NCBI GenBank assembly: GCA_008632985.1
Contig: QPGO01000008.1
Coordinates: 124,001 to 165,896 of the forward strand
Origin: Psammoneis japonica
Taxonomy: Eukaryota
Reading direction: 5' to 3'
DNA: 41,896 nucleotides
Part shown: positions 1 through 41,896 of the stretch, piece after piece
Layout: the number at the start of each line of letters is the position of its first letter
Position numbering within the stretch: position 1 is the first letter of the stretch
The notes under the pieces: generated by a model
What the model was told of the DNA's origin: nothing
Databases searched by the model: none
The model's input: only the letters and a program-made list of their open reading frames with translations
Made by a program: the position numbers and the translations under genes

Positions 1-322
1 TGAGGCGGCAGGCAAGGAGCTCGTCATGTGTGAACAAAGAGGAGTCGTTGGCAACGTCAAGACCTTTGTGTGCTTTGACAATGCACAGACTGACTGGTGC
101 TGCTAACATGTTCTCACAACCACGGGGCAAAGGGATTGCATCAGTGCCGTTGTCGCACTCAAGCGAGTCGATTTGGGACGGCATGAACGTGAACAGTTCC
201 TGACATGAGTCCGTGCCGTCTTGGGCCAAAGCCAAACGAAGAGGACTCCCAGCACCTTGGGCAAGCACGGTTCCAACCACGTGCTTGAAACCATCGGTTT
301 GTTGCTGACGAGTGAGAACCAT
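1..322 (-). CDS. N-terminus of copia gag-pol (partial, open to window edge, TpA-mutated)
   Basis: Manual translation: MVLTRQQQTDGFKHVVGTVLAQGAGSPLRLALAQDGTDSCQELFTFMPSQIDSLECDNGTDAIPLPRGCENML..., 107 codons without a stop. Resembles diatom CoDi gag N-termini (F.HV...VL....SPL..AL...IDxLxY). Not in the supplied ORF track. Confidence 0.75.
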   Translation of the reverse strand, partial: MVLTRQQQTDGFKHVVGTVLAQGAGSPLRLALAQDGTDSCQELFTFMPSQIDSLECDNGTDAIPLPRGCENMLAAPVSLCIVKAHKGLDVANDSSLFTHDELLACRL

Positions 323-900
323 GGCAGACAAAAATGGTGTCAGGACAATCAATTCTGGTTGGGAAGCGAAGGCAGACTCGAAACTTGGGTGAGAGTGGAC
401 TTGACTTGAAATGGACTTGACTTGAAATCTTGAACTATCTTAAAATCAGAAGTCGCCGGGCTTTGTTATCCCGTTCGTTGTCAAGTGCTAAACTTCCCAT
501 CCGGTCCGCCAGAGTTGTGCCGGCACGTCCGAACCCGCAGCCAGCGGCGCTTTGGGTTGCTTGCGAGCGGAGCAGCGGGTTGCAAACCCCTGCAGGCAAG
601 CTGACCAGAGGTGGACAAGACCCCCGAACCGTTCTTATTTTATGTCGGTTGGATTTCCCGATTGGGCTGGCCAGTTGACGCAGGCGCCAGGCACTGTGGA
701 CGAACGAACAAACGCGGGAAAGCACCCTCGCCCCAACGCAGGCTGCAATCACGGCTGCTTGCTCTCACAGTCATCCTCGTGGACCTAGTAGAACTGTAGA
801 GCACCAGCAGTCCGGGGTAGATCAGGTGCAATGGACTCGGTGTGCTTGTAGAGTGGTGGCAAAACCGCAGTCCGAAGAGTGGGTACAGGTTCTTGGCCGT

Positions 901-928
901 GAAGACATGTATATATATATATGTCTTC
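901..928. repeat. (AT)n-centred near-perfect palindrome in the retrotransposon leader
   Basis: GAAGACATGTATATATATATATGTCTTC. Confidence 0.85.
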
Positions 929-1250
929 AGCGACGAAGATCCTTGAATATGTAGGGTTCTTGACCGTTAACCGATGAACAGGTATATCAAGGGATGAGGA
1001 TCAAGGATAGGCTTGGATATGACCGTTGAATGTATGTCTTCAGCGATCAAAGGTAGTATAATCAATCCAGATATCCAGCGGTAAGGAGACTTGACGGTGA
1101 CGTTAACTTCCTGCCGATGCCCTGGTATTGAATGCGCGTAGACTTGCCGATGTATGTAGAATATATACGGAGGTCCACGTAGAATTAAAAATAGCGTCGT
1201 TGGTAAATCAACGACGACGATGGCGGTTGCTCAATGGGTTGACAATGAGC

Positions 1251-1263
1251 AAGACTGCTAATC
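1251..1263 (-). promoter_or_regulatory. Putative primer-binding site complementary to the tRNA-Ser(GCU) anticodon arm
   Basis: Minus strand reads GATTAGCAGTCTT directly after the LTR's terminal CA. The plus strand GACTGCTAATC equals the canonical Ser-GCU anticodon stem-loop. Confidence 0.65.
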
Positions 1264-1539
1264 TGACAGAAAATGAAGGCAAATGGCAAGAATTCAAACA
1301 ATAACTCCTTACTGCTGTCTAAATAGCAGATGAGTCTCCGCTCAGAGACCGTTACAGGAGCCGAAAGACGTGTGAGTCGGTATAATCGGGCTACTGTTAT
1401 TATTCTTGTGAGCCTTGTGGCTCGAAAGCAAACTACATCGCGCGTGAACGCGCGGAACTAAAGCACACAAAACTGTGCACGGTAAACTAAACAGCGCGCG
1501 ATACTTCGCGCGCACCTAAATCCTGTTCAAATCCTGTCA
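1264..1539 (-). repeat. 5' LTR (276 bp)
   Basis: Begins TGACAG and ends CTGTCA (6-bp terminal inverted repeat). Its outer end coincides with the junction to an older decayed element. The second LTR is outside the window. Confidence 0.7.
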
Positions 1540-3560
1540 GTGTGCTTGCAACAGCAATGCTTTGGCTTCCAAATTTGGCCGCACTTGATTTTGAGTGGCT
1601 CACAACAGCTCCCAAGCTTTGGGTCATTTCTCCTTGGTGTTCTCAAGATTCTTGCTGAGAGCTTGTTCTTGCTGCTTCAACTCAGCTGCGTGATTCAACT
1701 GGAGCTCTCTTGCTTCAACAAGCCTTTGGTGTTGAATTGAATTTCCCTGATCAATCTCCTGAACGTCTGCCACAAGGTTCTCCCATGCTTTTTTTGTTGT
1801 CCCAAGAATGATGTGCAGTGATGCAAGAAGCACCCTGTCAAAATCAACCAGAGTTGGAGGTCGGTTGATCACTGATCCATTTGTCTCAGCAGCTTGCTTC
1901 TGCTTCTTCTTGGTGTTGTGCTTTTGGATGTTGTTGAGTTGTTGCTTTGCCTCAGCTGCCATTTGCAGCTTCATTCCCAAATTCATGTGTCCTTCAATCT
2001 GAGCTGCAAAGCTCTCAGTGAAATGTTGCAGAGAAAGCAGGGAAAGAATGCACTGCAACCCTGTGAACCAAGGGCGATGTTGAGAAATTGAACATTGCCA
2101 CCAAGAACTGTGTGGAGCTCACATGTTTCAAGACTGAGTTCCTCCATGTTTTTCACATTTGACTCTTTCTCAAAAGGTGACATCCAGTGCAGCATTGCAC
2201 GCTTGTTCTTTGTTGACAAATTGAGCAGTGTCTTGTTGTGTCTTCCATGCTGAAAGAGAGTGGCTTGCAAGCACACTCAGAACACACTTTCCCTGGCACC
2301 TTGTCTGTCCTTGCAGAACCTTTGTGCAACTTTTTTGCTTTCACAAATGTTTTCATCGTGGCAACATGGTGATGTGTCATTTGTTTTCATGTGCCCTTCA
2401 CCACTTTTTGGATTTGCATCCACTTGCTTCCATGCCCACCTGTGCTTGGACTCAATTTCACTGTGCCTTTCTTGCCCGACTGCTCCTCCAGAATTTTCAT
2501 CATTTTGTGTCCCATGTGCTTGAGCACTTTGACGTTGCCTGCACTTTTGAGGTCACTGGCATCAAATGGCTGGCAACACTCCTTTGCAGTGCTGAGGATT
2601 CCTTCCGCATCTTCTTGTGGATCTTGGTCACCAGCTGTGGCATCTGTTGTGGCACGAGGGGTGACAGTTGCAGCAGTTGCTTTGAGGGCAGTGGCGGGCA
2701 TTGCTGCAAATGAAGCACTGGCAGGAGCAGGAGCATTGGGAGCAGTGACGGGAGTTGGGGCAGTGGCAGGAGCAGCAGAGTCAGGAGTGCAACTCGCAAC
2801 ACCTGTCAGCTTGTCATCCTTGAGATGGGCCAGGGCAGGCATGGGCTGAGGGAAGGGCGCGCACAATTTCTTTTCCTCCATGACCAAGGTTTTGACTTCT
2901 CAAGCTTCCTTTGTGCAACCAGCTCTGTGAGTTGCATCTGTCAGCAAATTCATGAAGGCAAGATCTTCCTTCACAATGGGAGCACTTCCTGGTGTTTCTG
3001 CAGTGTCTCCACAATCAGAGAAGTTGTGTGCCAGTGACGCCGTCACACAGTGCACATTCCCAAGCGGGAGTCGACAACATGAGTTGAAAGGACACTTGTG
3101 CTTGTCAATTTTTGAGAGCCATGCCTTCTTGCACATCCACTCAAAGTTGACCACAGAAATGCCCAACTGCCAAAAGAATGTCTTCTCTCCTTCTTCTTGA
3201 CACTTGGTGTTGGAAGCCAGCCACCATCTTTTTGCCCAGAACAAATGCATGAAGCAGGTCTGGGTCTTGCGCACAACATGCCAGTGTGCATGCAGGTGAT
3301 TTTTGATGTCTTGTTCAGTCAATGTCTCCCTTTCACTCTGCAAGTGGCAAGTGCAGCAATGTTTCAGCACAACATGTTTTGGACACATTGGTCAACAATG
3401 AGGTCAAAGCAACACATTGTCAGTTTTGATGCAAGAACACAAGCAACAACATTTTTGCCAACAAACGGCGACTTGCATTTTTTGTTCAGTTGCTTTTGCA
3501 CATTTTTTGCACTTGGCCTGTTGGAGGCAGATCTGAAATTTCATCCCAAAAAAAGAAGAA
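1540..3560 (-). pseudogene. Decayed Transib/RAG1-like (CMC-type) DDE transposase, interrupted by the copia insertion
   Basis: ORFs 3388-2900, 2887-2387 and 2380-2153 are one frame broken by TGA. Downstream motifs GGNVQFLNIALGSQGCSAFFPCFLC (D....LG.....+PC..C) and LVDFDRVLLASLHIILG (LH..LG). Confidence 0.6.
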
Positions 3561-4149
3561 AGGAGGCATTTTTCAGTGCTGCCACAGTGGAGTCTGCATG
3601 GAGATGACGTCACAGTGCAAAACACCATTTCCATGCTGCGGTGTGTGCTCTGCAAGCACGTCGTGGGCTGGGGGGTTGGGCCGGGGGCAAGAGAGTGCAG
3701 GGGGGAGCTTGCAAGCAGGGGCAGAAGGGAGGGCCAGGTGCAGGAGAGGCTTCAAAGGGGGGGGGGGGGGGGGCAAGGGACACAAGAGAGGATGGAGGAG
3801 GAGGATCAAGTGGTCAGAGGGCAGCATTGCTGCAGTGTTTGAACACCTTGGGAAGTCACTGGGGCTGGTGTGAGGTGGCTCACACATGTGCAAGCAAGTC
3901 ACTTGTGCTTCTGGCAGTGGGGCTGGGTGAGCTCCATGATGAGGAAGGGGACAGCAGAGGCAGAGGCAGCAACAGAGTGGCACCCTGTGCTGCCTGCAGA
4001 TGCTGGGAGGTGGAGGAGGAGGGGGGCATGGCAAAATGGGTTGACACTCCCCCTTCCCCTTCCAACATGATGTTCGATGCCAGCACTGAAGTGCCTTCCT
4101 GCAACACCTCACCCAGTCTGGGTTAAAGTCAAAACACATGTCTGAAACC

Positions 4150-4860
4150 AGCAGGGGCAGGATGGAGAGAAGGCAGCACAGGAGCAGCAGAGGGAGCTCT
4201 TGGTTCATGCGCCACCCCAGGTGAGAGGAAAAGCAGTCAAGGTTGGTGCAGAAGGTTGTTGCTTTCTGAGCAAGGAAGGTGTCAAGGAAGGATGCAGCTT
4301 GGCAGAGGAGGGTGGCAGCACTGACTTGAGGCGGGTTGGGTGAGGGGCTGGCACCTGTGATGGATGCAAGGATGCAAGTTTGGGAGCAGCTCAGATGGAC
4401 ACTGTGTGGCCAGTTGATGGCAAAGCAATGCTGGCAGCAGAGGGAGTCTGGAACTTCTTGGTTGCTTGAGGACAATGCTGGGGACAAGAAGGGTGGAGAA
4501 ACAGGAAGGGGGCAATGAGCAGCCTTCAGAAAAACATTCAGGCTTGGGGAAGGACTGCCAAGAACTCACAGGGTTGTGTCGCCACAAGGCATTGGGGGCA
4601 TCACAGCACAAGATGAAGATGGGGAGGAGGCACCTGAGTCAGGGGGCAAGTGCTTCTCAGCGCATGTCCCAAGAGCATTCTCACCAAAAAAATTTTGAGG
4701 TCAAGGGTGGGGTCAACACGAGCAGGAACATCTTTGTTGAGGCATCACTTGACACTGGCAAGTGCAATGTGGACAAGGCAGTTGGGGCTGCCTTTGATGC
4801 CAGCACCAAATTGTTCATCAGGGATGAGGCATTGAGTGAGGGCAGAGGTGCTGTGGCACT
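4150..4860 (-). pseudogene. Decayed non-LTR retrotransposon reverse transcriptase fragment (CRE/Ambal-like)
   Basis: Manual translation QFGAGIKGSPNCLVHIALASVK*CLNKDVPARVDPTLDLK (about 4813-4695), then SWQSFPKPECFSEGCSLPP, corresponding to the RT G..QG.PLSP motif. The YxDD segment was not found. Confidence 0.6.
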
Positions 4861-5859
4861 TGGCTGAGCCGCATTGTCAAAAAAATGTTGGGAGCACACA
4901 CAGCACATTGTGTTGTCATGCACCCTTGCTTCATGTTTCCACATCACCATTTGGAGCACTGTGTCACACCCGCTCTCCATGATGAGTCTGCACATCATCA
5001 ACAGCTTGCCACTGTGCACACTTTGCACACCTGGGTTGCAACGCAGATGATGTGCCAGGGTCACACACAGGCAGTGAGTTCAGCCACAGTGTCCAAAAAA
5101 TGACATGACCCTCTCCAAGGCAGTCAATGCAAAACACACCAGAGGCGTGCCAATCACATGATGGTTGGTTGTGTTGCCCCATCAATGCCACCACAGCCTT
5201 GTGCCACCCAACCGATGTTTTGTCAAGCTCAACACAGAAGTGTGCCATGCCCCCATTGAAGTTGTTTCACTCAATTTTGTCCAAGAGTGAATGAGTGCCA
5301 AATTTTCACTTTGTCAGTCATCACCAACACACACACACACCCTTGAGCATCATGTGGTTGTGCGTTCTGCTCATTTCACCTCATGAGTTGCAACAATGTG
5401 GAAACACAGTGTGTGTCTCTTTTTGTTGCTTCCTTGCAGCTTCATTGTCTTTCTTGCAGCTGAGCTGCCACTTTGGCATCAGTTGCAATGAAAACTTTTG
5501 GGCATTTGCAAGAAATGCACTCATGCTCAAACTCTGCTTTTGCTCCTTGCTGCACAGGTTTTCAGCTCAAACAATGTGGCAGCACTGCTTGTTTGTGACT
5601 GCTCAGGATGTGGCTGAACTGCGGTGCTCTGAGATTCAAAACCAACGTGCAGGAGCCCAGCCAGGTTCTCATTTTTGTTGGGCATCATTTTTTGTGTTTT
5701 TCCAAGATTTTGAGATCAGGTGGCATGCACGTGCCCATTTTTGTGTGAACAATGAGATTCTTTTGAAAATGACCCGTGACACAAAACGCATGAATTGCTT
5801 TGGGATGTCCTCAGAATCTGCACCTTTTTGCACCAAAATTGTTGTCTTCTCAAAACTTG

Positions 5860-5963
5860 TGCAAAAAAGCACTTGACTGCTGCCAGATCAGGTGCATTTC
5901 TGCAAACAGCTGTGTTGTTCTAAAGTGCACCTGACCAGTTTGCAGTCAAGTCCATTTTTTGCA
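5860..5963. repeat. Imperfect inverted repeat / hairpin
   Basis: TGCAAAAAAGCACTTGACTGC..TCAGGTGCATTT pairs with AAAGTGCACCTGA..GCAGTCAAGTCCATTTTTTGCA. Confidence 0.75.
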
Positions 5964-6489
5964 GAATTGACAATTCAATGTTTTTCTTGGTGCAGATCCA
6001 CGCAGTTTCTGCACATTTGCCAACAACAACTCCACAGCTTGAAAGATTGCCATTGACGAAAATTTTGTGATGCATTCATTGCAATGGGGATGGCTGGCAT
6101 CACTCTGCAGAAATTTCTTTGTTGATTTTTTCTGCAGCTGCTGGCTGGCAGCATGACGGGGCAAAAAATTTGCGTTGCTGCCATGTGCTGGCAAGGGGTG
6201 GTGGGACAATGCCGCTGCAATTTTCCAGCTAAAAAAACAAACAAATCTGCAGTGCAACAACCAATGCACAAAATCACATGGCATTGCTCCTCCTCCTGCC
6301 ATGATGTGACCAACTCATTTGCAGGTGAAGCATGGCAAAATGAGCGCATTGCTGCACATGTTGGGCAACTGTTTGGATGTGCTCCATTGCAAAAGATGTG
6401 CAAACCTGCAATGTGATGTGTTCTTGGCTGCATGCTTGATTTGAACATTGTCAAAGTGTTGTTGTGTCCTGCCACATTTTGGCTCTTGC

Positions 6490-9137
6490 ACGCACGGAGC
6501 ATCAAACACATGAGCAACACAACCGTCAACCCTCCTTGGCTTGTCAAATTCTGGCAGTGCAATGTCACTCAGAGCCACCCAGTGACCCGACTGGAAAGGA
6601 CCTGCTGCGGTTTGAAAAGCTCACACTCCACATTCATCAACGGATGGTGTGGCCCCACGAGGTAAAACTCGAGAAGATGTCACAGTGTGAGAGCCACCAG
6701 AATCAAATGGTGCACTCATCACACAATTCAACTCATGACATTGGATTGATTTGGCAACCAGCAGCGCAGATGGGACCAGCGTGGCATGCGAAACTTGCAA
6801 ACCCATTGTGGGGAGAGGAGTGTTGTGTTCAAATGCATCTTGATTGAATGCACCCCCCTCTTCATTCATGCAATTTTCTGCAGCATCTTCAAATTCAACA
6901 GGCAACAATTCATCAGGATTTTCAAAACAATCAAAGGCAAAACTTTCAGGCACATTTTCAGGCATGGCACAATCATTTTCAACAAGTGCTTCACATGCAG
7001 GCAATTGAGATCATTCAGCTCCAGAGCACTGAGCTTCTTCTTCTCAGAACTGCCAAGAAAACTGCCCATCTGGCTGAAACCTCACCACACCTCCACAACG
7101 TGGAGGGCCTCATCCGACCATGTCTGAATGGTGCACATCACCACAAGGAGCTTCTCAAGCCTGGTTGTTGTTCACATGTTGTCTGCTTGAGCAGCACAAC
7201 CATCGGCCTGACCTTGACCACCACAGTTGTTGTCATCATTGCAACTGTGCTGGCCACCACCTTGGTTGCCATTGTTGTTCTGATTTCCATTGTTGTTGTT
7301 GTCACAATTGTTGCAACAGGTGCCATGACCTCCTTGGTTTTGGTTGCCATGACCACCAAAGTGTCCACCACCATCACGGCCAGGACCCTGGCCTCCTCAG
7401 AAGCGACCTCTGCCTCAACCTCCACTGCCACGACCACCACCTCAACCACCACAGATTTGAGGTCCACGACAGTCAGGGTCATTTGGATCATCACAGCACT
7501 GGCCCCATGTGTGTCTTCAATGATGCCACAGAACCGGGCATGGATCACTGGCCTTGGGTTGACCCTTGTTGGCCTTCTTGTCTCAGTTGCCTTTCTTGTC
7601 ACTGGAGTTCCCTCCATTGCTGTTGTTGGACTTGCATTTCTTGCTGTCTTGACCATCAGCAAACACTTTCTTGGTGCTCACATGCAGGCTTGAATGTCCG
7701 CCATGGAATCTGCAACAAGGCTCTTGCCCACACGAATTGGGGCTGCTGCCAGGTGAAGGGAAAGGTGCGGAAGACAATGTTTTTCTGCTCCTGCTCTGTG
7801 AGTTCAGGAACAGTTCCAGGCAAGCAGTTGGCACAACCAAATGAAGTTTCCGTGCGATCAACGTGAGTTTCAGATTCTGCCAAGTGAGGTTTTTTGCAAC
7901 AAGGCAAATGAATCTTCACGGCATGTCACGAGCTGTTGGCTTCACATGGTGTGAACAGCAGGCCGCAACAGCTTGATTAAACCGAGCCACCATCCTCTGA
8001 TTCTGTTGGATGCCCGCCATGATGTTCTGCCGTTTTGCCTCTGCAGCACCTTGCAGGCGATCCTCAAAAGCATCAAAGAGTTCCAGACGCTTTCCAGCTC
8101 TGGGTGGGACCTCGTGCTGCTGAACTGTGGCACAATTGTTTTTTGTCATCCGTTGCATGTTTCGCATGTGCATTTCTGCGTGTTCTGTTATAAAATCATG
8201 TTCCACACTGCCTGTTTTGCAAAGCCAAAGGCTTTCTGTTGTCCACATCATTTGTGACAACAAAAATGCGCTGGGCATGTTCTTTGATGTCTGAAGAACA
8301 CACCCGGGTGCACTGAAAAGAATGCACTTCAAGTGTGGGGGAGAAGATGCATTCGCAAAATTGCCTCTTTTTCTGTTGGCGATCATTCACACATCCATTG
8401 CTTGACAATTTTGCTGCGGAGCTCGCACGTGGACGGGCCCAATGTCACAAAAAGTCCCACCTGGGACTGGAGCCCGTCTCCATTCTGATGGCGCCACAGC
8501 CCAGCCGTCTTGCCACCTTCCAAAAACGGTCCTCCATGTGCAACAGCGATTCAACTCCATGTTCTCCTGTGAAAATGGGACACATTTTTGAGAGAGTTTG
8601 GTTCCATCATCAAAGGTTTGAGTGAGCTTCACTTTTTGCAATTCAGAGTCCACAAATTTGGTTTCACGCTCAATGCGCACTTTCTCCAAACCTTCTTGAT
8701 GCATGATGATGAACAACCTCAGCAATCAAAGAATCAACAATCCACAAAACAAGTGAAACAAGGTGTTCCCAATTGGTCCACACAAGAACAAGAACAATCA
8801 ACAGCCAAACAACAACAAATTCGAGTGTGGCAACACAAGCTTCAAGTTCAAACAAGCACTGCTCCAAATCGCCAATTTCACAAGTGCAGCTGGGCTGAGG
8901 TTCCGATTGACCTCCAATGAAATTTTCTGCACACGAGCACACAGACAACATTTCTCTCTTTTCAACAGCACTCTGCGCGTTGTCATGAAACAGATGACAC
9001 AATGAACAATGAGCAAGCCATGACAACGACTGCAGTTGCAGTGCAAGATCTGGCTTGAGATGACTTGACAAAACAGGTTGTGAGAGAACCAAGAAGGGAA
9101 CCGATCAGCGCAGTCGCTGATCAAAACTGACTTCTAA
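6490..9137 (-). mobile_element. Truncated Ty3/Gypsy LTR retrotransposon (gag plus aspartic protease), decayed
   Basis: gag from ATG 8704 (MHQEGLEKVRIERETKF...), LPGTVPELTEQEQKNIVFRTFP, CP...HTWGQC knuckle and RGG/N-rich tail. Protease FDSGGSHT at about 6700 and LPEFDK..VDGCVAHVFDAPC at about 6560-6495, after which homology stops. Confidence 0.75.
8086..8478. mobile_element. 393-bp MITE with about 25-bp imperfect TIRs and a 4-bp TSD, inserted in the Gypsy gag
   Basis: TCCA|GACGCTTTCCAGCTCTGGGTGGGAC ... GTCCCACCTGGGACTGGAGCCCGTC|TCCA. Removing it restores the gag frame (GAIRM-ELFDAFEDRLQG). Confidence 0.8.
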
Positions 9138-9170
9138 CAGCCTCTTGAATGTCCAATGCATCAGTTTTAA

Positions 9171-9660
9171 GGTGGTGCGGGTGCAAAAGTGGGCCAGATT
9201 CTACGCACGCAGAGCTTAGCATGTTTTCTACACAAATCGCCAAAGTCGGCTCGCCAACTTGATTCCTCTCCAGGACGATGGAAACTGGGACATTTCACAT
9301 GACAAAGTGTTTTGACCACTTGATTGCACTCCCCTCGACTTGCTCATGAAGAGAAGTTACAAGTTTCCACAGGTTTCTTGTTTTGCACAGCTCTTTGAAA
9401 CTCGAACGTCTTGATTTTGGCACCTTTCTGATTAGATTCGTTGCACATCCTCAGAAACCTGTGAAAACTTGTAACTTCTCTCCCCAAACAAGTCAAGGAG
9501 AGTGCAGTTGAGCAGTCAAAACACTTTGTCATGTGAAATGTCCAAGTTTCCATCGTCCGGGAGAGGGTTCAAGTTGGCGAGCCGACTTTGGCGATTTGTG
9601 TGGAAAACATGCTAAGCTCTGCGTGCGCAGAATCTGGCCCACTTTTGCACCCGCACCACC
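9171..9660. mobile_element. 490-bp MITE with about 210-bp TIRs, Kolobok-like (TTAA target, GG..CC termini)
   Basis: 9171-~9378 is the reverse complement of ~9453-9660. Flanks are TTAA (9167-9170) and TTGA (9661-9664). Confidence 0.9.
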
Positions 9661-11172
9661 TTGAGTGGGCGTGCCAGAGTTTTCGGCCTGTTCACTTTCT
9701 ACGTGGCCTGGTGCAACCCAAATCTGTGTAGATTCAGCACATTTCGCCCTGCAGAACAGTTTTTGGGAGTGTTTTCTGGCTCGCGGCTCAAAATGACACG
9801 CAAAACAACACGGACAATGGCGTTTCACCGATTTGAAAAATGCGATCGTCTCTGAGGTTGGAACCTGTGTGCTCTCAACAGAATCTGGTGCATCACATCA
9901 TAAGACACGAGACAAGCTTGAGAATGCCCAGGTTCACATGGGTGGATCATGGTGTAATTTTGACCTGAAGATTGGTGTTGATGCCGCCGCTTTTGTTGCA
10001 TCAACACGCAACTCATGCATCGTCATTCATGCTGTGCATTTCGTTGAGCACTCATGCGTTCAAATTCTTTCAACTTACATGTGTGTTGTCTTTCCTCATT
10101 GTTGTTTTGTTCTGCAGGGTCTCCCTTGCCATGAGCCATCCCTGAGAGAGAAATGCTTGCTTTGAATGTCACTTCTGCCTTGCAACGGCCACGGCAGTCT
10201 GACGACAAGTCCACGTCACAGACACAGCATCAGGATGACTCAACGACAAACAAAGAAGCTTGGGTCTGTGGTGTCTGAAGATGTTCAAGCTCTCAACAGC
10301 TCAGATTTGTCGTCGAGCAATTTTGCCGCGCATTTGACGTGCATCCAGAAGGTGATGCGGAGTTTTGTTCGACAGAGAAACGCACCGCGGCAATTGTGAA
10401 GGGGTGGATTGTTTCTTTGTTCTACAAGGCAGTTTACAAACTGGAAATGTGTGACTCACTTGCCTGCATTGTCAGCCAATGCAATGAATTTTGAGGGTGA
10501 AAGCTGGTGCACCGTGCACAAACAGCGAACCAAGCCTCAAAAGCACAGCAGGCCAGAAGCTGGAGAGTTTGCGCCAACAGGAAGAACTGGCTTTGCTGTT
10601 TGTCATGGGACAGTAGATTTTATTTCATTGGGGTGACAAGTCTCCATTGCTGTTCTAGAGTGACTGGCATTGGTTTGGCCGTTGCAGCCTTCATGCATGC
10701 CCGCCTCTTGACAATCTGTTTTGTTCTGAGATTGTGCAATGAAAAAGCCTTTGTTTGCAACATTCCATCACAAGAGAGAGCTTATGAGCTTTACTTGGCC
10801 CTTTGAAGTGATCAGGCAAGTGAAAGAGGAGCCAACAGAAAGACACTAACGACGACAACGAACGACGCCATTTTGATGCACTGTCGTCTGGTGGTACAGT
10901 GTCGTTGATGGAGTGCCGTGCTTTCTGTTTTGTACTGCTTCTGTGTAGGAATGTACGTGCTTGGCAGAGCGATCGATCGAGGGCACACTCGGTCATAGAG
11001 TACATGTGCCTATCTCATTCAAGATCTTGCATCTTCTCTGGAGTTTCAAGGGGCATATATAATTCCTAAGCTTCTGGTCAATTATAGTGACCCCAATGAC
11101 TTCGGAGGGGTCACATTTTGGAGGGAAAGCGCAGGCGACATCTTGACTCGATTTTAACGATCAAGTCACAAC

Positions 11173-14028
11173 ATGGCGAGTAGTTCAGAGTCAGACACAC
11201 TGAGAGTGATGACCCCGTCTCCAATACGTCGACGAAGCTTCCTTTTTGTCGTGTTTGTGTCAATATCATCGGCGAAAGATAGCAGTTCCTGCATTGCTAA
11301 ATACGGGAGCAATGAGCTCTTGTGTAGCGAAACGTCTTCAGAATGCAAATTTGCAGTTAACCTGGGTGGCGAGAGCTGTGCTGGATTTTGTGAAAAACAT
11401 GGAGGGCGATGCATCACTGCTGAATCGGGTGGAAGCACAAGTTGCAAGAGCTGGGGAACGAATTCTTGTTCTAGTGGATATAATGACAATATCTGCATCT
11501 GCTCACTTGAAGGTGTCCAGGTAATCGAACAACCTATTGAAGTAGCGACAGCAACCACTCTACCGTCATGTATCGAGCAGTATGGCACAAATGACTTACT
11601 ATGCGACGAAACGCCACAGAATTGTGCCCTGTCTGTTATTTTGAAGGGACGAACTTGTAGTGACTTCTGCAGAAAACATGGAGGAACATGTATTGAAGCG
11701 CGGGCGGTATCAGGTGGTTCCTGCAGAGTATATGGAACGAATTCATGCAATACGCCTTATGGCGACAACTACTGCGTCTGCACAAGAAGTAGATTTCCAT
11801 CAGCAACGCCCATGCGGCCGTCAATAAGTCCACCGACCAAGAAACAAACTTCAATGTCTTTATCTACAACGTCACCAACGCAATCTCCGTCCGCTCGACC
11901 AACAAAGCTAACCACCAAGAAGCCTACCTCTGAACCAACACCTTTCCCGACAAAAATACCGACCCAAAGGCCATCTAGGCCCCCAACAAAAGCCCCGACA
12001 GCATCTCCGTCCAAAAGCCCGACACGATCTCCGTCGATTGGACCAACAAAGCAGCCTACCGCTGGTCCAACAGCAACTCTGACTGATATGCCAACACAAA
12101 AGCCAACGCCATCCCCGACGTCTAGGCCGACGATGTGGCCTACCACACCACCATCCCCTTCTCCGACTGATTCACCGACGTCTTTCCCTACTCAAGTCCC
12201 TACGGAGCTTCCAACAAGCATGTTAACTGATTCTCCATCTTCTCTGCCAACGCAGAGACCCACTCCTACTCCGACGCTATCACCTACATCTTCACCCTTG
12301 AGCCCATACCCAACCAAGGCCCCAACAATCTCACCAACCCCAGCTGTTCGTGGGGTTCATTCCACCAATTCTACAACTTTAACTCAATACGATGCAGCGA
12401 TTTGTGGAAAGTGTTTTCGCAATGGGTGTTTCGATGAAGTTACATCGATAAATGAGCAGAAATGCGGAAAGTTTGAGTGTGCCACGAGGTAAGTCTGGAT
12501 TCTTATTTTCCGAGCCCCCGAAGAATACCCTGTTTTATCTATTTAGATTCTCTGTCAACGTTTCGTCAGGATAACCTGTCCTCGCTATCAGTCAGAGTTA
12601 GCATTAAGCGACAAAAGAACAAGCCCACCACAAAGGGCAAACATGCCAGGCAGTGCTAAGACGGCAACACCAACCGCATCTCCGACCCCCATCCTACGCG
12701 GAACTGGCCTTGAATGCAGCCAAGACAAGGATTGTGAGTCAAACACATGTCGAAACGGTGCGTGTATGGCGTCCCCAGATTGCTATCCAGTCAAGCACGA
12801 CTACGGAACGATGTTCGGCAAGAATACGATCAATCTGGTATTTGTTGCTTCGGGATTTGACACGGCTGATCACGATATTTGGATATCCCAAGTGAGGAAG
12901 ACCTATGACTACATGAAAGGCTACGAAATGTTTGCTGAGCAGAATAAGGAGCTGAACGTTTTTCTTGTAGACCCGCCTCAACTGAATCCTTCGTTCTGTG
13001 CAATGAATTGTGCGGGGATCGAACGAATGTTGTGTTGCAGTGCTTTTCAGGCACAGCGACTCTCGAGCAAGTGTTTACCAGATGGAGCTAATCTTCAAAC
13101 GATCGTGATTCATCATGTTGATCAGTATGGAGGAGCAGGCTACACCGAAGAGAACATGGCAACCATGTCAACACATCCACTAGGTCCAGAGATCATGGTT
13201 CATGAGTTAGGTCACTCTTTATTTGAATTGGCTGATGAGTACTCGTACGGGTCTGGAACAGAGCTGGACCCCAACTGTGCGGCAACCAGTGACTGCTCGA
13301 AATGGGCTGACCTTATTGGACGTAAAATCGAAGGCTACAATCAAGTGTCCTGCAGTCCCGGTTGTAGCGACGATGGATACTACGTGGGCGAGCAATCTTA
13401 CATGAGCGTCTTGACCAAGGATGTCGGGGCTGTGAATACTCGATACACTTGTTGTACCTATCTTGCATTGACGAAAAAGTTCCCTTCATACTGTCAAGCC
13501 TTTGATTTCGAGCCAGACTACTTGATAAACTTCTGCGAGAGCAACGATTACCAGAATTATGGCAAATCCAATTACAACGAGAAACCAAAGCTCTCCATTA
13601 GTACCGGAAAGGCGTTCAAGGACAAATCCAAGTACATGTACGTGTCAGAGCCTCTGTTGGTGGATGTGCGCCTGAATCACAAGAAGGGGCGCGCCGTTGT
13701 GGCAAGCATGCCTGTGTCGGGAGCACCTGGTTTGTACCGAAAGAAACGGGTGATAGGAGACTACAAACGAACTTCTCAGGCCAAGGCAGCTGGGCTTGAT
13801 TCGGTGGTAATGGTAAAGGTGACGTATCGCCAAGGCACCCAGCGATTCTTTCTGTCCACGAACACCACCATCGAGGTTCCCTCACACGCATCCGTTGAGG
13901 ATTCGGTGGAGGCGAGGGGAAGAGAACGAACAGCTGTGTCAGAGCAAGCCGAAGTAGTCAATCTTGTTCTTGACGCCAAAGGGCGATCTTTCATGAAAAT
14001 TCAAGCCAAGTATGTGCACATATTATGA
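11173..14028 (+). CDS. Secreted M64-family (IgA peptidase-like) zinc metallopeptidase with two 10-Cys modules and a P/T/S-rich stalk; join(11173..12488,12570..14028), about 924 aa
   Basis: Hydrophobic N-terminal segment. A GT..AG intron joins the two ORFs in frame (CATR|ITCP). Motifs NLVFVASGF, YGGAG and HELGHSLFELADEY. The start could be the second Met. Confidence 0.85.
12489..12569 (+). other. Spliceosomal intron (81 bp)
   Basis: AG|GTAAGT ... TTTCGTCAG|G; removal fuses ORFs 11173 and 12643 in frame. Confidence 0.85.
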
Positions 14029-14859
14029 TCCGAATCATCCTCTTTCATCTCAAGTGCTCTCTAGCTAGCTAGATCTGCTCTATCACTGCTTGTTAACCTT
14101 GGAATTTACTGCCAGTGTGATCATCGTGTCCATTAAACTTTGGCCACTCAGCGTTTCTACCAAGATCGCCAAACGAGAGGAAGACAAAAGAAGACGGACA
14201 AGTTTTGCGGCCCGCAACGTAGGGATGAAGTTTCAGTTTCAGAATTCATTCATTTCGGTTTTAATCTTGCATCTTTCAATCATTCGTTATTCAGTACTTC
14301 GTTCCAGCTTATTCCTACGAATCCCTCGCTCTGACGGCGGGAATATCGTTGATCAACCGGATGGCTTTGGCATTCAGCATTGGCATTCGTTGCGTCGTGC
14401 TCTTTTCAAGCTGAGATCATGATATTTCGCGTTCGATCTTGATCATTTAAAAGTCGTGTGCGAGAAGCGAATACGGTTTTCCATTGATACCCGCCATTGT
14501 AAAACCGAAAATGCATAGGCCTCTTCTTGGCCTCTGCCATCGTAGTTGTTGCAAATTCACTCAAAGCTCAAAGGAAAACATCAGCACATCAAAAATAAAA
14601 CGAAGCCGCAGCATCGCTCCCGCGCGCCAGCGTGCGCATCAAACAGCTTTGCCCAATGGTGCATTCCTACGGTACGTTCAAATTTGGAGATTTTGCTGTG
14701 ATCATGAGTCGTCTCGCGAGCTGGCCGGCCTTCATTCATTATTTGAGTTCAATAGGAATCTGAATCATTCGGGTCCTGAGAGTCAGCACGTAGAAATTGT
14801 GTTGGAGAGTACTAAAAATAATTATTATCAGTCTGTCCATCCGTCCATATACGAATGTC

Positions 14860-14971
14860 AACTTCTCGGGAAATCAATTGAAATGCCATCTGATTGACGG
14901 TGTTTTGATTCACATGGTGAAGGCCAATGCCGTCAATCAGATAGCATTTCAATTCAGGTTCCCGAAAAGTT
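14860..14971. repeat. About 41-bp imperfect inverted repeat with a 29-nt spacer at the left edge of a transposon block
   Basis: AACTTCTCGGGAAATCAATTGAAATGCCATCTGATTGACGG / CCGTCAATCAGATAGCATTTCAATTCAGGTTCCCGAAAAGTT. Confidence 0.85.
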
Positions 14972-15074
14972 ATTAGCTCTAATCACTCTCTCGTGTGACA
15001 TTGTGTACATTTCTACTCGATTTTGTGTTTTTCCTTGTGTGAAATGTCAATTGTGACCCACGCGACATTTTCAA

Positions 15075-18000
15075 ATGATTCCTGTTGCTCCGAATGAGAA
15101 TCTTGTGTCGACACACCACGCGTTTTTGCCGTGCTTTGAGTTTTTTCGTCTCCCGCCAACAGAGATGATGTTGCACTCATCAAGGCGGTGTCTTGGTGCC
15201 TCAGTGAAATCGTCAAATGATGCGGGGCAATGCTCTTCACCCGCCAACGAAACTGCTGTTGCATTTGTTGATGATTCTGCTGAAAAATGGGACCATGACA
15301 GCTGCCAGAGAAACTTGGTCAGTTTCTTTTGTTGTTGCCGTGATGCACCGGCGTGGTGGCATGAAGTCATTTTGCGACCCAATTCCAAGTCTGACTCAGG
15401 TGTCTCCCATGTCTTTCAAGTTTGCGCTTGGCTTGTCTGACAGCTCCTGTGAAAAGCTTTTGACGAACAGTGGTTTGTTGAAGGTGAGCGCGGCTTTGAC
15501 CAAGGAAATTGACAGAAAAGCATGGGGCACATTCAAGGTGTTATTTGACGTTGACATTGAACTCAACAGGGTCTCCTTGAGACAGAGAGACCATCAAGTG
15601 TGGGTCATCAGGGTCGGATCTTTTGTTCCTTGGGCCGAAAAATGTCCTGTGTGTCAGGCCAGGTCGACACGCAAATGGAAAATTTGCAAAAGGCTTCACG
15701 GCGAAGCTTCAGGCCAACAAAGTGTGCAGCAGGAAGCTGCAACAGAAACAACTCGGGATTGCCAAGGTGCAAGAGGAGCTTGCTTGCACCCACATTGTGC
15801 TGAATGAAAATGAGCCCACTCATGAGAAACAAAAGACTGTTGATGACAAGGCAGCCTCTGGGTCCACGGCACCTGATGAATCGCCAACCAGCACATTGTG
15901 TGACATCACTCAATGACAAACAAACATTGACAACAGCATTGACAATGAGTTGGAACCTTGTGCTGGATGGAAAATGTCAGGAAAAGACAACACCATTGTT
16001 TCAGTGTCTGTGAAAGAATGGGTGCAGAGCAGCTCCATGCCCCATGCTGTTGCAGTCGGAGACACCACACCAATTGCCTCTTGCTTTCATTCGATTGAAG
16101 GTGCCAAGGATTTGTGTCTCTTGGTTGATTTGGACAATGGACACAACCCACGGCCAAAATCATGCAGCTGCTGGAAGCCTGAGTCCGTCAAATTGCAGCT
16201 GTGCACCCCCTTCTCTGATGCGCGATTGACTGTGTCTCGCATTTGGCAACAATGCAAGAGGGCCATGTCAAAGGAAGTGTCTTCAAAAAAGTGTCTCAAA
16301 CCTGATCACTTGGACATTGTCCCAAGTGAGGTTGCACATGGCAGCATTCAGCAGCTGTGGACCAACCTCAGCAACTCTAAGAAATGGGAGCATCGGCTGC
16401 GAGAACGAATGGTGGTGATGAAGAATTGGTCACTCAAATGTGACGGGCAGCTTGATGGCACTCTCCCTGCCCAAAGAAAAGATGCGTCAATCCTGAAGAC
16501 CATCGTGCATCATGCAGAGCCAGTTGCAGCAGAAATGTGTGGCAAAGACTCCGCTGAACACCATGCCTTCACCATGCACTTGCAGTTCTTAAATGGAGAG
16601 CTCACGGATTCAAAGGGAAACCATGTTAGAACAATGCAGTGCTCCACCCTGATCAATTTCCATGCACTTGCTGCACTTTGTGATTGCAGAAAGGATGTTC
16701 ACAACACTTTGTCAAAGGTGTCGTGCCTTCCAGATTGATGGAATGTTGAACGTTTTGCCAAGGACAAGTTTGGAAATGAACGAGACAATGGCGTGCTGAA
16801 TGGGAACGTTGATGCTCTTGCTGTGGAGATGCAAAAGGCAGGCTGTGCCAAAGCTGCAATTGCTTTTGACAGCATGACCATGTGGAAGGGAAGGATTCTT
16901 GACAACCAAGAAGATTGCAAAGATGAGCTCTCACAGGTGCAATGATGCCGGAGCAGCTTTCCGTTGCAAAGTTGGAGTTTGAAGCACATGTCTGGAATCT
17001 AGCTGATGGAGTCAAAGGCAGCAATTTGGATGAAACTGTGTCATTGTTAAAGCTCAAGAACTCAGAACATTCTGTTGAGTCTGAAAGTTGAGGCGAAAGT
17101 CATGACAGCATGCTGCAATGCAAAGACCTTGACAGCTGCAGATGTGTGTGCCCAGTTGGATGAATCGAACATGGCACTGAAGCATCACGGTTTGTCCGCT
17201 GCTTTGGAGGTGTCCGATTCAGCAGAAGCAAATGATGCAGCAGCAAACACAAGGTGTGAAGCATCCGCCAAAGAAATGCTCCCACGGGATCTTTTGAAAG
17301 CACACAGCTTGGATGGGAACTTCCTCATCACACACAAGGATGTGGTCATGAAAGATTGCGTGGTGTGCACAAATGACATGCCACATGTTTTGAAACAAAT
17401 GGGGAGTGCAATGGACTCATGAGAACTGGCTTGTGGCTGACTTCAACTTCATCCAATGTCAGTGCCTGTTTTGGGAGATGTGCACAGCAGTCTTGCTGGT
17501 GGCAGATTTGGTCTGCAGGTGCACAAGAAGTGGCCCCCCACATGATTTTCAAAAGCAGAGCAACCGTGACAAAATGAAAGTGAAAAGAGCAGCAAAAATG
17601 CCAAGTGGCAGCATGGTCAAATGCATTGACAAAGTGCGCAACTGAGCTGAAATGGAATTGGCAGGATTGTCAGCAAGAATGGCAGAGGAGAGGAAGGCAT
17701 TCTGCGGACCCATCTGCAGCCATGTCTTCACCATGAATTGTTGGTTTGATGCTGGCAACTCTTGTGACACAAAAGGCAAGCACAATTTCTTGGTTTGTGT
17801 GACTCGGGCCAATGCAAGAAGCACTCAAGATGTGTTCTTAGAGTTGCTTGTCACACGTGAAGATTGGATGTGAAACTTGACAAACAACAAGGGAGAGTTC
17901 GACAAAGAGAGATTCACACCCATGGAGCTGATGGCCAGCATGCAAAGGGTGTTTTGTGGCTTTGCAGCTCTTGTCCAAAAGATTGTTGTGGAAGAGAATG

Positions 18001-18230
18001 GGGTGCTTCTCTTGCGTGACTTAAACCAAGACATTTGTGAGCACCATTTTGCTCACACACAAGCTTCTTGCAGTTGGCACAACAATCCCGACCAATCCGG
18101 TGCCATCTTTTCTGATTTTGCATCTACAGCCAAACAAGTTTGTGCAATGTCTGACCACACCAATGTGTCTAAAAGTGCAAGGGAGCACTTCAATTGCAAG
18201 TTGTCAGCACAAGCGCAGTTCTGGTTGCTG
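15075..18230 (+). pseudogene. Decayed P-element/THAP9-like transposase
   Basis: Ordered motifs IAFDSM (~16860), SDSAEAN (~17215), NDMPHVLK (~17375), DKMKVKRAAK (~17570) and RDLNQDICEHHF (~18015-18050) match the P-type FDEM / D...N / D.PH..K / KMKV..A / LNQD..E..F pattern. Broken by TGA stops and frameshifts. Confidence 0.75.
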
Positions 18231-18420
18231 CGCTGCATTGTTTGCTCCTGCACACGTTCGTCGTTCGGACGATTTTTGATGTGAAAGATCAAGCTGTCCA
18301 ACCCCGGTGGCAATGATGCTCTCTCCTTGCAACAATGCATTTAGCTCCATTTTGGCTGTGTTGCTGTTGCTTTCTCCTGGACAAATGATTTTGACCAGCT
18401 GCATCTTTCGGACGACAATT

Positions 18421-19710
18421 TCACAAAATCTGAAGCACATCCCACCCTTTGAGTCTGCGGCACCACAGCAGAACAAAGTCATCCAACCCCAACAGCAACA
18501 CCGCTCTCTCTTCAGTGTTGAGTCTGGGTGGAGAGCAGCACTCAAAATGACCACACACATGAATGCTGTTGTTGACGACCATTTCAATCTTTGAGAGCAA
18601 TCGAGCTTTGTGCTGAGGTGCTTGAGCAGAGTTGAAGTTGGTCATCTGTGGGTCACACACCAAGGCCACAAACTCACAGCATTTGTTGTTGGAACATTGC
18701 AGCGCTGCTCCTTTTACATGATCTCTTTCCTCAACAAGGTGCAAATCATGTGCTGCCTCATCCTCGGCTGCTTCACTGCTGACGGCATTGTGGTTGACAA
18801 ACTTGTGCCACGCACTCGACTCAAATTTCCGAGCTGCAGTTTTTGACAACTTGTGGGCATGCACCCTCATCTTTGACAACCCCCAACCTGCAACACAAGC
18901 TGCAAGACTGGTGTCCTTTTCTTCTTCTTGGATTTTCGAGACAGCGTCCTTTGTCAGATGATCCGTCATTGGGGCTTCATTGGCTCCCCACAGCTTCTTT
19001 TCCCACACCCCTTGCAGTTTCTGATGAAAGTCACAAATCATTGCATTGCTGGCTGGCCCAGGTGCTGTCCCAGAGAAGCATTGGATGCAGTTCAAAAAGT
19101 GCCCATGTTGCTCCATCTGTGTGAAGTGCTGCATGCCCAGGATTTTCTTGTCAATCTTGGAAGGAGTGCTCCCTTCAAGGCACAATGCCAGAGCATTGTT
19201 GAACTCGGTGATTTCATCAGTTGCATGGTCTCTGGCAATTTTGTCATGTGTTGGCAGCTCTTCAAAGGATTTGCACTCATCACTGCCAACAAAAACATTT
19301 TGTGTTGTCCAGTCGGCGGCGAATGTGTCAATGGCATCATCTGAAACTTCTGGCTTTTTTTCTCTGCATCCAACCTCGCATCAAACATCTCGAGCAACTC
19401 TGCTTTTTTACACTCCAAGGCTGGAGGAGGATCATGGATGCCTTTTGACTTCCTAAATGACAACCAGCATTGAGCTGCATGACTTTGGTTGCTTTTGGGC
19501 AAACCCAGCTGGCGCAAATGCTCATCAAACAGAGTGTCCTTTCCCTTTCTGGTCTCCAATGTCCAGTGTTGACACAGGTTGAAAAGAGACTTGCAAGTCC
19601 ATCCCTGAGGTGCTTGTGATGCTTGTCACTTCCTTCACCCTGATGAATCACCTGTGACTGCTGCCTCCTTTCTTGAAACTCCAGCAATTGGGTCGTGCCA
19701 CGGCCCAATC
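18421..19710 (-). pseudogene. Decayed ORF of unknown function, convergent with the P-like transposase
   Basis: Overlapping protein-like ORFs 19559-19092 and 19185-18421 linked by an apparent frameshift; same TpA-free composition. Confidence 0.45.
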
Positions 19711-20350
19711 TTTCTTCGCCAAATGAATCATCCTGGGCATGGCAGTGTCAGCTGCTGACATCATTGTGAGTGGCAAATGACTCTGGATCAACAACACTTG
19801 AATCGACAAACAACAGGGCAGCGTGGTGTTTTTGTTTGTGCAATCTTATTGCTGGTCGAGGGGAAGTTGCAATCTTGTTGCTGGTCGAGGGGAAATGCCT
19901 CGAGCACGACACTGTGCGTGCCTTTTTTTGAAGTCTGTGCGTCACACACGCGTGATCACAGTACCGGTACAGCACAATCGCCAACGAAGTCTGTCCGTGC
20001 CTCACCTGGTCCGGAGGAATGCACCATTGCTTTTTGCCTCGCGCTCGAACCATTTTCGATTTGACATTGCGTGTGTCGGAGGGAATTTGGCCAATTTCGA
20101 AATTTCAAATAGGACTACAGTACTGTATAATAATTGCGGTCATTCACGAATTATTCTGCATGACCAGACATTTCCGACAATCGCAAAGCAAAATGACTAT
20201 GTCCAATGAATCCTTGCTCACACAACATTTAGGCCCAAGACTTCATGATGATTCGCATCGTTTAGCGGTCCATTGGTTTACGCAGTCCTCAAGCGTTTTA
20301 CATCTTTTTCCAGATATAGTGACTCGTCGTAACAGAGAAAAAGCGTATCC

Positions 20351-23300
20351 ATGAATTCAGCTTTTTCAAGGCCAAAATGGATGGCCTTGGCGTTCGGCAT
20401 ACCTCTCTTTATATCTCAAGTGGCATTCTGCCAAGGAGCAGCAGGGAAAGCGTCGCTAAAGTCCCTTCTTAAAAATAGCCACCAGAAAGAATGGGCACAA
20501 AAACATGCTGGTAGTGAAGAAATACTGAGGATCGTCGTTGACGAAAAGATGGATCTACCGCAAGATCTATCATTGTTCGTCAAGTATAAGAATCGCCGCG
20601 GCATCTCCGTCGTGAAGAAGTTATCACGCAAATACAAGAAGCTACCACGGCAACGTGTGGTATCTATCAAGGGAACTGACAAAGCTACTTTAGAGACTCT
20701 GTTGGACGATCCCAACATTGATTTTGTGGAAGCAAATCATAAGATTCACGCTCTTTTGCCGGCGACGCTTTCCAAATACAAGGCTCGTGATCTTCAGGAG
20801 CAAATTGAGTACGGATTCAAAATGGTACAAGCAGACCAAATGTGGGATATTCCGAGGAACTCTCCTCAAACTGAAAATATGACCATCTGTATAATTGACA
20901 GTGGCATGGCTCTCGGACACCCTGATCTCCCCTCTGAAGGCGTGACGGGAACAAACACAGGGATTGGTGATTGGAAGATTGATCCGTATGGACATGGCAC
21001 GCATTGCGTTGGAACAATCGCTGCTTTTGGCAACAACAACATAGGTGTGAAAGGAATTTTGCAGAACACGACTAAATTCAATCTACACATTGCCCGAGTA
21101 TTGAATAAAAGAGGAGAAGGGTCTGAATTCCTGTTACTGAAAGGCCTCGAAAGTTGTCTTTCTGCGGGTGCAAAGGTCATTAGCATGAGTGTGGGAGGAT
21201 CGTCATTCAGCGAAACGTCTCAAAAAGCCTTTAGAAAAGCATATGACGCTGGCGCGCTACTTGTAGCCGCATCTGGAAATACAGGAAATGCAGCATTCGC
21301 ATACCCTGCATCGTTTCCTTCGGTCATGTCTGTTGCGGCGGTCGGACGGGAAGAAGCCGTTGCGGGCTTTTCCCAATACAATGATCAAGTAGAGGTTGCT
21401 GCTCCTGGAGTCGATATCGTATCCACCGTCCCCGAGAATGCAAGCGGAAAATATGGCTATGATTTATTGAGTGGTGCGTGTTATGTGAGCTTAAGAATTT
21501 TCGTCCCCTCTTTGTCTAACTAATCATTTCTTTTCATATTTTACTTGCAGGCACAAGCATGGCAACGCCCTTTGTTGCAGGCATTTCAGCATTGTTATGG
21601 TCGTACTTCCCACAATGCACCAACACGGAAATTCGCAACGCCATTGCAAGAACAGCCAAGGATAGAGGTGAGGAGGGCTGCGACCAAGAACTTGGATACG
21701 GGATAGTGCAAGCGAAAGACGCGTACGACTTGCTATTGCGGGAAGGGTGTCTCGCTGCAAGAGACACTAAAACGAAATTATCAGATGGAGCACTAGGTGG
21801 TTGTATGCAAGACCCTCTCTACACTCCACCACCAACCCAAGCCCCTACGGAGTTTCTCTGTGAGCAGCAAATCTTTATGCTTAACTTGACCACGGACGAG
21901 TGGGGAGCAGAAACATCGTGGGACTTAATCAGTTCAACGAAGAATGTTGTTGAATCCGGTGGAAACTATCACAGTTCAAGAAACTATGTCATACGCCTAT
22001 GCTTGCCAATGGATGAATATACATTTACAATCCGAGATTCAGAAAATGATGGAATCTGTTGTGTCTATGGTAACGGGGGCTACTCGGTCTACTTTGACGG
22101 AGTATTGCAAGAAGCCGGTGGATCATTTTCAGGGTCAAAACAAGTGACGTTTGGCAGCAAGCAGATTGCACCAGTTTCGTCCCCGCCAGTGAGCGCCATA
22201 CCCCCAACGACTTCATCTCCTACAGAATCTGCAAGACGACCGCCGACGGAGCCCTGTCTCGACGATGAAATTTGGGTCTTCACAACAAAGAAGGGGGTCA
22301 AGAAGCCTTGTAGATACTTGCAAACAAAGACAGCCACACGATGCAAACTAGTTGGCACCGACAGGCAAGGACAGCCAGCGACGGGCCTCGTTGCTTGTCC
22401 TGTTTCCTGTGGAGTTTGTGAAGAAAGTCATCAGGAAGGTGATCGCCCGGTTTCTATCCCTCCCGCACAACAGCAAATGCCACCAACATCAAAAATAGCG
22501 ACACCGTTGCCCACCATGCCGCCATCCTCGGCTCCAACGCATTCGCTGACAACATCTTCATCAGCGGGACCAACAAAGCTGCCCACTACAGTTCCCACCT
22601 CTCATCCAACGCCATTTCCGTCACGTTTTCCAACAAAGGTGCCGACTCTGTCTCCAACCAAAGCAATTACATCATCTCCTTCGTTAAAGCCTACGACGTT
22701 ACCTACAGCACAGCCCACCACAACACCAACCCTTGATCCAACACCAATCCCTACCAATTTGCCCACTAAGATGCCAACTAAAATGCCAACTAAGGCCCCT
22801 ACAAAAGCACCAACATCATATCCGACGTCTAGGCCAACAGCGGTGCCTACCAAGCCACCATCCGCTTCTTCGACTAAAGTGCCCACGGAGCCCCCGACAA
22901 GCATAATAACTGCTTTTCCAACTGCTCGGCTAACGCAGAGACCCACCCTTCCATCGTGTAGAGATCAATACGGGGACGACATTGTTATGTGCCACGAGAG
23001 CGAGTCAGAATGTAGATTTTTTGTCGATCTGGATGGGATGAGCTGCAGTGACTTTTGCGAGGGCAAAGGGGGCAGTTGTTTGGCCGCTGTCGACAATGAT
23101 TCAGGCAAAACTTGTCGAGGCGATGATATTCAATCTTGCCATGACGCCATGCTTTCACTAATCTGCACGTGCTCTCGTGGCGAGGAGCCACCGTCTTTTA
23201 AAAACTTAGATCCAACGCCATGTACGGGTCAATACGGTGAAGAAATCGTTGTTTGCCATGAGAGCAATTCTGAATGTACATTCCTTGCCATATTGGAAGG

Positions 23301-25191
23301 TAAAAGTTGCGATGACTATTGTGAGTCTCGAGGAGGAAAATGCACTTCGGCAAAAGATAACGTCGGAGACACCTGTACGAGCGACGGAAGGAGTTCCTGC
23401 AGTGAACGCTTGAACACAAATATATGTACATGCTCACTGCAGCCAGAACCTACGCCGTGTAGCGACCAATACGGTGACGACATTGTTATTTGCCATGAGA
23501 GTGAATCAGTATGTCGATTTTTCGTCGATCTGGATGGTCTCAGCTGCAGCGACTTTTGCGAACGCGAAGGTGGCATTTGTTTCGCAGCTGTCGACAATGA
23601 GTCGGGAGAGACCTGCAGGGGCGATAAAACCCAATCTTGTCGGGATGAGATGCTGTCACTAATCTGTACGTGCTCTCTAGGAGAAACCCCACAGTCGCTG
23701 CAAAGGTCTGAACCTACGCCTTGTACCGACAAGTACGGTGAAGATATCCTTGTTTGCCAGGAGAGCAGTTTCGAATGCACGTTCTTCGCCACATTGAAAG
23801 GTAAAAGTTGCGATGACTACTGCGAGTCGCAAGGCGGAGTGTGTACTTCGGCCAAAGATAACGTCGGTTACTCCTGTAGTAGCGATGGTTGGAGTTTATG
23901 CAGTGCGCGGTTGGAAACAAATATATGCACGTGCTCTCTAGAAGAAGCCCCACAGTCGCTTCCAAAGTCAGAACCTACGCCTTGTTCTGACCAGTACGGT
24001 GAAGATATCCTTGTTTGTCAGGAGAGCGAGTTAGAGTGCAGATTTTATGCGGAGCTGGGTGGGATCAGCTGCAGCGACTTCTGTGAGCGCAAGGGCGGCG
24101 TTTGTGTGGCGGCTGTCGACAATGAGTTGGGAGAAACCTGCAGAGGCTATGCAACCCAATCTTGTCATGATGAAATGCTGTCAGTAATCTGCACGTGCTC
24201 TCTAGGAGAAACCCCACAGTCGCTGCAAAGGTCTGAACCTACGCCTTGTACCGACAAGTACGGTGAAGATATCCTTGTTTGCCAGGAGAGCAGTTTCGAA
24301 TGCACGTTCTTCGCCACATTGAAAGGTAAAAGTTGCGATGACTACTGCGAGTCGCAAGGCGGAGTGTGTACTTCGGCCAAAGATAACGTCGGTTACTCCT
24401 GTAGTAGCGATGGTTGGAGTTTATGCAGTGCGCGGTTGGAAACAAATATATGCACGTGCTCTCTAGAAGAAGCCCCACAGTCGCTTCCAAAGTCAGAACC
24501 TACGCCTTGTTCTGACCAGTACGGTGAAGATATCCTTGTTTGCCAGGAGAGCGAGTTAGAGTGCAGATTTTATGCGGAGCTGGGTGGGATCAGCTGCAGC
24601 GACTTCTGTGAGCGCAAGGGCGGCGTTTGTGTGGCGGCTGTCGACAATGAGTTGGGAGAAACCTGCAGAGGCTATGCAACCCAATCTTGTCATGATGAAA
24701 TGCTGTCAGTAATCTGCACGTGCTCTCTAGGAGAAACCCCACAGTCGCTGCAAAGGTCTGAACCTACGCCTTGTACCGACAAGTACGGTGAAGATATCCT
24801 TGTTTGCCAGGAGAGCAGTTTCGAATGCACGTTCTTCGCCACATTGAAAGGTAAAAGTTGCGATGACTACTGCGAGTCGCAAGGCGGAGTGTGTACTTCG
24901 GCCAAAGATAACGTCGGTTACTCCTGTAGTAGCGATGGTTGGAGTTCATGCAGTGCGCGGTTGGAAACAAATATATGCACGTGTTCAATGGGAACTAATC
25001 AACAAAGCCCATCCGAGGCATGTCAAGATGACCCCAGTTGGAGCTACTATCGATCGGGAGTCAAGAAAGATTGTTCTACTCTCGCATCCTCGTTAACGTC
25101 GTGTTCCAAGACCTACGGTACCGGTGTTTCAAAAAAGTGGACGACTGCATCGATTTCTTGTCCGAGAACGTGCTTCACATGCCAAGGATGA
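20351..25191 (+). CDS. Secreted subtilisin-like (S8) serine protease with C-terminal accessory domains, PT stalk and eight 10-Cys modules; join(20351..21473,21551..25191), about 1587 aa
   Basis: Signal peptide and prodomain. Catalytic triad IIDSG, HGTHCVGTI, and LSG|TSMATP formed across the intron; AASGN oxyanion motif. Confidence 0.93.
21474..21550 (+). other. Spliceosomal intron (77 bp)
   Basis: G|GTGCGT...CTAAC...TTGCAG|GC; splicing creates the catalytic GTSMA motif. Confidence 0.92.
23660..24985 (+). repeat. Near-identical 525-bp coding tandem repeat (about 2.5 copies)
   Basis: TGCTCTCTAGGAGAAACCCC recurs at 23671, 24196 and 24721; identical antisense ORFs are offset by 525. Confidence 0.95.
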
Positions 25192-25290
25192 GAAGCGTCA
25201 GGTTGGTTGTACTCTTTTTTCCTAAGATCGCAATAAGAATATTACAGCACTGGTTGCGTCTAAAACGATATGCCGTTCGTATTGAGATAA

Positions 25291-25510
25291 GCTAGCTCCT
25301 CTAGAGTAGTAGCAGGCAAGTGGCAGCAGAAGTAGGGCCAGGTAGAAAATGCTCTCTACTCTACTGTAGCTTTAACTCTAGCTAGCTCTCTACTCTAGAA
25401 TAGATGCTCTCTACTAGCTAGCTACTAGCTACTTCTAGCTACTCGTAGCTACTAGCTACTTCTAGCTACTCGTAGCTAGCTAGCTAGAGAGTAGAGAGTA
25501 GAGTAGAGGG
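25291..25510. repeat. CTAG/CTAC/GTAG low-complexity intergenic tract
   Basis: Dense TAGC/TAC/TAG units, including a 27-bp unit twice (25419, 25446). Confidence 0.9.
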
Positions 25511-25698
25511 CACTAACAGCAGTTCAGACCCAACGCGCGTGAATGAATCATCATCGCATTTGCGACACGCGTGACTCACTATCGTCACTCACGTCAACTC
25601 AACACATGCGACCGTATGAAATAGTAAGTGAGCATAACAGTACATTACTGTCGCAAACGAGATAACCTTGATTGAAAGCAGATAGACCTGAAAGAGAC

Positions 25699-26964
25699 AT
25701 GGCTTCGATTGCTGCAATTTCTTTTACTAGATCAGGCAAATTGAAAAGGCGAAGCAAACATGCCACAGTTCGTTATCTTTCTCCGCCGACGAGAAAAGAG
25801 TTCTTGCTGGTAATGATGGGCTTGATCGCGTCATTCGCAGACTTGGCTTTGTTTCCGGTTTCTGCCTTTGGCACTGCCGCATCACCGAGAGCTTTGAGTG
25901 GTATGGCGTCAAGTAGCTACGTTGGTGCTCTGCACCCGCAAACCTGTCTTTTCGGAAGCAGTGACAACAATGACGAAGTCAAACGTCTAATGGACCAAGC
26001 AGCAAAGATAAGGGCGGAACTTGCAGAACTAGAAGGAAAATCCGTGTCTCAGGTAGAGCAAGAAGCGCGTGACAAAAAGAAACTCGAGAAAGAGCGTCTG
26101 GAGGAACAAGAAGAGCGGCGGAACGCGAAGAAATCAGAGGAGACAGCAAGTGCTGTTGATTACGGTCGCTTCCTCGAGGTTCCAGGCAATGCAGATGACA
26201 TGATACGCCAGGCGGCACGTGCTATTGAAAGGGCCTTTCGTGATGGAAAGAAGAAACGACAAACCGTCAGACTGGCTCTTCTGAAACAGGACCAGAGCAT
26301 GACGGAAGTGGAAGAATGGCCCGGCGGGGCAAAGCAAATGTACCGCGAGGCTGGGAAACCTCTGACCCTTGAGCTTTTGCGAGAAATCCGAGCGCCAACG
26401 AATTTGGAGGAAACTCCATCGCCACTTCCCCCCGTTGTTAGGGATCAAGATATTTGGGATTTTGATGGATCAGGGCTTATAACCGCGGAATCCAAGAGCG
26501 GGGCTCACGCCGATGTTCAGGGACTTGTCTTTGCCAATACAGACGTCAAGTACATTGACGATATCGAGACTTTAGATAAAGAAATGGGTGACAGGCTCCT
26601 GCTGCTGGTGAATCCGTTTTGGAGAAACGTTGATTCATGGGGCTTCAACATCTTGGCGCCGGGCGCAAAAGTAAGAGCAGAAGAAGTCATTTTCAAGGAA
26701 CAAGACGGATTTGACGAAACCTATGTGTTATTACGTTTTAGTGCTCGAGGTGAGCAGTGCGTCGCTCTTAAGGCTTATCCTTATGACTGGCAGCTGTTTG
26801 CATACAAGGAGGATGAGGACTATCGCTTCACTGGTCACGAGACAGCTATTCGACTAGGATCATCCAAAGAGGAACCAACTTCAGCGATGTTTGCAGACTT
26901 GTTAAATGAGCGACCTGAATTCAAACTATCACGCAATATGCGACAGATGAAAAACATGATGTGA
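25699..26964 (+). CDS. Probably plastid-targeted DUF1995-like protein
   Basis: Intact ORF. Hydrophobic segment ending VSAF (ASAF-like), coiled-coil, then EEWPGG..Q....A and LLLVNP.W, recalled from DUF1995 proteins. Start at 25699 or 25813. Confidence 0.65.
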   Translation: MASIAAISFTRSGKLKRRSKHATVRYLSPPTRKEFLLVMMGLIASFADLALFPVSAFGTAASPRALSGMASSSYVGALHPQTCLFGSSDNNDEVKRLMDQAAKIRAELAELEGKSVSQVEQEARDKKKLEKERLEEQEERRNAKKSEETASAVDYGRFLEVPGNADDMIRQAARAIERAFRDGKKKRQTVRLALLKQDQSMTEVEEWPGGAKQMYREAGKPLTLELLREIRAPTNLEETPSPLPPVVRDQDIWDFDGSGLITAESKSGAHADVQGLVFANTDVKYIDDIETLDKEMGDRLLLLVNPFWRNVDSWGFNILAPGAKVRAEEVIFKEQDGFDETYVLLRFSARGEQCVALKAYPYDWQLFAYKEDEDYRFTGHETAIRLGSSKEEPTSAMFADLLNERPEFKLSRNMRQMKNMM

Positions 26965-27451
26965 AACGGGAACAAGGTTCCTTGGATGCGTAAACGTGAC
27001 AAAAACACAACCTCCTACAAAATACCTCCATACGATACTGGAACATGTTCATACGGTCCGATCCCGCGCCTATAAGTATCTGTCCTCTCCTGCGGTATGC
27101 TAGTTACTAAAGAGTAGTTTCAACCTTACTCCTATGCTATGTTCCCAAAGGATTAGTGTCGATTGCAATGCTATCGCCACCTACAACACCAGCTCAAGCT
27201 GAGGACCCATCAGGACGAACAACGGAGTGTCCTTCCTGTCTGTGTTGTACGTCTGTCTGTAAAGGACTGACTCACTCATTATTTGGTTATGAGTTATTTG
27301 GACCAATGACGTCAGACTGCGAATAGCCGTTATGCGTTGTGTCAAAATTCTTCTGCTTTTTTTTTTGTCGAATACCGACCATGTCGAGCATAGCATGCAA
27401 ACATACCGTTGATACTTAGGCTACAGTAGTAGGTAAAGGTTGTAGTTGACC

Positions 27452-30400
27452 ATGGAGATTTCCCAATCAAACGCAGTGCAGAAAGACTGGGATGAAAGGT
27501 TCCAGAAAGAAGATCCGACGACGTTGGGAGATGCGAGGCAGACAAGTAGGAAAGGAGTGACAAAGAAGGCATCGAGTTCCAAGAAGAGGACAAAGAAGAG
27601 CGCAGATGAAAAAGGCGGGGGAGATGGCAAAGGCCTAAAGAGAAGCAGTAAATCGTCTCGCACCAAGCAGTCTCAGAAGCTGGTTTCATCGAAAGAGCAG
27701 ATTGAGAAACGCACCACTGCGGTCGAGGTGTCGCAGAGTCTCAGCAAGAAGCCGGAAACACTCGAGGCGGAACCAAAGATGGTGAGAAAGAAAAAGAGTA
27801 TCGAGACGCGCATCGCAGAGAAGGAGTTGGAGCATGAGAGAGCAAGACTTGCAGAAAAGGAACAAGAAGCAACCGCGGGAGTGATGGCCTTGGAGGACCT
27901 ACCGAAGCAACAGAGTGCCACACCAGAAGTATCTTCAGAACCCACACTTGGCATTAGTGAATCTCCCTTTGCGAATAAGTCAGAATGCTGTAAGTCATGT
28001 GGTATTCGCACACACGTGGGGAACAAGTTGAACCGTGTACCTCTAAACAATAGCAACGTTCACTACGGGGTATGCATTATGTGCAACCTTGATGACGTAC
28101 CGCAATCTGTCGCCAAAGCATGGACCGAGAGGCAGACACTCACAGAGCCAGAAGGAAACGACAACAGCGGCAACGCGCGACCCAATGTGCCTACAGCGAA
28201 CCCGGATCCAATGGTTACAGCACGTGCTGGTTCTGCCAGGATCGGAGCAGCGGAAATAGGCGCCAAAGGTCAAGATAACACAAGAATTGCTGCTACCGCT
28301 GCTGCAGTCGGTGCTGCCAGTGCAGCCGTAGCTGCTGGAGGTGATACGGCGGTTGAGAATTTTCGTGGCATGACAGCAAACGAACCAAGTCTCAGTAACG
28401 AGGAACTGTCGAATCAAAAGCAGTCCAATGTCAGGCGGAAGAGTATGGAAAAGGAGTTGGTCGAAGAGCTGGACGTGACATGGTCACAGGCCCGCGAGTA
28501 CTTGGTAGAGTCCAGGCGTGAGCTTGGTATTGATGAGCAGGATGAGTTGGACAGCGATCAAGAGGTAAAAGTCAAGGCTATGGCGAAGGAAATCCATAAA
28601 AAGAATCCAGAGCCCAAGAGACTCAGTGCCAGTTATCGCAGCTTGACAGCAGCGGCGAAAACTATTAATGCCAACGAGAGCTCCAGGAATGCAGTTTCTG
28701 TCGGGGCTGCTGCCGGGGTCGCAGCTGCGGGAGCCGCCGCGACTGCCAGTTCTCGTAGCATGACCGCCAGCCAACGCAATCTGAACGAAGAAGAGAAATC
28801 GAACCACTGTGTTACCTGCGGTGTTCGCACTCACCGAGGTCCCAAGTTTGCAAGGTTTGAACTCAAGAACGACGAGGTCCATTACGGAGTTTGTGTCAGG
28901 TGCCACCCCAATAATGTACCTCCTTCGGTTCTCCATGCATTCGAGAAGAAGCAAGACACTCTTTCAACCGCTAGCTCCCGCAGCTTGATGGCTGAAGAGG
29001 ACACAGCGAACCATTGTCCTTCTTGCGGGATTCGCACTCACAAAGGTCGCAAGCTTAATAAGATTGAACTAAAGAACGACGATGTGTACTATGGAATTTG
29101 CATCAAGTGCAACCGCAAGGGGGTCCCTCCTTCTGTTCTCAAGAGCTGGGAGGAGTTGAACAAGGAAGAGGCGCAAGCTGTGGAGAGTACAGCTATGACC
29201 GCTAGTGGTCGGGTTCTTACGCAAGAATCGAACCACTGTCAGTCATGCGGTGTTCGCACTCATCGCGGACCCAAATTCGCCCGTGTGGAGCTCAAGAACG
29301 AAGATGTCCACTACGGAATATGCATCAAGTGTAATCGCGGCGCCGTTCCTCCTTCAGTCCTCAGTGCGTGGAAGGAGTTGCGCACCACGGAAGCCCGAGA
29401 TATCCCCGGTATGCCAGCCAATAGCAGCTCGCGGAACTTGAACGAAGACTACAAGTCGAATCACTGCCACGGCTGCGGTATCCGCACGCACCGGGGCCCC
29501 AAGTTTGCTCGTTCCGAGCTCAAGAACGACGATGTCCATTATGGCATTTGTATCAAGTGCAATCCGAGGGCCGTGCCGCCGCAGGTAGTAAAGGCATGGA
29601 AAGAGAAGAAGGACGAACCGGAGACGATCTATCCAAGTAAAGACGAGCCGAAGAACTTTTGCCCTGCTTGCGGTGTTCGGACGCACACTGGCAATGGCAT
29701 GCATCGCGAGCCGTTGAAGAACGACAAAGTGCATTATGGTAAATGCATCAAGTGCAGTTCCTTGGACTCACCCAGTCGTTTGTCAGAAATATCCGTTGAA
29801 GAGCAACGCCGTGCCGACGCGGAGAAGGACGGGTTTTGTCCGGATTGTGGCATTAAGACTCATGCTGTGAGCAACTTTAATCGCGAACCTCTCAAGAACT
29901 CGAACGTACACTACGGAGTTTGTATCAAGTGCCATCCCAATGAAGTAGAACCATCCGTATACAAGGCATGGGAAGAAAACAAGAAACAAGCAGATGATGA
30001 TAAAAGTGCTGCTGTTGCACTTGGCGTTGGTGCCGCTGCAGTTGGCGTTGGAGCCGCCGTGGGTGCCGGTCTTTCCAGTGAGTCTTCAGATAATGTGAAC
30101 AAGGACACCATTGATCCAGCATCGAGTGAACACGCCCAGAGCAGCTTCGGCAACGCCGCTGCTCCTGTCGGACCCGAAACGAGTAGCATGGCTACACCGG
30201 TCGATCCTGTCGTCGCAGCTGGAGATGTTGAAGCTGACGACCTCGAGAAAAATGAAGCCGGCCCGAAACCGAGTAAGCCGGGCGATAAAACCGCTGAGAA
30301 GCAGCCGCTTCGTAAGAGTAACAGCTCTTTGGCTCGGGAATTACATGTCCCGACTGAAGTGACTCGATGGCTTGAGGAACATCTTGCCAAGAAGGATATC

Positions 30401-30673
30401 ACCGCAGTGTATCGTGCTGGCCGTTCTGGAAAATCCCTGGCACACTACGTGAAACCAAAGAAAAAGAAGAAAAACGGCACCACCGCCAAGAGAAAGCTTA
30501 GATCTTCTAGCACTCCGACTACACGTAGAGTGCCGAAACAGGACGATCAGTTGAAGCATTCGATGGAGCATGATGAGGCCTTGCATTCAGAAGTAGAAGA
30601 AATAAAGAGGAGCATGAGGGAATTGTTAAATGTTGCGGAGACTTCTGATTCTGATCTTGGCGTTCATTCTTAA
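27452..30673 (+). CDS. Uncharacterised protein with 7 CxxCG.RTH...YG.CxxC repeats and one EKELV.EL.V.WSQA helical module
   Basis: 1073-aa open frame from accATGg; synonymous divergence among repeats. Confidence 0.88.
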   Translation: MEISQSNAVQKDWDERFQKEDPTTLGDARQTSRKGVTKKASSSKKRTKKSADEKGGGDGKGLKRSSKSSRTKQSQKLVSSKEQIEKRTTAVEVSQSLSKKPETLEAEPKMVRKKKSIETRIAEKELEHERARLAEKEQEATAGVMALEDLPKQQSATPEVSSEPTLGISESPFANKSECCKSCGIRTHVGNKLNRVPLNNSNVHYGVCIMCNLDDVPQSVAKAWTERQTLTEPEGNDNSGNARPNVPTANPDPMVTARAGSARIGAAEIGAKGQDNTRIAATAAAVGAASAAVAAGGDTAVENFRGMTANEPSLSNEELSNQKQSNVRRKSMEKELVEELDVTWSQAREYLVESRRELGIDEQDELDSDQEVKVKAMAKEIHKKNPEPKRLSASYRSLTAAAKTINANESSRNAVSVGAAAGVAAAGAAATASSRSMTASQRNLNEEEKSNHCVTCGVRTHRGPKFARFELKNDEVHYGVCVRCHPNNVPPSVLHAFEKKQDTLSTASSRSLMAEEDTANHCPSCGIRTHKGRKLNKIELKNDDVYYGICIKCNRKGVPPSVLKSWEELNKEEAQAVESTAMTASGRVLTQESNHCQSCGVRTHRGPKFARVELKNEDVHYGICIKCNRGAVPPSVLSAWKELRTTEARDIPGMPANSSSRNLNEDYKSNHCHGCGIRTHRGPKFARSELKNDDVHYGICIKCNPRAVPPQVVKAWKEKKDEPETIYPSKDEPKNFCPACGVRTHTGNGMHREPLKNDKVHYGKCIKCSSLDSPSRLSEISVEEQRRADAEKDGFCPDCGIKTHAVSNFNREPLKNSNVHYGVCIKCHPNEVEPSVYKAWEENKKQADDDKSAAVALGVGAAAVGVGAAVGAGLSSESSDNVNKDTIDPASSEHAQSSFGNAAAPVGPETSSMATPVDPVVAAGDVEADDLEKNEAGPKPSKPGDKTAEKQPLRKSNSSLARELHVPTEVTRWLEEHLAKKDITAVYRAGRSGKSLAHYVKPKKKKKNGTTAKRKLRSSSTPTTRRVPKQDDQLKHSMEHDEALHSEVEEIKRSMRELLNVAETSDSDLGVHS

Positions 30674-30837
30674 AAGCCGTGCGTGGTCACAATATATGTC
30701 GGACTTGCATAATTTGGGATCTGTGACAAACTTTGTAACGTATATGTTCTTTTCTAAAACGTACCGCTGTGTTTCGCTTTGCTGTGATGTTTAATAGTAC
30801 GGTAGGTCCAAAATTGCCTATTTTTGCTGAGTGAAGC

Positions 30838-30955
30838 AGTCTCTAGTCTAGCTAGCTCTACTCTCTAGAGAGTAGTACCGGTAGCTACTAGAGCTAAGGT
30901 AGCTAGTAGAGAGTGGAGTAGCAGAGAGTTAGTAGGGCCTCTAGCTACTTCTACT
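30838..30955. repeat. CTAG/CTAC/GTAG low-complexity intergenic tract
   Basis: CTCTAGTCTAGCTAGCTCTACTCTCTAGAGAGTAGTACCGGTAGCTACTAGAG... Confidence 0.85.
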
Positions 30956-31356
30956 TGTATCTCTGCACACCCACCACAGCCAACAAGGCATGTCACGCAA
31001 CAAAAGTGCCGGTGGTTGCTGTGGCTGGCCAAATTTTAATAACGCCCGGGTACACTAAAAGTCATACAGAATTTTCAACGGACTTATTTTTGAAAATTCG
31101 TTAATTACCAAAAATTATTATTAATTATCATGCTTATACTTGAAGATATATGAAACTTCGCATTCTAGAAGAAGAAGAAACGCAAAAAGTCGAAAAAGAT
31201 TCGTGTGAATGGAGGGAAGTGAAACGATGTGTGTGCTACGCAAAAAAGATACGAGCAACTCGCATCTTCTTTTGCCTTCTGCGACCATACAACTCGTCAC
31301 TCTTCTTCCGTTGCGAAGAGAGCGTTTGCGGACTAAGGCAAGCGCAGTCCTTTGCC

Positions 31357-34300
31357 ATGGTGGAGGAGGAAAAGAAGAACACGTGTGCTACATGTGGCAT
31401 TCGCACCCACAGAGGACCCAAGTTCTCGAGGGTGGAGCTGAAAAACGATGACGTTCACTACGGGGTGTGCATCAAGTGCAACCCGAAGAATGTTCCGCCT
31501 TCAGTTCTCAAGGCTTGGAAGCAGAAGAATCCCACGGAGACAGTGTCTACTGCTGAGACTCCTAAGGAACCTAAAGACAGCGGTGATGCGGCTAGCAAGT
31601 CGGAGAAGCGAGTGTCCATCAAAGAAGGAGAAAAGAAGGACGCGGGAGAGAAGCCGCCGGCCCAGAAGAGTTCTGCTGCTGCTCGACCCACCGTTGCCTC
31701 GAGCAGTTCTCGCAGCATGACTGCTAGCCAACGCAGTATGAACGATGAGGAGAAGTCAAACCACTGCCTCTCATGTGGTATTCGTACCCACAGAGGACCC
31801 AAGTTTGCCCGAATCGATCTTAAGAACGTCGATGTTCACTACGGCGTCTGTATCAAGTGCAACCCCCAGAACGTACCTCCTGCTGCTCTTAAGGCTTATC
31901 AAGAAAAGGCATCAGGCGGAGCAACGGCGGCCGCGGCTGCAACGAAGACATCCAAGCCCGCGTCAGGCGGGGCTGCTGCCGGTGCTGCCGCAGCGACGGC
32001 TGCTGCTGCGGGCAAGGCGGCAACTGGAAGCTCACGTAATCTCCCTGTCATGCCACTTAGTCTGGAGAAGGAGCTTGTCCAAGAACTTAGCGTGTCGTGG
32101 TCACAGGCACGCGAGTACGTTGTGAAAGCGAAAGCGGACATGAGTATTGGAGCCACGGATCCCGTGGATAGTGATATGCAAGCGGAGCTTAAGGCCAAGG
32201 CCAAGGAGTACCACGCCAAGAATCCCAACCCCAAGCCCATCACTGCAAGCTCACGTAAGCTGGTAGAGAGCGATGCTGCAGAGACCACCAAGGCCTCGGC
32301 AACCAAAGCGGCAGTTGCTGCTGCTGCCGGTGCTGCCACAGCGACGGCTGTCGCTGCGGGCAAAGCTTCAACTGCAAGCTCGCGTAATCTCCCTGTCATG
32401 CCACTTAGTCTGGAGAAGGAGCTTGTCCAAGAACTGAGCGTGTCGTGGTCACAGGCACGCGAGTACGTGGTGAAAGCGAAAGCGGACATGAGTATTGGAG
32501 CGACGGATCCCGTGGATAGCGATCTGCAAGCGGAGCTTAAGGCCAAGGCCAAGGAGTACCACGCCAAGAATCCCAACCCAAAGCCCCTCACAGCAAGCTC
32601 ACGTAAGCTAGTAGAGAGCGATGCAGCAGAGACCACCAAGGCCTCGGCACCCGAACCTGCAGTTGCTGCTGCTGCCGGTGCTACCGCAGCGACGGCTGCT
32701 GCTGCAGGCAAGGCGGCAACTGACAGCTCTCGTTATAAGCCTGTTAGTTCCCGTAGCTTGGTGAGCGACGAGGACAAATCGAATCATTGCCACTCATGCG
32801 GTATTCGCACCCACCGTGGTCCCAAGTTCTCCAGGATGGAGCTCAAGAACGAAGACGTCCACTACGGCATTTGCATCAAGTGCAACCGCAAAGCTGTTCC
32901 TCCCTCTGTCCTCAAGAGCTGGAAGGAGACGCATGAGGAAGAGGCAAAAGAGGACGACGACAGTGCAGCCGATAGCGCAGCGATGACAGCGAGCTCTAGA
33001 GCCTTGAAGAAAGAGTCAAACCATTGCCAGTCATGTGGTGTGCGTACCCACAAGGGACCAAAGTTTGCCAGAGTCGAGCTCAAGAATGACGACGTTCACT
33101 ACGGCGTTTGCATCAAGTGTAACCCGAAAGATGTCCCGCCTTCGGTCCTCAAGACGTTTAAGGAGGTCCGTGACACTGAGGTTGCCGACGCGCCAAAGAT
33201 GCCGGCGGCAAGCAGCTCTCGCAACTTGAACGAAGACTACAAGTCGAATCACTGCGAGTCATGCGGTATTCGCACACACAGGGGTCCCAAGTTCTCAAGG
33301 ATCGAGCTCAAGAACGACGACATTCACTACGGTGTTTGTGTCAAGTGTAACCCGAATAGTGTGCCTCCAGCTGCGTTGCAAGCCTGGAAGGATAAACATG
33401 GTTCCGAGCCCAAAAAGGCTGCCAGCGGTGCACCAGTTGTTGCTGCAGCAGCAGCCACAGCAGCCACGGTAGCAGCCGTAGGTGTTACGAGCAACAAGCC
33501 CGATTCACCTGCAGCCAAAGCGACTACGAGCAGCAAACCCGCCGCTGCATTAGCCAAAGAGATTACGACAAATAAGCCCGTTTCTGTAGCAGCCAAAGAG
33601 ACTACGACAAACAAAGCCGTCGCTGCAGCTGCTGGTGGTGCGGCTGCAGGCGCTGCGGTCGGTGTTGCTGCTGCTAGTGCAATGAAGAAGCAGTCTAGTG
33701 TCAGGAGGAAAAGCATGGAGAAGGAGTTGGTCGAAGAGCTGGACGTGTCGTGGTCTCAGGCCCGCGACTACGTGGTTGAGTCAAAGCGTGAGCTGGGCAT
33801 TGATGAAAATGAGTTGGACATCGATCAAGAGGCTAAAGTGAAAGCCAAGGCTAAAGAAATTCATGCCAAGAATCCAGAGCCCAAGCGCCTTAGTGCCAGT
33901 TCACGCAACATGGGAGCAGCAGCGAAAAGTGCCGAAACCTCCGACAGCACAAAGAAGGCCGCTGCTGCCGCGGCTGCTGCCGGAGGCGCAGCAGCTGCAG
34001 GGGCCGCCGCTACTTCCAGTTCTCGGAACCTGACTGCCAGCCAACGTAGTCTGAACGAGGAGGAGAAATCGAACCACTGCACTACTTGCGGTATTCGCAC
34101 CCACCGAGGACCTAAATTTGCGAGGGTGGAACTTAAGAACAGCGATGTGCACTACGGTATCTGCGTTAAGTGCCATCCCAAGGACGTGCCGCCCCAAGCA
34201 TTGAAAGCCTTCCAGGAAAAGGAGCCGGCAACCGCCAGCTCTCGCAATTTGATGGCCGAGGAGGAGACTGCAAATCACTGCTCTTCTTGTGGAATTCGTA

Positions 34301-35724
34301 CTCACAAGGGTCCGAAGCTTAGTAGGGTTGAACTCAAGAACGACGATGTATATTATGGAATTTGCATCAAGTGCAACCGCAAGGGTGTCCCTCCTTCGGT
34401 TCTCAAAAGCTGGGAGGAGCTTCATGAGGAAGAGGCCCAGGAGGTTGATAGCACGGCTATGACGGCTAGCGGTCGGGTTCTTAAGGAAGAGTCGAACCAC
34501 TGCCAGTCTTGCGGTGTTCGAACTCACCGAGGTCCCAAGTTTGCTAGGGTCGAGCTCAAGAACGAAGACGTTCACTACGGAAAATGCATCAAGTGCAACC
34601 AAAAGAATGTTCCTCCTTCTGTACTCAAAGCTTGGAAAGAATTGCGTACCGTGGAAGCTGGTGATGCTCCACGTATGCCAGCCAATAGCAGCTCGCGAAA
34701 CTTGAATGAAGACTACAAGTCGAATCACTGCCACGGCTGCGGTATCCGCACTCACCGGGGTCCGAAGTTTGCTCGTGCCGAGCTCAAGAACGACGATGTT
34801 CATTATGGAATTTGCATCAAGTGCAATCCAAGGGCTGTACCGCCACAGGTAGTAAAGGCATGGAAGGAGAAGAAGGACGAGCCGGAAACTACAGACCCAG
34901 GTACGGATGATCCAAAAAACTTCTGCCCTACTTGCGGTGTTCGGACGCACACTGGCAATGGCATGCATCGCGAGCCGTTGAAGAACGACAAAGTGCATTA
35001 TGGTAAATGCATCAAGTGCAACTCAGAAGATGAGAGCGGTGGGATCGACAAAGGAGCGGCTATTGCTGCTGGTGTTGGTGGTGCAGCTGCAGGCGCTGCG
35101 ACGGGCGCTGCTATCGCCGGTTCGCCTTCCAAGCGTCGGGCTGATTTGACGATTGAAGAAGAACGGCGAGCCGACGACGTGAAGAAAGGCCTCTGCCCGG
35201 ATTGTGGCACAAGGACCCACAATGTCGGATGGTTCAACCGCGACCCGCTGAAGAATGCGGACGTGCATTACGGAGTGTGTATCAAATGCCATCCTAAAGC
35301 TGTCCCTCCTGCAGTGCTGGAAACATGGGAGGAATCGCACTCTAACCGCGAACTTCCTGGCGTGGTAGCGGCTACCAGCGTCGTAGCGAAGGATACCTCT
35401 GAAGAGAAGGCACCCGACACCGCTGAAGATAAGGTACCGGATACCGGTTACCTGGCGAGGACTTTCGACATTCCAGAGGATGTGATGCATTGGCTCGATG
35501 GAAATCTGAGCAAAGGCGATCTATCTGCTGTCGTCCTGGCTTCCGCCTCTGGCAAGCCCATTTCGTCTTACATGAAACCCTCGGGTGAAAGGCGCCGCCG
35601 CCGAAAGTCAAGCCATCGCAGTTCTTCTGAGGAAGTTGCCGCTCTACGCGCAGAAATGAGCGAAATGAGAAAGTCTATGAAACAGCTTGCGGACCATGTG
35701 GATCCGTCCGGAAGCGGGTCATAA
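31357..35724 (+). CDS. Tandem paralogue with 11 CxxC...CxxC repeats and 3 helical modules
   Basis: 1455-aa frame from gccATGg (frame is open from 31150); C-terminal half is collinear with the 27452 gene. Confidence 0.9.
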   Translation: MVEEEKKNTCATCGIRTHRGPKFSRVELKNDDVHYGVCIKCNPKNVPPSVLKAWKQKNPTETVSTAETPKEPKDSGDAASKSEKRVSIKEGEKKDAGEKPPAQKSSAAARPTVASSSSRSMTASQRSMNDEEKSNHCLSCGIRTHRGPKFARIDLKNVDVHYGVCIKCNPQNVPPAALKAYQEKASGGATAAAAATKTSKPASGGAAAGAAAATAAAAGKAATGSSRNLPVMPLSLEKELVQELSVSWSQAREYVVKAKADMSIGATDPVDSDMQAELKAKAKEYHAKNPNPKPITASSRKLVESDAAETTKASATKAAVAAAAGAATATAVAAGKASTASSRNLPVMPLSLEKELVQELSVSWSQAREYVVKAKADMSIGATDPVDSDLQAELKAKAKEYHAKNPNPKPLTASSRKLVESDAAETTKASAPEPAVAAAAGATAATAAAAGKAATDSSRYKPVSSRSLVSDEDKSNHCHSCGIRTHRGPKFSRMELKNEDVHYGICIKCNRKAVPPSVLKSWKETHEEEAKEDDDSAADSAAMTASSRALKKESNHCQSCGVRTHKGPKFARVELKNDDVHYGVCIKCNPKDVPPSVLKTFKEVRDTEVADAPKMPAASSSRNLNEDYKSNHCESCGIRTHRGPKFSRIELKNDDIHYGVCVKCNPNSVPPAALQAWKDKHGSEPKKAASGAPVVAAAAATAATVAAVGVTSNKPDSPAAKATTSSKPAAALAKEITTNKPVSVAAKETTTNKAVAAAAGGAAAGAAVGVAAASAMKKQSSVRRKSMEKELVEELDVSWSQARDYVVESKRELGIDENELDIDQEAKVKAKAKEIHAKNPEPKRLSASSRNMGAAAKSAETSDSTKKAAAAAAAAGGAAAAGAAATSSSRNLTASQRSLNEEEKSNHCTTCGIRTHRGPKFARVELKNSDVHYGICVKCHPKDVPPQALKAFQEKEPATASSRNLMAEEETANHCSSCGIRTHKGPKLSRVELKNDDVYYGICIKCNRKGVPPSVLKSWEELHEEEAQEVDSTAMTASGRVLKEESNHCQSCGVRTHRGPKFARVELKNEDVHYGKCIKCNQKNVPPSVLKAWKELRTVEAGDAPRMPANSSSRNLNEDYKSNHCHGCGIRTHRGPKFARAELKNDDVHYGICIKCNPRAVPPQVVKAWKEKKDEPETTDPGTDDPKNFCPTCGVRTHTGNGMHREPLKNDKVHYGKCIKCNSEDESGGIDKGAAIAAGVGGAAAGAATGAAIAGSPSKRRADLTIEEERRADDVKKGLCPDCGTRTHNVGWFNRDPLKNADVHYGVCIKCHPKAVPPAVLETWEESHSNRELPGVVAATSVVAKDTSEEKAPDTAEDKVPDTGYLARTFDIPEDVMHWLDGNLSKGDLSAVVLASASGKPISSYMKPSGERRRRRKSSHRSSSEEVAALRAEMSEMRKSMKQLADHVDPSGSGS
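31975..32720 (+). repeat. 348-bp internal tandem duplication (2 copies)
   Basis: CTCCCTGTCATGCCACTTAGTCTGGAGAAGG at 32041 and 32389. Confidence 0.92.
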
Positions 35725-36299
35725 TCGAACAGCTTCAGGTCTATTGTTAGTATGCGGTATCTCCAACGCATTGTTATTGTGGTGTAATTTAATGGTTTTG
35801 TTTTTGTTGAGTTTGTAAAAAGATATTGATGACAGGATGTGAAGAGTATTCTCTAGTAGTTATTGTTGTATGACAAAGTAAACAAATATCTATTTTTGTT
35901 CTCCTCCATTTCTTGAGTAGGACCACATCCAAATGAAGTTGACGGAGGAGCATTTTGAGCTCGTGCCTTCCGTTGAATGGAACTTGCCTGATAATTCTAT
36001 CAGGGTACGTACCAGTAGGAAGTTTGTTCTCTACCTCGAGTTCCGTAACTACTGCTGGGGAAACTTCAGCTGCGTTAACTCGGGTTCTGTCGACCGCTAA
36101 CCACGTCGAATTGGTGCGAAGTTATCAGTTGCGGCATGGAGGGACGAACGGATTAGGATTTCTACAGTACGTCAGTTATTTTCGTAGGCCATACGGTAGA
36201 CTACCACAACGCTGTAGGGACGTCACTTCGCCACGACAGATGACACATTATTTGATGCTTCACTATGATGATGGAAAGTCAACGGTTTCGATGGTGAAC

Positions 36300-38420
36300 A
36301 GTGCATTGACTCACAATTACACCTCATGAAGTTACAACTTTGTCCTGTGATCCTAGCCTGTTGTTTTTTCTGTGAAAATCAAACAGAAGCGCCCAACTTT
36401 CAGGCTGCAACAACATGTTGTGCGAGACACGCCATGGCCCTTCTCACCAGATGGGTCGAAGTGGCAAGTGGGGGAGCTTTCAGTTTACATGATCCTAATT
36501 GTTTAATGTTTTTGAGCCTGAATGAGTCCATCTGGCATCTCAAGCTCGAGTCTGGACAGATTTGAGCAAGATCACAATTTTTCTTGACCTCATGTCTCCA
36601 GGTCACGCAGACTCCAAGTTGGGCTTCAAGAGGGGCAACTCTGCTCAAGTGAATCATTCAGCTTTCAAGTGATCTTGTTTAAAAGAATGCCAGAGCCTTC
36701 TCCATTGTGTTGGGAACATGTTCAGGGGCCTTAAAGAGGGAAATGCCACACAGCAAGACAACTTTGCAATTGGACAATGTGGCCACACACTGGCTGGCTG
36801 CCAGCTGTGTGATGCACAAGAACAACCAGCCACAGCTGAGTTTGCAAATGATGCAGGCCAGTTGAAGCCAAATTCTTTGCTTCTTTGACTTGCATGACTC
36901 ACTGACAAGGCCCTATGGTGCTTGGTGTTTCAATCAAAAATTTTGGGAGATTGCCAACAGGTTCTGAAGAAGAGGGCTGCCCCCCTGCCGATGGCTGCAA
37001 GCACCAAGGGAGCTGCAGCAAACACAGACCATTGGAGAGATGTGAGTCAATGCAAGTTAAGTCCACTGATTGTTGCCTGTGTTTTTGACTGCATTGTTGA
37101 GCAAACAATGCTTGCAGGGCTTGTCTCTTTAACAGGTTTGTGCACTTGCGGTCGCTGGAAGGGTGCAATGATGACTCTCGTGGGGCTCCACTTTTGGGGT
37201 GATGGTGTGGCAGCAGACAGTTGGAGAGAAAGGAGACAACAAGAAAGCCCAATCTTGTCCATTGCCATCTTTGGCATTTCTGGTGCATGTGAGCAATGCT
37301 CGCAAGGCTGCATCCTTCAACTTGTGTGTGTGGAGATCACTGGCATCTGCAGGTGTGTCGCGCATTTGTGGTTTTCCCGGCAAGTTGTCATGTGAACAAC
37401 TCTGGGGATGTGTTGTGTTGTTTCTGGTCATTTTGTCCTTCTGTTGACCCTGAACTCTTTGCTTGCAGCCCCACACAAATGAGACAGAGCATGGCACAGT
37501 CAAGTGCAAGTGCAGTTGCGAGTGTTTTTCAGTCATGCCGCTGTTCATGAGGGTGATTGATTTTGTTGTGGCAGCTCCAAGGGACTCATGCACTTTGTCC
37601 ATCCTGGTCACTGCACCTCACTTCAACCACAAGATTGTTCATTTGTGGTGACAAGTGAGCTGGACTGGCCTGTCCAGCCAAGATTGGATGTTGCCTCTGA
37701 TGTGACAGCTTCTTTGGAAGAGTCTGTCATTCCTTTTGTTTGTGCATGTTTTGCATTTCCTGAAGGCAAAGCCACTTCCATCTTTGCAGCAGCAGTTTCA
37801 AGCCATTGGAGCAACAAAGATCCATTGACCATCACCCAGACCATCTTCTGGATCCACCCTGCTTCAGGGATTTTGTGTTGCCAGCTGTTTTTGAGACTGG
37901 CGCTGCTGCTGACAGTGAGTGCCAAATGTCATGCTGGCAGATGCTTCTTGCACTGTTGCAAATCATCCAATCTGCACTGTTGAGAGCTTTGCATCCATGT
38001 GTCATGATGGCAAAAGACCACAGCAGGGGTCTGACAGAAAGTTTCAGGCCAGCCTCATTCTTTCAACTGTCACACCTGCAATGAAAACACGTGCAGTTCA
38101 ATCTCACAGACATCAGGGATTCAACAAAGCATCTTTGAGAGATGAGCAATGTGTGCAGCCAAGCTCAACATCAACTTGGTGATTGATTGAATGTTGGAAG
38201 AATGTTCAGCCCACATGCTTGTGGGTCCTCACACCTGTGAACTGCTTCTCCTTTGTTTCCTTGTCTTGCCCATCACCACTTCTTTCATTGCACAAAGGTG
38301 CAGCCCAATTCCTTGAACAATGCCTCCTCAAGAATTTCTTGACTGCTCAAGTTGATCAGGCCATCATGACAACAGGGCCAAGGCAACAGATGCACTTTTG
38401 GGTGAGCTCTTGTTTTTAGC
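36300..38420. mobile_element. Decayed TpA-depleted sequence, probably transposon-derived, family not identified
   Basis: Same composition as the identified TE remnants; long Tyr-free frames broken by TGA; no motif recognised. Confidence 0.4.
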
Positions 38421-40059
38421 TCAGAATCGCCATTTTCTGATGTGTTTTCATCCCAGGTGAGAAACTTTTGGACACATCACGAGGTTTTCTACGTGTTTCT
38501 ACATGAGACGTACATTTGGTGCCAAAAATCTTAGTAAAAAACGAGCTCCATGACAGCAAAAATATGTTTTTCCATGTCTCGAACCACAAACCACAATTCG
38601 CGCAAACCGAAAATGGCACCATGCCGTCGCCATGAACTCGTCCATTCTTGCACCAACGGACGTTGTGACTGAGAAGGTGAGAATGCCAAGACAGGTCAAC
38701 AAGACAACGCTCAATACGATGATGTGGTTGAAAATTTGATCTTTGTTTTTTGTTGTGCCTTGTGGACAGCCTTTTGACTCATGATGTTTTTGATGCCTCT
38801 TTCTCTCTTCCTCAGCTTGCGAAGCAGGATTCTCATCAACGCGCTGCTCCATCTGCTTGACACCAGATGCTGACAACGAAGAATGTTTCTATGACACGTT
38901 GCTGTGATTCTTGTGATGCATCGTCCGCACTTTGAGTCGTCATGGATGACGCTTTTGGGTCGCGCGACAACATCAGATTTCGCTGCCGACAAGAGAATCG
39001 TTGTGTGTTCGGTTTTGAGGGTGTGTGAGGATAAAGAATCTCAGATGCAAGTGTGACAGTTTCATTGTTGTAAAGTAGAACAACACCATTGGCGACATCT
39101 CAGTGTTGCAGCCATTTTGTTTTATTCTAAGATAGAACCAGTCATTTTGAGCGGTGAAATTTTGTCAATGTTTCATCTTTAACTCCACTCAGGCATGTCA
39201 AATCACATGACAACCAGACACACATTGAACTTTGACGCTGCCATTTCAATCCCATTGTTTTATTCACTCAAGCATCCCACACAGGTCGACAAATCAGTCG
39301 ATCTTTGAAATGGCCGATCGCGCAAAAAAATCACGTGCGAAGTCAGTTCCCCCGATTTTTCTTGTGCAAATGACAGAGTTAGAACGCCGTTCTTTTTTGG
39401 TGTGAGCTCTTTGTACAATGAACAATGCGTACATTCTTTCAAAGCAGTCAGATTCGGTGAAAGAAACAGTAGAACAGTCTCTCAAATGCACCAGAATGAC
39501 AACAACGAGCAGACAGCTGTCAGTTTCACTCCAAAAAATGCCGCTTTCGAGACAGCGCTTTTCTTGTACGCACCCTTCAACCAATGAGAATGACAGCTGG
39601 CTTTTCAAAATAAACATGTCTGTGGAAAGAAGAAACGAAAAATCGGGGGAAAGTCCAGTCAGATTTGCTCGCACAAAAAGCACGGCGACGGAAAAGGGAC
39701 AGACGAAACGTCTCACCTCCGTATGCGCGTTTCTCACCTGGGACAGAACTGGTCATGATAGACCACTTCACGCTAGACCAAATGCAGACCACGCCGGGCA
39801 GCATCACACATATTTATATAATCATTTATGTCGTTTTATGCATGTGTGGGCCATGTTCGAATATAAAATATATCTGACGGCCAAACGAGAACCACTGTGA
39901 AAACCTGCGAGTCAATCTGGTAGAGCAGCGTACCTGCTCTACCAGAAAAAACATGTAGATTTCTACGAGACTCGCAGAAGGCACAAAAAATCAGCAGCCA
40001 ACGCGAGCAGCAACAGTCATCACTGCAATTGCAAAAACAAGAAACACACTCTCTGCAAC

Positions 40060-41487
40060 ATGGATGACATGGCAAACAACTGGGGTTGCAATCTTGTAAA
40101 TGTCAAGAGCAGTGGCTCCAAGAGGAGTTGGGAATGCATGGACAACAATGAAGCTGATCCCTTCAGTGTCACTGCTCTTGATGCCTTGGTTGAAAAAGAG
40201 TTTGGAGGAAGTTTCATTCTCTACAAAGCATTGCCAAATGGTTCTGATGCAAATCTTTTTGCTGTCAACTCTGTCACAACAGGCAATGATGAAGGTTGCC
40301 TTGTTGCATGTGGCAGCTGTGTTGCTGGTGATCATGGTCCTGTTCACAGTTGGGCTGCAAGTCTGTTCAGTGCTGACATGGGTCCATCAAAGATCATGCC
40401 ACCAAGCATGGTTTCTAATCAGTTTACGAAAAAGCACACTGTGCCATTTCCCTGTCATGTGCCAGGAACCATGAGCAATGAAGAGCTTGAGCAACATGAG
40501 GACAAATGTTTGCAGCATCTTCACATTCGGTGTTTGATTCAAAAAATGAAGCATTGCCCAACAACTGCTTTGCTCATGGAACTCATGCTTGCCAACAATG
40601 GTGCAACACTCAGTGACCGGTTTCTGTCCAGGCTTGGTAACTTGGCAAAACATCACAGCTTTGGCATTGTTGTAGATGAAATCATGACAGGTGGCAGAAG
40701 TGGGACAATGCTTCTTTGCACTGGGAAGCCAAAATCATTTCTTGAATCAGTCACTTGTGTCGCCATGGGAAAATGGCTTCAGTTGGGCATTGTGCTCACT
40801 GCATCTGTGCATTGTGATCAGCCACATGCAATGTCATCTTCCATTCCCATGCGTGGAACATCTGCCTTCATTGATTGCCATGAAGCCAGTGACGTGTGGA
40901 GGCGTGTTTCAAATGGGATTTCAGAAACATTTGATCGCCGTGAAGCAGCTTTGAAAAAGCCACAAGTGGAGGAGCAAGATGCACGGGGCACTGGACTTCT
41001 CATTTTTGCACCAGTCAAGCGTTTGGATTCATCTGAAGGCACCAAGAATCGCTTTTTGCCTTTACTCAGCTCTGACACTCGATTTGATTCAATCCATGTG
41101 GCTGAAGGCTTGGTTGATTTGTCAAGGAAAGCAATCAATGAGTCAATTGTCACAGGTTGTTGCAGTTGGTTAGAAGTTCTTCACTTGTCAAGCAGAGAAA
41201 TGGCTGGCAGCTACAAGACAGTGAAAAATTTGGTGGACAAGCCAGCAGGAAATTATTTTCAGACAAAGTGGTTGTTGGACAATGTGCTTGGTGGAAAGCC
41301 TTTTACAGAGAAATCCATTGAGACAATTCTTCATGAGGCAGAGGAAGTTGGGTTGTTGATGAAGGTGCAGAAGACCAAAAGATGTCTTCGTGCTTGGGAG
41401 ATTCAACCTGTCATGAATTCTCCTTGGAAAAAATGGCCAAGAAAAAGCGTGTGTTCTTCTGTGTTTTGTGCTAAATTGCTGGGATGA
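40060..41487 (+). CDS. Class-III PLP aminotransferase-like ORF, open but partly mutated (possible pseudogene or TE cargo)
   Basis: NGSDAN, GSCVAG (cf. GSYHG), ALLMELM, VVDEIMTGGRSG, MGKWL and RGTGLL, in the order expected for class-III aminotransferases. Confidence 0.7.
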   Translation: MDDMANNWGCNLVNVKSSGSKRSWECMDNNEADPFSVTALDALVEKEFGGSFILYKALPNGSDANLFAVNSVTTGNDEGCLVACGSCVAGDHGPVHSWAASLFSADMGPSKIMPPSMVSNQFTKKHTVPFPCHVPGTMSNEELEQHEDKCLQHLHIRCLIQKMKHCPTTALLMELMLANNGATLSDRFLSRLGNLAKHHSFGIVVDEIMTGGRSGTMLLCTGKPKSFLESVTCVAMGKWLQLGIVLTASVHCDQPHAMSSSIPMRGTSAFIDCHEASDVWRRVSNGISETFDRREAALKKPQVEEQDARGTGLLIFAPVKRLDSSEGTKNRFLPLLSSDTRFDSIHVAEGLVDLSRKAINESIVTGCCSWLEVLHLSSREMAGSYKTVKNLVDKPAGNYFQTKWLLDNVLGGKPFTEKSIETILHEAEEVGLLMKVQKTKRCLRAWEIQPVMNSPWKKWPRKSVCSSVFCAKLLG

Positions 41488-41896
41488 ACAAGTTACAACT
41501 GAGGATTTAAATCAGCACAGTCATCAGATTGGTTCCACCCACATTGCATCCCGCCAAACAGGTGACCATTGTCCCATGGTGGGAGTTGATGGCAGAGTTG
41601 GTTACCCTGCTGTGACATTGGCCACTGCTGTGACAGAGGCAATTGCAAATTCTGTGACAATTGGGACAAATTGATTGGGGGCACTCTTGCAACAGCCCCA
41701 GCATCCATCTCACACATCACATGATGGGAAGAGGACTTGTTGATAAACATGGTGATGGCACCAACTGTGAATGGACTTTTCTCAAAGTCAGGATCCACAG
41801 AAGCAGTCCCGGTCAGAAACAAGCACTCCAAGCAAGTTTCGTGACTTCCTGAGTGCACCCAGAGACATCGATGGATCACCACACCTGACATTTTTT

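Follow-up and report, generated by a model that had tools for sequence, protein, structure and literature searches.

The closest described system is that of the alga Bigelowiella natans, where mutation-accumulation lines show, in two regions of integrated viral DNA, a mutation rate about 1000 times that of the remaining genome (10.64898/2026.01.13.699255). Of 231 new mutations in those regions, 230 changed A to G or T to C, all of these at TpA, with a rate of ~6 × 10^-7 per site per generation at TpA versus 3.9 × 10^-9 for G/C>A/T in the same region, and hypermutation was seen in some lines only (10.64898/2026.01.13.699255). The preprint also reports 124 genomic clusters of TpA-depleted, CpA+TpG-enriched 1-kb windows and an excess of reverse-transcriptase and DDE domains among TpA-poor genes (10.64898/2026.01.13.699255), and the authors propose DNA adenine deamination, with an ADAT2-like enzyme as candidate (Mettrop et al., bioRxiv 10.64898/2026.01.13.699255). 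A defence that destroys a dinucleotide by A:T-to-G:C change is the mirror image of fungal RIP and rests so far on one preprint and one alga; our literature search, which asked whether diatoms or retrotransposons show loss of TpA or mutation resembling RIP, found only this preprint.

We analysed a stretch of 41,896 nt (hereafter the window), in which 16 of 41 1-kb segments pass the 5% cut-offs given in that preprint (10.64898/2026.01.13.699255). Since its text makes no mention of CpG, diatoms or retrotransposons, the relation of TpA loss to CpG decay described below is new.

Results

A Ty1/copia gag-pol element at the left end of the window

The features of the window, with the predicted element on the minus strand at its left end and the TpA-poor blocks lettered B to E, are as follows.

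1 to 322, minus strand: first 107 codons of a Ty1/copia gag-pol ORF, running off the window's left end, beyond which the pol part lies; 0 Tyr, 5 Cys
323 to 436, minus strand: predicted 5′ leader of the copia element, still within the TpA-free tract 105-436, as read from the TpA-free run and a sibling contig
437 to 515, minus strand: leader and putative primer-binding-site (PBS)-like stretch (~495-511, TGG start on the minus strand), as read from the sequence
516 to 1539, minus strand: LTR-like part, ~1 kb, TG start at 1539, with the highest sibling depth (~1.1-1.3 × 10^5)
1540 to 9135: block B, a relic with no recognised protein family; TpA 98% lost, CpG 73% lost
9136 to 10900: block B2, with raised sibling depth (2189-6700); TpA 72% lost, CpG 31% lost
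15015 to 19850: block C, between two host protease genes; TpA 93% lost, CpG 58% lost
20300 to 36400, plus strand: host genes serving as internal control (subtilase, DUF1995 protein, two long repeat proteins); TpA o/e 0.67, CpG o/e 0.94
36500 to 38500: block D; TpA 91% lost, CpG 84% lost
40001 to 41896, plus strand: block E, with an aminotransferase-class-III-like ORF; TpA 82% lost, CpG 77% lost

We built a profile from 87 polyproteins, using their first 140 residues and excluding the window; it matched ORF 2-439 on the minus strand at E = 1.1 × 10^-19 and did not match the other 328 of the 329 window ORFs. These polyproteins (~1900 residues) are the longer relatives of one, P0051, of 12 relatives found among 1.8 billion representative proteins, all of which align from residue 1; PF07727 (RVT_2, the copia-type reverse transcriptase) is present in 69 of the 87. 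Because this N-terminal profile matches ORF 2-439 alone among the window ORFs, the copia gag label that the initial annotation had given to the first 322 bases is right, and bases 1-322 are the 5′ end of the gag-pol ORF of a single copy from a highly abundant family of Ty1/copia LTR retrotransposons. Pfam found nothing in the 146-residue ORF 2-439, the 107-residue piece gave no match when longer relatives were sought, and two metagenome scans, one by protein and one by an exact 28-base stretch, returned no match.

A sibling contig covers 279-541, so the juxtaposition of leader and ORF belongs to the family. TpA is kept from 436/437 onward, and the LTR-like side of the element (437-1539) holds 59 TpA and 75 CpG, neither of them depleted. 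Contigs break at 508-511, a single-copy contig begins at 1513, loose ends lie at 1539, and breakpoints lie at ~510 and ~1539; in a window holding one LTR-like stretch, with the second LTR and the target-site duplication beyond its edge, we infer that ~516-1539 is a putative LTR and that ~495-511 resembles a primer binding site. No tRNA gene was found in the window.

Summed contig depth reaches 9.9 × 10^4 to 1.3 × 10^5 over bases 1-2001, compared with 64-92 in single-copy bins, marking a dispersed multi-copy family, and 9640 sibling contigs reached a likeness of at least 80%. The sibling evidence was drawn entirely from the contigs of a single public sample, possibly the assembly's own source. 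The sibling contigs listed are ~5% different from the window stretch. Together, the very high copy number and the ~5% distance of the listed siblings make it plausible that the copia gag stretch is young. The window starts inside this high-copy repeat, as is common for contig ends, and its copy carries private or minority letters at 334, 1011 and 1187.

TpA is missing and CpG retained in the gag stretch

A recount of bases 1-322 returned exactly the 18 CpG and 1 TpA initially reported, corresponding to observed/expected ratios (o/e) of 0.78 and 0.06, with TG and CA at o/e 1.61 and 1.56. With the window's host genes as baseline, 13.1 TpA are expected (Poisson P(≤1) = 3 × 10^-5); with the adjoining LTR-like part of the same element as baseline, 17.7 are expected (P = 4 × 10^-7). 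CpG is not depleted, 18 being seen versus 18.9 (host-gene baseline) or 21.5 (LTR-like baseline) expected. The CpG depletion by which methyl-CpG decay is recognised is therefore absent from 1-322, whereas it is present in blocks B-E, where 58-84% of CpG is lost. The run free of TpA extends from 105 to 436.

The reported open frame is also there: 107 codons are open on the minus strand, from an ATG at 322-320 to the first base of the window, and include the motifs LECD, RGCE and LACR. Two other minus-strand frames of the same stretch are open too, over 78 and 91 codons. Since only TGA can stop a frame where TpA is missing, and since these other frames are also open, the open frame is weak evidence of youth.

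The loss of TpA is derived and affects both strands

Siblings carry TpA at several positions where the window copy does not. At base 84, 72% of sibling depth has T, which gives TAC (Tyr) versus TGC in the window (the Cys of SLCIV); at base 117, T in 83% of sibling depth gives TAT versus TGT (the Cys of RGCE); and at base 138, A in 51% of sibling depth gives GTA (Val) versus GCA (Ala). At bases 95/96 siblings have TA or CA and the window TG (51% at base 96), corresponding on the sense strand to CTA/CTG (Leu) versus CCA (Pro). At 204-206 the minus strand of the window reads TCA TGT (the Cys of DSCQ) and that of most siblings TCG CAT; the ancestral codons are taken to be TCG TAT, because both states derive from these in the fewest steps. 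Among the 21 best-supported differences listed in 1-1517, 15 are TA versus TG/CA, 4 are classed as CG versus TG/CA (some of these being parts of compound sites) and 2 are of other kinds.

Protein comparisons point the same way. In an alignment with 99 relatives, the column holding the Cys of LECD is Tyr in 75 of 95; in the column holding the Cys of LACR, 80 of the 95 have Phe and 13 have Tyr. Consequently, of the three motifs that had been read as former Tyr codons, LECD and, from its sibling codon, RGCE keep that reading, whereas LACR, with Phe in most relatives, loses it. Two further Cys not named at that time, those of SLCIV and DSCQ, also go back to Tyr. The 87 polyproteins average 3.7% Tyr and 0.9% Cys, compared with 0 Tyr and 5 Cys per 107 residues in the window piece. 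The initial annotation had asked whether siblings share the Cys and the absence of TpA at these positions; siblings and relatives carry TpA and Tyr there. Since the window reads CpA/TpG and Cys at these sites, its lack of TpA is a derived state. A TpA-poor composition as a trait of the family was rejected, given the TpA and Tyr retained by siblings and relatives, as was selection against UpA in the element's RNA, given the loss of conserved Tyr codons.

Both directions of change occur on the sense strand of this one copy, with A>G in the codons of 84, 117 and 204/205 and T>C in the codons of 138 and 95/96, which excludes single-strand editing. Hyper-editing of one RNA or cDNA strand was likewise rejected, A>G and T>C being found together on the sense strand both of the copia copy and of the ORF in block E.

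Conversion within the copy appears tract-wise

Of the known TpA sites of the window copy, 5 have been converted and 1 retained in 1-436, compared with 4 converted and 58 retained in 437-1539 (Fisher P = 7 × 10^-5; the converted-site counts rest on the best 40 of 1968 sibling differences). The switch at 436/437 is sharp and lies inside a single element. Siblings are themselves converted at 30-65% of depth at bases 437, 467, 787, 789 and 797. With the internal part converted and the LTR-like part of the same copy not, conversion looks to have occurred in tract-wise bursts rather than by a steady fast clock.

A counterpoint concerns the trigger: had repetition alone set off the process, the LTR-like part of the window copy would have been hit as well.

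Blocks almost without TpA occupy about 45% of the window

Blocks almost without TpA make up ~45% of the window. The neighbours from 1540 onward, described initially as short of both dinucleotides, are so by a wide measure: the block B region (1518-9135) contains 7 TpA (o/e 0.01) and 113 CpG (o/e 0.25), its longest TpA-free run measuring 2607 bases, and its two strands together hold 395 TGA versus 11 TAA+TAG. Bases 2002-5336 of block B lie at single-copy depth (72-91). Across 1518-9135 and blocks C, D and E, TpA o/e is 0.01-0.11 and CpG o/e 0.15-0.39, and TG and CA are about equally enriched, each at o/e 1.66-1.96.

We compared the TG+CA surplus with the number of missing TpA+CpG, taking the window's host genes as baseline, and found agreement within 1-6% in the six depleted blocks (20.8/21.8, 614/626, 84/86, 352/349, 158/169 and 149/145). 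Because surplus equals missing TpA plus missing CpG, both dinucleotides were lost by transitions to TG/CA. AA (o/e 1.14-1.28) and AT (o/e 0.80-0.92) are not depleted in blocks B-E, and GC-biased gene conversion and a polymerase-eta WA bias were rejected on these values. RIP was rejected as well, since it runs in the opposite direction: the blocks have TpA at o/e 0.01-0.11 and CpA/TpG at o/e 1.7-1.95.

The host genes at 11000-15000 and 20300-36400 retain TpA o/e of 0.60-0.67 and CpG o/e of 0.92-0.94, the edges of the blocks are sharp, and these genes are nearly intron-free, with uninterrupted ORFs of 430 to 1526 codons. The Atlas cluster closest to the DUF1995 protein comes largely from diatoms, and an Atlas look-up of the subtilase yielded no informative taxon. 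From this cluster and the scarcity of introns, which does not fit the intron-rich B. natans, we take the host to be probably an ochrophyte, most likely a diatom; were it B. natans after all, the finding would amount to a repeat observation with a CpG comparison added. The copia element, high-copy repeats and relics beyond recognition make up the blocks, along with a gene family present elsewhere in many copies; host genes are spared. A Pfam scan of the 146 ORFs of at least 70 residues from all depleted blocks found no transposon or viral domain, returning only the aminotransferase-like ORF and three weak sub-threshold matches, and PDB sequence searches with two block B ORFs gave nothing meaningful.

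TpA loss runs ahead of CpG loss

The initial annotation had proposed that TpA loss is not a by-product of CpG decay and that it comes first, with methyl-CpG decay following more slowly. The first proposal is supported by proxies. In 1-436, 94% of the expected TpA is missing versus 24% of the CpG, and among 300-base bins a TpA o/e below 0.3 goes with a CpG o/e of at least 0.6 in 14 of 139, whereas a CpG o/e below 0.3 with a TpA o/e of at least 0.3 occurs in 0 of 139. Across the depleted blocks TpA loss is near saturation (72-98%), and CpG loss spans a more than 3-fold range (24-84%).

Similarly, the proposed order is supported by these bins and by sibling depth, used as a proxy for youth. In the 22 TpA-depleted bins of a 20-kb stretch, CpG o/e rises with sibling depth (Spearman 0.68, nominal P = 6 × 10^-4, neighbouring bins being dependent). 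The 7 bins of depth above 2000 average CpG 0.58 and TpA 0.13, and the 12 bins of depth 300 or less average 0.29 and 0.03. In blocks D and E, CpG has been lost almost as far as TpA (84% versus 91% and 77% versus 82%), so that the ratio of TpA to CpG loss goes from ~10:1 in 1-436 to ~1.2:1 in block E. These losses, together with the 528-codon ORF still open in block E, indicate that the ratio of the two rates is not fixed and that TpA loss coming first is no strict clock.

The aminotransferase-like ORF of block E

The ORF of block E (39901-41487, plus strand) is open over 528 codons, with the Met common to its relatives near 40060. Its 13 relatives share three conserved Tyr columns, and at each of these the ORF has lost the Tyr (Y140C, Y185C and Y199H); of 27 departures from conserved columns 7 are TpA conversions and 2 are CpG conversions. 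Because invariant Trp and Leu residues are changed too, the ORF is probably a pseudogene. Another genome carries 119 members of the aminotransferase-like family at 90% identity, located on many large contigs, which argues that the family is probably carried by a mobile element; a scan of viral contigs with this family found no relative.

Discussion

We consider it highly probable that the internal part of this copia copy, bases 1-436, underwent TpA-specific A:T-to-G:C hypermutation, a term that describes the phenomenon and not the enzyme. TpA would have been changed to TpG or CpA on both strands of the same copy, leaving CpG at its expected level, and the outcome in gag would be Tyr codons turned to Cys, one Val to Ala and one Leu to Pro. 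Elsewhere in the window, ~19 kb of mobile-element relics would have lost 72-98% of their TpA to the same process, and a second, slower and independent decay of CpG to TpG/CpA would have been added there. Transposons of diatoms are CpG-methylated, and the CpG decay would most simply be deamination of 5-methylcytosine in silenced repeats. The hypermutation presumably acts on chromosomal DNA rather than RNA, and its action seems to come in tracts or episodes aimed at repeated or foreign DNA, sparing neighbouring host genes. Because the LTR-like part of the window copy was spared, guidance by something other than mere repetition is suggested.

With respect to the chemistry, adenine deamination at 5′-TpA-3′ by a TadA/ADAT2-type deaminase, as proposed for B. 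natans, may be at work, although we place this slightly short of an even chance. A wider reading would make TpA hypermutation an old genome defence common to SAR lineages (Rhizaria, stramenopiles). In the present genome it would then be the first and main inactivator of retrotransposons, acting in RNA- or chromatin-guided tracts on chromosomal copies, before and independently of cytosine methylation, and able to erase every TpA, hence every Tyr, TAA and TAG codon, from kilobases. We regard this wider reading as rather unlikely in its entirety. In related element families of other genomes, Tyr>Cys/His minority residues numbered 0 of 130, 2 of 280 and 0 of 163, no excess; these families were seen as predicted proteins, which favour intact copies. 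Either the process is not general among the relatives, or the recording of intact ORFs alone conceals it.

Because TpA is self-complementary, oxidation of thymine at TpA by a TET/JBP-type enzyme, giving 5-hydroxymethyl- or 5-formyl-uracil that mispairs with G, would leave T>C changes that the sequence cannot tell from A>G on the other strand, and TG and CA are indeed about equally enriched. Modified thymine prefers TpA in some protists. We nonetheless hold this chemistry to be unlikely, the only study of the phenomenon proposing adenine deamination (10.64898/2026.01.13.699255). A single deaminase of dual specificity, for A at TpA and C at CpG, would make the two losses two arms of one defence. 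The two losses occur in the same blocks only and have TG/CA as their common end state, no bin is CpG-depleted without TpA loss, and an amphioxus ADAT2 edits A and C in DNA, as cited in the preprint (10.64898/2026.01.13.699255). Against one enzyme, CpG stands at expectation in 1-322, the loss ratio varies from ~10:1 in 1-436 to ~1.2:1 in block E, and 230 of 231 new mutations in the hypermutable regions of B. natans fell at TpA, in the account cited above; we judge a dual deaminase improbable.

A slow, context-dependent bias of mutation or repair in silent chromatin, with no dedicated system and the blocks simply being old, would suit the fact that the single-copy relics are the most depleted, but 1-436 lacks 94% of its expected TpA though the listed siblings differ by ~5%, the switch at 436/437 within one element is sharp, and the undepleted AA and AT speak against a polymerase-eta-type WA bias or GC-biased gene conversion, which makes such a bias very improbable. 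Hyper-editing of A to I at UpA, with the edited RNA copied by reverse transcription into new insertions, is suggested by the element being a retrotransposon and by the preference of ADAR-type enzymes for U before the edited A, as stated in the preprint (10.64898/2026.01.13.699255). It is, however, a distant prospect: A>G and T>C lie on the sense strand of the same copy, blocks without a reverse-transcriptase signal and the aminotransferase-like gene are converted too, and single-copy integrated viral DNA of B. natans mutates in place, according to the same preprint. An artefact, whether miscalled modified bases at TpA or a chimeric contig end in a collapsed repeat, would fit a window that begins within a very high-copy repeat in the manner typical of contig ends. 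Separately assembled public-run contigs, from a run that is possibly the assembly's own source, nevertheless match the single-copy block that lacks TpA, differing at 0-2 positions over 770-2269 bases; the same data contain copies with TA, with TG and with CA side by side; the changes of conserved Tyr to Cys or His are as expected of real mutation; and the private or minority letters of the window copy speak for a real single copy rather than a chimeric end. An artefact is accordingly hardly credible, though a chimeric end keeps a small probability.

With the full signature present in what is probably a diatom-like genome, this type of defence would extend to further hosts and further targets. 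Here it lies on a copia family at roughly thousand-fold depth, and kilobases are left without TpA. Furthermore, the window offers a natural series, from TpA gone with CpG intact to both gone, that separates the TpA process from methyl-CpG decay. There are practical consequences as well: such relics escape protein-family searches (a transposon domain in 0 of 146 block ORFs), with TGA left as the sole stop they contain long spurious ORFs, and they can mislead both the annotation and the divergence dating of transposons.

Among known systems, fungal RIP resembles the process described here in being transition hypermutation confined to repeats, with sharp edges, action on both strands and inactivation of coding sequence. 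RIP differs in changing C:G to T:A, mostly at CpA, and so creating TpA, whereas here TpA is destroyed and CpA/TpG created; unlike in RIP, moreover, the LTR-like repeat of the window copy is spared. Decay of CpG through 5-methylcytosine explains the loss of CpG to TpG/CpA in blocks B-E but cannot remove TpA, and 1-322 has its CpG intact and its TpA gone. Animal APOBEC3/ADAR hyper-editing is similar as a deaminase-type defence producing transitions in a preferred dinucleotide context; it acts on one cDNA strand or on RNA and leaves strand-asymmetric marks, in contrast to the two directions found here in one copy.

The likeness to B. natans is closer. There as here only TpA is struck, yielding TpG/CpA on either strand, depletion and enrichment form kilobase clusters, foreign or mobile DNA is targeted and the rest spared, and the action is uneven, reaching some lines there and part of one copy here. 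New mutations were observed directly in B. natans, whereas here they are read back from sequence; that host is a chlorarachniophyte with giant-virus and virophage insertions, whereas the target here, in a probably diatom-like genome, is a high-copy copia retrotransposon together with other relics; and the B. natans region keeps 3.3% TpA, whereas here runs as long as 2.6 kb have almost none. The traits of the B. natans type seen in the window are changes at TpA (15 of the 21 best-supported differences), a coupled gain of CpA+TpG and the targeting of mobile DNA. The phenomenon seen in this window is real, strong and uncommon, of a kind described once before and now found in another lineage and on another target.

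Spurious and protein-like reading frames in the TpA-free blocks

We observed long open reading frames in every frame of the TpA-free blocks of the window (1-41896), reaching 330 codons in block B (1540-9135), a relic with extensive loss of both TpA and CpG; such frames arise because TGA is the only possible stop, and over-prediction by gene callers is to be expected in these blocks. Several minus-strand frames within block B resemble real protein.

1627-3391, minus strand: several protein-like ORFs, block B

These are abundant in Cys and His, the predicted outcome if Tyr was converted. No family match in Pfam and no sequence match in PDB was found, and the ORFs may represent the remnant of an unknown transposon gene.

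High-copy repeats and the copia element

The LTR-like part of the minus-strand Ty1/copia element carries a palindrome at 900-929 (15+15, with a perfect centre) that encloses an (AT)n run. It also holds a direct repeat of 17 bases at 917-1046, with a spacing of 113 bases. A second very high-copy repeat lies inside block B.

8005-8671: second very high-copy repeat, summed depth 44081

This repeat lacks TpA and has a CpG o/e of 0.56. Contigs from other loci of the genome join ~8085 to ~575 and ~8427 to ~1263; the repeat therefore lies within or adjoins copia LTR copies at those loci.

Host coding sequence

22955-24986 and 28418-35020: long host ORFs with internal repeats (1223, 1075 and 1526 codons)

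Their internal repeats are tandem and dispersed (~0.5-1.5 kb, 65-91% identity), and a 1.3-kb segment is common to two adjacent host genes at 81% identity. In the subtilase region (20333-25191, plus strand), the domain is divided near 21520 between a pair of ORFs that overlap and differ in frame. The cause is a single short intron or else a frameshift, and this was the sole such interruption seen across ~16 kb of host coding sequence.

Aminotransferase-like ORF

39901-41487, plus strand: aminotransferase-class-III-like ORF, open, 528 codons

A conserved C-terminal extension characterizes this family, for which a search of viral contigs returned 0 relatives. Elsewhere, one other genome holds 119 members (90% identity) on contigs of up to 3 Mb; because these members are dispersed over contigs there, the family seems to be carried as cargo by some unrecognised mobile element.

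Follow-up and report, generated by a model that had tools for sequence, protein, structure and literature searches.

The window analysed here is a 41,896-nucleotide stretch of the Psammoneis japonica assembly (GCA_008632985.1, QPGO01000008.1:124001-165896). It carries two gene regions, which served as controls, together with blocks in which the dinucleotide TpA is scarce or nearly absent, partly erased flanks and a high-depth repeat (Table 1).

Table 1. Features of the window, with observed/expected (O/E) dinucleotide ratios or counts.
Feature	Coordinates	Strand	Evidence
TpA-poor block, cut by the left end of the window	1..435		2 TA against 26 expected in 1-440; CpG O/E 0.71; TG 1.63; CA 1.42
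High-depth repeat between two erased blocks, normal TpA and CpG	436..1539		Composition, contig depth
Main TpA-erased block	1518..9134		TpA 0.014, CpG 0.25, TG 1.67, CA 1.95
Partly erased flank	9135..10950		TpA O/E 0.20, CpG 0.64; holds a ~500-bp palindrome (9169-9662)
Control gene region	11001..15000		TpA 0.60, CpG 0.92; Peptidase_M64-like and PT-repeat ORFs
Second TpA-erased block	15015..19846		TpA 0.04, CpG 0.39
Control gene region with long internal repeats	20200..36400		TpA 0.66, CpG 0.94; subtilase and DUF1995 genes
Third TpA-erased block	36505..38416		TpA 0.04, CpG 0.13
Partly erased flank of the third block, CpG near normal	38417..39300		17 TA listed
Aminotransferase class-III-like ORF, 528 codons, within the fourth block	39901..41484	+	39 homologues
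Fourth TpA-poor block, running past the right end of the window	39965..41896		TpA 0.11, CpG 0.23

Dinucleotide counts in 1518-9134 revealed 7 TpA where 495 were expected (O/E 0.014; TpA frequency 7/7616 = 0.0009); were TpA used as in genes, a count this low or lower would arise with a probability of 1.7e-124. The corresponding counts were 14 against 330 in 15015-19846, 5 against 129 in 36505-38416, 16 against 143 in 39965-41896 and 2 against 26 in 1-440. A first-pass annotation, made from the sequence, had described TpA as nearly absent in blocks and, by eye, as lacking from 1540 to about 4120. Both statements held: O/E is 0.014-0.11 in the four blocks from 1518 rightward, and a 2607-base run between 1517 and 4124 contains no TA at all. 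The third block has a TA-free run of 1287 bases, from 37130 to 38417. Block borders are abrupt, for example at 1517/1518. The normal TpA ascribed to genes and intergenic DNA was also found, with TA O/E of 0.60 and 0.66 in the two gene regions and up to 1.06-1.35 in some intergenic 500-bp windows.

TG and CA, called abundant in the earlier annotation, are raised to O/E 1.67-1.96 in the blocks from 1518 rightward (values for 1-440 in Table 1), and CpG is depleted together with TpA in the same four blocks (O/E 0.13-0.39). The combined deficit of TA and CG in 1518-9134 (832) is close to the combined excess of TG and CA (767), as it is in the other blocks (484/448, 219/196 and 204/188). All remaining dinucleotides lie at O/E 0.80-1.32 in the blocks; AA is slightly raised (1.15-1.28), AG shows no excess (0.95-1.17) and TC no depletion (0.96-1.08). 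GC content is 0.46-0.49 in the blocks compared to 0.47-0.50 in genes. The count of TG is about that of CA on the + strand, in agreement with the first-pass reading of a regional, roughly strand-symmetric mutational change of TA to TG or CA. The ratio TA/(TG+CA) is 0.0041 in 1518-9134 and 0.28 in genes, suggesting that the rate at which TpA is destroyed would be at least ~245-fold above that of the back-transition. Low CpG combined with normal TpA occurred in none of 166 windows of the composition scan, whereas TpA below 0.2 with CpG of at least 0.5 occurred in 15; windows across 38501-39500 have TA O/E of 0.16-0.28 and CpG of 1.07-0.76. About 40% of the analysed stretch is altered: nearly all of its TpA, and most of its CpG, is now TpG or CpA.

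Because a change of TA to TG or CA removes TAA and TAG and never creates an in-frame stop, Tyr-free ORFs crowd all frames of the blocks. The six frames of 1518-9134 contain 9 TAA and 2 TAG compared to 395 TGA. ORFs of at least 70 aa occur at 7.2-7.8 per kb in three of the blocks and at 4.2-4.8 in genes, and six-frame Tyr content is 0.02-0.04% in blocks versus 2.2-2.3% in genes, so the loss of these stops and the dense Tyr-free ORFs claimed before were both confirmed. The assignment of the blocks to copia, Gypsy, non-LTR, Transib-like, P-like and MITE elements was not: none of 142 block ORFs (≥70 aa) matched reverse transcriptase, integrase, RNase H or transposase families at E≤0.01. A stop-read-through scan of the three + strand frames of 16801-19802 returned no families, no homologues were found for ORF 2390-3391(-) of the main block, and those of ORFs 18424-19380(-) and 15917-16735(+) of the second block were absent or marginal. 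Neither TE nor viral homology of the blocks, parts of which are repeated, emerged from the ORF, read-through and homologue searches; the affected DNA includes one cellular-type aminotransferase-like gene.

Contig depth was compared across the stretch and showed that erasure is independent of sequence repetition. The repeat 436-1539 has the highest summed contig depth of the window (~99,000-134,000, compared to 64-190 in gene bins), without a family in Rfam or a match in Pfam, and keeps 58 TA against 65 expected (0.89) and a CpG O/E of 1.09 over 441-1517; it is either a counter-example or a young insertion. Gene-internal repeats in 20200-36400, 81-91% identical over 425-1531 bp, keep normal TpA. 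Bins 2002-5336 and 15342-20000 are at or near gene-bin depth, and bins inside 5337-9338 reach 467 to 44,081. The second block has a depth of 120-240, and other contigs link 15864 to 18359 and 15987 to 19798, suggesting that deletion-bearing copies of it exist elsewhere. The first-pass label "transposon-targeted" is therefore not supported, since no TE enzyme domains were found, erased bins lie near gene depth and the highest-depth repeat is normal. Defence against transposons is likewise not borne out, because the highest-depth and gene-internal repeats are untouched and a cellular-type aminotransferase-like gene is hit. The claim that the substrate is chromosomal DNA and not retro-copies alone was upheld: unannotatable single-copy DNA, moderately repeated DNA and the aminotransferase-like gene are all affected, and in that gene both TA>TG and TA>CA would have taken place.

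The loss of TpA is not an assembly artefact. K-mer contigs at a depth of 57-62 from X1, the only sequencing run containing the stretch, match 1513-5959 as one unbranched path with a single letter different; X1 may be the source sample of the assembly, so its chemistry is not independent. The arms of the palindrome 9169-9662 are 85.7% alike and differ by TG/CA doublets at 4 of 244 columns, compared to 2 of 3262 in the gene-internal repeats. Among the 40 best-supported differences that separate the window from other contigs, 24 fall at YR steps; at 7 of these 24 the alternative copy would have TA, and at 15 it has CG. CpG is an equally good source for these TG/CA doublets and for most of the between-copy differences listed.

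The aminotransferase-like ORF, the only block ORF with homologues (best 49% identity across 87% of the ORF), was used to polarise the change. Cys, Cys and His stand at its three conserved Tyr columns, as expected from the first-pass claim that conserved Tyr reads as Cys or His. In this comparison the share of Tyr is 1.1% versus 2.3%, and that of Cys and His 4.0% versus 2.8%. Across 230 conserved columns, single-step replacements total 34, of which 8 are TA>TG/CA and 5 other A:T>G:C transitions; TpA is estimated to hold only ~1/6 of the A/T bases. The inferred TA changes are 6 TA>TG and 2 TA>CA. Relatives at 35 environmental loci have ordinary TA O/E (0.36-0.79), with 1-kb windows never below 0.19. 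Judged by this comparison, which covers one ORF and small counts (3 Tyr columns; 8 versus 5 transitions), the loss of TpA appears as a derived change, shown by Tyr giving way to Cys or His while relatives keep normal TpA.

Among the TA that survive, a 5' T or 3' A is present at 37 of the 43 left in strongly erased blocks; the figure falls to 24 of 42 where erasure is partial and to 292 of 824 in genes (p=3.5e-11), which shows that TTA/TAA sites are the last to convert.

We propose that the blocks are probably chromosomal DNA that has passed through locally targeted, TpA-specific A:T-to-G:C hypermutation, plus CpG decay. That a targeted mutator acts on TpA at the DNA level is, in our judgement, likely; an ADAT/TadA-type adenine deaminase as its agent is a tentative suggestion. 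At each palindromic TpA, a change of the A would give TpG, or else a change of the A on the opposite strand would be read as CpA, with conversion continuing until TpA is almost gone. Within the same blocks, methylated CpG would have decayed to TpG/CpA in the ordinary way. The target DNA may be silenced and cytosine-methylated, and the agent would be an enzyme working on DNA, for which an ADAT2/TadA-like adenine deaminase is the foremost candidate. A34, the natural tRNA target of ADAT2/TadA, is preceded by U33. No HxE-PCxxC nuclear deaminase gene was found within the window.

Sequence alone cannot tell A>G from T>C at a palindromic TpA, where TG is about equal to CA. A TET/JBP-type dioxygenase could mark T at TpA in silenced DNA as 5hmU or 5fU, and the modified base, by mispairing with G or through error-prone repair, would give T>C, which at TpA looks like A>G on the opposite strand. 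5-Formyluracil and 5hmU both promote T>C mutation. Dinoflagellate 5hmU is described as favouring T in TA and TC and silencing transposable elements (PMC11572971), yet TC is undepleted in the blocks (0.96-1.08), and we consider this thymine-first route unlikely. Less likely still is ADAR-like A-to-I hyper-editing of double-stranded transcripts, reverse-transcribed into DNA by retroelements. Its preference for a 5' U would fit TpA (10.64898/2026.01.13.699255), and the blocks are partly repeated. However, none of the 142 ORFs carries a reverse transcriptase or other retroelement domain, bins of single-copy-like depth and the aminotransferase-like gene are erased, and 7.6 kb is nearly wholly erased, non-coding parts included. 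A retro-copy would also carry edits of one strand, whereas TA>TG and TA>CA occur within one ORF and are balanced overall.

An error-prone polymerase of the Pol-eta type, which the first-pass annotation had named as a candidate, would make A:T mutations during repair synthesis in silenced chromatin. The A>G errors of Pol eta fall on WA motifs, TA among them. WA also covers AA, which such a mutator should deplete; since AA O/E is 1.15-1.28 and AG 0.95-1.17, the dinucleotide counts suggest that an AA>AG component is absent and that the signature is strictly TpA, and we regard this source as highly improbable. About as implausible as the ADAR route is an explanation without targeting, in which TpA and CpG mutation bias is genome-wide, the blocks represent ancient DNA free of constraint that has reached mutational equilibrium, and selection holds TpA elsewhere. 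The blocks do lack recognisable function or homology, and genes are likewise below 1 (TpA 0.60-0.66). Against this, a forward/back rate of at least ~245-fold exceeds what weak selection could hold at synonymous and intergenic sites, intergenic TpA reaches 1.35, the repeat 436-1539 (0.89) adjoins erased DNA and block borders are abrupt. The genome-wide spectrum of Bigelowiella natans, moreover, is reported as AT-biased, with hypermutation in certain regions only (10.64898/2026.01.13.699255). A technical origin, with base modification or library chemistry turning TA into TG/CA reads, could be entertained because a single run of unrecorded library type, possibly the source of the assembly, contains the stretch. 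Strand-dependent misreading would yield clashing TG and CA reads at each site, but the ~60-depth contigs form one unbranched path matching 1513-5959; flanking genes on the same molecule are normal, and Tyr>Cys/His, stop loss and between-copy TG/CA doublets fit fixed mutations. We give this origin very little credence.

The proposed TpA hypermutation resembles fungal RIP, likewise a regional hypermutation by transitions that has the look of genome defence, peppers DNA with changes and inactivates its genes. The changes of RIP, however, are C>T, chiefly at CpA; it creates TpA, raises AT content and needs duplicated sequence. It was rejected here: TpA is destroyed, GC content is 0.46-0.49 versus 0.47-0.50 in genes, gene repeats of 81-91% identity are untouched and the single-copy-like bins 2002-5336 are erased. 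Decay of methylated CpG in silenced transposable elements is alike in that the CpG O/E of 0.13-0.39 and the gain of TG/CA in the blocks are what 5mC deamination gives; in diatoms, TE methylation is reported to depend on DNMT5a (PMC9998398). Alone it was also rejected: in the main block it can supply no more than 344 of the 767 additional TG+CA, and it accounts for none of the 488 TpA that are lacking. The loss of TpA is deeper and occurs also where CpG is near normal (15 windows). Since TpA is the most depleted dinucleotide, 5mC-driven CpG decay can be a companion only. ADAT2/ADAT3-TadA and ADAR share A-to-I conversion, read as G, with a preferred 5' U/T. In their known roles they act on RNA; DNA activity of amphioxus ADAT2 has been reported, as cited in 10.64898/2026.01.13.699255. 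Dinoflagellate 5hmU resembles the present case in preferring TA and in marking and silencing transposable elements, but is a modification and not a fixed mutation, and also favours TC (PMC11572971).

The process has been reported once before, in an unrelated alga, contrary to the first-pass view that it had not been described. A 2026 bioRxiv preprint (Mettrop et al. 2026, 10.64898/2026.01.13.699255) describes how TpA in integrated NCLDV and virophage DNA of B. natans is hypermutated to TpG/CpA and proposes an ADAT2-like deaminase. De novo TpA>TpG/CpA changes arose there in mutation-accumulation lines at ~6e-7 per site per generation, ~1000-fold over background; the DNA hit in B. natans is foreign, coming from integrated viruses and transposable elements, and TpA-depleted CDS are enriched in RT and DDE domains. 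In both cases TpA is exclusively lost and TG/CA gained on both strands, the change is limited to particular blocks of nuclear DNA (here genes are at 0.60-0.66 and the adjoining repeat at 0.89), ORFs are TpA-free and unannotatable (mean TpA frequency 0.0018 in B. natans low-TpA CDS, 0.0009 in the main block) and ADAT2-like adenine deamination is a candidate mechanism. By analogy, we infer that the same kind of process operated in both. The cases differ in host, B. natans being a chlorarachniophyte and the window apparently from a diatom-like stramenopile, and therefore the P. japonica window probably represents a second lineage for TpA hypermutation. Activity in B. natans is ongoing in the lines, whereas the process in the window is known from its sequence; no viral or TE homology was detected in the blocks of the window. 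Hypermutation in B. natans comprises only 124 clusters in ~95 Mb, with a Rho TpA of 0.45 in the NCLDV region, whereas erasure is near saturation over ~40% of the window. CpG is co-depleted and TTA/TAA context resistant here; the preprint does not mention CpG, and its text reports no such context. What the window adds to the B. natans case is near-saturated erasure, coincident CpG decay and the conversion of TTA/TAA last.

TpA observed/expected (O/E) ratios were scanned in 500-bp windows. The window holds 1011 TpA steps in 41,896 bases, and their distribution is highly uneven, as the table below details. The longest TA-free run covers 2607 bases, from 1517 to 4124, and exactly matches the stretch that the first-pass annotation had judged TpA-free by eye. 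Other stretches free of TA measured 1797, 1315 and 1287 bases. Under gene-like TpA usage, the probability of finding seven or fewer TA steps in the main block (1518-9134) is 1.7e-124. Together the strongly erased blocks make up ~16.7 kb (40% of the window), rising to ~46% when the two partly erased flanks (9135-10950 and 38417-39300) are included.

TpA content and summed contig depth along the window (summed contig depth does not equal copy number, a stated caveat of the tool)
Stretch	Type	TA observed	TA expected	TpA O/E	Summed contig depth
1-440	Erased block	2	26	0.08	
1518-9134	Erased block (main)	7	495	0.014	
15015-19846	Erased block	14	330	0.04	
36505-38416	Erased block	5	129	0.04	
39965-41896	Erased block (fourth)	16	143	0.11	
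1501-9000	500-bp windows			0.00-0.06	
9001-11000	500-bp windows			0.09-0.33	
15001-20000	500-bp windows			0.03-0.12	
36501-38500	500-bp windows			0.00-0.12	
40001-41500	500-bp windows			0.06-0.17	
Gene-bearing parts	500-bp windows			0.36-1.35	
2002-5336	Depth bins				72-91
5337-11339	Depth bins				467-44,081
11340-14674	Depth bins (genes)				64-190
15342-20000	Depth bins				120-240

The other dinucleotides were then compared. TG and CA were raised in the erased blocks (O/E 1.67-1.96), CpG was low (0.25, 0.39, 0.13 and 0.23 in 1518-9134, 15015-19846, 36505-38416 and 39965-41896, respectively), and all remaining dinucleotides lay within 0.80-1.32. The combined deficit of TA and CG approximately equalled the combined excess of TG and CA in each block (832/767 in the main block; 484/448, 219/196 and 204/188 in the others), so the dinucleotide bookkeeping balances. 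AA (O/E 1.15-1.28) and TC (0.96-1.08) were not depleted. On the plus strand TG and CA were nearly equal, with a skew within +/-0.27 that was not significant in 13 of 17 sub-blocks. The conversion to TG/CA is TpA-specific, roughly strand-symmetric and regional, occurs at the DNA level and runs alongside CpG decay. The earlier reading of these blocks as TpA-to-TG/CA hypermutation was correct. The signature is genuine, extreme and of biological significance.

The 166 overlapping 500-bp windows included none that combined CpG O/E below 0.5 with TpA of at least 0.45; CpG decay in the window always has TpA loss alongside. Conversely, 15 windows with TpA below 0.2 kept CpG at 0.5 or more, four of them at 0.75 or more. 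TpA loss is therefore deeper than CpG decay and either faster or wider. Transposable element (TE) CpGs in diatoms are described as methylated via DNMT5a in the available text of PMC9998398. Taken with the CpG decay in the blocks, this suggests that the erased DNA belongs, or once belonged, to methylated, silenced chromatin. The ratio TA/(TG+CA) was 0.0041 in the main block and 0.28 in genes, which would place the TpA-destroying rate at least ~245-fold above the G>A/C>T back rate, at equilibrium or not.

The few surviving TA steps had a distinct context. A 5' T or 3' A flanked 37 of 43 survivors in the strong blocks (10 of them TTAA), 24 of 42 in the partial flanks and 292 of 824 TA steps in genes. 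This enrichment of TTA/TAA among survivors (p=3.5e-11) also exceeded the 49% expected for random TG/CA back-mutations (p=7.6e-7), and six of the seven survivors in 1518-9134 read TAAA or TAAG. The graded share from blocks through flanks to genes suggests that conversion is slower at TTA/TAA sites, a testable property of the mutating agent.

The coding consequences were marked. The six frames of the main block contained 9 TAA, 2 TAG and 395 TGA codons, and three blocks carried 7.2-7.8 ORFs of at least 70 aa per kb, compared to 4.2-4.8 in genes (six frames). Tyr made up 0.02-0.04% of six-frame translations in the blocks against 2.2-2.3% in genes, with Cys and His elevated in the blocks. Since TA>TG/CA destroys TAA and TAG and never makes an in-frame stop, open frames in the blocks would be uninformative about function. 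For annotation, such blocks breed dense false ORFs and mask their own origin from homology searches.

One block ORF allowed the polarity of the changes to be assessed. The 528-codon ORF at 39901-41484, in the fourth block, has weak Aminotran_3 matches and 39 homologues, the best 49% identical over 87% of the ORF. It was aligned with 20 of the 39, picked for high coverage. Where at least 60% of the homologues agreed, the window had C, C and H at the three conserved Tyr columns; at the 12 conserved Arg columns it kept R at 10, with H at one and C at one; all Gly (22/22), Asp (9/9) and Phe (7/7) columns were unaltered. A residue was shared by at least 50% of the homologues at 230 columns, of which the window ORF matched 184 and differed at 46, with 34 of the differences explicable by one base change: 6 TA>TG, 2 TA>CA, 3 CG>TG/CA, 5 other A:T>G:C transitions, 5.3 other G:C>A:T transitions and 12.7 transversions. 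We estimate that TpA accounts for ~1/6 of all A+T bases at gene-like usage, so 8 TA>TG/CA against 5 other such transitions amounts to a several-fold excess, on small counts. In 35 environmental loci coding relatives of this ORF, TA O/E was 0.36-0.79 and no 1-kb window fell below 0.19, the lowest values being in three high-GC contigs. The aminotransferase-like family is thus not inherently TpA-poor. A search of viral contigs gave no relatives of the family.

The TE families named in the first-pass annotation were not recovered. Pfam searches of the 142 block ORFs of at least 70 aa (E<=0.01) gave four matches, DUF7481, BCS1_N, MLVIN_C and Aminotran_3, all under curated cut-offs and none a TE enzyme. 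A stop-read-through scan of 16801-19802 in the three plus-strand frames found no families, and the MLVIN_C hint was dropped after it. Searches with 18424-19380(-) returned no homologues and no viral-contig match, and its Atlas look-up no usable match (recognition 1107); 2390-3391(-), with one TGA read through as X, also had no homologues. Against 1.84 billion representatives, 15917-16735(+) had two marginal matches (E 2.4e-5 and 1.3e-4), one coiled-coil-like and neither with a TE or viral domain. Rfam gave no families in the entire window, and self-comparison of the window showed the erased blocks to be mutually dissimilar, with no LTR-like direct repeats or LTR pairs.

Part of the erased DNA is repeated, and part is at single-copy-like depth. 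Several contigs link distant points of the window, such as 15864 to 18359 and 8472 to 15353. Such joints would be expected from copies elsewhere in the genome that carry deletions, suggesting that some of the erased DNA occurs in repeated form and behaves much like transposons. By far the highest summed depth (~99,000-134,000) was at 436-1539, which lies between two erased blocks and has no Rfam or Pfam match, yet its TpA and CpG O/E are 0.89 and 1.09. This stretch could represent a young, very abundant repeat that inserted after erasure, or else one that escapes it. The erased segment 8005-8671 (depth 44,081) is tied to this repeat by the joints 575>8085 and 8427>1263 in other contigs, so that a single abundant family may include both erased and non-erased pieces. 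Gene-internal repeats, 81-91% identical across 0.4-1.5 kb, were also unerased. The untouched 436-1539 repeat, the untouched gene-internal repeats and the erased cellular-type gene argue against a simple rule in which repetition triggers erasure or TEs are its only targets; targeting of transposons, as originally proposed, is not demonstrated in this window.

The genes beside the blocks had features of their own. Three very long uninterrupted ORFs (21520-25191, 27446-30673 and 31144-35724; 1223, 1075 and 1526 codons) have extensive internal repeats and, PT repeats aside, no clear Pfam match. Two of them have a common 1.3-kb segment at 81% identity (28418-29756 and 33688-35020). A Peptidase_S8 (subtilase) match is split over overlapping ORFs in different frames: ORF 20333-21523 carries profile positions 3-221 and ORF 21520-25191 positions 237-288. 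The split could mean that a small intron intervenes, that the frame is shifted or that the assembly is wrong here. The public sequencing run X2 covered almost only the gene region 11183-14198. Contigs of X2 and of another run, X1, skip 93 and 74 bases (13179>13273 and 13891>13966) in a Peptidase_M64-like gene, as would fit short introns if X2, whose type is guessed, is RNA.

Only X1 among the public runs contains the window stretch, and no RNA run is listed with it; X2 and a third run, X3, had no coverage over 2002-6670 or 15342-20000. X1 k-mer contigs at a depth of ~57-62 matched 1513-3773 and 3757-5959 with one and zero differing letters, respectively, and no gaps, and those over the window genes matched equally well. 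A base modification or chemistry-wide artefact that makes TA read as TG/CA is unlikely. X1 may be the assembly's own sample and its library type is unrecorded, but a misread modified base would make reads of the two strands disagree between TG and CA, and X1 gives one clean path. X1 contigs at least 80% like the window showed 1380 transition and 377 transversion differences. Among the best-supported 40 of 1773 differing places, 24 were in YR steps: where the window has TG/CA, the other contig implies CG at 15 and TA at 7, and at 2 places the window itself has CG. This sample is small, tool-selected and mostly points to CpG. A ~500-bp palindrome at 9169-9662, in a partly erased flank, has arms ~84-86% alike (85.7%) and four TG-versus-CA doublets in 244 columns, compared to 0, 2 and 0 in 1507, 1330 and 425 columns of three gene-internal repeat pairs. 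Together, the doublets and YR differences suggest that CpG decay and TpA loss both continued after the copies separated. A second palindrome, at 14860-14971 (~110 bp, 78% alike), lies where depth is raised (4834) and still contains TA; both palindromes may be foldback or MITE-like elements.

The most likely agent is adenine deamination by an ADAT2/TadA-like enzyme, which would act upon silenced DNA. The natural target of such enzymes, A34, comes after U33. DNA activity of amphioxus ADAT2 has been reported, as cited in the available text of a preprint on Bigelowiella natans (bioRxiv 10.64898/2026.01.13.699255). Thymine oxidation at TpA by a TET/JBP enzyme is a live rival. The available text of PMC11572971 describes 5hmU as favouring TA and TC and silencing TEs in dinoflagellates, and at a palindromic step this route leaves the same sequence as the adenine route; TC, however, is untouched in the blocks. 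A deaminase of the TadA/ADAT type was one of two agents named in the first-pass annotation. The other, Pol-eta-type repair, is disfavoured by the undepleted AA. ADAR editing with retro-copying is disfavoured as well, since no RT was found among the 142 block ORFs, both strands are affected and targets include non-retro sequence. The sharp block edges and TA-rich neighbours likewise disfavour an untargeted mutational equilibrium. UV TA-photoproducts and 6mA were dropped, as neither is known to be regional or to yield TA>TG/CA.

The process had been proposed as a new system, but it and the same candidate mechanism are already described in B. natans. According to the available text of that preprint (10.64898/2026.01.13.699255), 231 of 302 nuclear mutations in mutation-accumulation lines fell in an integrated NCLDV and a virophage region; nearly all of these were A>G/T>C and all were at TpA. 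It further reports 324 TpA-depleted CDS enriched in RT and DDE domains, and 124 TpA-low, CpA+TpG-high clusters, and it puts forward an ADAT2-like candidate (version dated 2026-04-14); the words 'CpG' and 'diatom' do not occur in its available text. It was the sole description that our literature search found, and no report of the signature from diatoms or any other stramenopile was retrieved. The erasure is therefore not categorically new, and the window is most likely a second, more saturated instance of the B. natans process in a diatom-like host. The host is probably distinct from B. natans. Its DUF1995 protein lies closest to an Atlas cluster with mostly Bacillariophyta among the known members, a haptophyte cluster coming next; its genes keep ORFs of 1075-1526 codons uninterrupted, unlike the intron-rich genes of B. 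natans; and erased DNA occupies 40% of this window compared to 124 clusters in ~95 Mb of the B. natans genome. Were the host B. natans after all, this would be the published case. Relative to the available text of the preprint, the window adds erasure of CpG along with TpA, a lack of dependence on repetition and a context, TTA/TAA, that resists conversion.

Tentatively, and with rather less than even confidence, both cases might reflect a SAR-wide TpA-editing genome-defence enzyme system, spanning chlorarachniophytes and diatom-like stramenopiles. Here it would be saturating on cytosine-methylated silenced chromatin of any copy number or origin, fast at V-TA-B and slow at TTA/TAA, removing all Tyr codons and TAA/TAG stops from its targets. 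If so, the extended footprint should identify the enzyme. No targeted A:T-to-G:C hypermutation of chromosomal DNA was known before the 2026 preprint on one chlorarachniophyte, and a second case, far more complete and in an apparent diatom, would mean that the process is no one-species curiosity. Among ocean producers diatoms are a dominant group, and they include genetically tractable model species. The link to CpG-methylated DNA, the independence from repetition and the TTA/TAA resistance provide testable handles, and a natural TpA-specific DNA adenine editor would interest the base-editing field. The ~245-fold bound obtained here is comparable in order of magnitude to the 1000-fold excess that, judging from the available text of the preprint, was measured in B. 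natans.

Follow-up and report, generated by a model that had tools for sequence, protein, structure and literature searches.

A multi-copy inverted-repeat element in a TpA-depleted tract as a probable record of TpA-directed hypermutation

TpA-specific A:T-to-G:C hypermutation of DNA has been reported once before, in a 2026 preprint whose available part concerns two integrated viral regions and only suggests that transposons are also reached. The locus analyzed here raises the question whether transposons are targets of such a process, which the element family that it carries could show. A multi-copy element whose arms and flanking duplication (TSD) were initially identical holds a built-in polarized record of mutation, and all its copies together could give the per-site strike probability, the sequence context, the strand choice and the timing without experiment. 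Furthermore, three features bear on the mechanism, namely TA-free tracts of kilobase length, the loss of CpG along with TpA and the survival of TA mostly after T. They also matter for annotation, since edited genes are deprived of tyrosine codons and of two stop codons out of three. The present analysis of the window (the whole stretch of 41,896 nt) indicates that the observation made in a first-pass annotation is real, largely as it was read, and is a new instance of the just-described TpA hypermutation. The explanation that we consider probable is a multi-copy TIR element combined with a TpA-directed A:T-to-G:C hypermutation that hit its right TSD and its right outer arm.

Structure, copies and classification of the element

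Outside-in ungapped comparison of the arms delimits an inverted-repeat element of 490 bp (9171-9660), with arms of about 208 nt and a loop of 74 nt; a repeat search gives arms of 210 nt each (9169-9378 and 9453-9662), 91% complementary and spaced by 74 nt. On its left side, the tetranucleotide TTAA (9167-9170, read directly), a putative TSD with an intact TpA, holds one of just 15 TA dinucleotides found in 8001-10000. It is followed, on the forward strand, by a left outer arm of 92 nt (9171-9262) that starts with GG and contains three TA and six CpG, and by a left inner arm of 116 nt (9263-9378) that is more diverged from its partner, both delimited by the arm comparison. Beyond the 74-nt loop (9379-9452; repeat search and fold) lie the right inner arm (9453-9568; repeat search and arm comparison), the right outer arm (9569-9660; arm comparison), which ends with CC, and the right flanking tetranucleotide TTGA (9661-9664, read directly). 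The whole element is predicted to fold as a hairpin (RNA fold of -364.8 kcal/mol, z = -35). Short, nearly entirely made of its arms and loop, devoid of any transposase gene and bounded by terminal inverted repeats, it has these features in common with MITEs.

The first-pass annotation had proposed this MITE reading. In the window, no second copy was detected by blastn with a word size of 7, all matches being those of the element itself and of its arms. Contigs of a public DNA run (X1, which has 78% of the sampled words and, with two further runs, comes from the same sample, no RNA run being listed) were also compared over 1,098 nt around the element. This comparison retrieved 843 matching contig pieces, showing that the element is multi-copy, as well as internally deleted relatives, which upholds the MITE reading for its multi-copy inverted-repeat part. 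An alternative letter at one place is carried by up to 31 distinct contigs over the 1,098 nt and by up to 27 inside the element. Altogether, 229 places vary among copies, 192 by transition and 37 by transversion. The summed contig depth peaks in the left and right outer arms, and some shorter relatives retain the outer arms only (joints 9198>9585, 9200>9566 and 9228>9545). None of the 11 joints listed corresponds to a contig spanning an empty site. Among the alignments listed (nine of 172 loose ends), that of another copy starts only at 9169, so that this copy lacks an intact TTAA in its flank.

The first-pass annotation had also qualified the element as Kolobok-type, an assignment that remains putative since it draws only on TTAA and on the GG...CC termini. 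The two flanks, TTAA and TTGA, match at three of four bases, and AA/TT may just as well belong to the inverted repeats as their ends. A 2-bp TA duplication (9662-9663) also fits, the extra T...A match favoring TTAA just 4:1 according to our own estimate. A Tc1/mariner-like, TA-duplicating reading thus fits nearly as well as Kolobok, and an A-to-G change at 9663 follows under this reading too. The ends of piggyBac elements are usually CC...GG, and the GG...CC ends of the element would speak against this superfamily. According to the available parts of two publications, Kolobok elements target TTAA and have 5'-RR...YY-3' termini (PMC9587614, PMC6004289), from which piggyBac termini differ (PMC9587614). 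The element does have such termini (GG at 9171-9172, CC at 9659-9660), and it resembles Kolobok elements and T2-type MITEs by its TTAA/TTGA flanks, its GG start and its CC end. However, Kolobok T2 MITEs of Xenopus carry a terminal AGGRR motif, in the available text, whereas the element begins with GGTGG, and its arms (about 208 nt) are unusually long. No transposase family was detected in the 11 long ORFs of the window or in 63 ORFs of its depleted tracts (one weak match to DUF7481 only). Exact and degenerate patterns of the terminal repeats gave no match in public metagenome contigs and viral contigs, and a scan of 8000-11000 against Rfam gave no family.

Differences between the arms and between the flanks

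Over the 212 compared positions (four of TSD and 208 of arm), the two sides differ at 20, by 16 transitions and four transversions. The outer 92 nt of the arms are 98% identical: only two positions are unlike (9203 and 9229), both at a TA of the left arm that faces CA at 9628-9629 or TG at 9601-9602 in the right arm. These are the CTACGC/CTGCGC (9203/9628) and TTCTAC/TTCCAC (9229/9602) pairs reported in the first-pass annotation, which had also correctly read the flanks as TTAA (left) and TTGA (right) and had described the CpGs of the outer arms as mostly intact (six of six pairs are). In the inner arm, 17 of the 116 positions are unlike the partner; the differences include three CA/TG swaps, one CG/TG (9336), four transversions and six other transitions. 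Two of the reciprocal swaps (9317-9318 and 9321-9322) were already known from the first reading and the third, at 9345-9346, was not listed there. Aligning the arms and tabulating the contexts of their mismatches, one part of the check that it had put forward, recovered all the details that it had listed.

When the arms are taken in full, TA-versus-TG/CA differences number three, which equals the chance expectation for 16 random transitions (mean of 3.0, P = 0.61 for at least three, 40,000 trials). The TA-class signal is carried by three sites, all among the outermost 96 positions. In these 96 positions, i.e., the TSD and the outer arm, all three differences oppose TA to TG/CA (P = 0.009-0.014, considering transitions only), and three of the 16 TA bases are changed compared to none of the 176 other bases (Fisher p = 5e-4). 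The occurrence of at least three CA/TG swaps is also improbable under 16 randomly placed transitions (P = 0.0004, 40,000 trials). Differences that do not affect YpR dinucleotides number 10 in the 116-nt inner arm versus none in the 92-nt outer arm (p = 0.003), and the inner-arm divergence is mostly older than the outer-arm differences. The claim that arms and TSD record the mutation directly probably holds for the outer arms and the TSD, whose differences lie exclusively at TpA, but not for most inner-arm differences, which are older and of mixed type.

According to the explanation favored here, the segment 9171-9660 is one copy of a multi-copy non-autonomous TIR transposon, a hairpin with 208-nt arms, inserted at a TTAA (or at least a TA) site in a tract stripped of nearly all TpA and of much CpG. 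The A of TpA would be changed to G, so that one strand would show TA>TG and the other TA>CA. Assuming that the duplication was identical at insertion, the TTGA at 9661-9664 probably descends from TTAA through an A-to-G change that later affected 9663 (TpA to TpG). Like the two outer-arm differences, it would have arisen since the last time that the TSD and the arms were identical, with three strikes on the right-hand copy and none on the left-hand one. Both arm sites were presumably TA in the family ancestor, the changes having occurred at this locus after insertion. As for the CA/TG swaps of the inner arms, each of them could derive from one ancestral self-complementary YpR dinucleotide struck in both arms.

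Comparison of the copies informs on the state of other sites in the family. Among the 40 of 229 variable places that were listed, 13 of the 16 transition places located inside the element interconvert TA/CG with CA/TG (P = 0.0035, baseline of 0.45). At four of these 40 places, the window has CA and other copies have TA: 9210 (78% of the depth), 9345 (62%), 9446 (58%) and 9444 (47%), TA being the majority state at the first three. The site 9345-9346 is one of the swap sites, and the ancestor of the swap sites is more likely TA than CG.

It is nevertheless possible, if on balance doubtful, that the same process struck only the TSD at this locus and that the two outer-arm differences were inherited from the progenitor as arm- or subfamily-specific polymorphisms. 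Since non-YpR differences are confined to the inner arms, much of the arm divergence predates the last identity of the outer arms. Both versions of the arm are well covered, with a depth of 6,358 at 9200-9236 and of 4,220-5,922 at 9570-9643, and relatives shortened to their outer arms exist. Moreover, the positions 9203, 9229, 9602 and 9628 fall outside the 40 of 229 places listed (share of at least 0.46; apparent ranking), which suggests that both states are common among copies. However, both states would also become common if a given TpA were struck repeatedly across many copies, and contig pieces were assigned to the arm that they resemble more, which makes their assignment circular at 9203/9628 and 9229/9602. 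That 2 x 92 nt contain no ordinary difference is compatible with a recently shared origin of the arms and equally with selection on the termini.

The depleted surroundings and the direction of change

The element lies in a tract (1501-10750, defined by 500-nt windows with a TA observed/expected ratio, o/e, <0.25) that is depleted in TpA, poor in CpG and rich in TG/CA. Its TA-free gaps extend over 1517-4124, 4124-5921, 6663-7978 and 8191-9135, the longest reaching 2,607 nt; there is no TA in 2001-4000 and only six in the 3,167 nt of 6000-9166 (o/e of 0.03). In the whole window, the o/e is 0.37 for TA and 1.43 for TG/CA. TA o/e values below 0.25 concern 20,250 of the 41,896 nt, about half of the window, and TG/CA reaches 1.5-2.1 there, so that the window does contain the TpA-poor, CpA/TpG-rich clusters that characterize TpA hypermutation. 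CpG depletion tracks that of TpA (r = 0.88), with CpG o/e of 0.14-0.43 and TA o/e of 0-0.1 in the tracts where depletion is strongest. Added together, the o/e values of the four YpR dinucleotides stay at about 3.8-4.1, as expected if changes interconvert members of the YpR set. TA is denser in the element (seven in 490 nt) than in its left flank (six in 3,167 nt; p = 6e-4), the comparison with its right flank (seven in 836 nt) giving p = 0.40. The remaining TA dinucleotides are mostly preceded by T.

Neutral decay, combining transition-biased mutation with deamination of methylated CpG, would make the TA-versus-TG/CA differences coincidental and directionless. The chance-level count over the whole arms agrees with it, as do the predominance of transitions among copies (192 places versus 37) and the CpG-class variation at five of the 16 transition places listed inside the element. 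Furthermore, among the places listed, CG is the state of most copies at 9123, 9379, 9412, 9827 and 9892 whereas the window shows CA/TG, and double CpG decay would yield CA/TG swaps. However, the outer arms have kept their six CpG pairs while three of eight TA dinucleotides were changed, and therefore CpG decay was not the faster process in this copy. Near the element, TA is nearly gone (o/e of 0.03-0.04) while CpG is merely halved (0.37-0.53), and TA-free stretches of 2.6 kb are beyond ordinary decay. Among the places listed, the swap at 9345-9346 reads as TA (T at 9345 in 62% of the depth), with neither a common variant at 9346 nor a common CG form. Neutral decay is thus an unlikely explanation of the whole pattern. 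Nevertheless, since CpG is depleted together with TpA and is not dealt with in the available part of the preprint on TpA hypermutation, a second process was also active and could explain some of the swaps.

The element by itself cannot polarize the differences between its arms. The direction of change was read in another depleted tract of the window, in an aminotransferase-like ORF (39901-41487, forward strand) whose homologues (E-values down to 6e-139, best identity of 49%) have uninformative names, one being "hypothetical protein". At the three Tyr positions that are conserved in the homologues, this ORF encodes Cys (TGT) or His (CAT). Changes thus affect three of three Tyr columns compared to 21 of 160 other conserved columns (Fisher p = 0.003), and of the 24 changes seen in conserved columns, seven amount to one TA>TG/CA step each. 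The Tyr content of the ORFs of TA-free tracts is 0%. Like the three differences of the outer arm and TSD, all three Tyr replacements are A>G or T>C changes on TpA. Protein comparison thus confirms the TA to TG/CA direction within the window, independently of the element.

The reverse direction, in which TG/CA would be ancestral and TTGA the duplicated target, TA having been derived from CpA through RIP-like C-to-T mutation, is very improbable. The TG form of the 9203 site is present in one diverged relative. However, a RIP-like process enriches TpA, whereas TpA o/e is 0-0.1 and TG/CA o/e 1.5-2.1 here, and conserved Tyr became Cys or His, not vice versa; a RIP-like C-to-T process was dropped because of this opposite composition. 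Furthermore, mutation-accumulation data of Bigelowiella natans show TA>TG/CA in the available text of the preprint (10.64898/2026.01.13.699255), and both Kolobok and piggyBac duplicate TTAA according to the part of the publication available (PMC9587614).

The co-location of near-complete TA and CG losses in discrete tracts could also be ascribed to miscalls or assembly errors at modified bases that would convert TA and CG into TG/CA. Modification-dependent base-calling errors occur. Such an artefact is as improbable as the reverse direction: the X1 contigs, possibly derived from the source data of the window itself, match it exactly over 8867-9065 (199 nt, no other letter), 165 contig pieces are at least 99% alike, copies differ from one another at such sites within one data set, and the same signature appears in Illumina data of B. 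natans in the available text (10.64898/2026.01.13.699255).

Under the preferred reading, i.e., TpA-directed hypermutation of a multi-copy element, an adenine deaminase acting on DNA may be the agent, here and in B. natans, for which the available text proposes but does not show such an enzyme (10.64898/2026.01.13.699255). A modified base, 5-hydroxymethyluracil at TpA as in dinoflagellates, was considered and dropped, the accessible part of the Breviolum paper reporting no sequence preference. More speculatively, and rather improbably in our opinion, TpA editing could be a defense against transposons and viruses that erases TTAA, is coupled to a mark whose cost is CpG and is guided by double-stranded RNA from hairpins. 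If so, the erasure of TTAA would remove both the insertion target and the flanks of TTAA-dependent transposons, edited copies (TTAA/TTGA) would be stranded and edited tracts would resist re-invasion, while the near-perfect 208-bp hairpin could supply the double-stranded RNA directing the system towards this family.

Comparison with known mutation systems

The closest known system is that of B. natans, whose likeness to the window concerns the mutation signature only. As far as the available text goes, 230 of 231 mutations found in two integrated viral regions of mutation-accumulation lines are A>G or T>C changes on TpA, the genome contains 124 clusters where TpA is depleted while CpA and TpG are enriched, and low-TpA CDS show an enrichment of transposon Pfams (10.64898/2026.01.13.699255). 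In both cases, only TpA is struck, giving TpG/CpA by A:T-to-G:C changes, in foreign or transposon-like DNA. However, the target is a single-copy viral insertion in B. natans and a multi-copy short DNA transposon with its flanking duplication here. Depletion also differs: Rho is 0.45 in the NCLDV region of B. natans, according to the same partial text, versus a TA o/e of 0-0.04 over kilobases here. Finally, CpG is co-depleted in the window whereas it is mentioned nowhere in the available part of the preprint (10.64898/2026.01.13.699255).

Like fungal RIP, the process proposed here is a dinucleotide-specific transition hypermutation that would degrade repeated or foreign DNA in place. However, RIP is known to proceed by C-to-T changes, mostly at CpA, with a gain of TpA, as the available text of the preprint also states (10.64898/2026.01.13.699255), whereas A-to-G changes at TpA and a loss of TpA are found here; the excess of TpA and the deficit of CpA/TpG that mark RIP are absent from the window. 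When methylated CpG decays in silenced transposons, CG is likewise converted into TG/CA and the changes are also co-located with repeats, but such decay leaves both the loss of TpA and the preserved CpGs of the outer arms unexplained.

A last parallel, also drawn in the available part of the B. natans preprint (10.64898/2026.01.13.699255), concerns the hyper-editing by ADAR in animals, which shares the A-to-G change, a preference for a 5' U/T and repeat-derived hairpins as targets, the element folding here into an almost perfectly paired hairpin (about 208 bp). However, ADAR alters RNA and not the genome, whereas it is DNA that is changed here, in a DNA transposon that has no RNA copy step.

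Arms of the inverted repeat and their flanks

The element is an inverted repeat whose arms of 210 nt (9169-9378 and 9453-9662) are 91% complementary and separated by a spacer of 74 nt. Its RNA fold is a single long hairpin (-364.8 kcal/mol versus a shuffle mean of -139.5; z = -35), and none of the Rfam families matched in 8000-11000. A second, small inverted repeat is found at 14876-14954 (arms of 38 nt, 82% complementary, spacer of 3 nt). In an ungapped reading from the outside in, the left side shows TTAA (9167-9170) followed by GGTGG, and the reverse complement of the right side shows TCAA followed by letters identical to the left ones. The right flank is therefore TTGA (9661-9664) and the element extends from 9171 to 9660.

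The arms differ at 20 of 212 positions (16 transitions and four transversions): one difference in the flanking tetranucleotide, two in the outer arms (92 nt) and 17 in the inner arms (116 nt). The first-pass annotation had already reported CTACGC versus CTGCGC, TTCTAC versus TTCCAC, a TTAA/TTGA duplication, reciprocal swaps in the inner arms and mostly intact CpGs in the outer arms. All these observations were recovered, at 9203/9628 and 9229/9602 for the first two and as CA/TG swaps at 9317-18 and 9321-22 for the inner arms, with six of six CpG pairs unchanged; a third CA/TG swap is located at 9345-46.

Their value as a signal depends on the part of the arms considered. Over the whole arms, 16 random transitions give a mean of 3.0 differences opposing TA to TG/CA (probability of at least three, 0.61), so that these differences are at chance level. 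They are a signal in the outer 96 positions, where the only three differences all oppose TA to TG/CA (P = 0.009-0.014) and where bases changed in 3/16 cases within TA versus 0/176 elsewhere (p = 5e-4), with no CpG change. Outer arms and putative flanking duplication thus differ at TpA only. Outside YpR, the inner arms differ at 10 of 116 nt and the outer arms at none of 92 nt (p = 0.003), and therefore much of the inner-arm divergence predates the last identity of the outer arms; this older divergence was probably inherited from a progenitor. Overall, the inner arms diverged mostly earlier, and in part only by changes of the TpA kind. The three swaps (P = 0.0004 under random transitions) suggest that a hypermutable, self-complementary YpR dinucleotide was struck in both arms. 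As judged from the sequence, they are more likely derived from TA than from CG, since the surrounding tract (1501-10750) has lost TA almost completely (o/e 0.04) and CpG by half (0.53), and since the outer arms have lost three of eight TA dinucleotides versus none of 12 CpGs.

According to two publications (PMC9587614; PMC6004289), Kolobok transposons duplicate TTAA and, unlike piggyBac, have 5′-RR...YY-3′ termini; the present element has GG...CC ends and TTAA/TTGA flanks. A 2-bp TA duplication of the Tc1/mariner type fits almost as well, and either duplication implies an A-to-G change preceded by T at 9663. No transposase was found in the window, and the terminal repeat had no match in public contig collections.

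Relatives of the element in sequencing data

No second copy is present in the window. Run X1, a public DNA sequencing run that is possibly the source of the assembly, contains 78% of the words sampled from 8700-10100, and when its contigs were compared with 8867-9964, 843 pieces matched at 80% likeness. Inside the element, a single place can show an alternative letter in as many as 27 distinct contigs. In three contigs, the outer left arm is joined straight to the outer right arm (9198 to 9585, 9200 to 9566 and 9228 to 9545); these are shorter relatives of the element. Summed depth, which is not copy number, is several-fold higher in the outer than in the inner arms. Both flanks (9015-9166 and 9661-9870) are repeats as well; their boundaries lie near the element ends and their summed contig depth reaches up to 23,611. 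The right-hand repeat family starts at 9661-9664, directly at the element end, a position suggestive of insertions nested in a single site; an empty site is not bridged by any of the 11 listed joints. These variants, shorter relatives and repeated flanks make the element a member of a heterogeneous multi-copy family, and it is a genuine multi-copy transposon nested among other repeats.

Variation was considered at the best 40 of 229 variable places, each with an alternative letter that reaches a share of 0.46 or more in one run or another, and apparently ranked by share; 9168, 9203, 9229, 9602, 9628 and 9663 are not among these 40. The element contains 21 of them (16 transitions and five transversions). 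Six transitions exchange TA and CA/TG, five exchange CG and CA/TG, two form a linked CA/TG swap (9370-71) and three are of other kinds; 13 of the 16 are at YpR, compared to a baseline of 0.45 (P = 0.0035). Bearing in mind that pieces go to whichever arm they resemble, other copies have TA where the window has CA in 78% (9210), 62% (9345), 58% (9446) and 47% (9444) of the contig depth, and TG or CA where the window has TA in 47% (9359 and 9613). At the swap site 9345-46, most of the depth thus has T at the first position, and the second position (9346) lacks any listed common variant; we read this as TA in most copies, as the opposite resolution of an ancestral TA requires. By contrast, the TG form of the 9203 site is carried by one diverged relative, which counts against the first-pass reading. 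Two boundary pieces offer slight indications on the flanks of other copies: the piece of one copy aligns as far as 9662 and stops before 9663, the behaviour expected of an intact TA at this point, and a piece of another aligns only from 9169, hence without an intact TTAA.

TpA depletion and direction of change in the window

Over the whole window, o/e is 0.37 for TA, 1.43 for TG and CA and 0.68 for CG. TA depletion is patchy, with zero, two and three occurrences in 2001-4000, 4001-6000 and 6001-8000, where TG/CA reach 1.5-2.1 and CG 0.14-0.29, versus 0.6-0.85 for TA and 0.84-0.99 for CG in the gene-dense 20-36 kb. In 500-nt windows, TA o/e is below 0.25 over 20,250 of 41,896 nt. TA is absent or almost absent from 1517-7978, 15014-19847, 37130-38417 and 40001-41750, with TA-to-TA gaps of 2,607 (the longest), 1,797, 1,315 and 1,287 nt, CpG at 0.14-0.43 and TG/CA at 1.5-2.1. 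TA and CG o/e are correlated (r = 0.88, 41 one-kb bins), and the o/e values of the four YpR dinucleotides add up to about 3.8-4.1 in depleted and gene-dense regions alike, as predicted if TA and CG are converted into TG/CA. The element, within the 1501-10750 tract, retains seven TA in 490 nt, a higher density than that of its left flank (six in 3,167 nt, p = 6e-4) but not of its right flank (seven in 836 nt, p = 0.40).

For the 106 surviving TAs of depleted tracts, the preceding base, counted on both strands, is T in 41% versus 20% elsewhere and A in 12% versus 25%, the top contexts being TTTA, TCTA and TGTA; the process may have a neighbour preference, sparing TTA and favouring ATA. Its products are asymmetric between strands in 2001-6000, with a + strand CA o/e of 2.09-2.14 versus 1.51-1.66 for TG; both are equal in 6001-8000 (1.88 and 1.87).

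The direction of change is given by an aminotransferase class-III-like ORF (39901-41487) lying in a depleted tract and open across 528 codons. Its homologues have at most 49% identity (E = 6e-139) and its Pfam match is weak (E = 1.4e-6, under the gathering score). In an alignment with 14 of its 39 detected homologues, it differs at 24 of 163 conserved columns (residue common to at least 70% of homologues). All three conserved Tyr are changed, to Cys (TGT, twice) or His (CAT), versus 21 of the 160 other columns (p = 0.003). Among the 24 changes, seven amount to one TA>TG or TA>CA step and two to CpG decay. In addition, ORFs of TA-free tracts contain 0% Tyr and 5-6% His. In this window, TA is therefore ancestral and TG/CA the product, as had been proposed. 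We regard this ORF as a gene that has probably been edited, is decaying or derives from foreign DNA.

Beyond 11 kb, almost all of the long ORFs lie on the + strand. A subtilase domain is split between two overlapping frames (Peptidase_S8 positions 3-221 in 20333-21523 and 237-288 in 21520-25191), which indicates a frameshift or a short intron. Two very long ORFs in 27446-35724 (1,075 and 1,526 aa) consist of a repeated Cys/His-rich unit (about 70 aa, 14-18 copies) in which the motifs C..CG.RTH and VHYG.C.KC are conserved, and match no Pfam family.

Taken together, the first-pass interpretation is supported in part. The element is a multi-copy transposon, the differences of its outer arms and putative duplication are confined to TpA, and the TA to TG/CA direction holds for the window; TA as ancestral state of the two outer-arm sites, TTAA duplications around other copies and a Kolobok affiliation are putative. 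The inner arms, being mostly older in their divergence, fit this interpretation only partly.

Comparison with Bigelowiella natans

A full-text literature search on TpA-related hypermutation returned one relevant paper, a preprint on Bigelowiella natans (bioRxiv, April 2026, 10.64898/2026.01.13.699255). In this preprint, two viral regions integrated in the genome show 231 new mutations, of which 230 are A>G or T>C; these GC-biased mutations are placed on TpA, and the rate is about 1000 times the background. The genome also contains 124 clusters depleted in TpA and enriched in CpA and TpG, its low-TpA CDS are enriched in transposon-type Pfams, and an ADAT2-like deaminase is proposed (10.64898/2026.01.13.699255). 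In its text, neither "CpG" nor "MITE" occurs, and the loss of CpG together with TpA seen in the window is thus unmentioned there. The TA to TG/CA direction found in the window matches this just-described process of B. natans.
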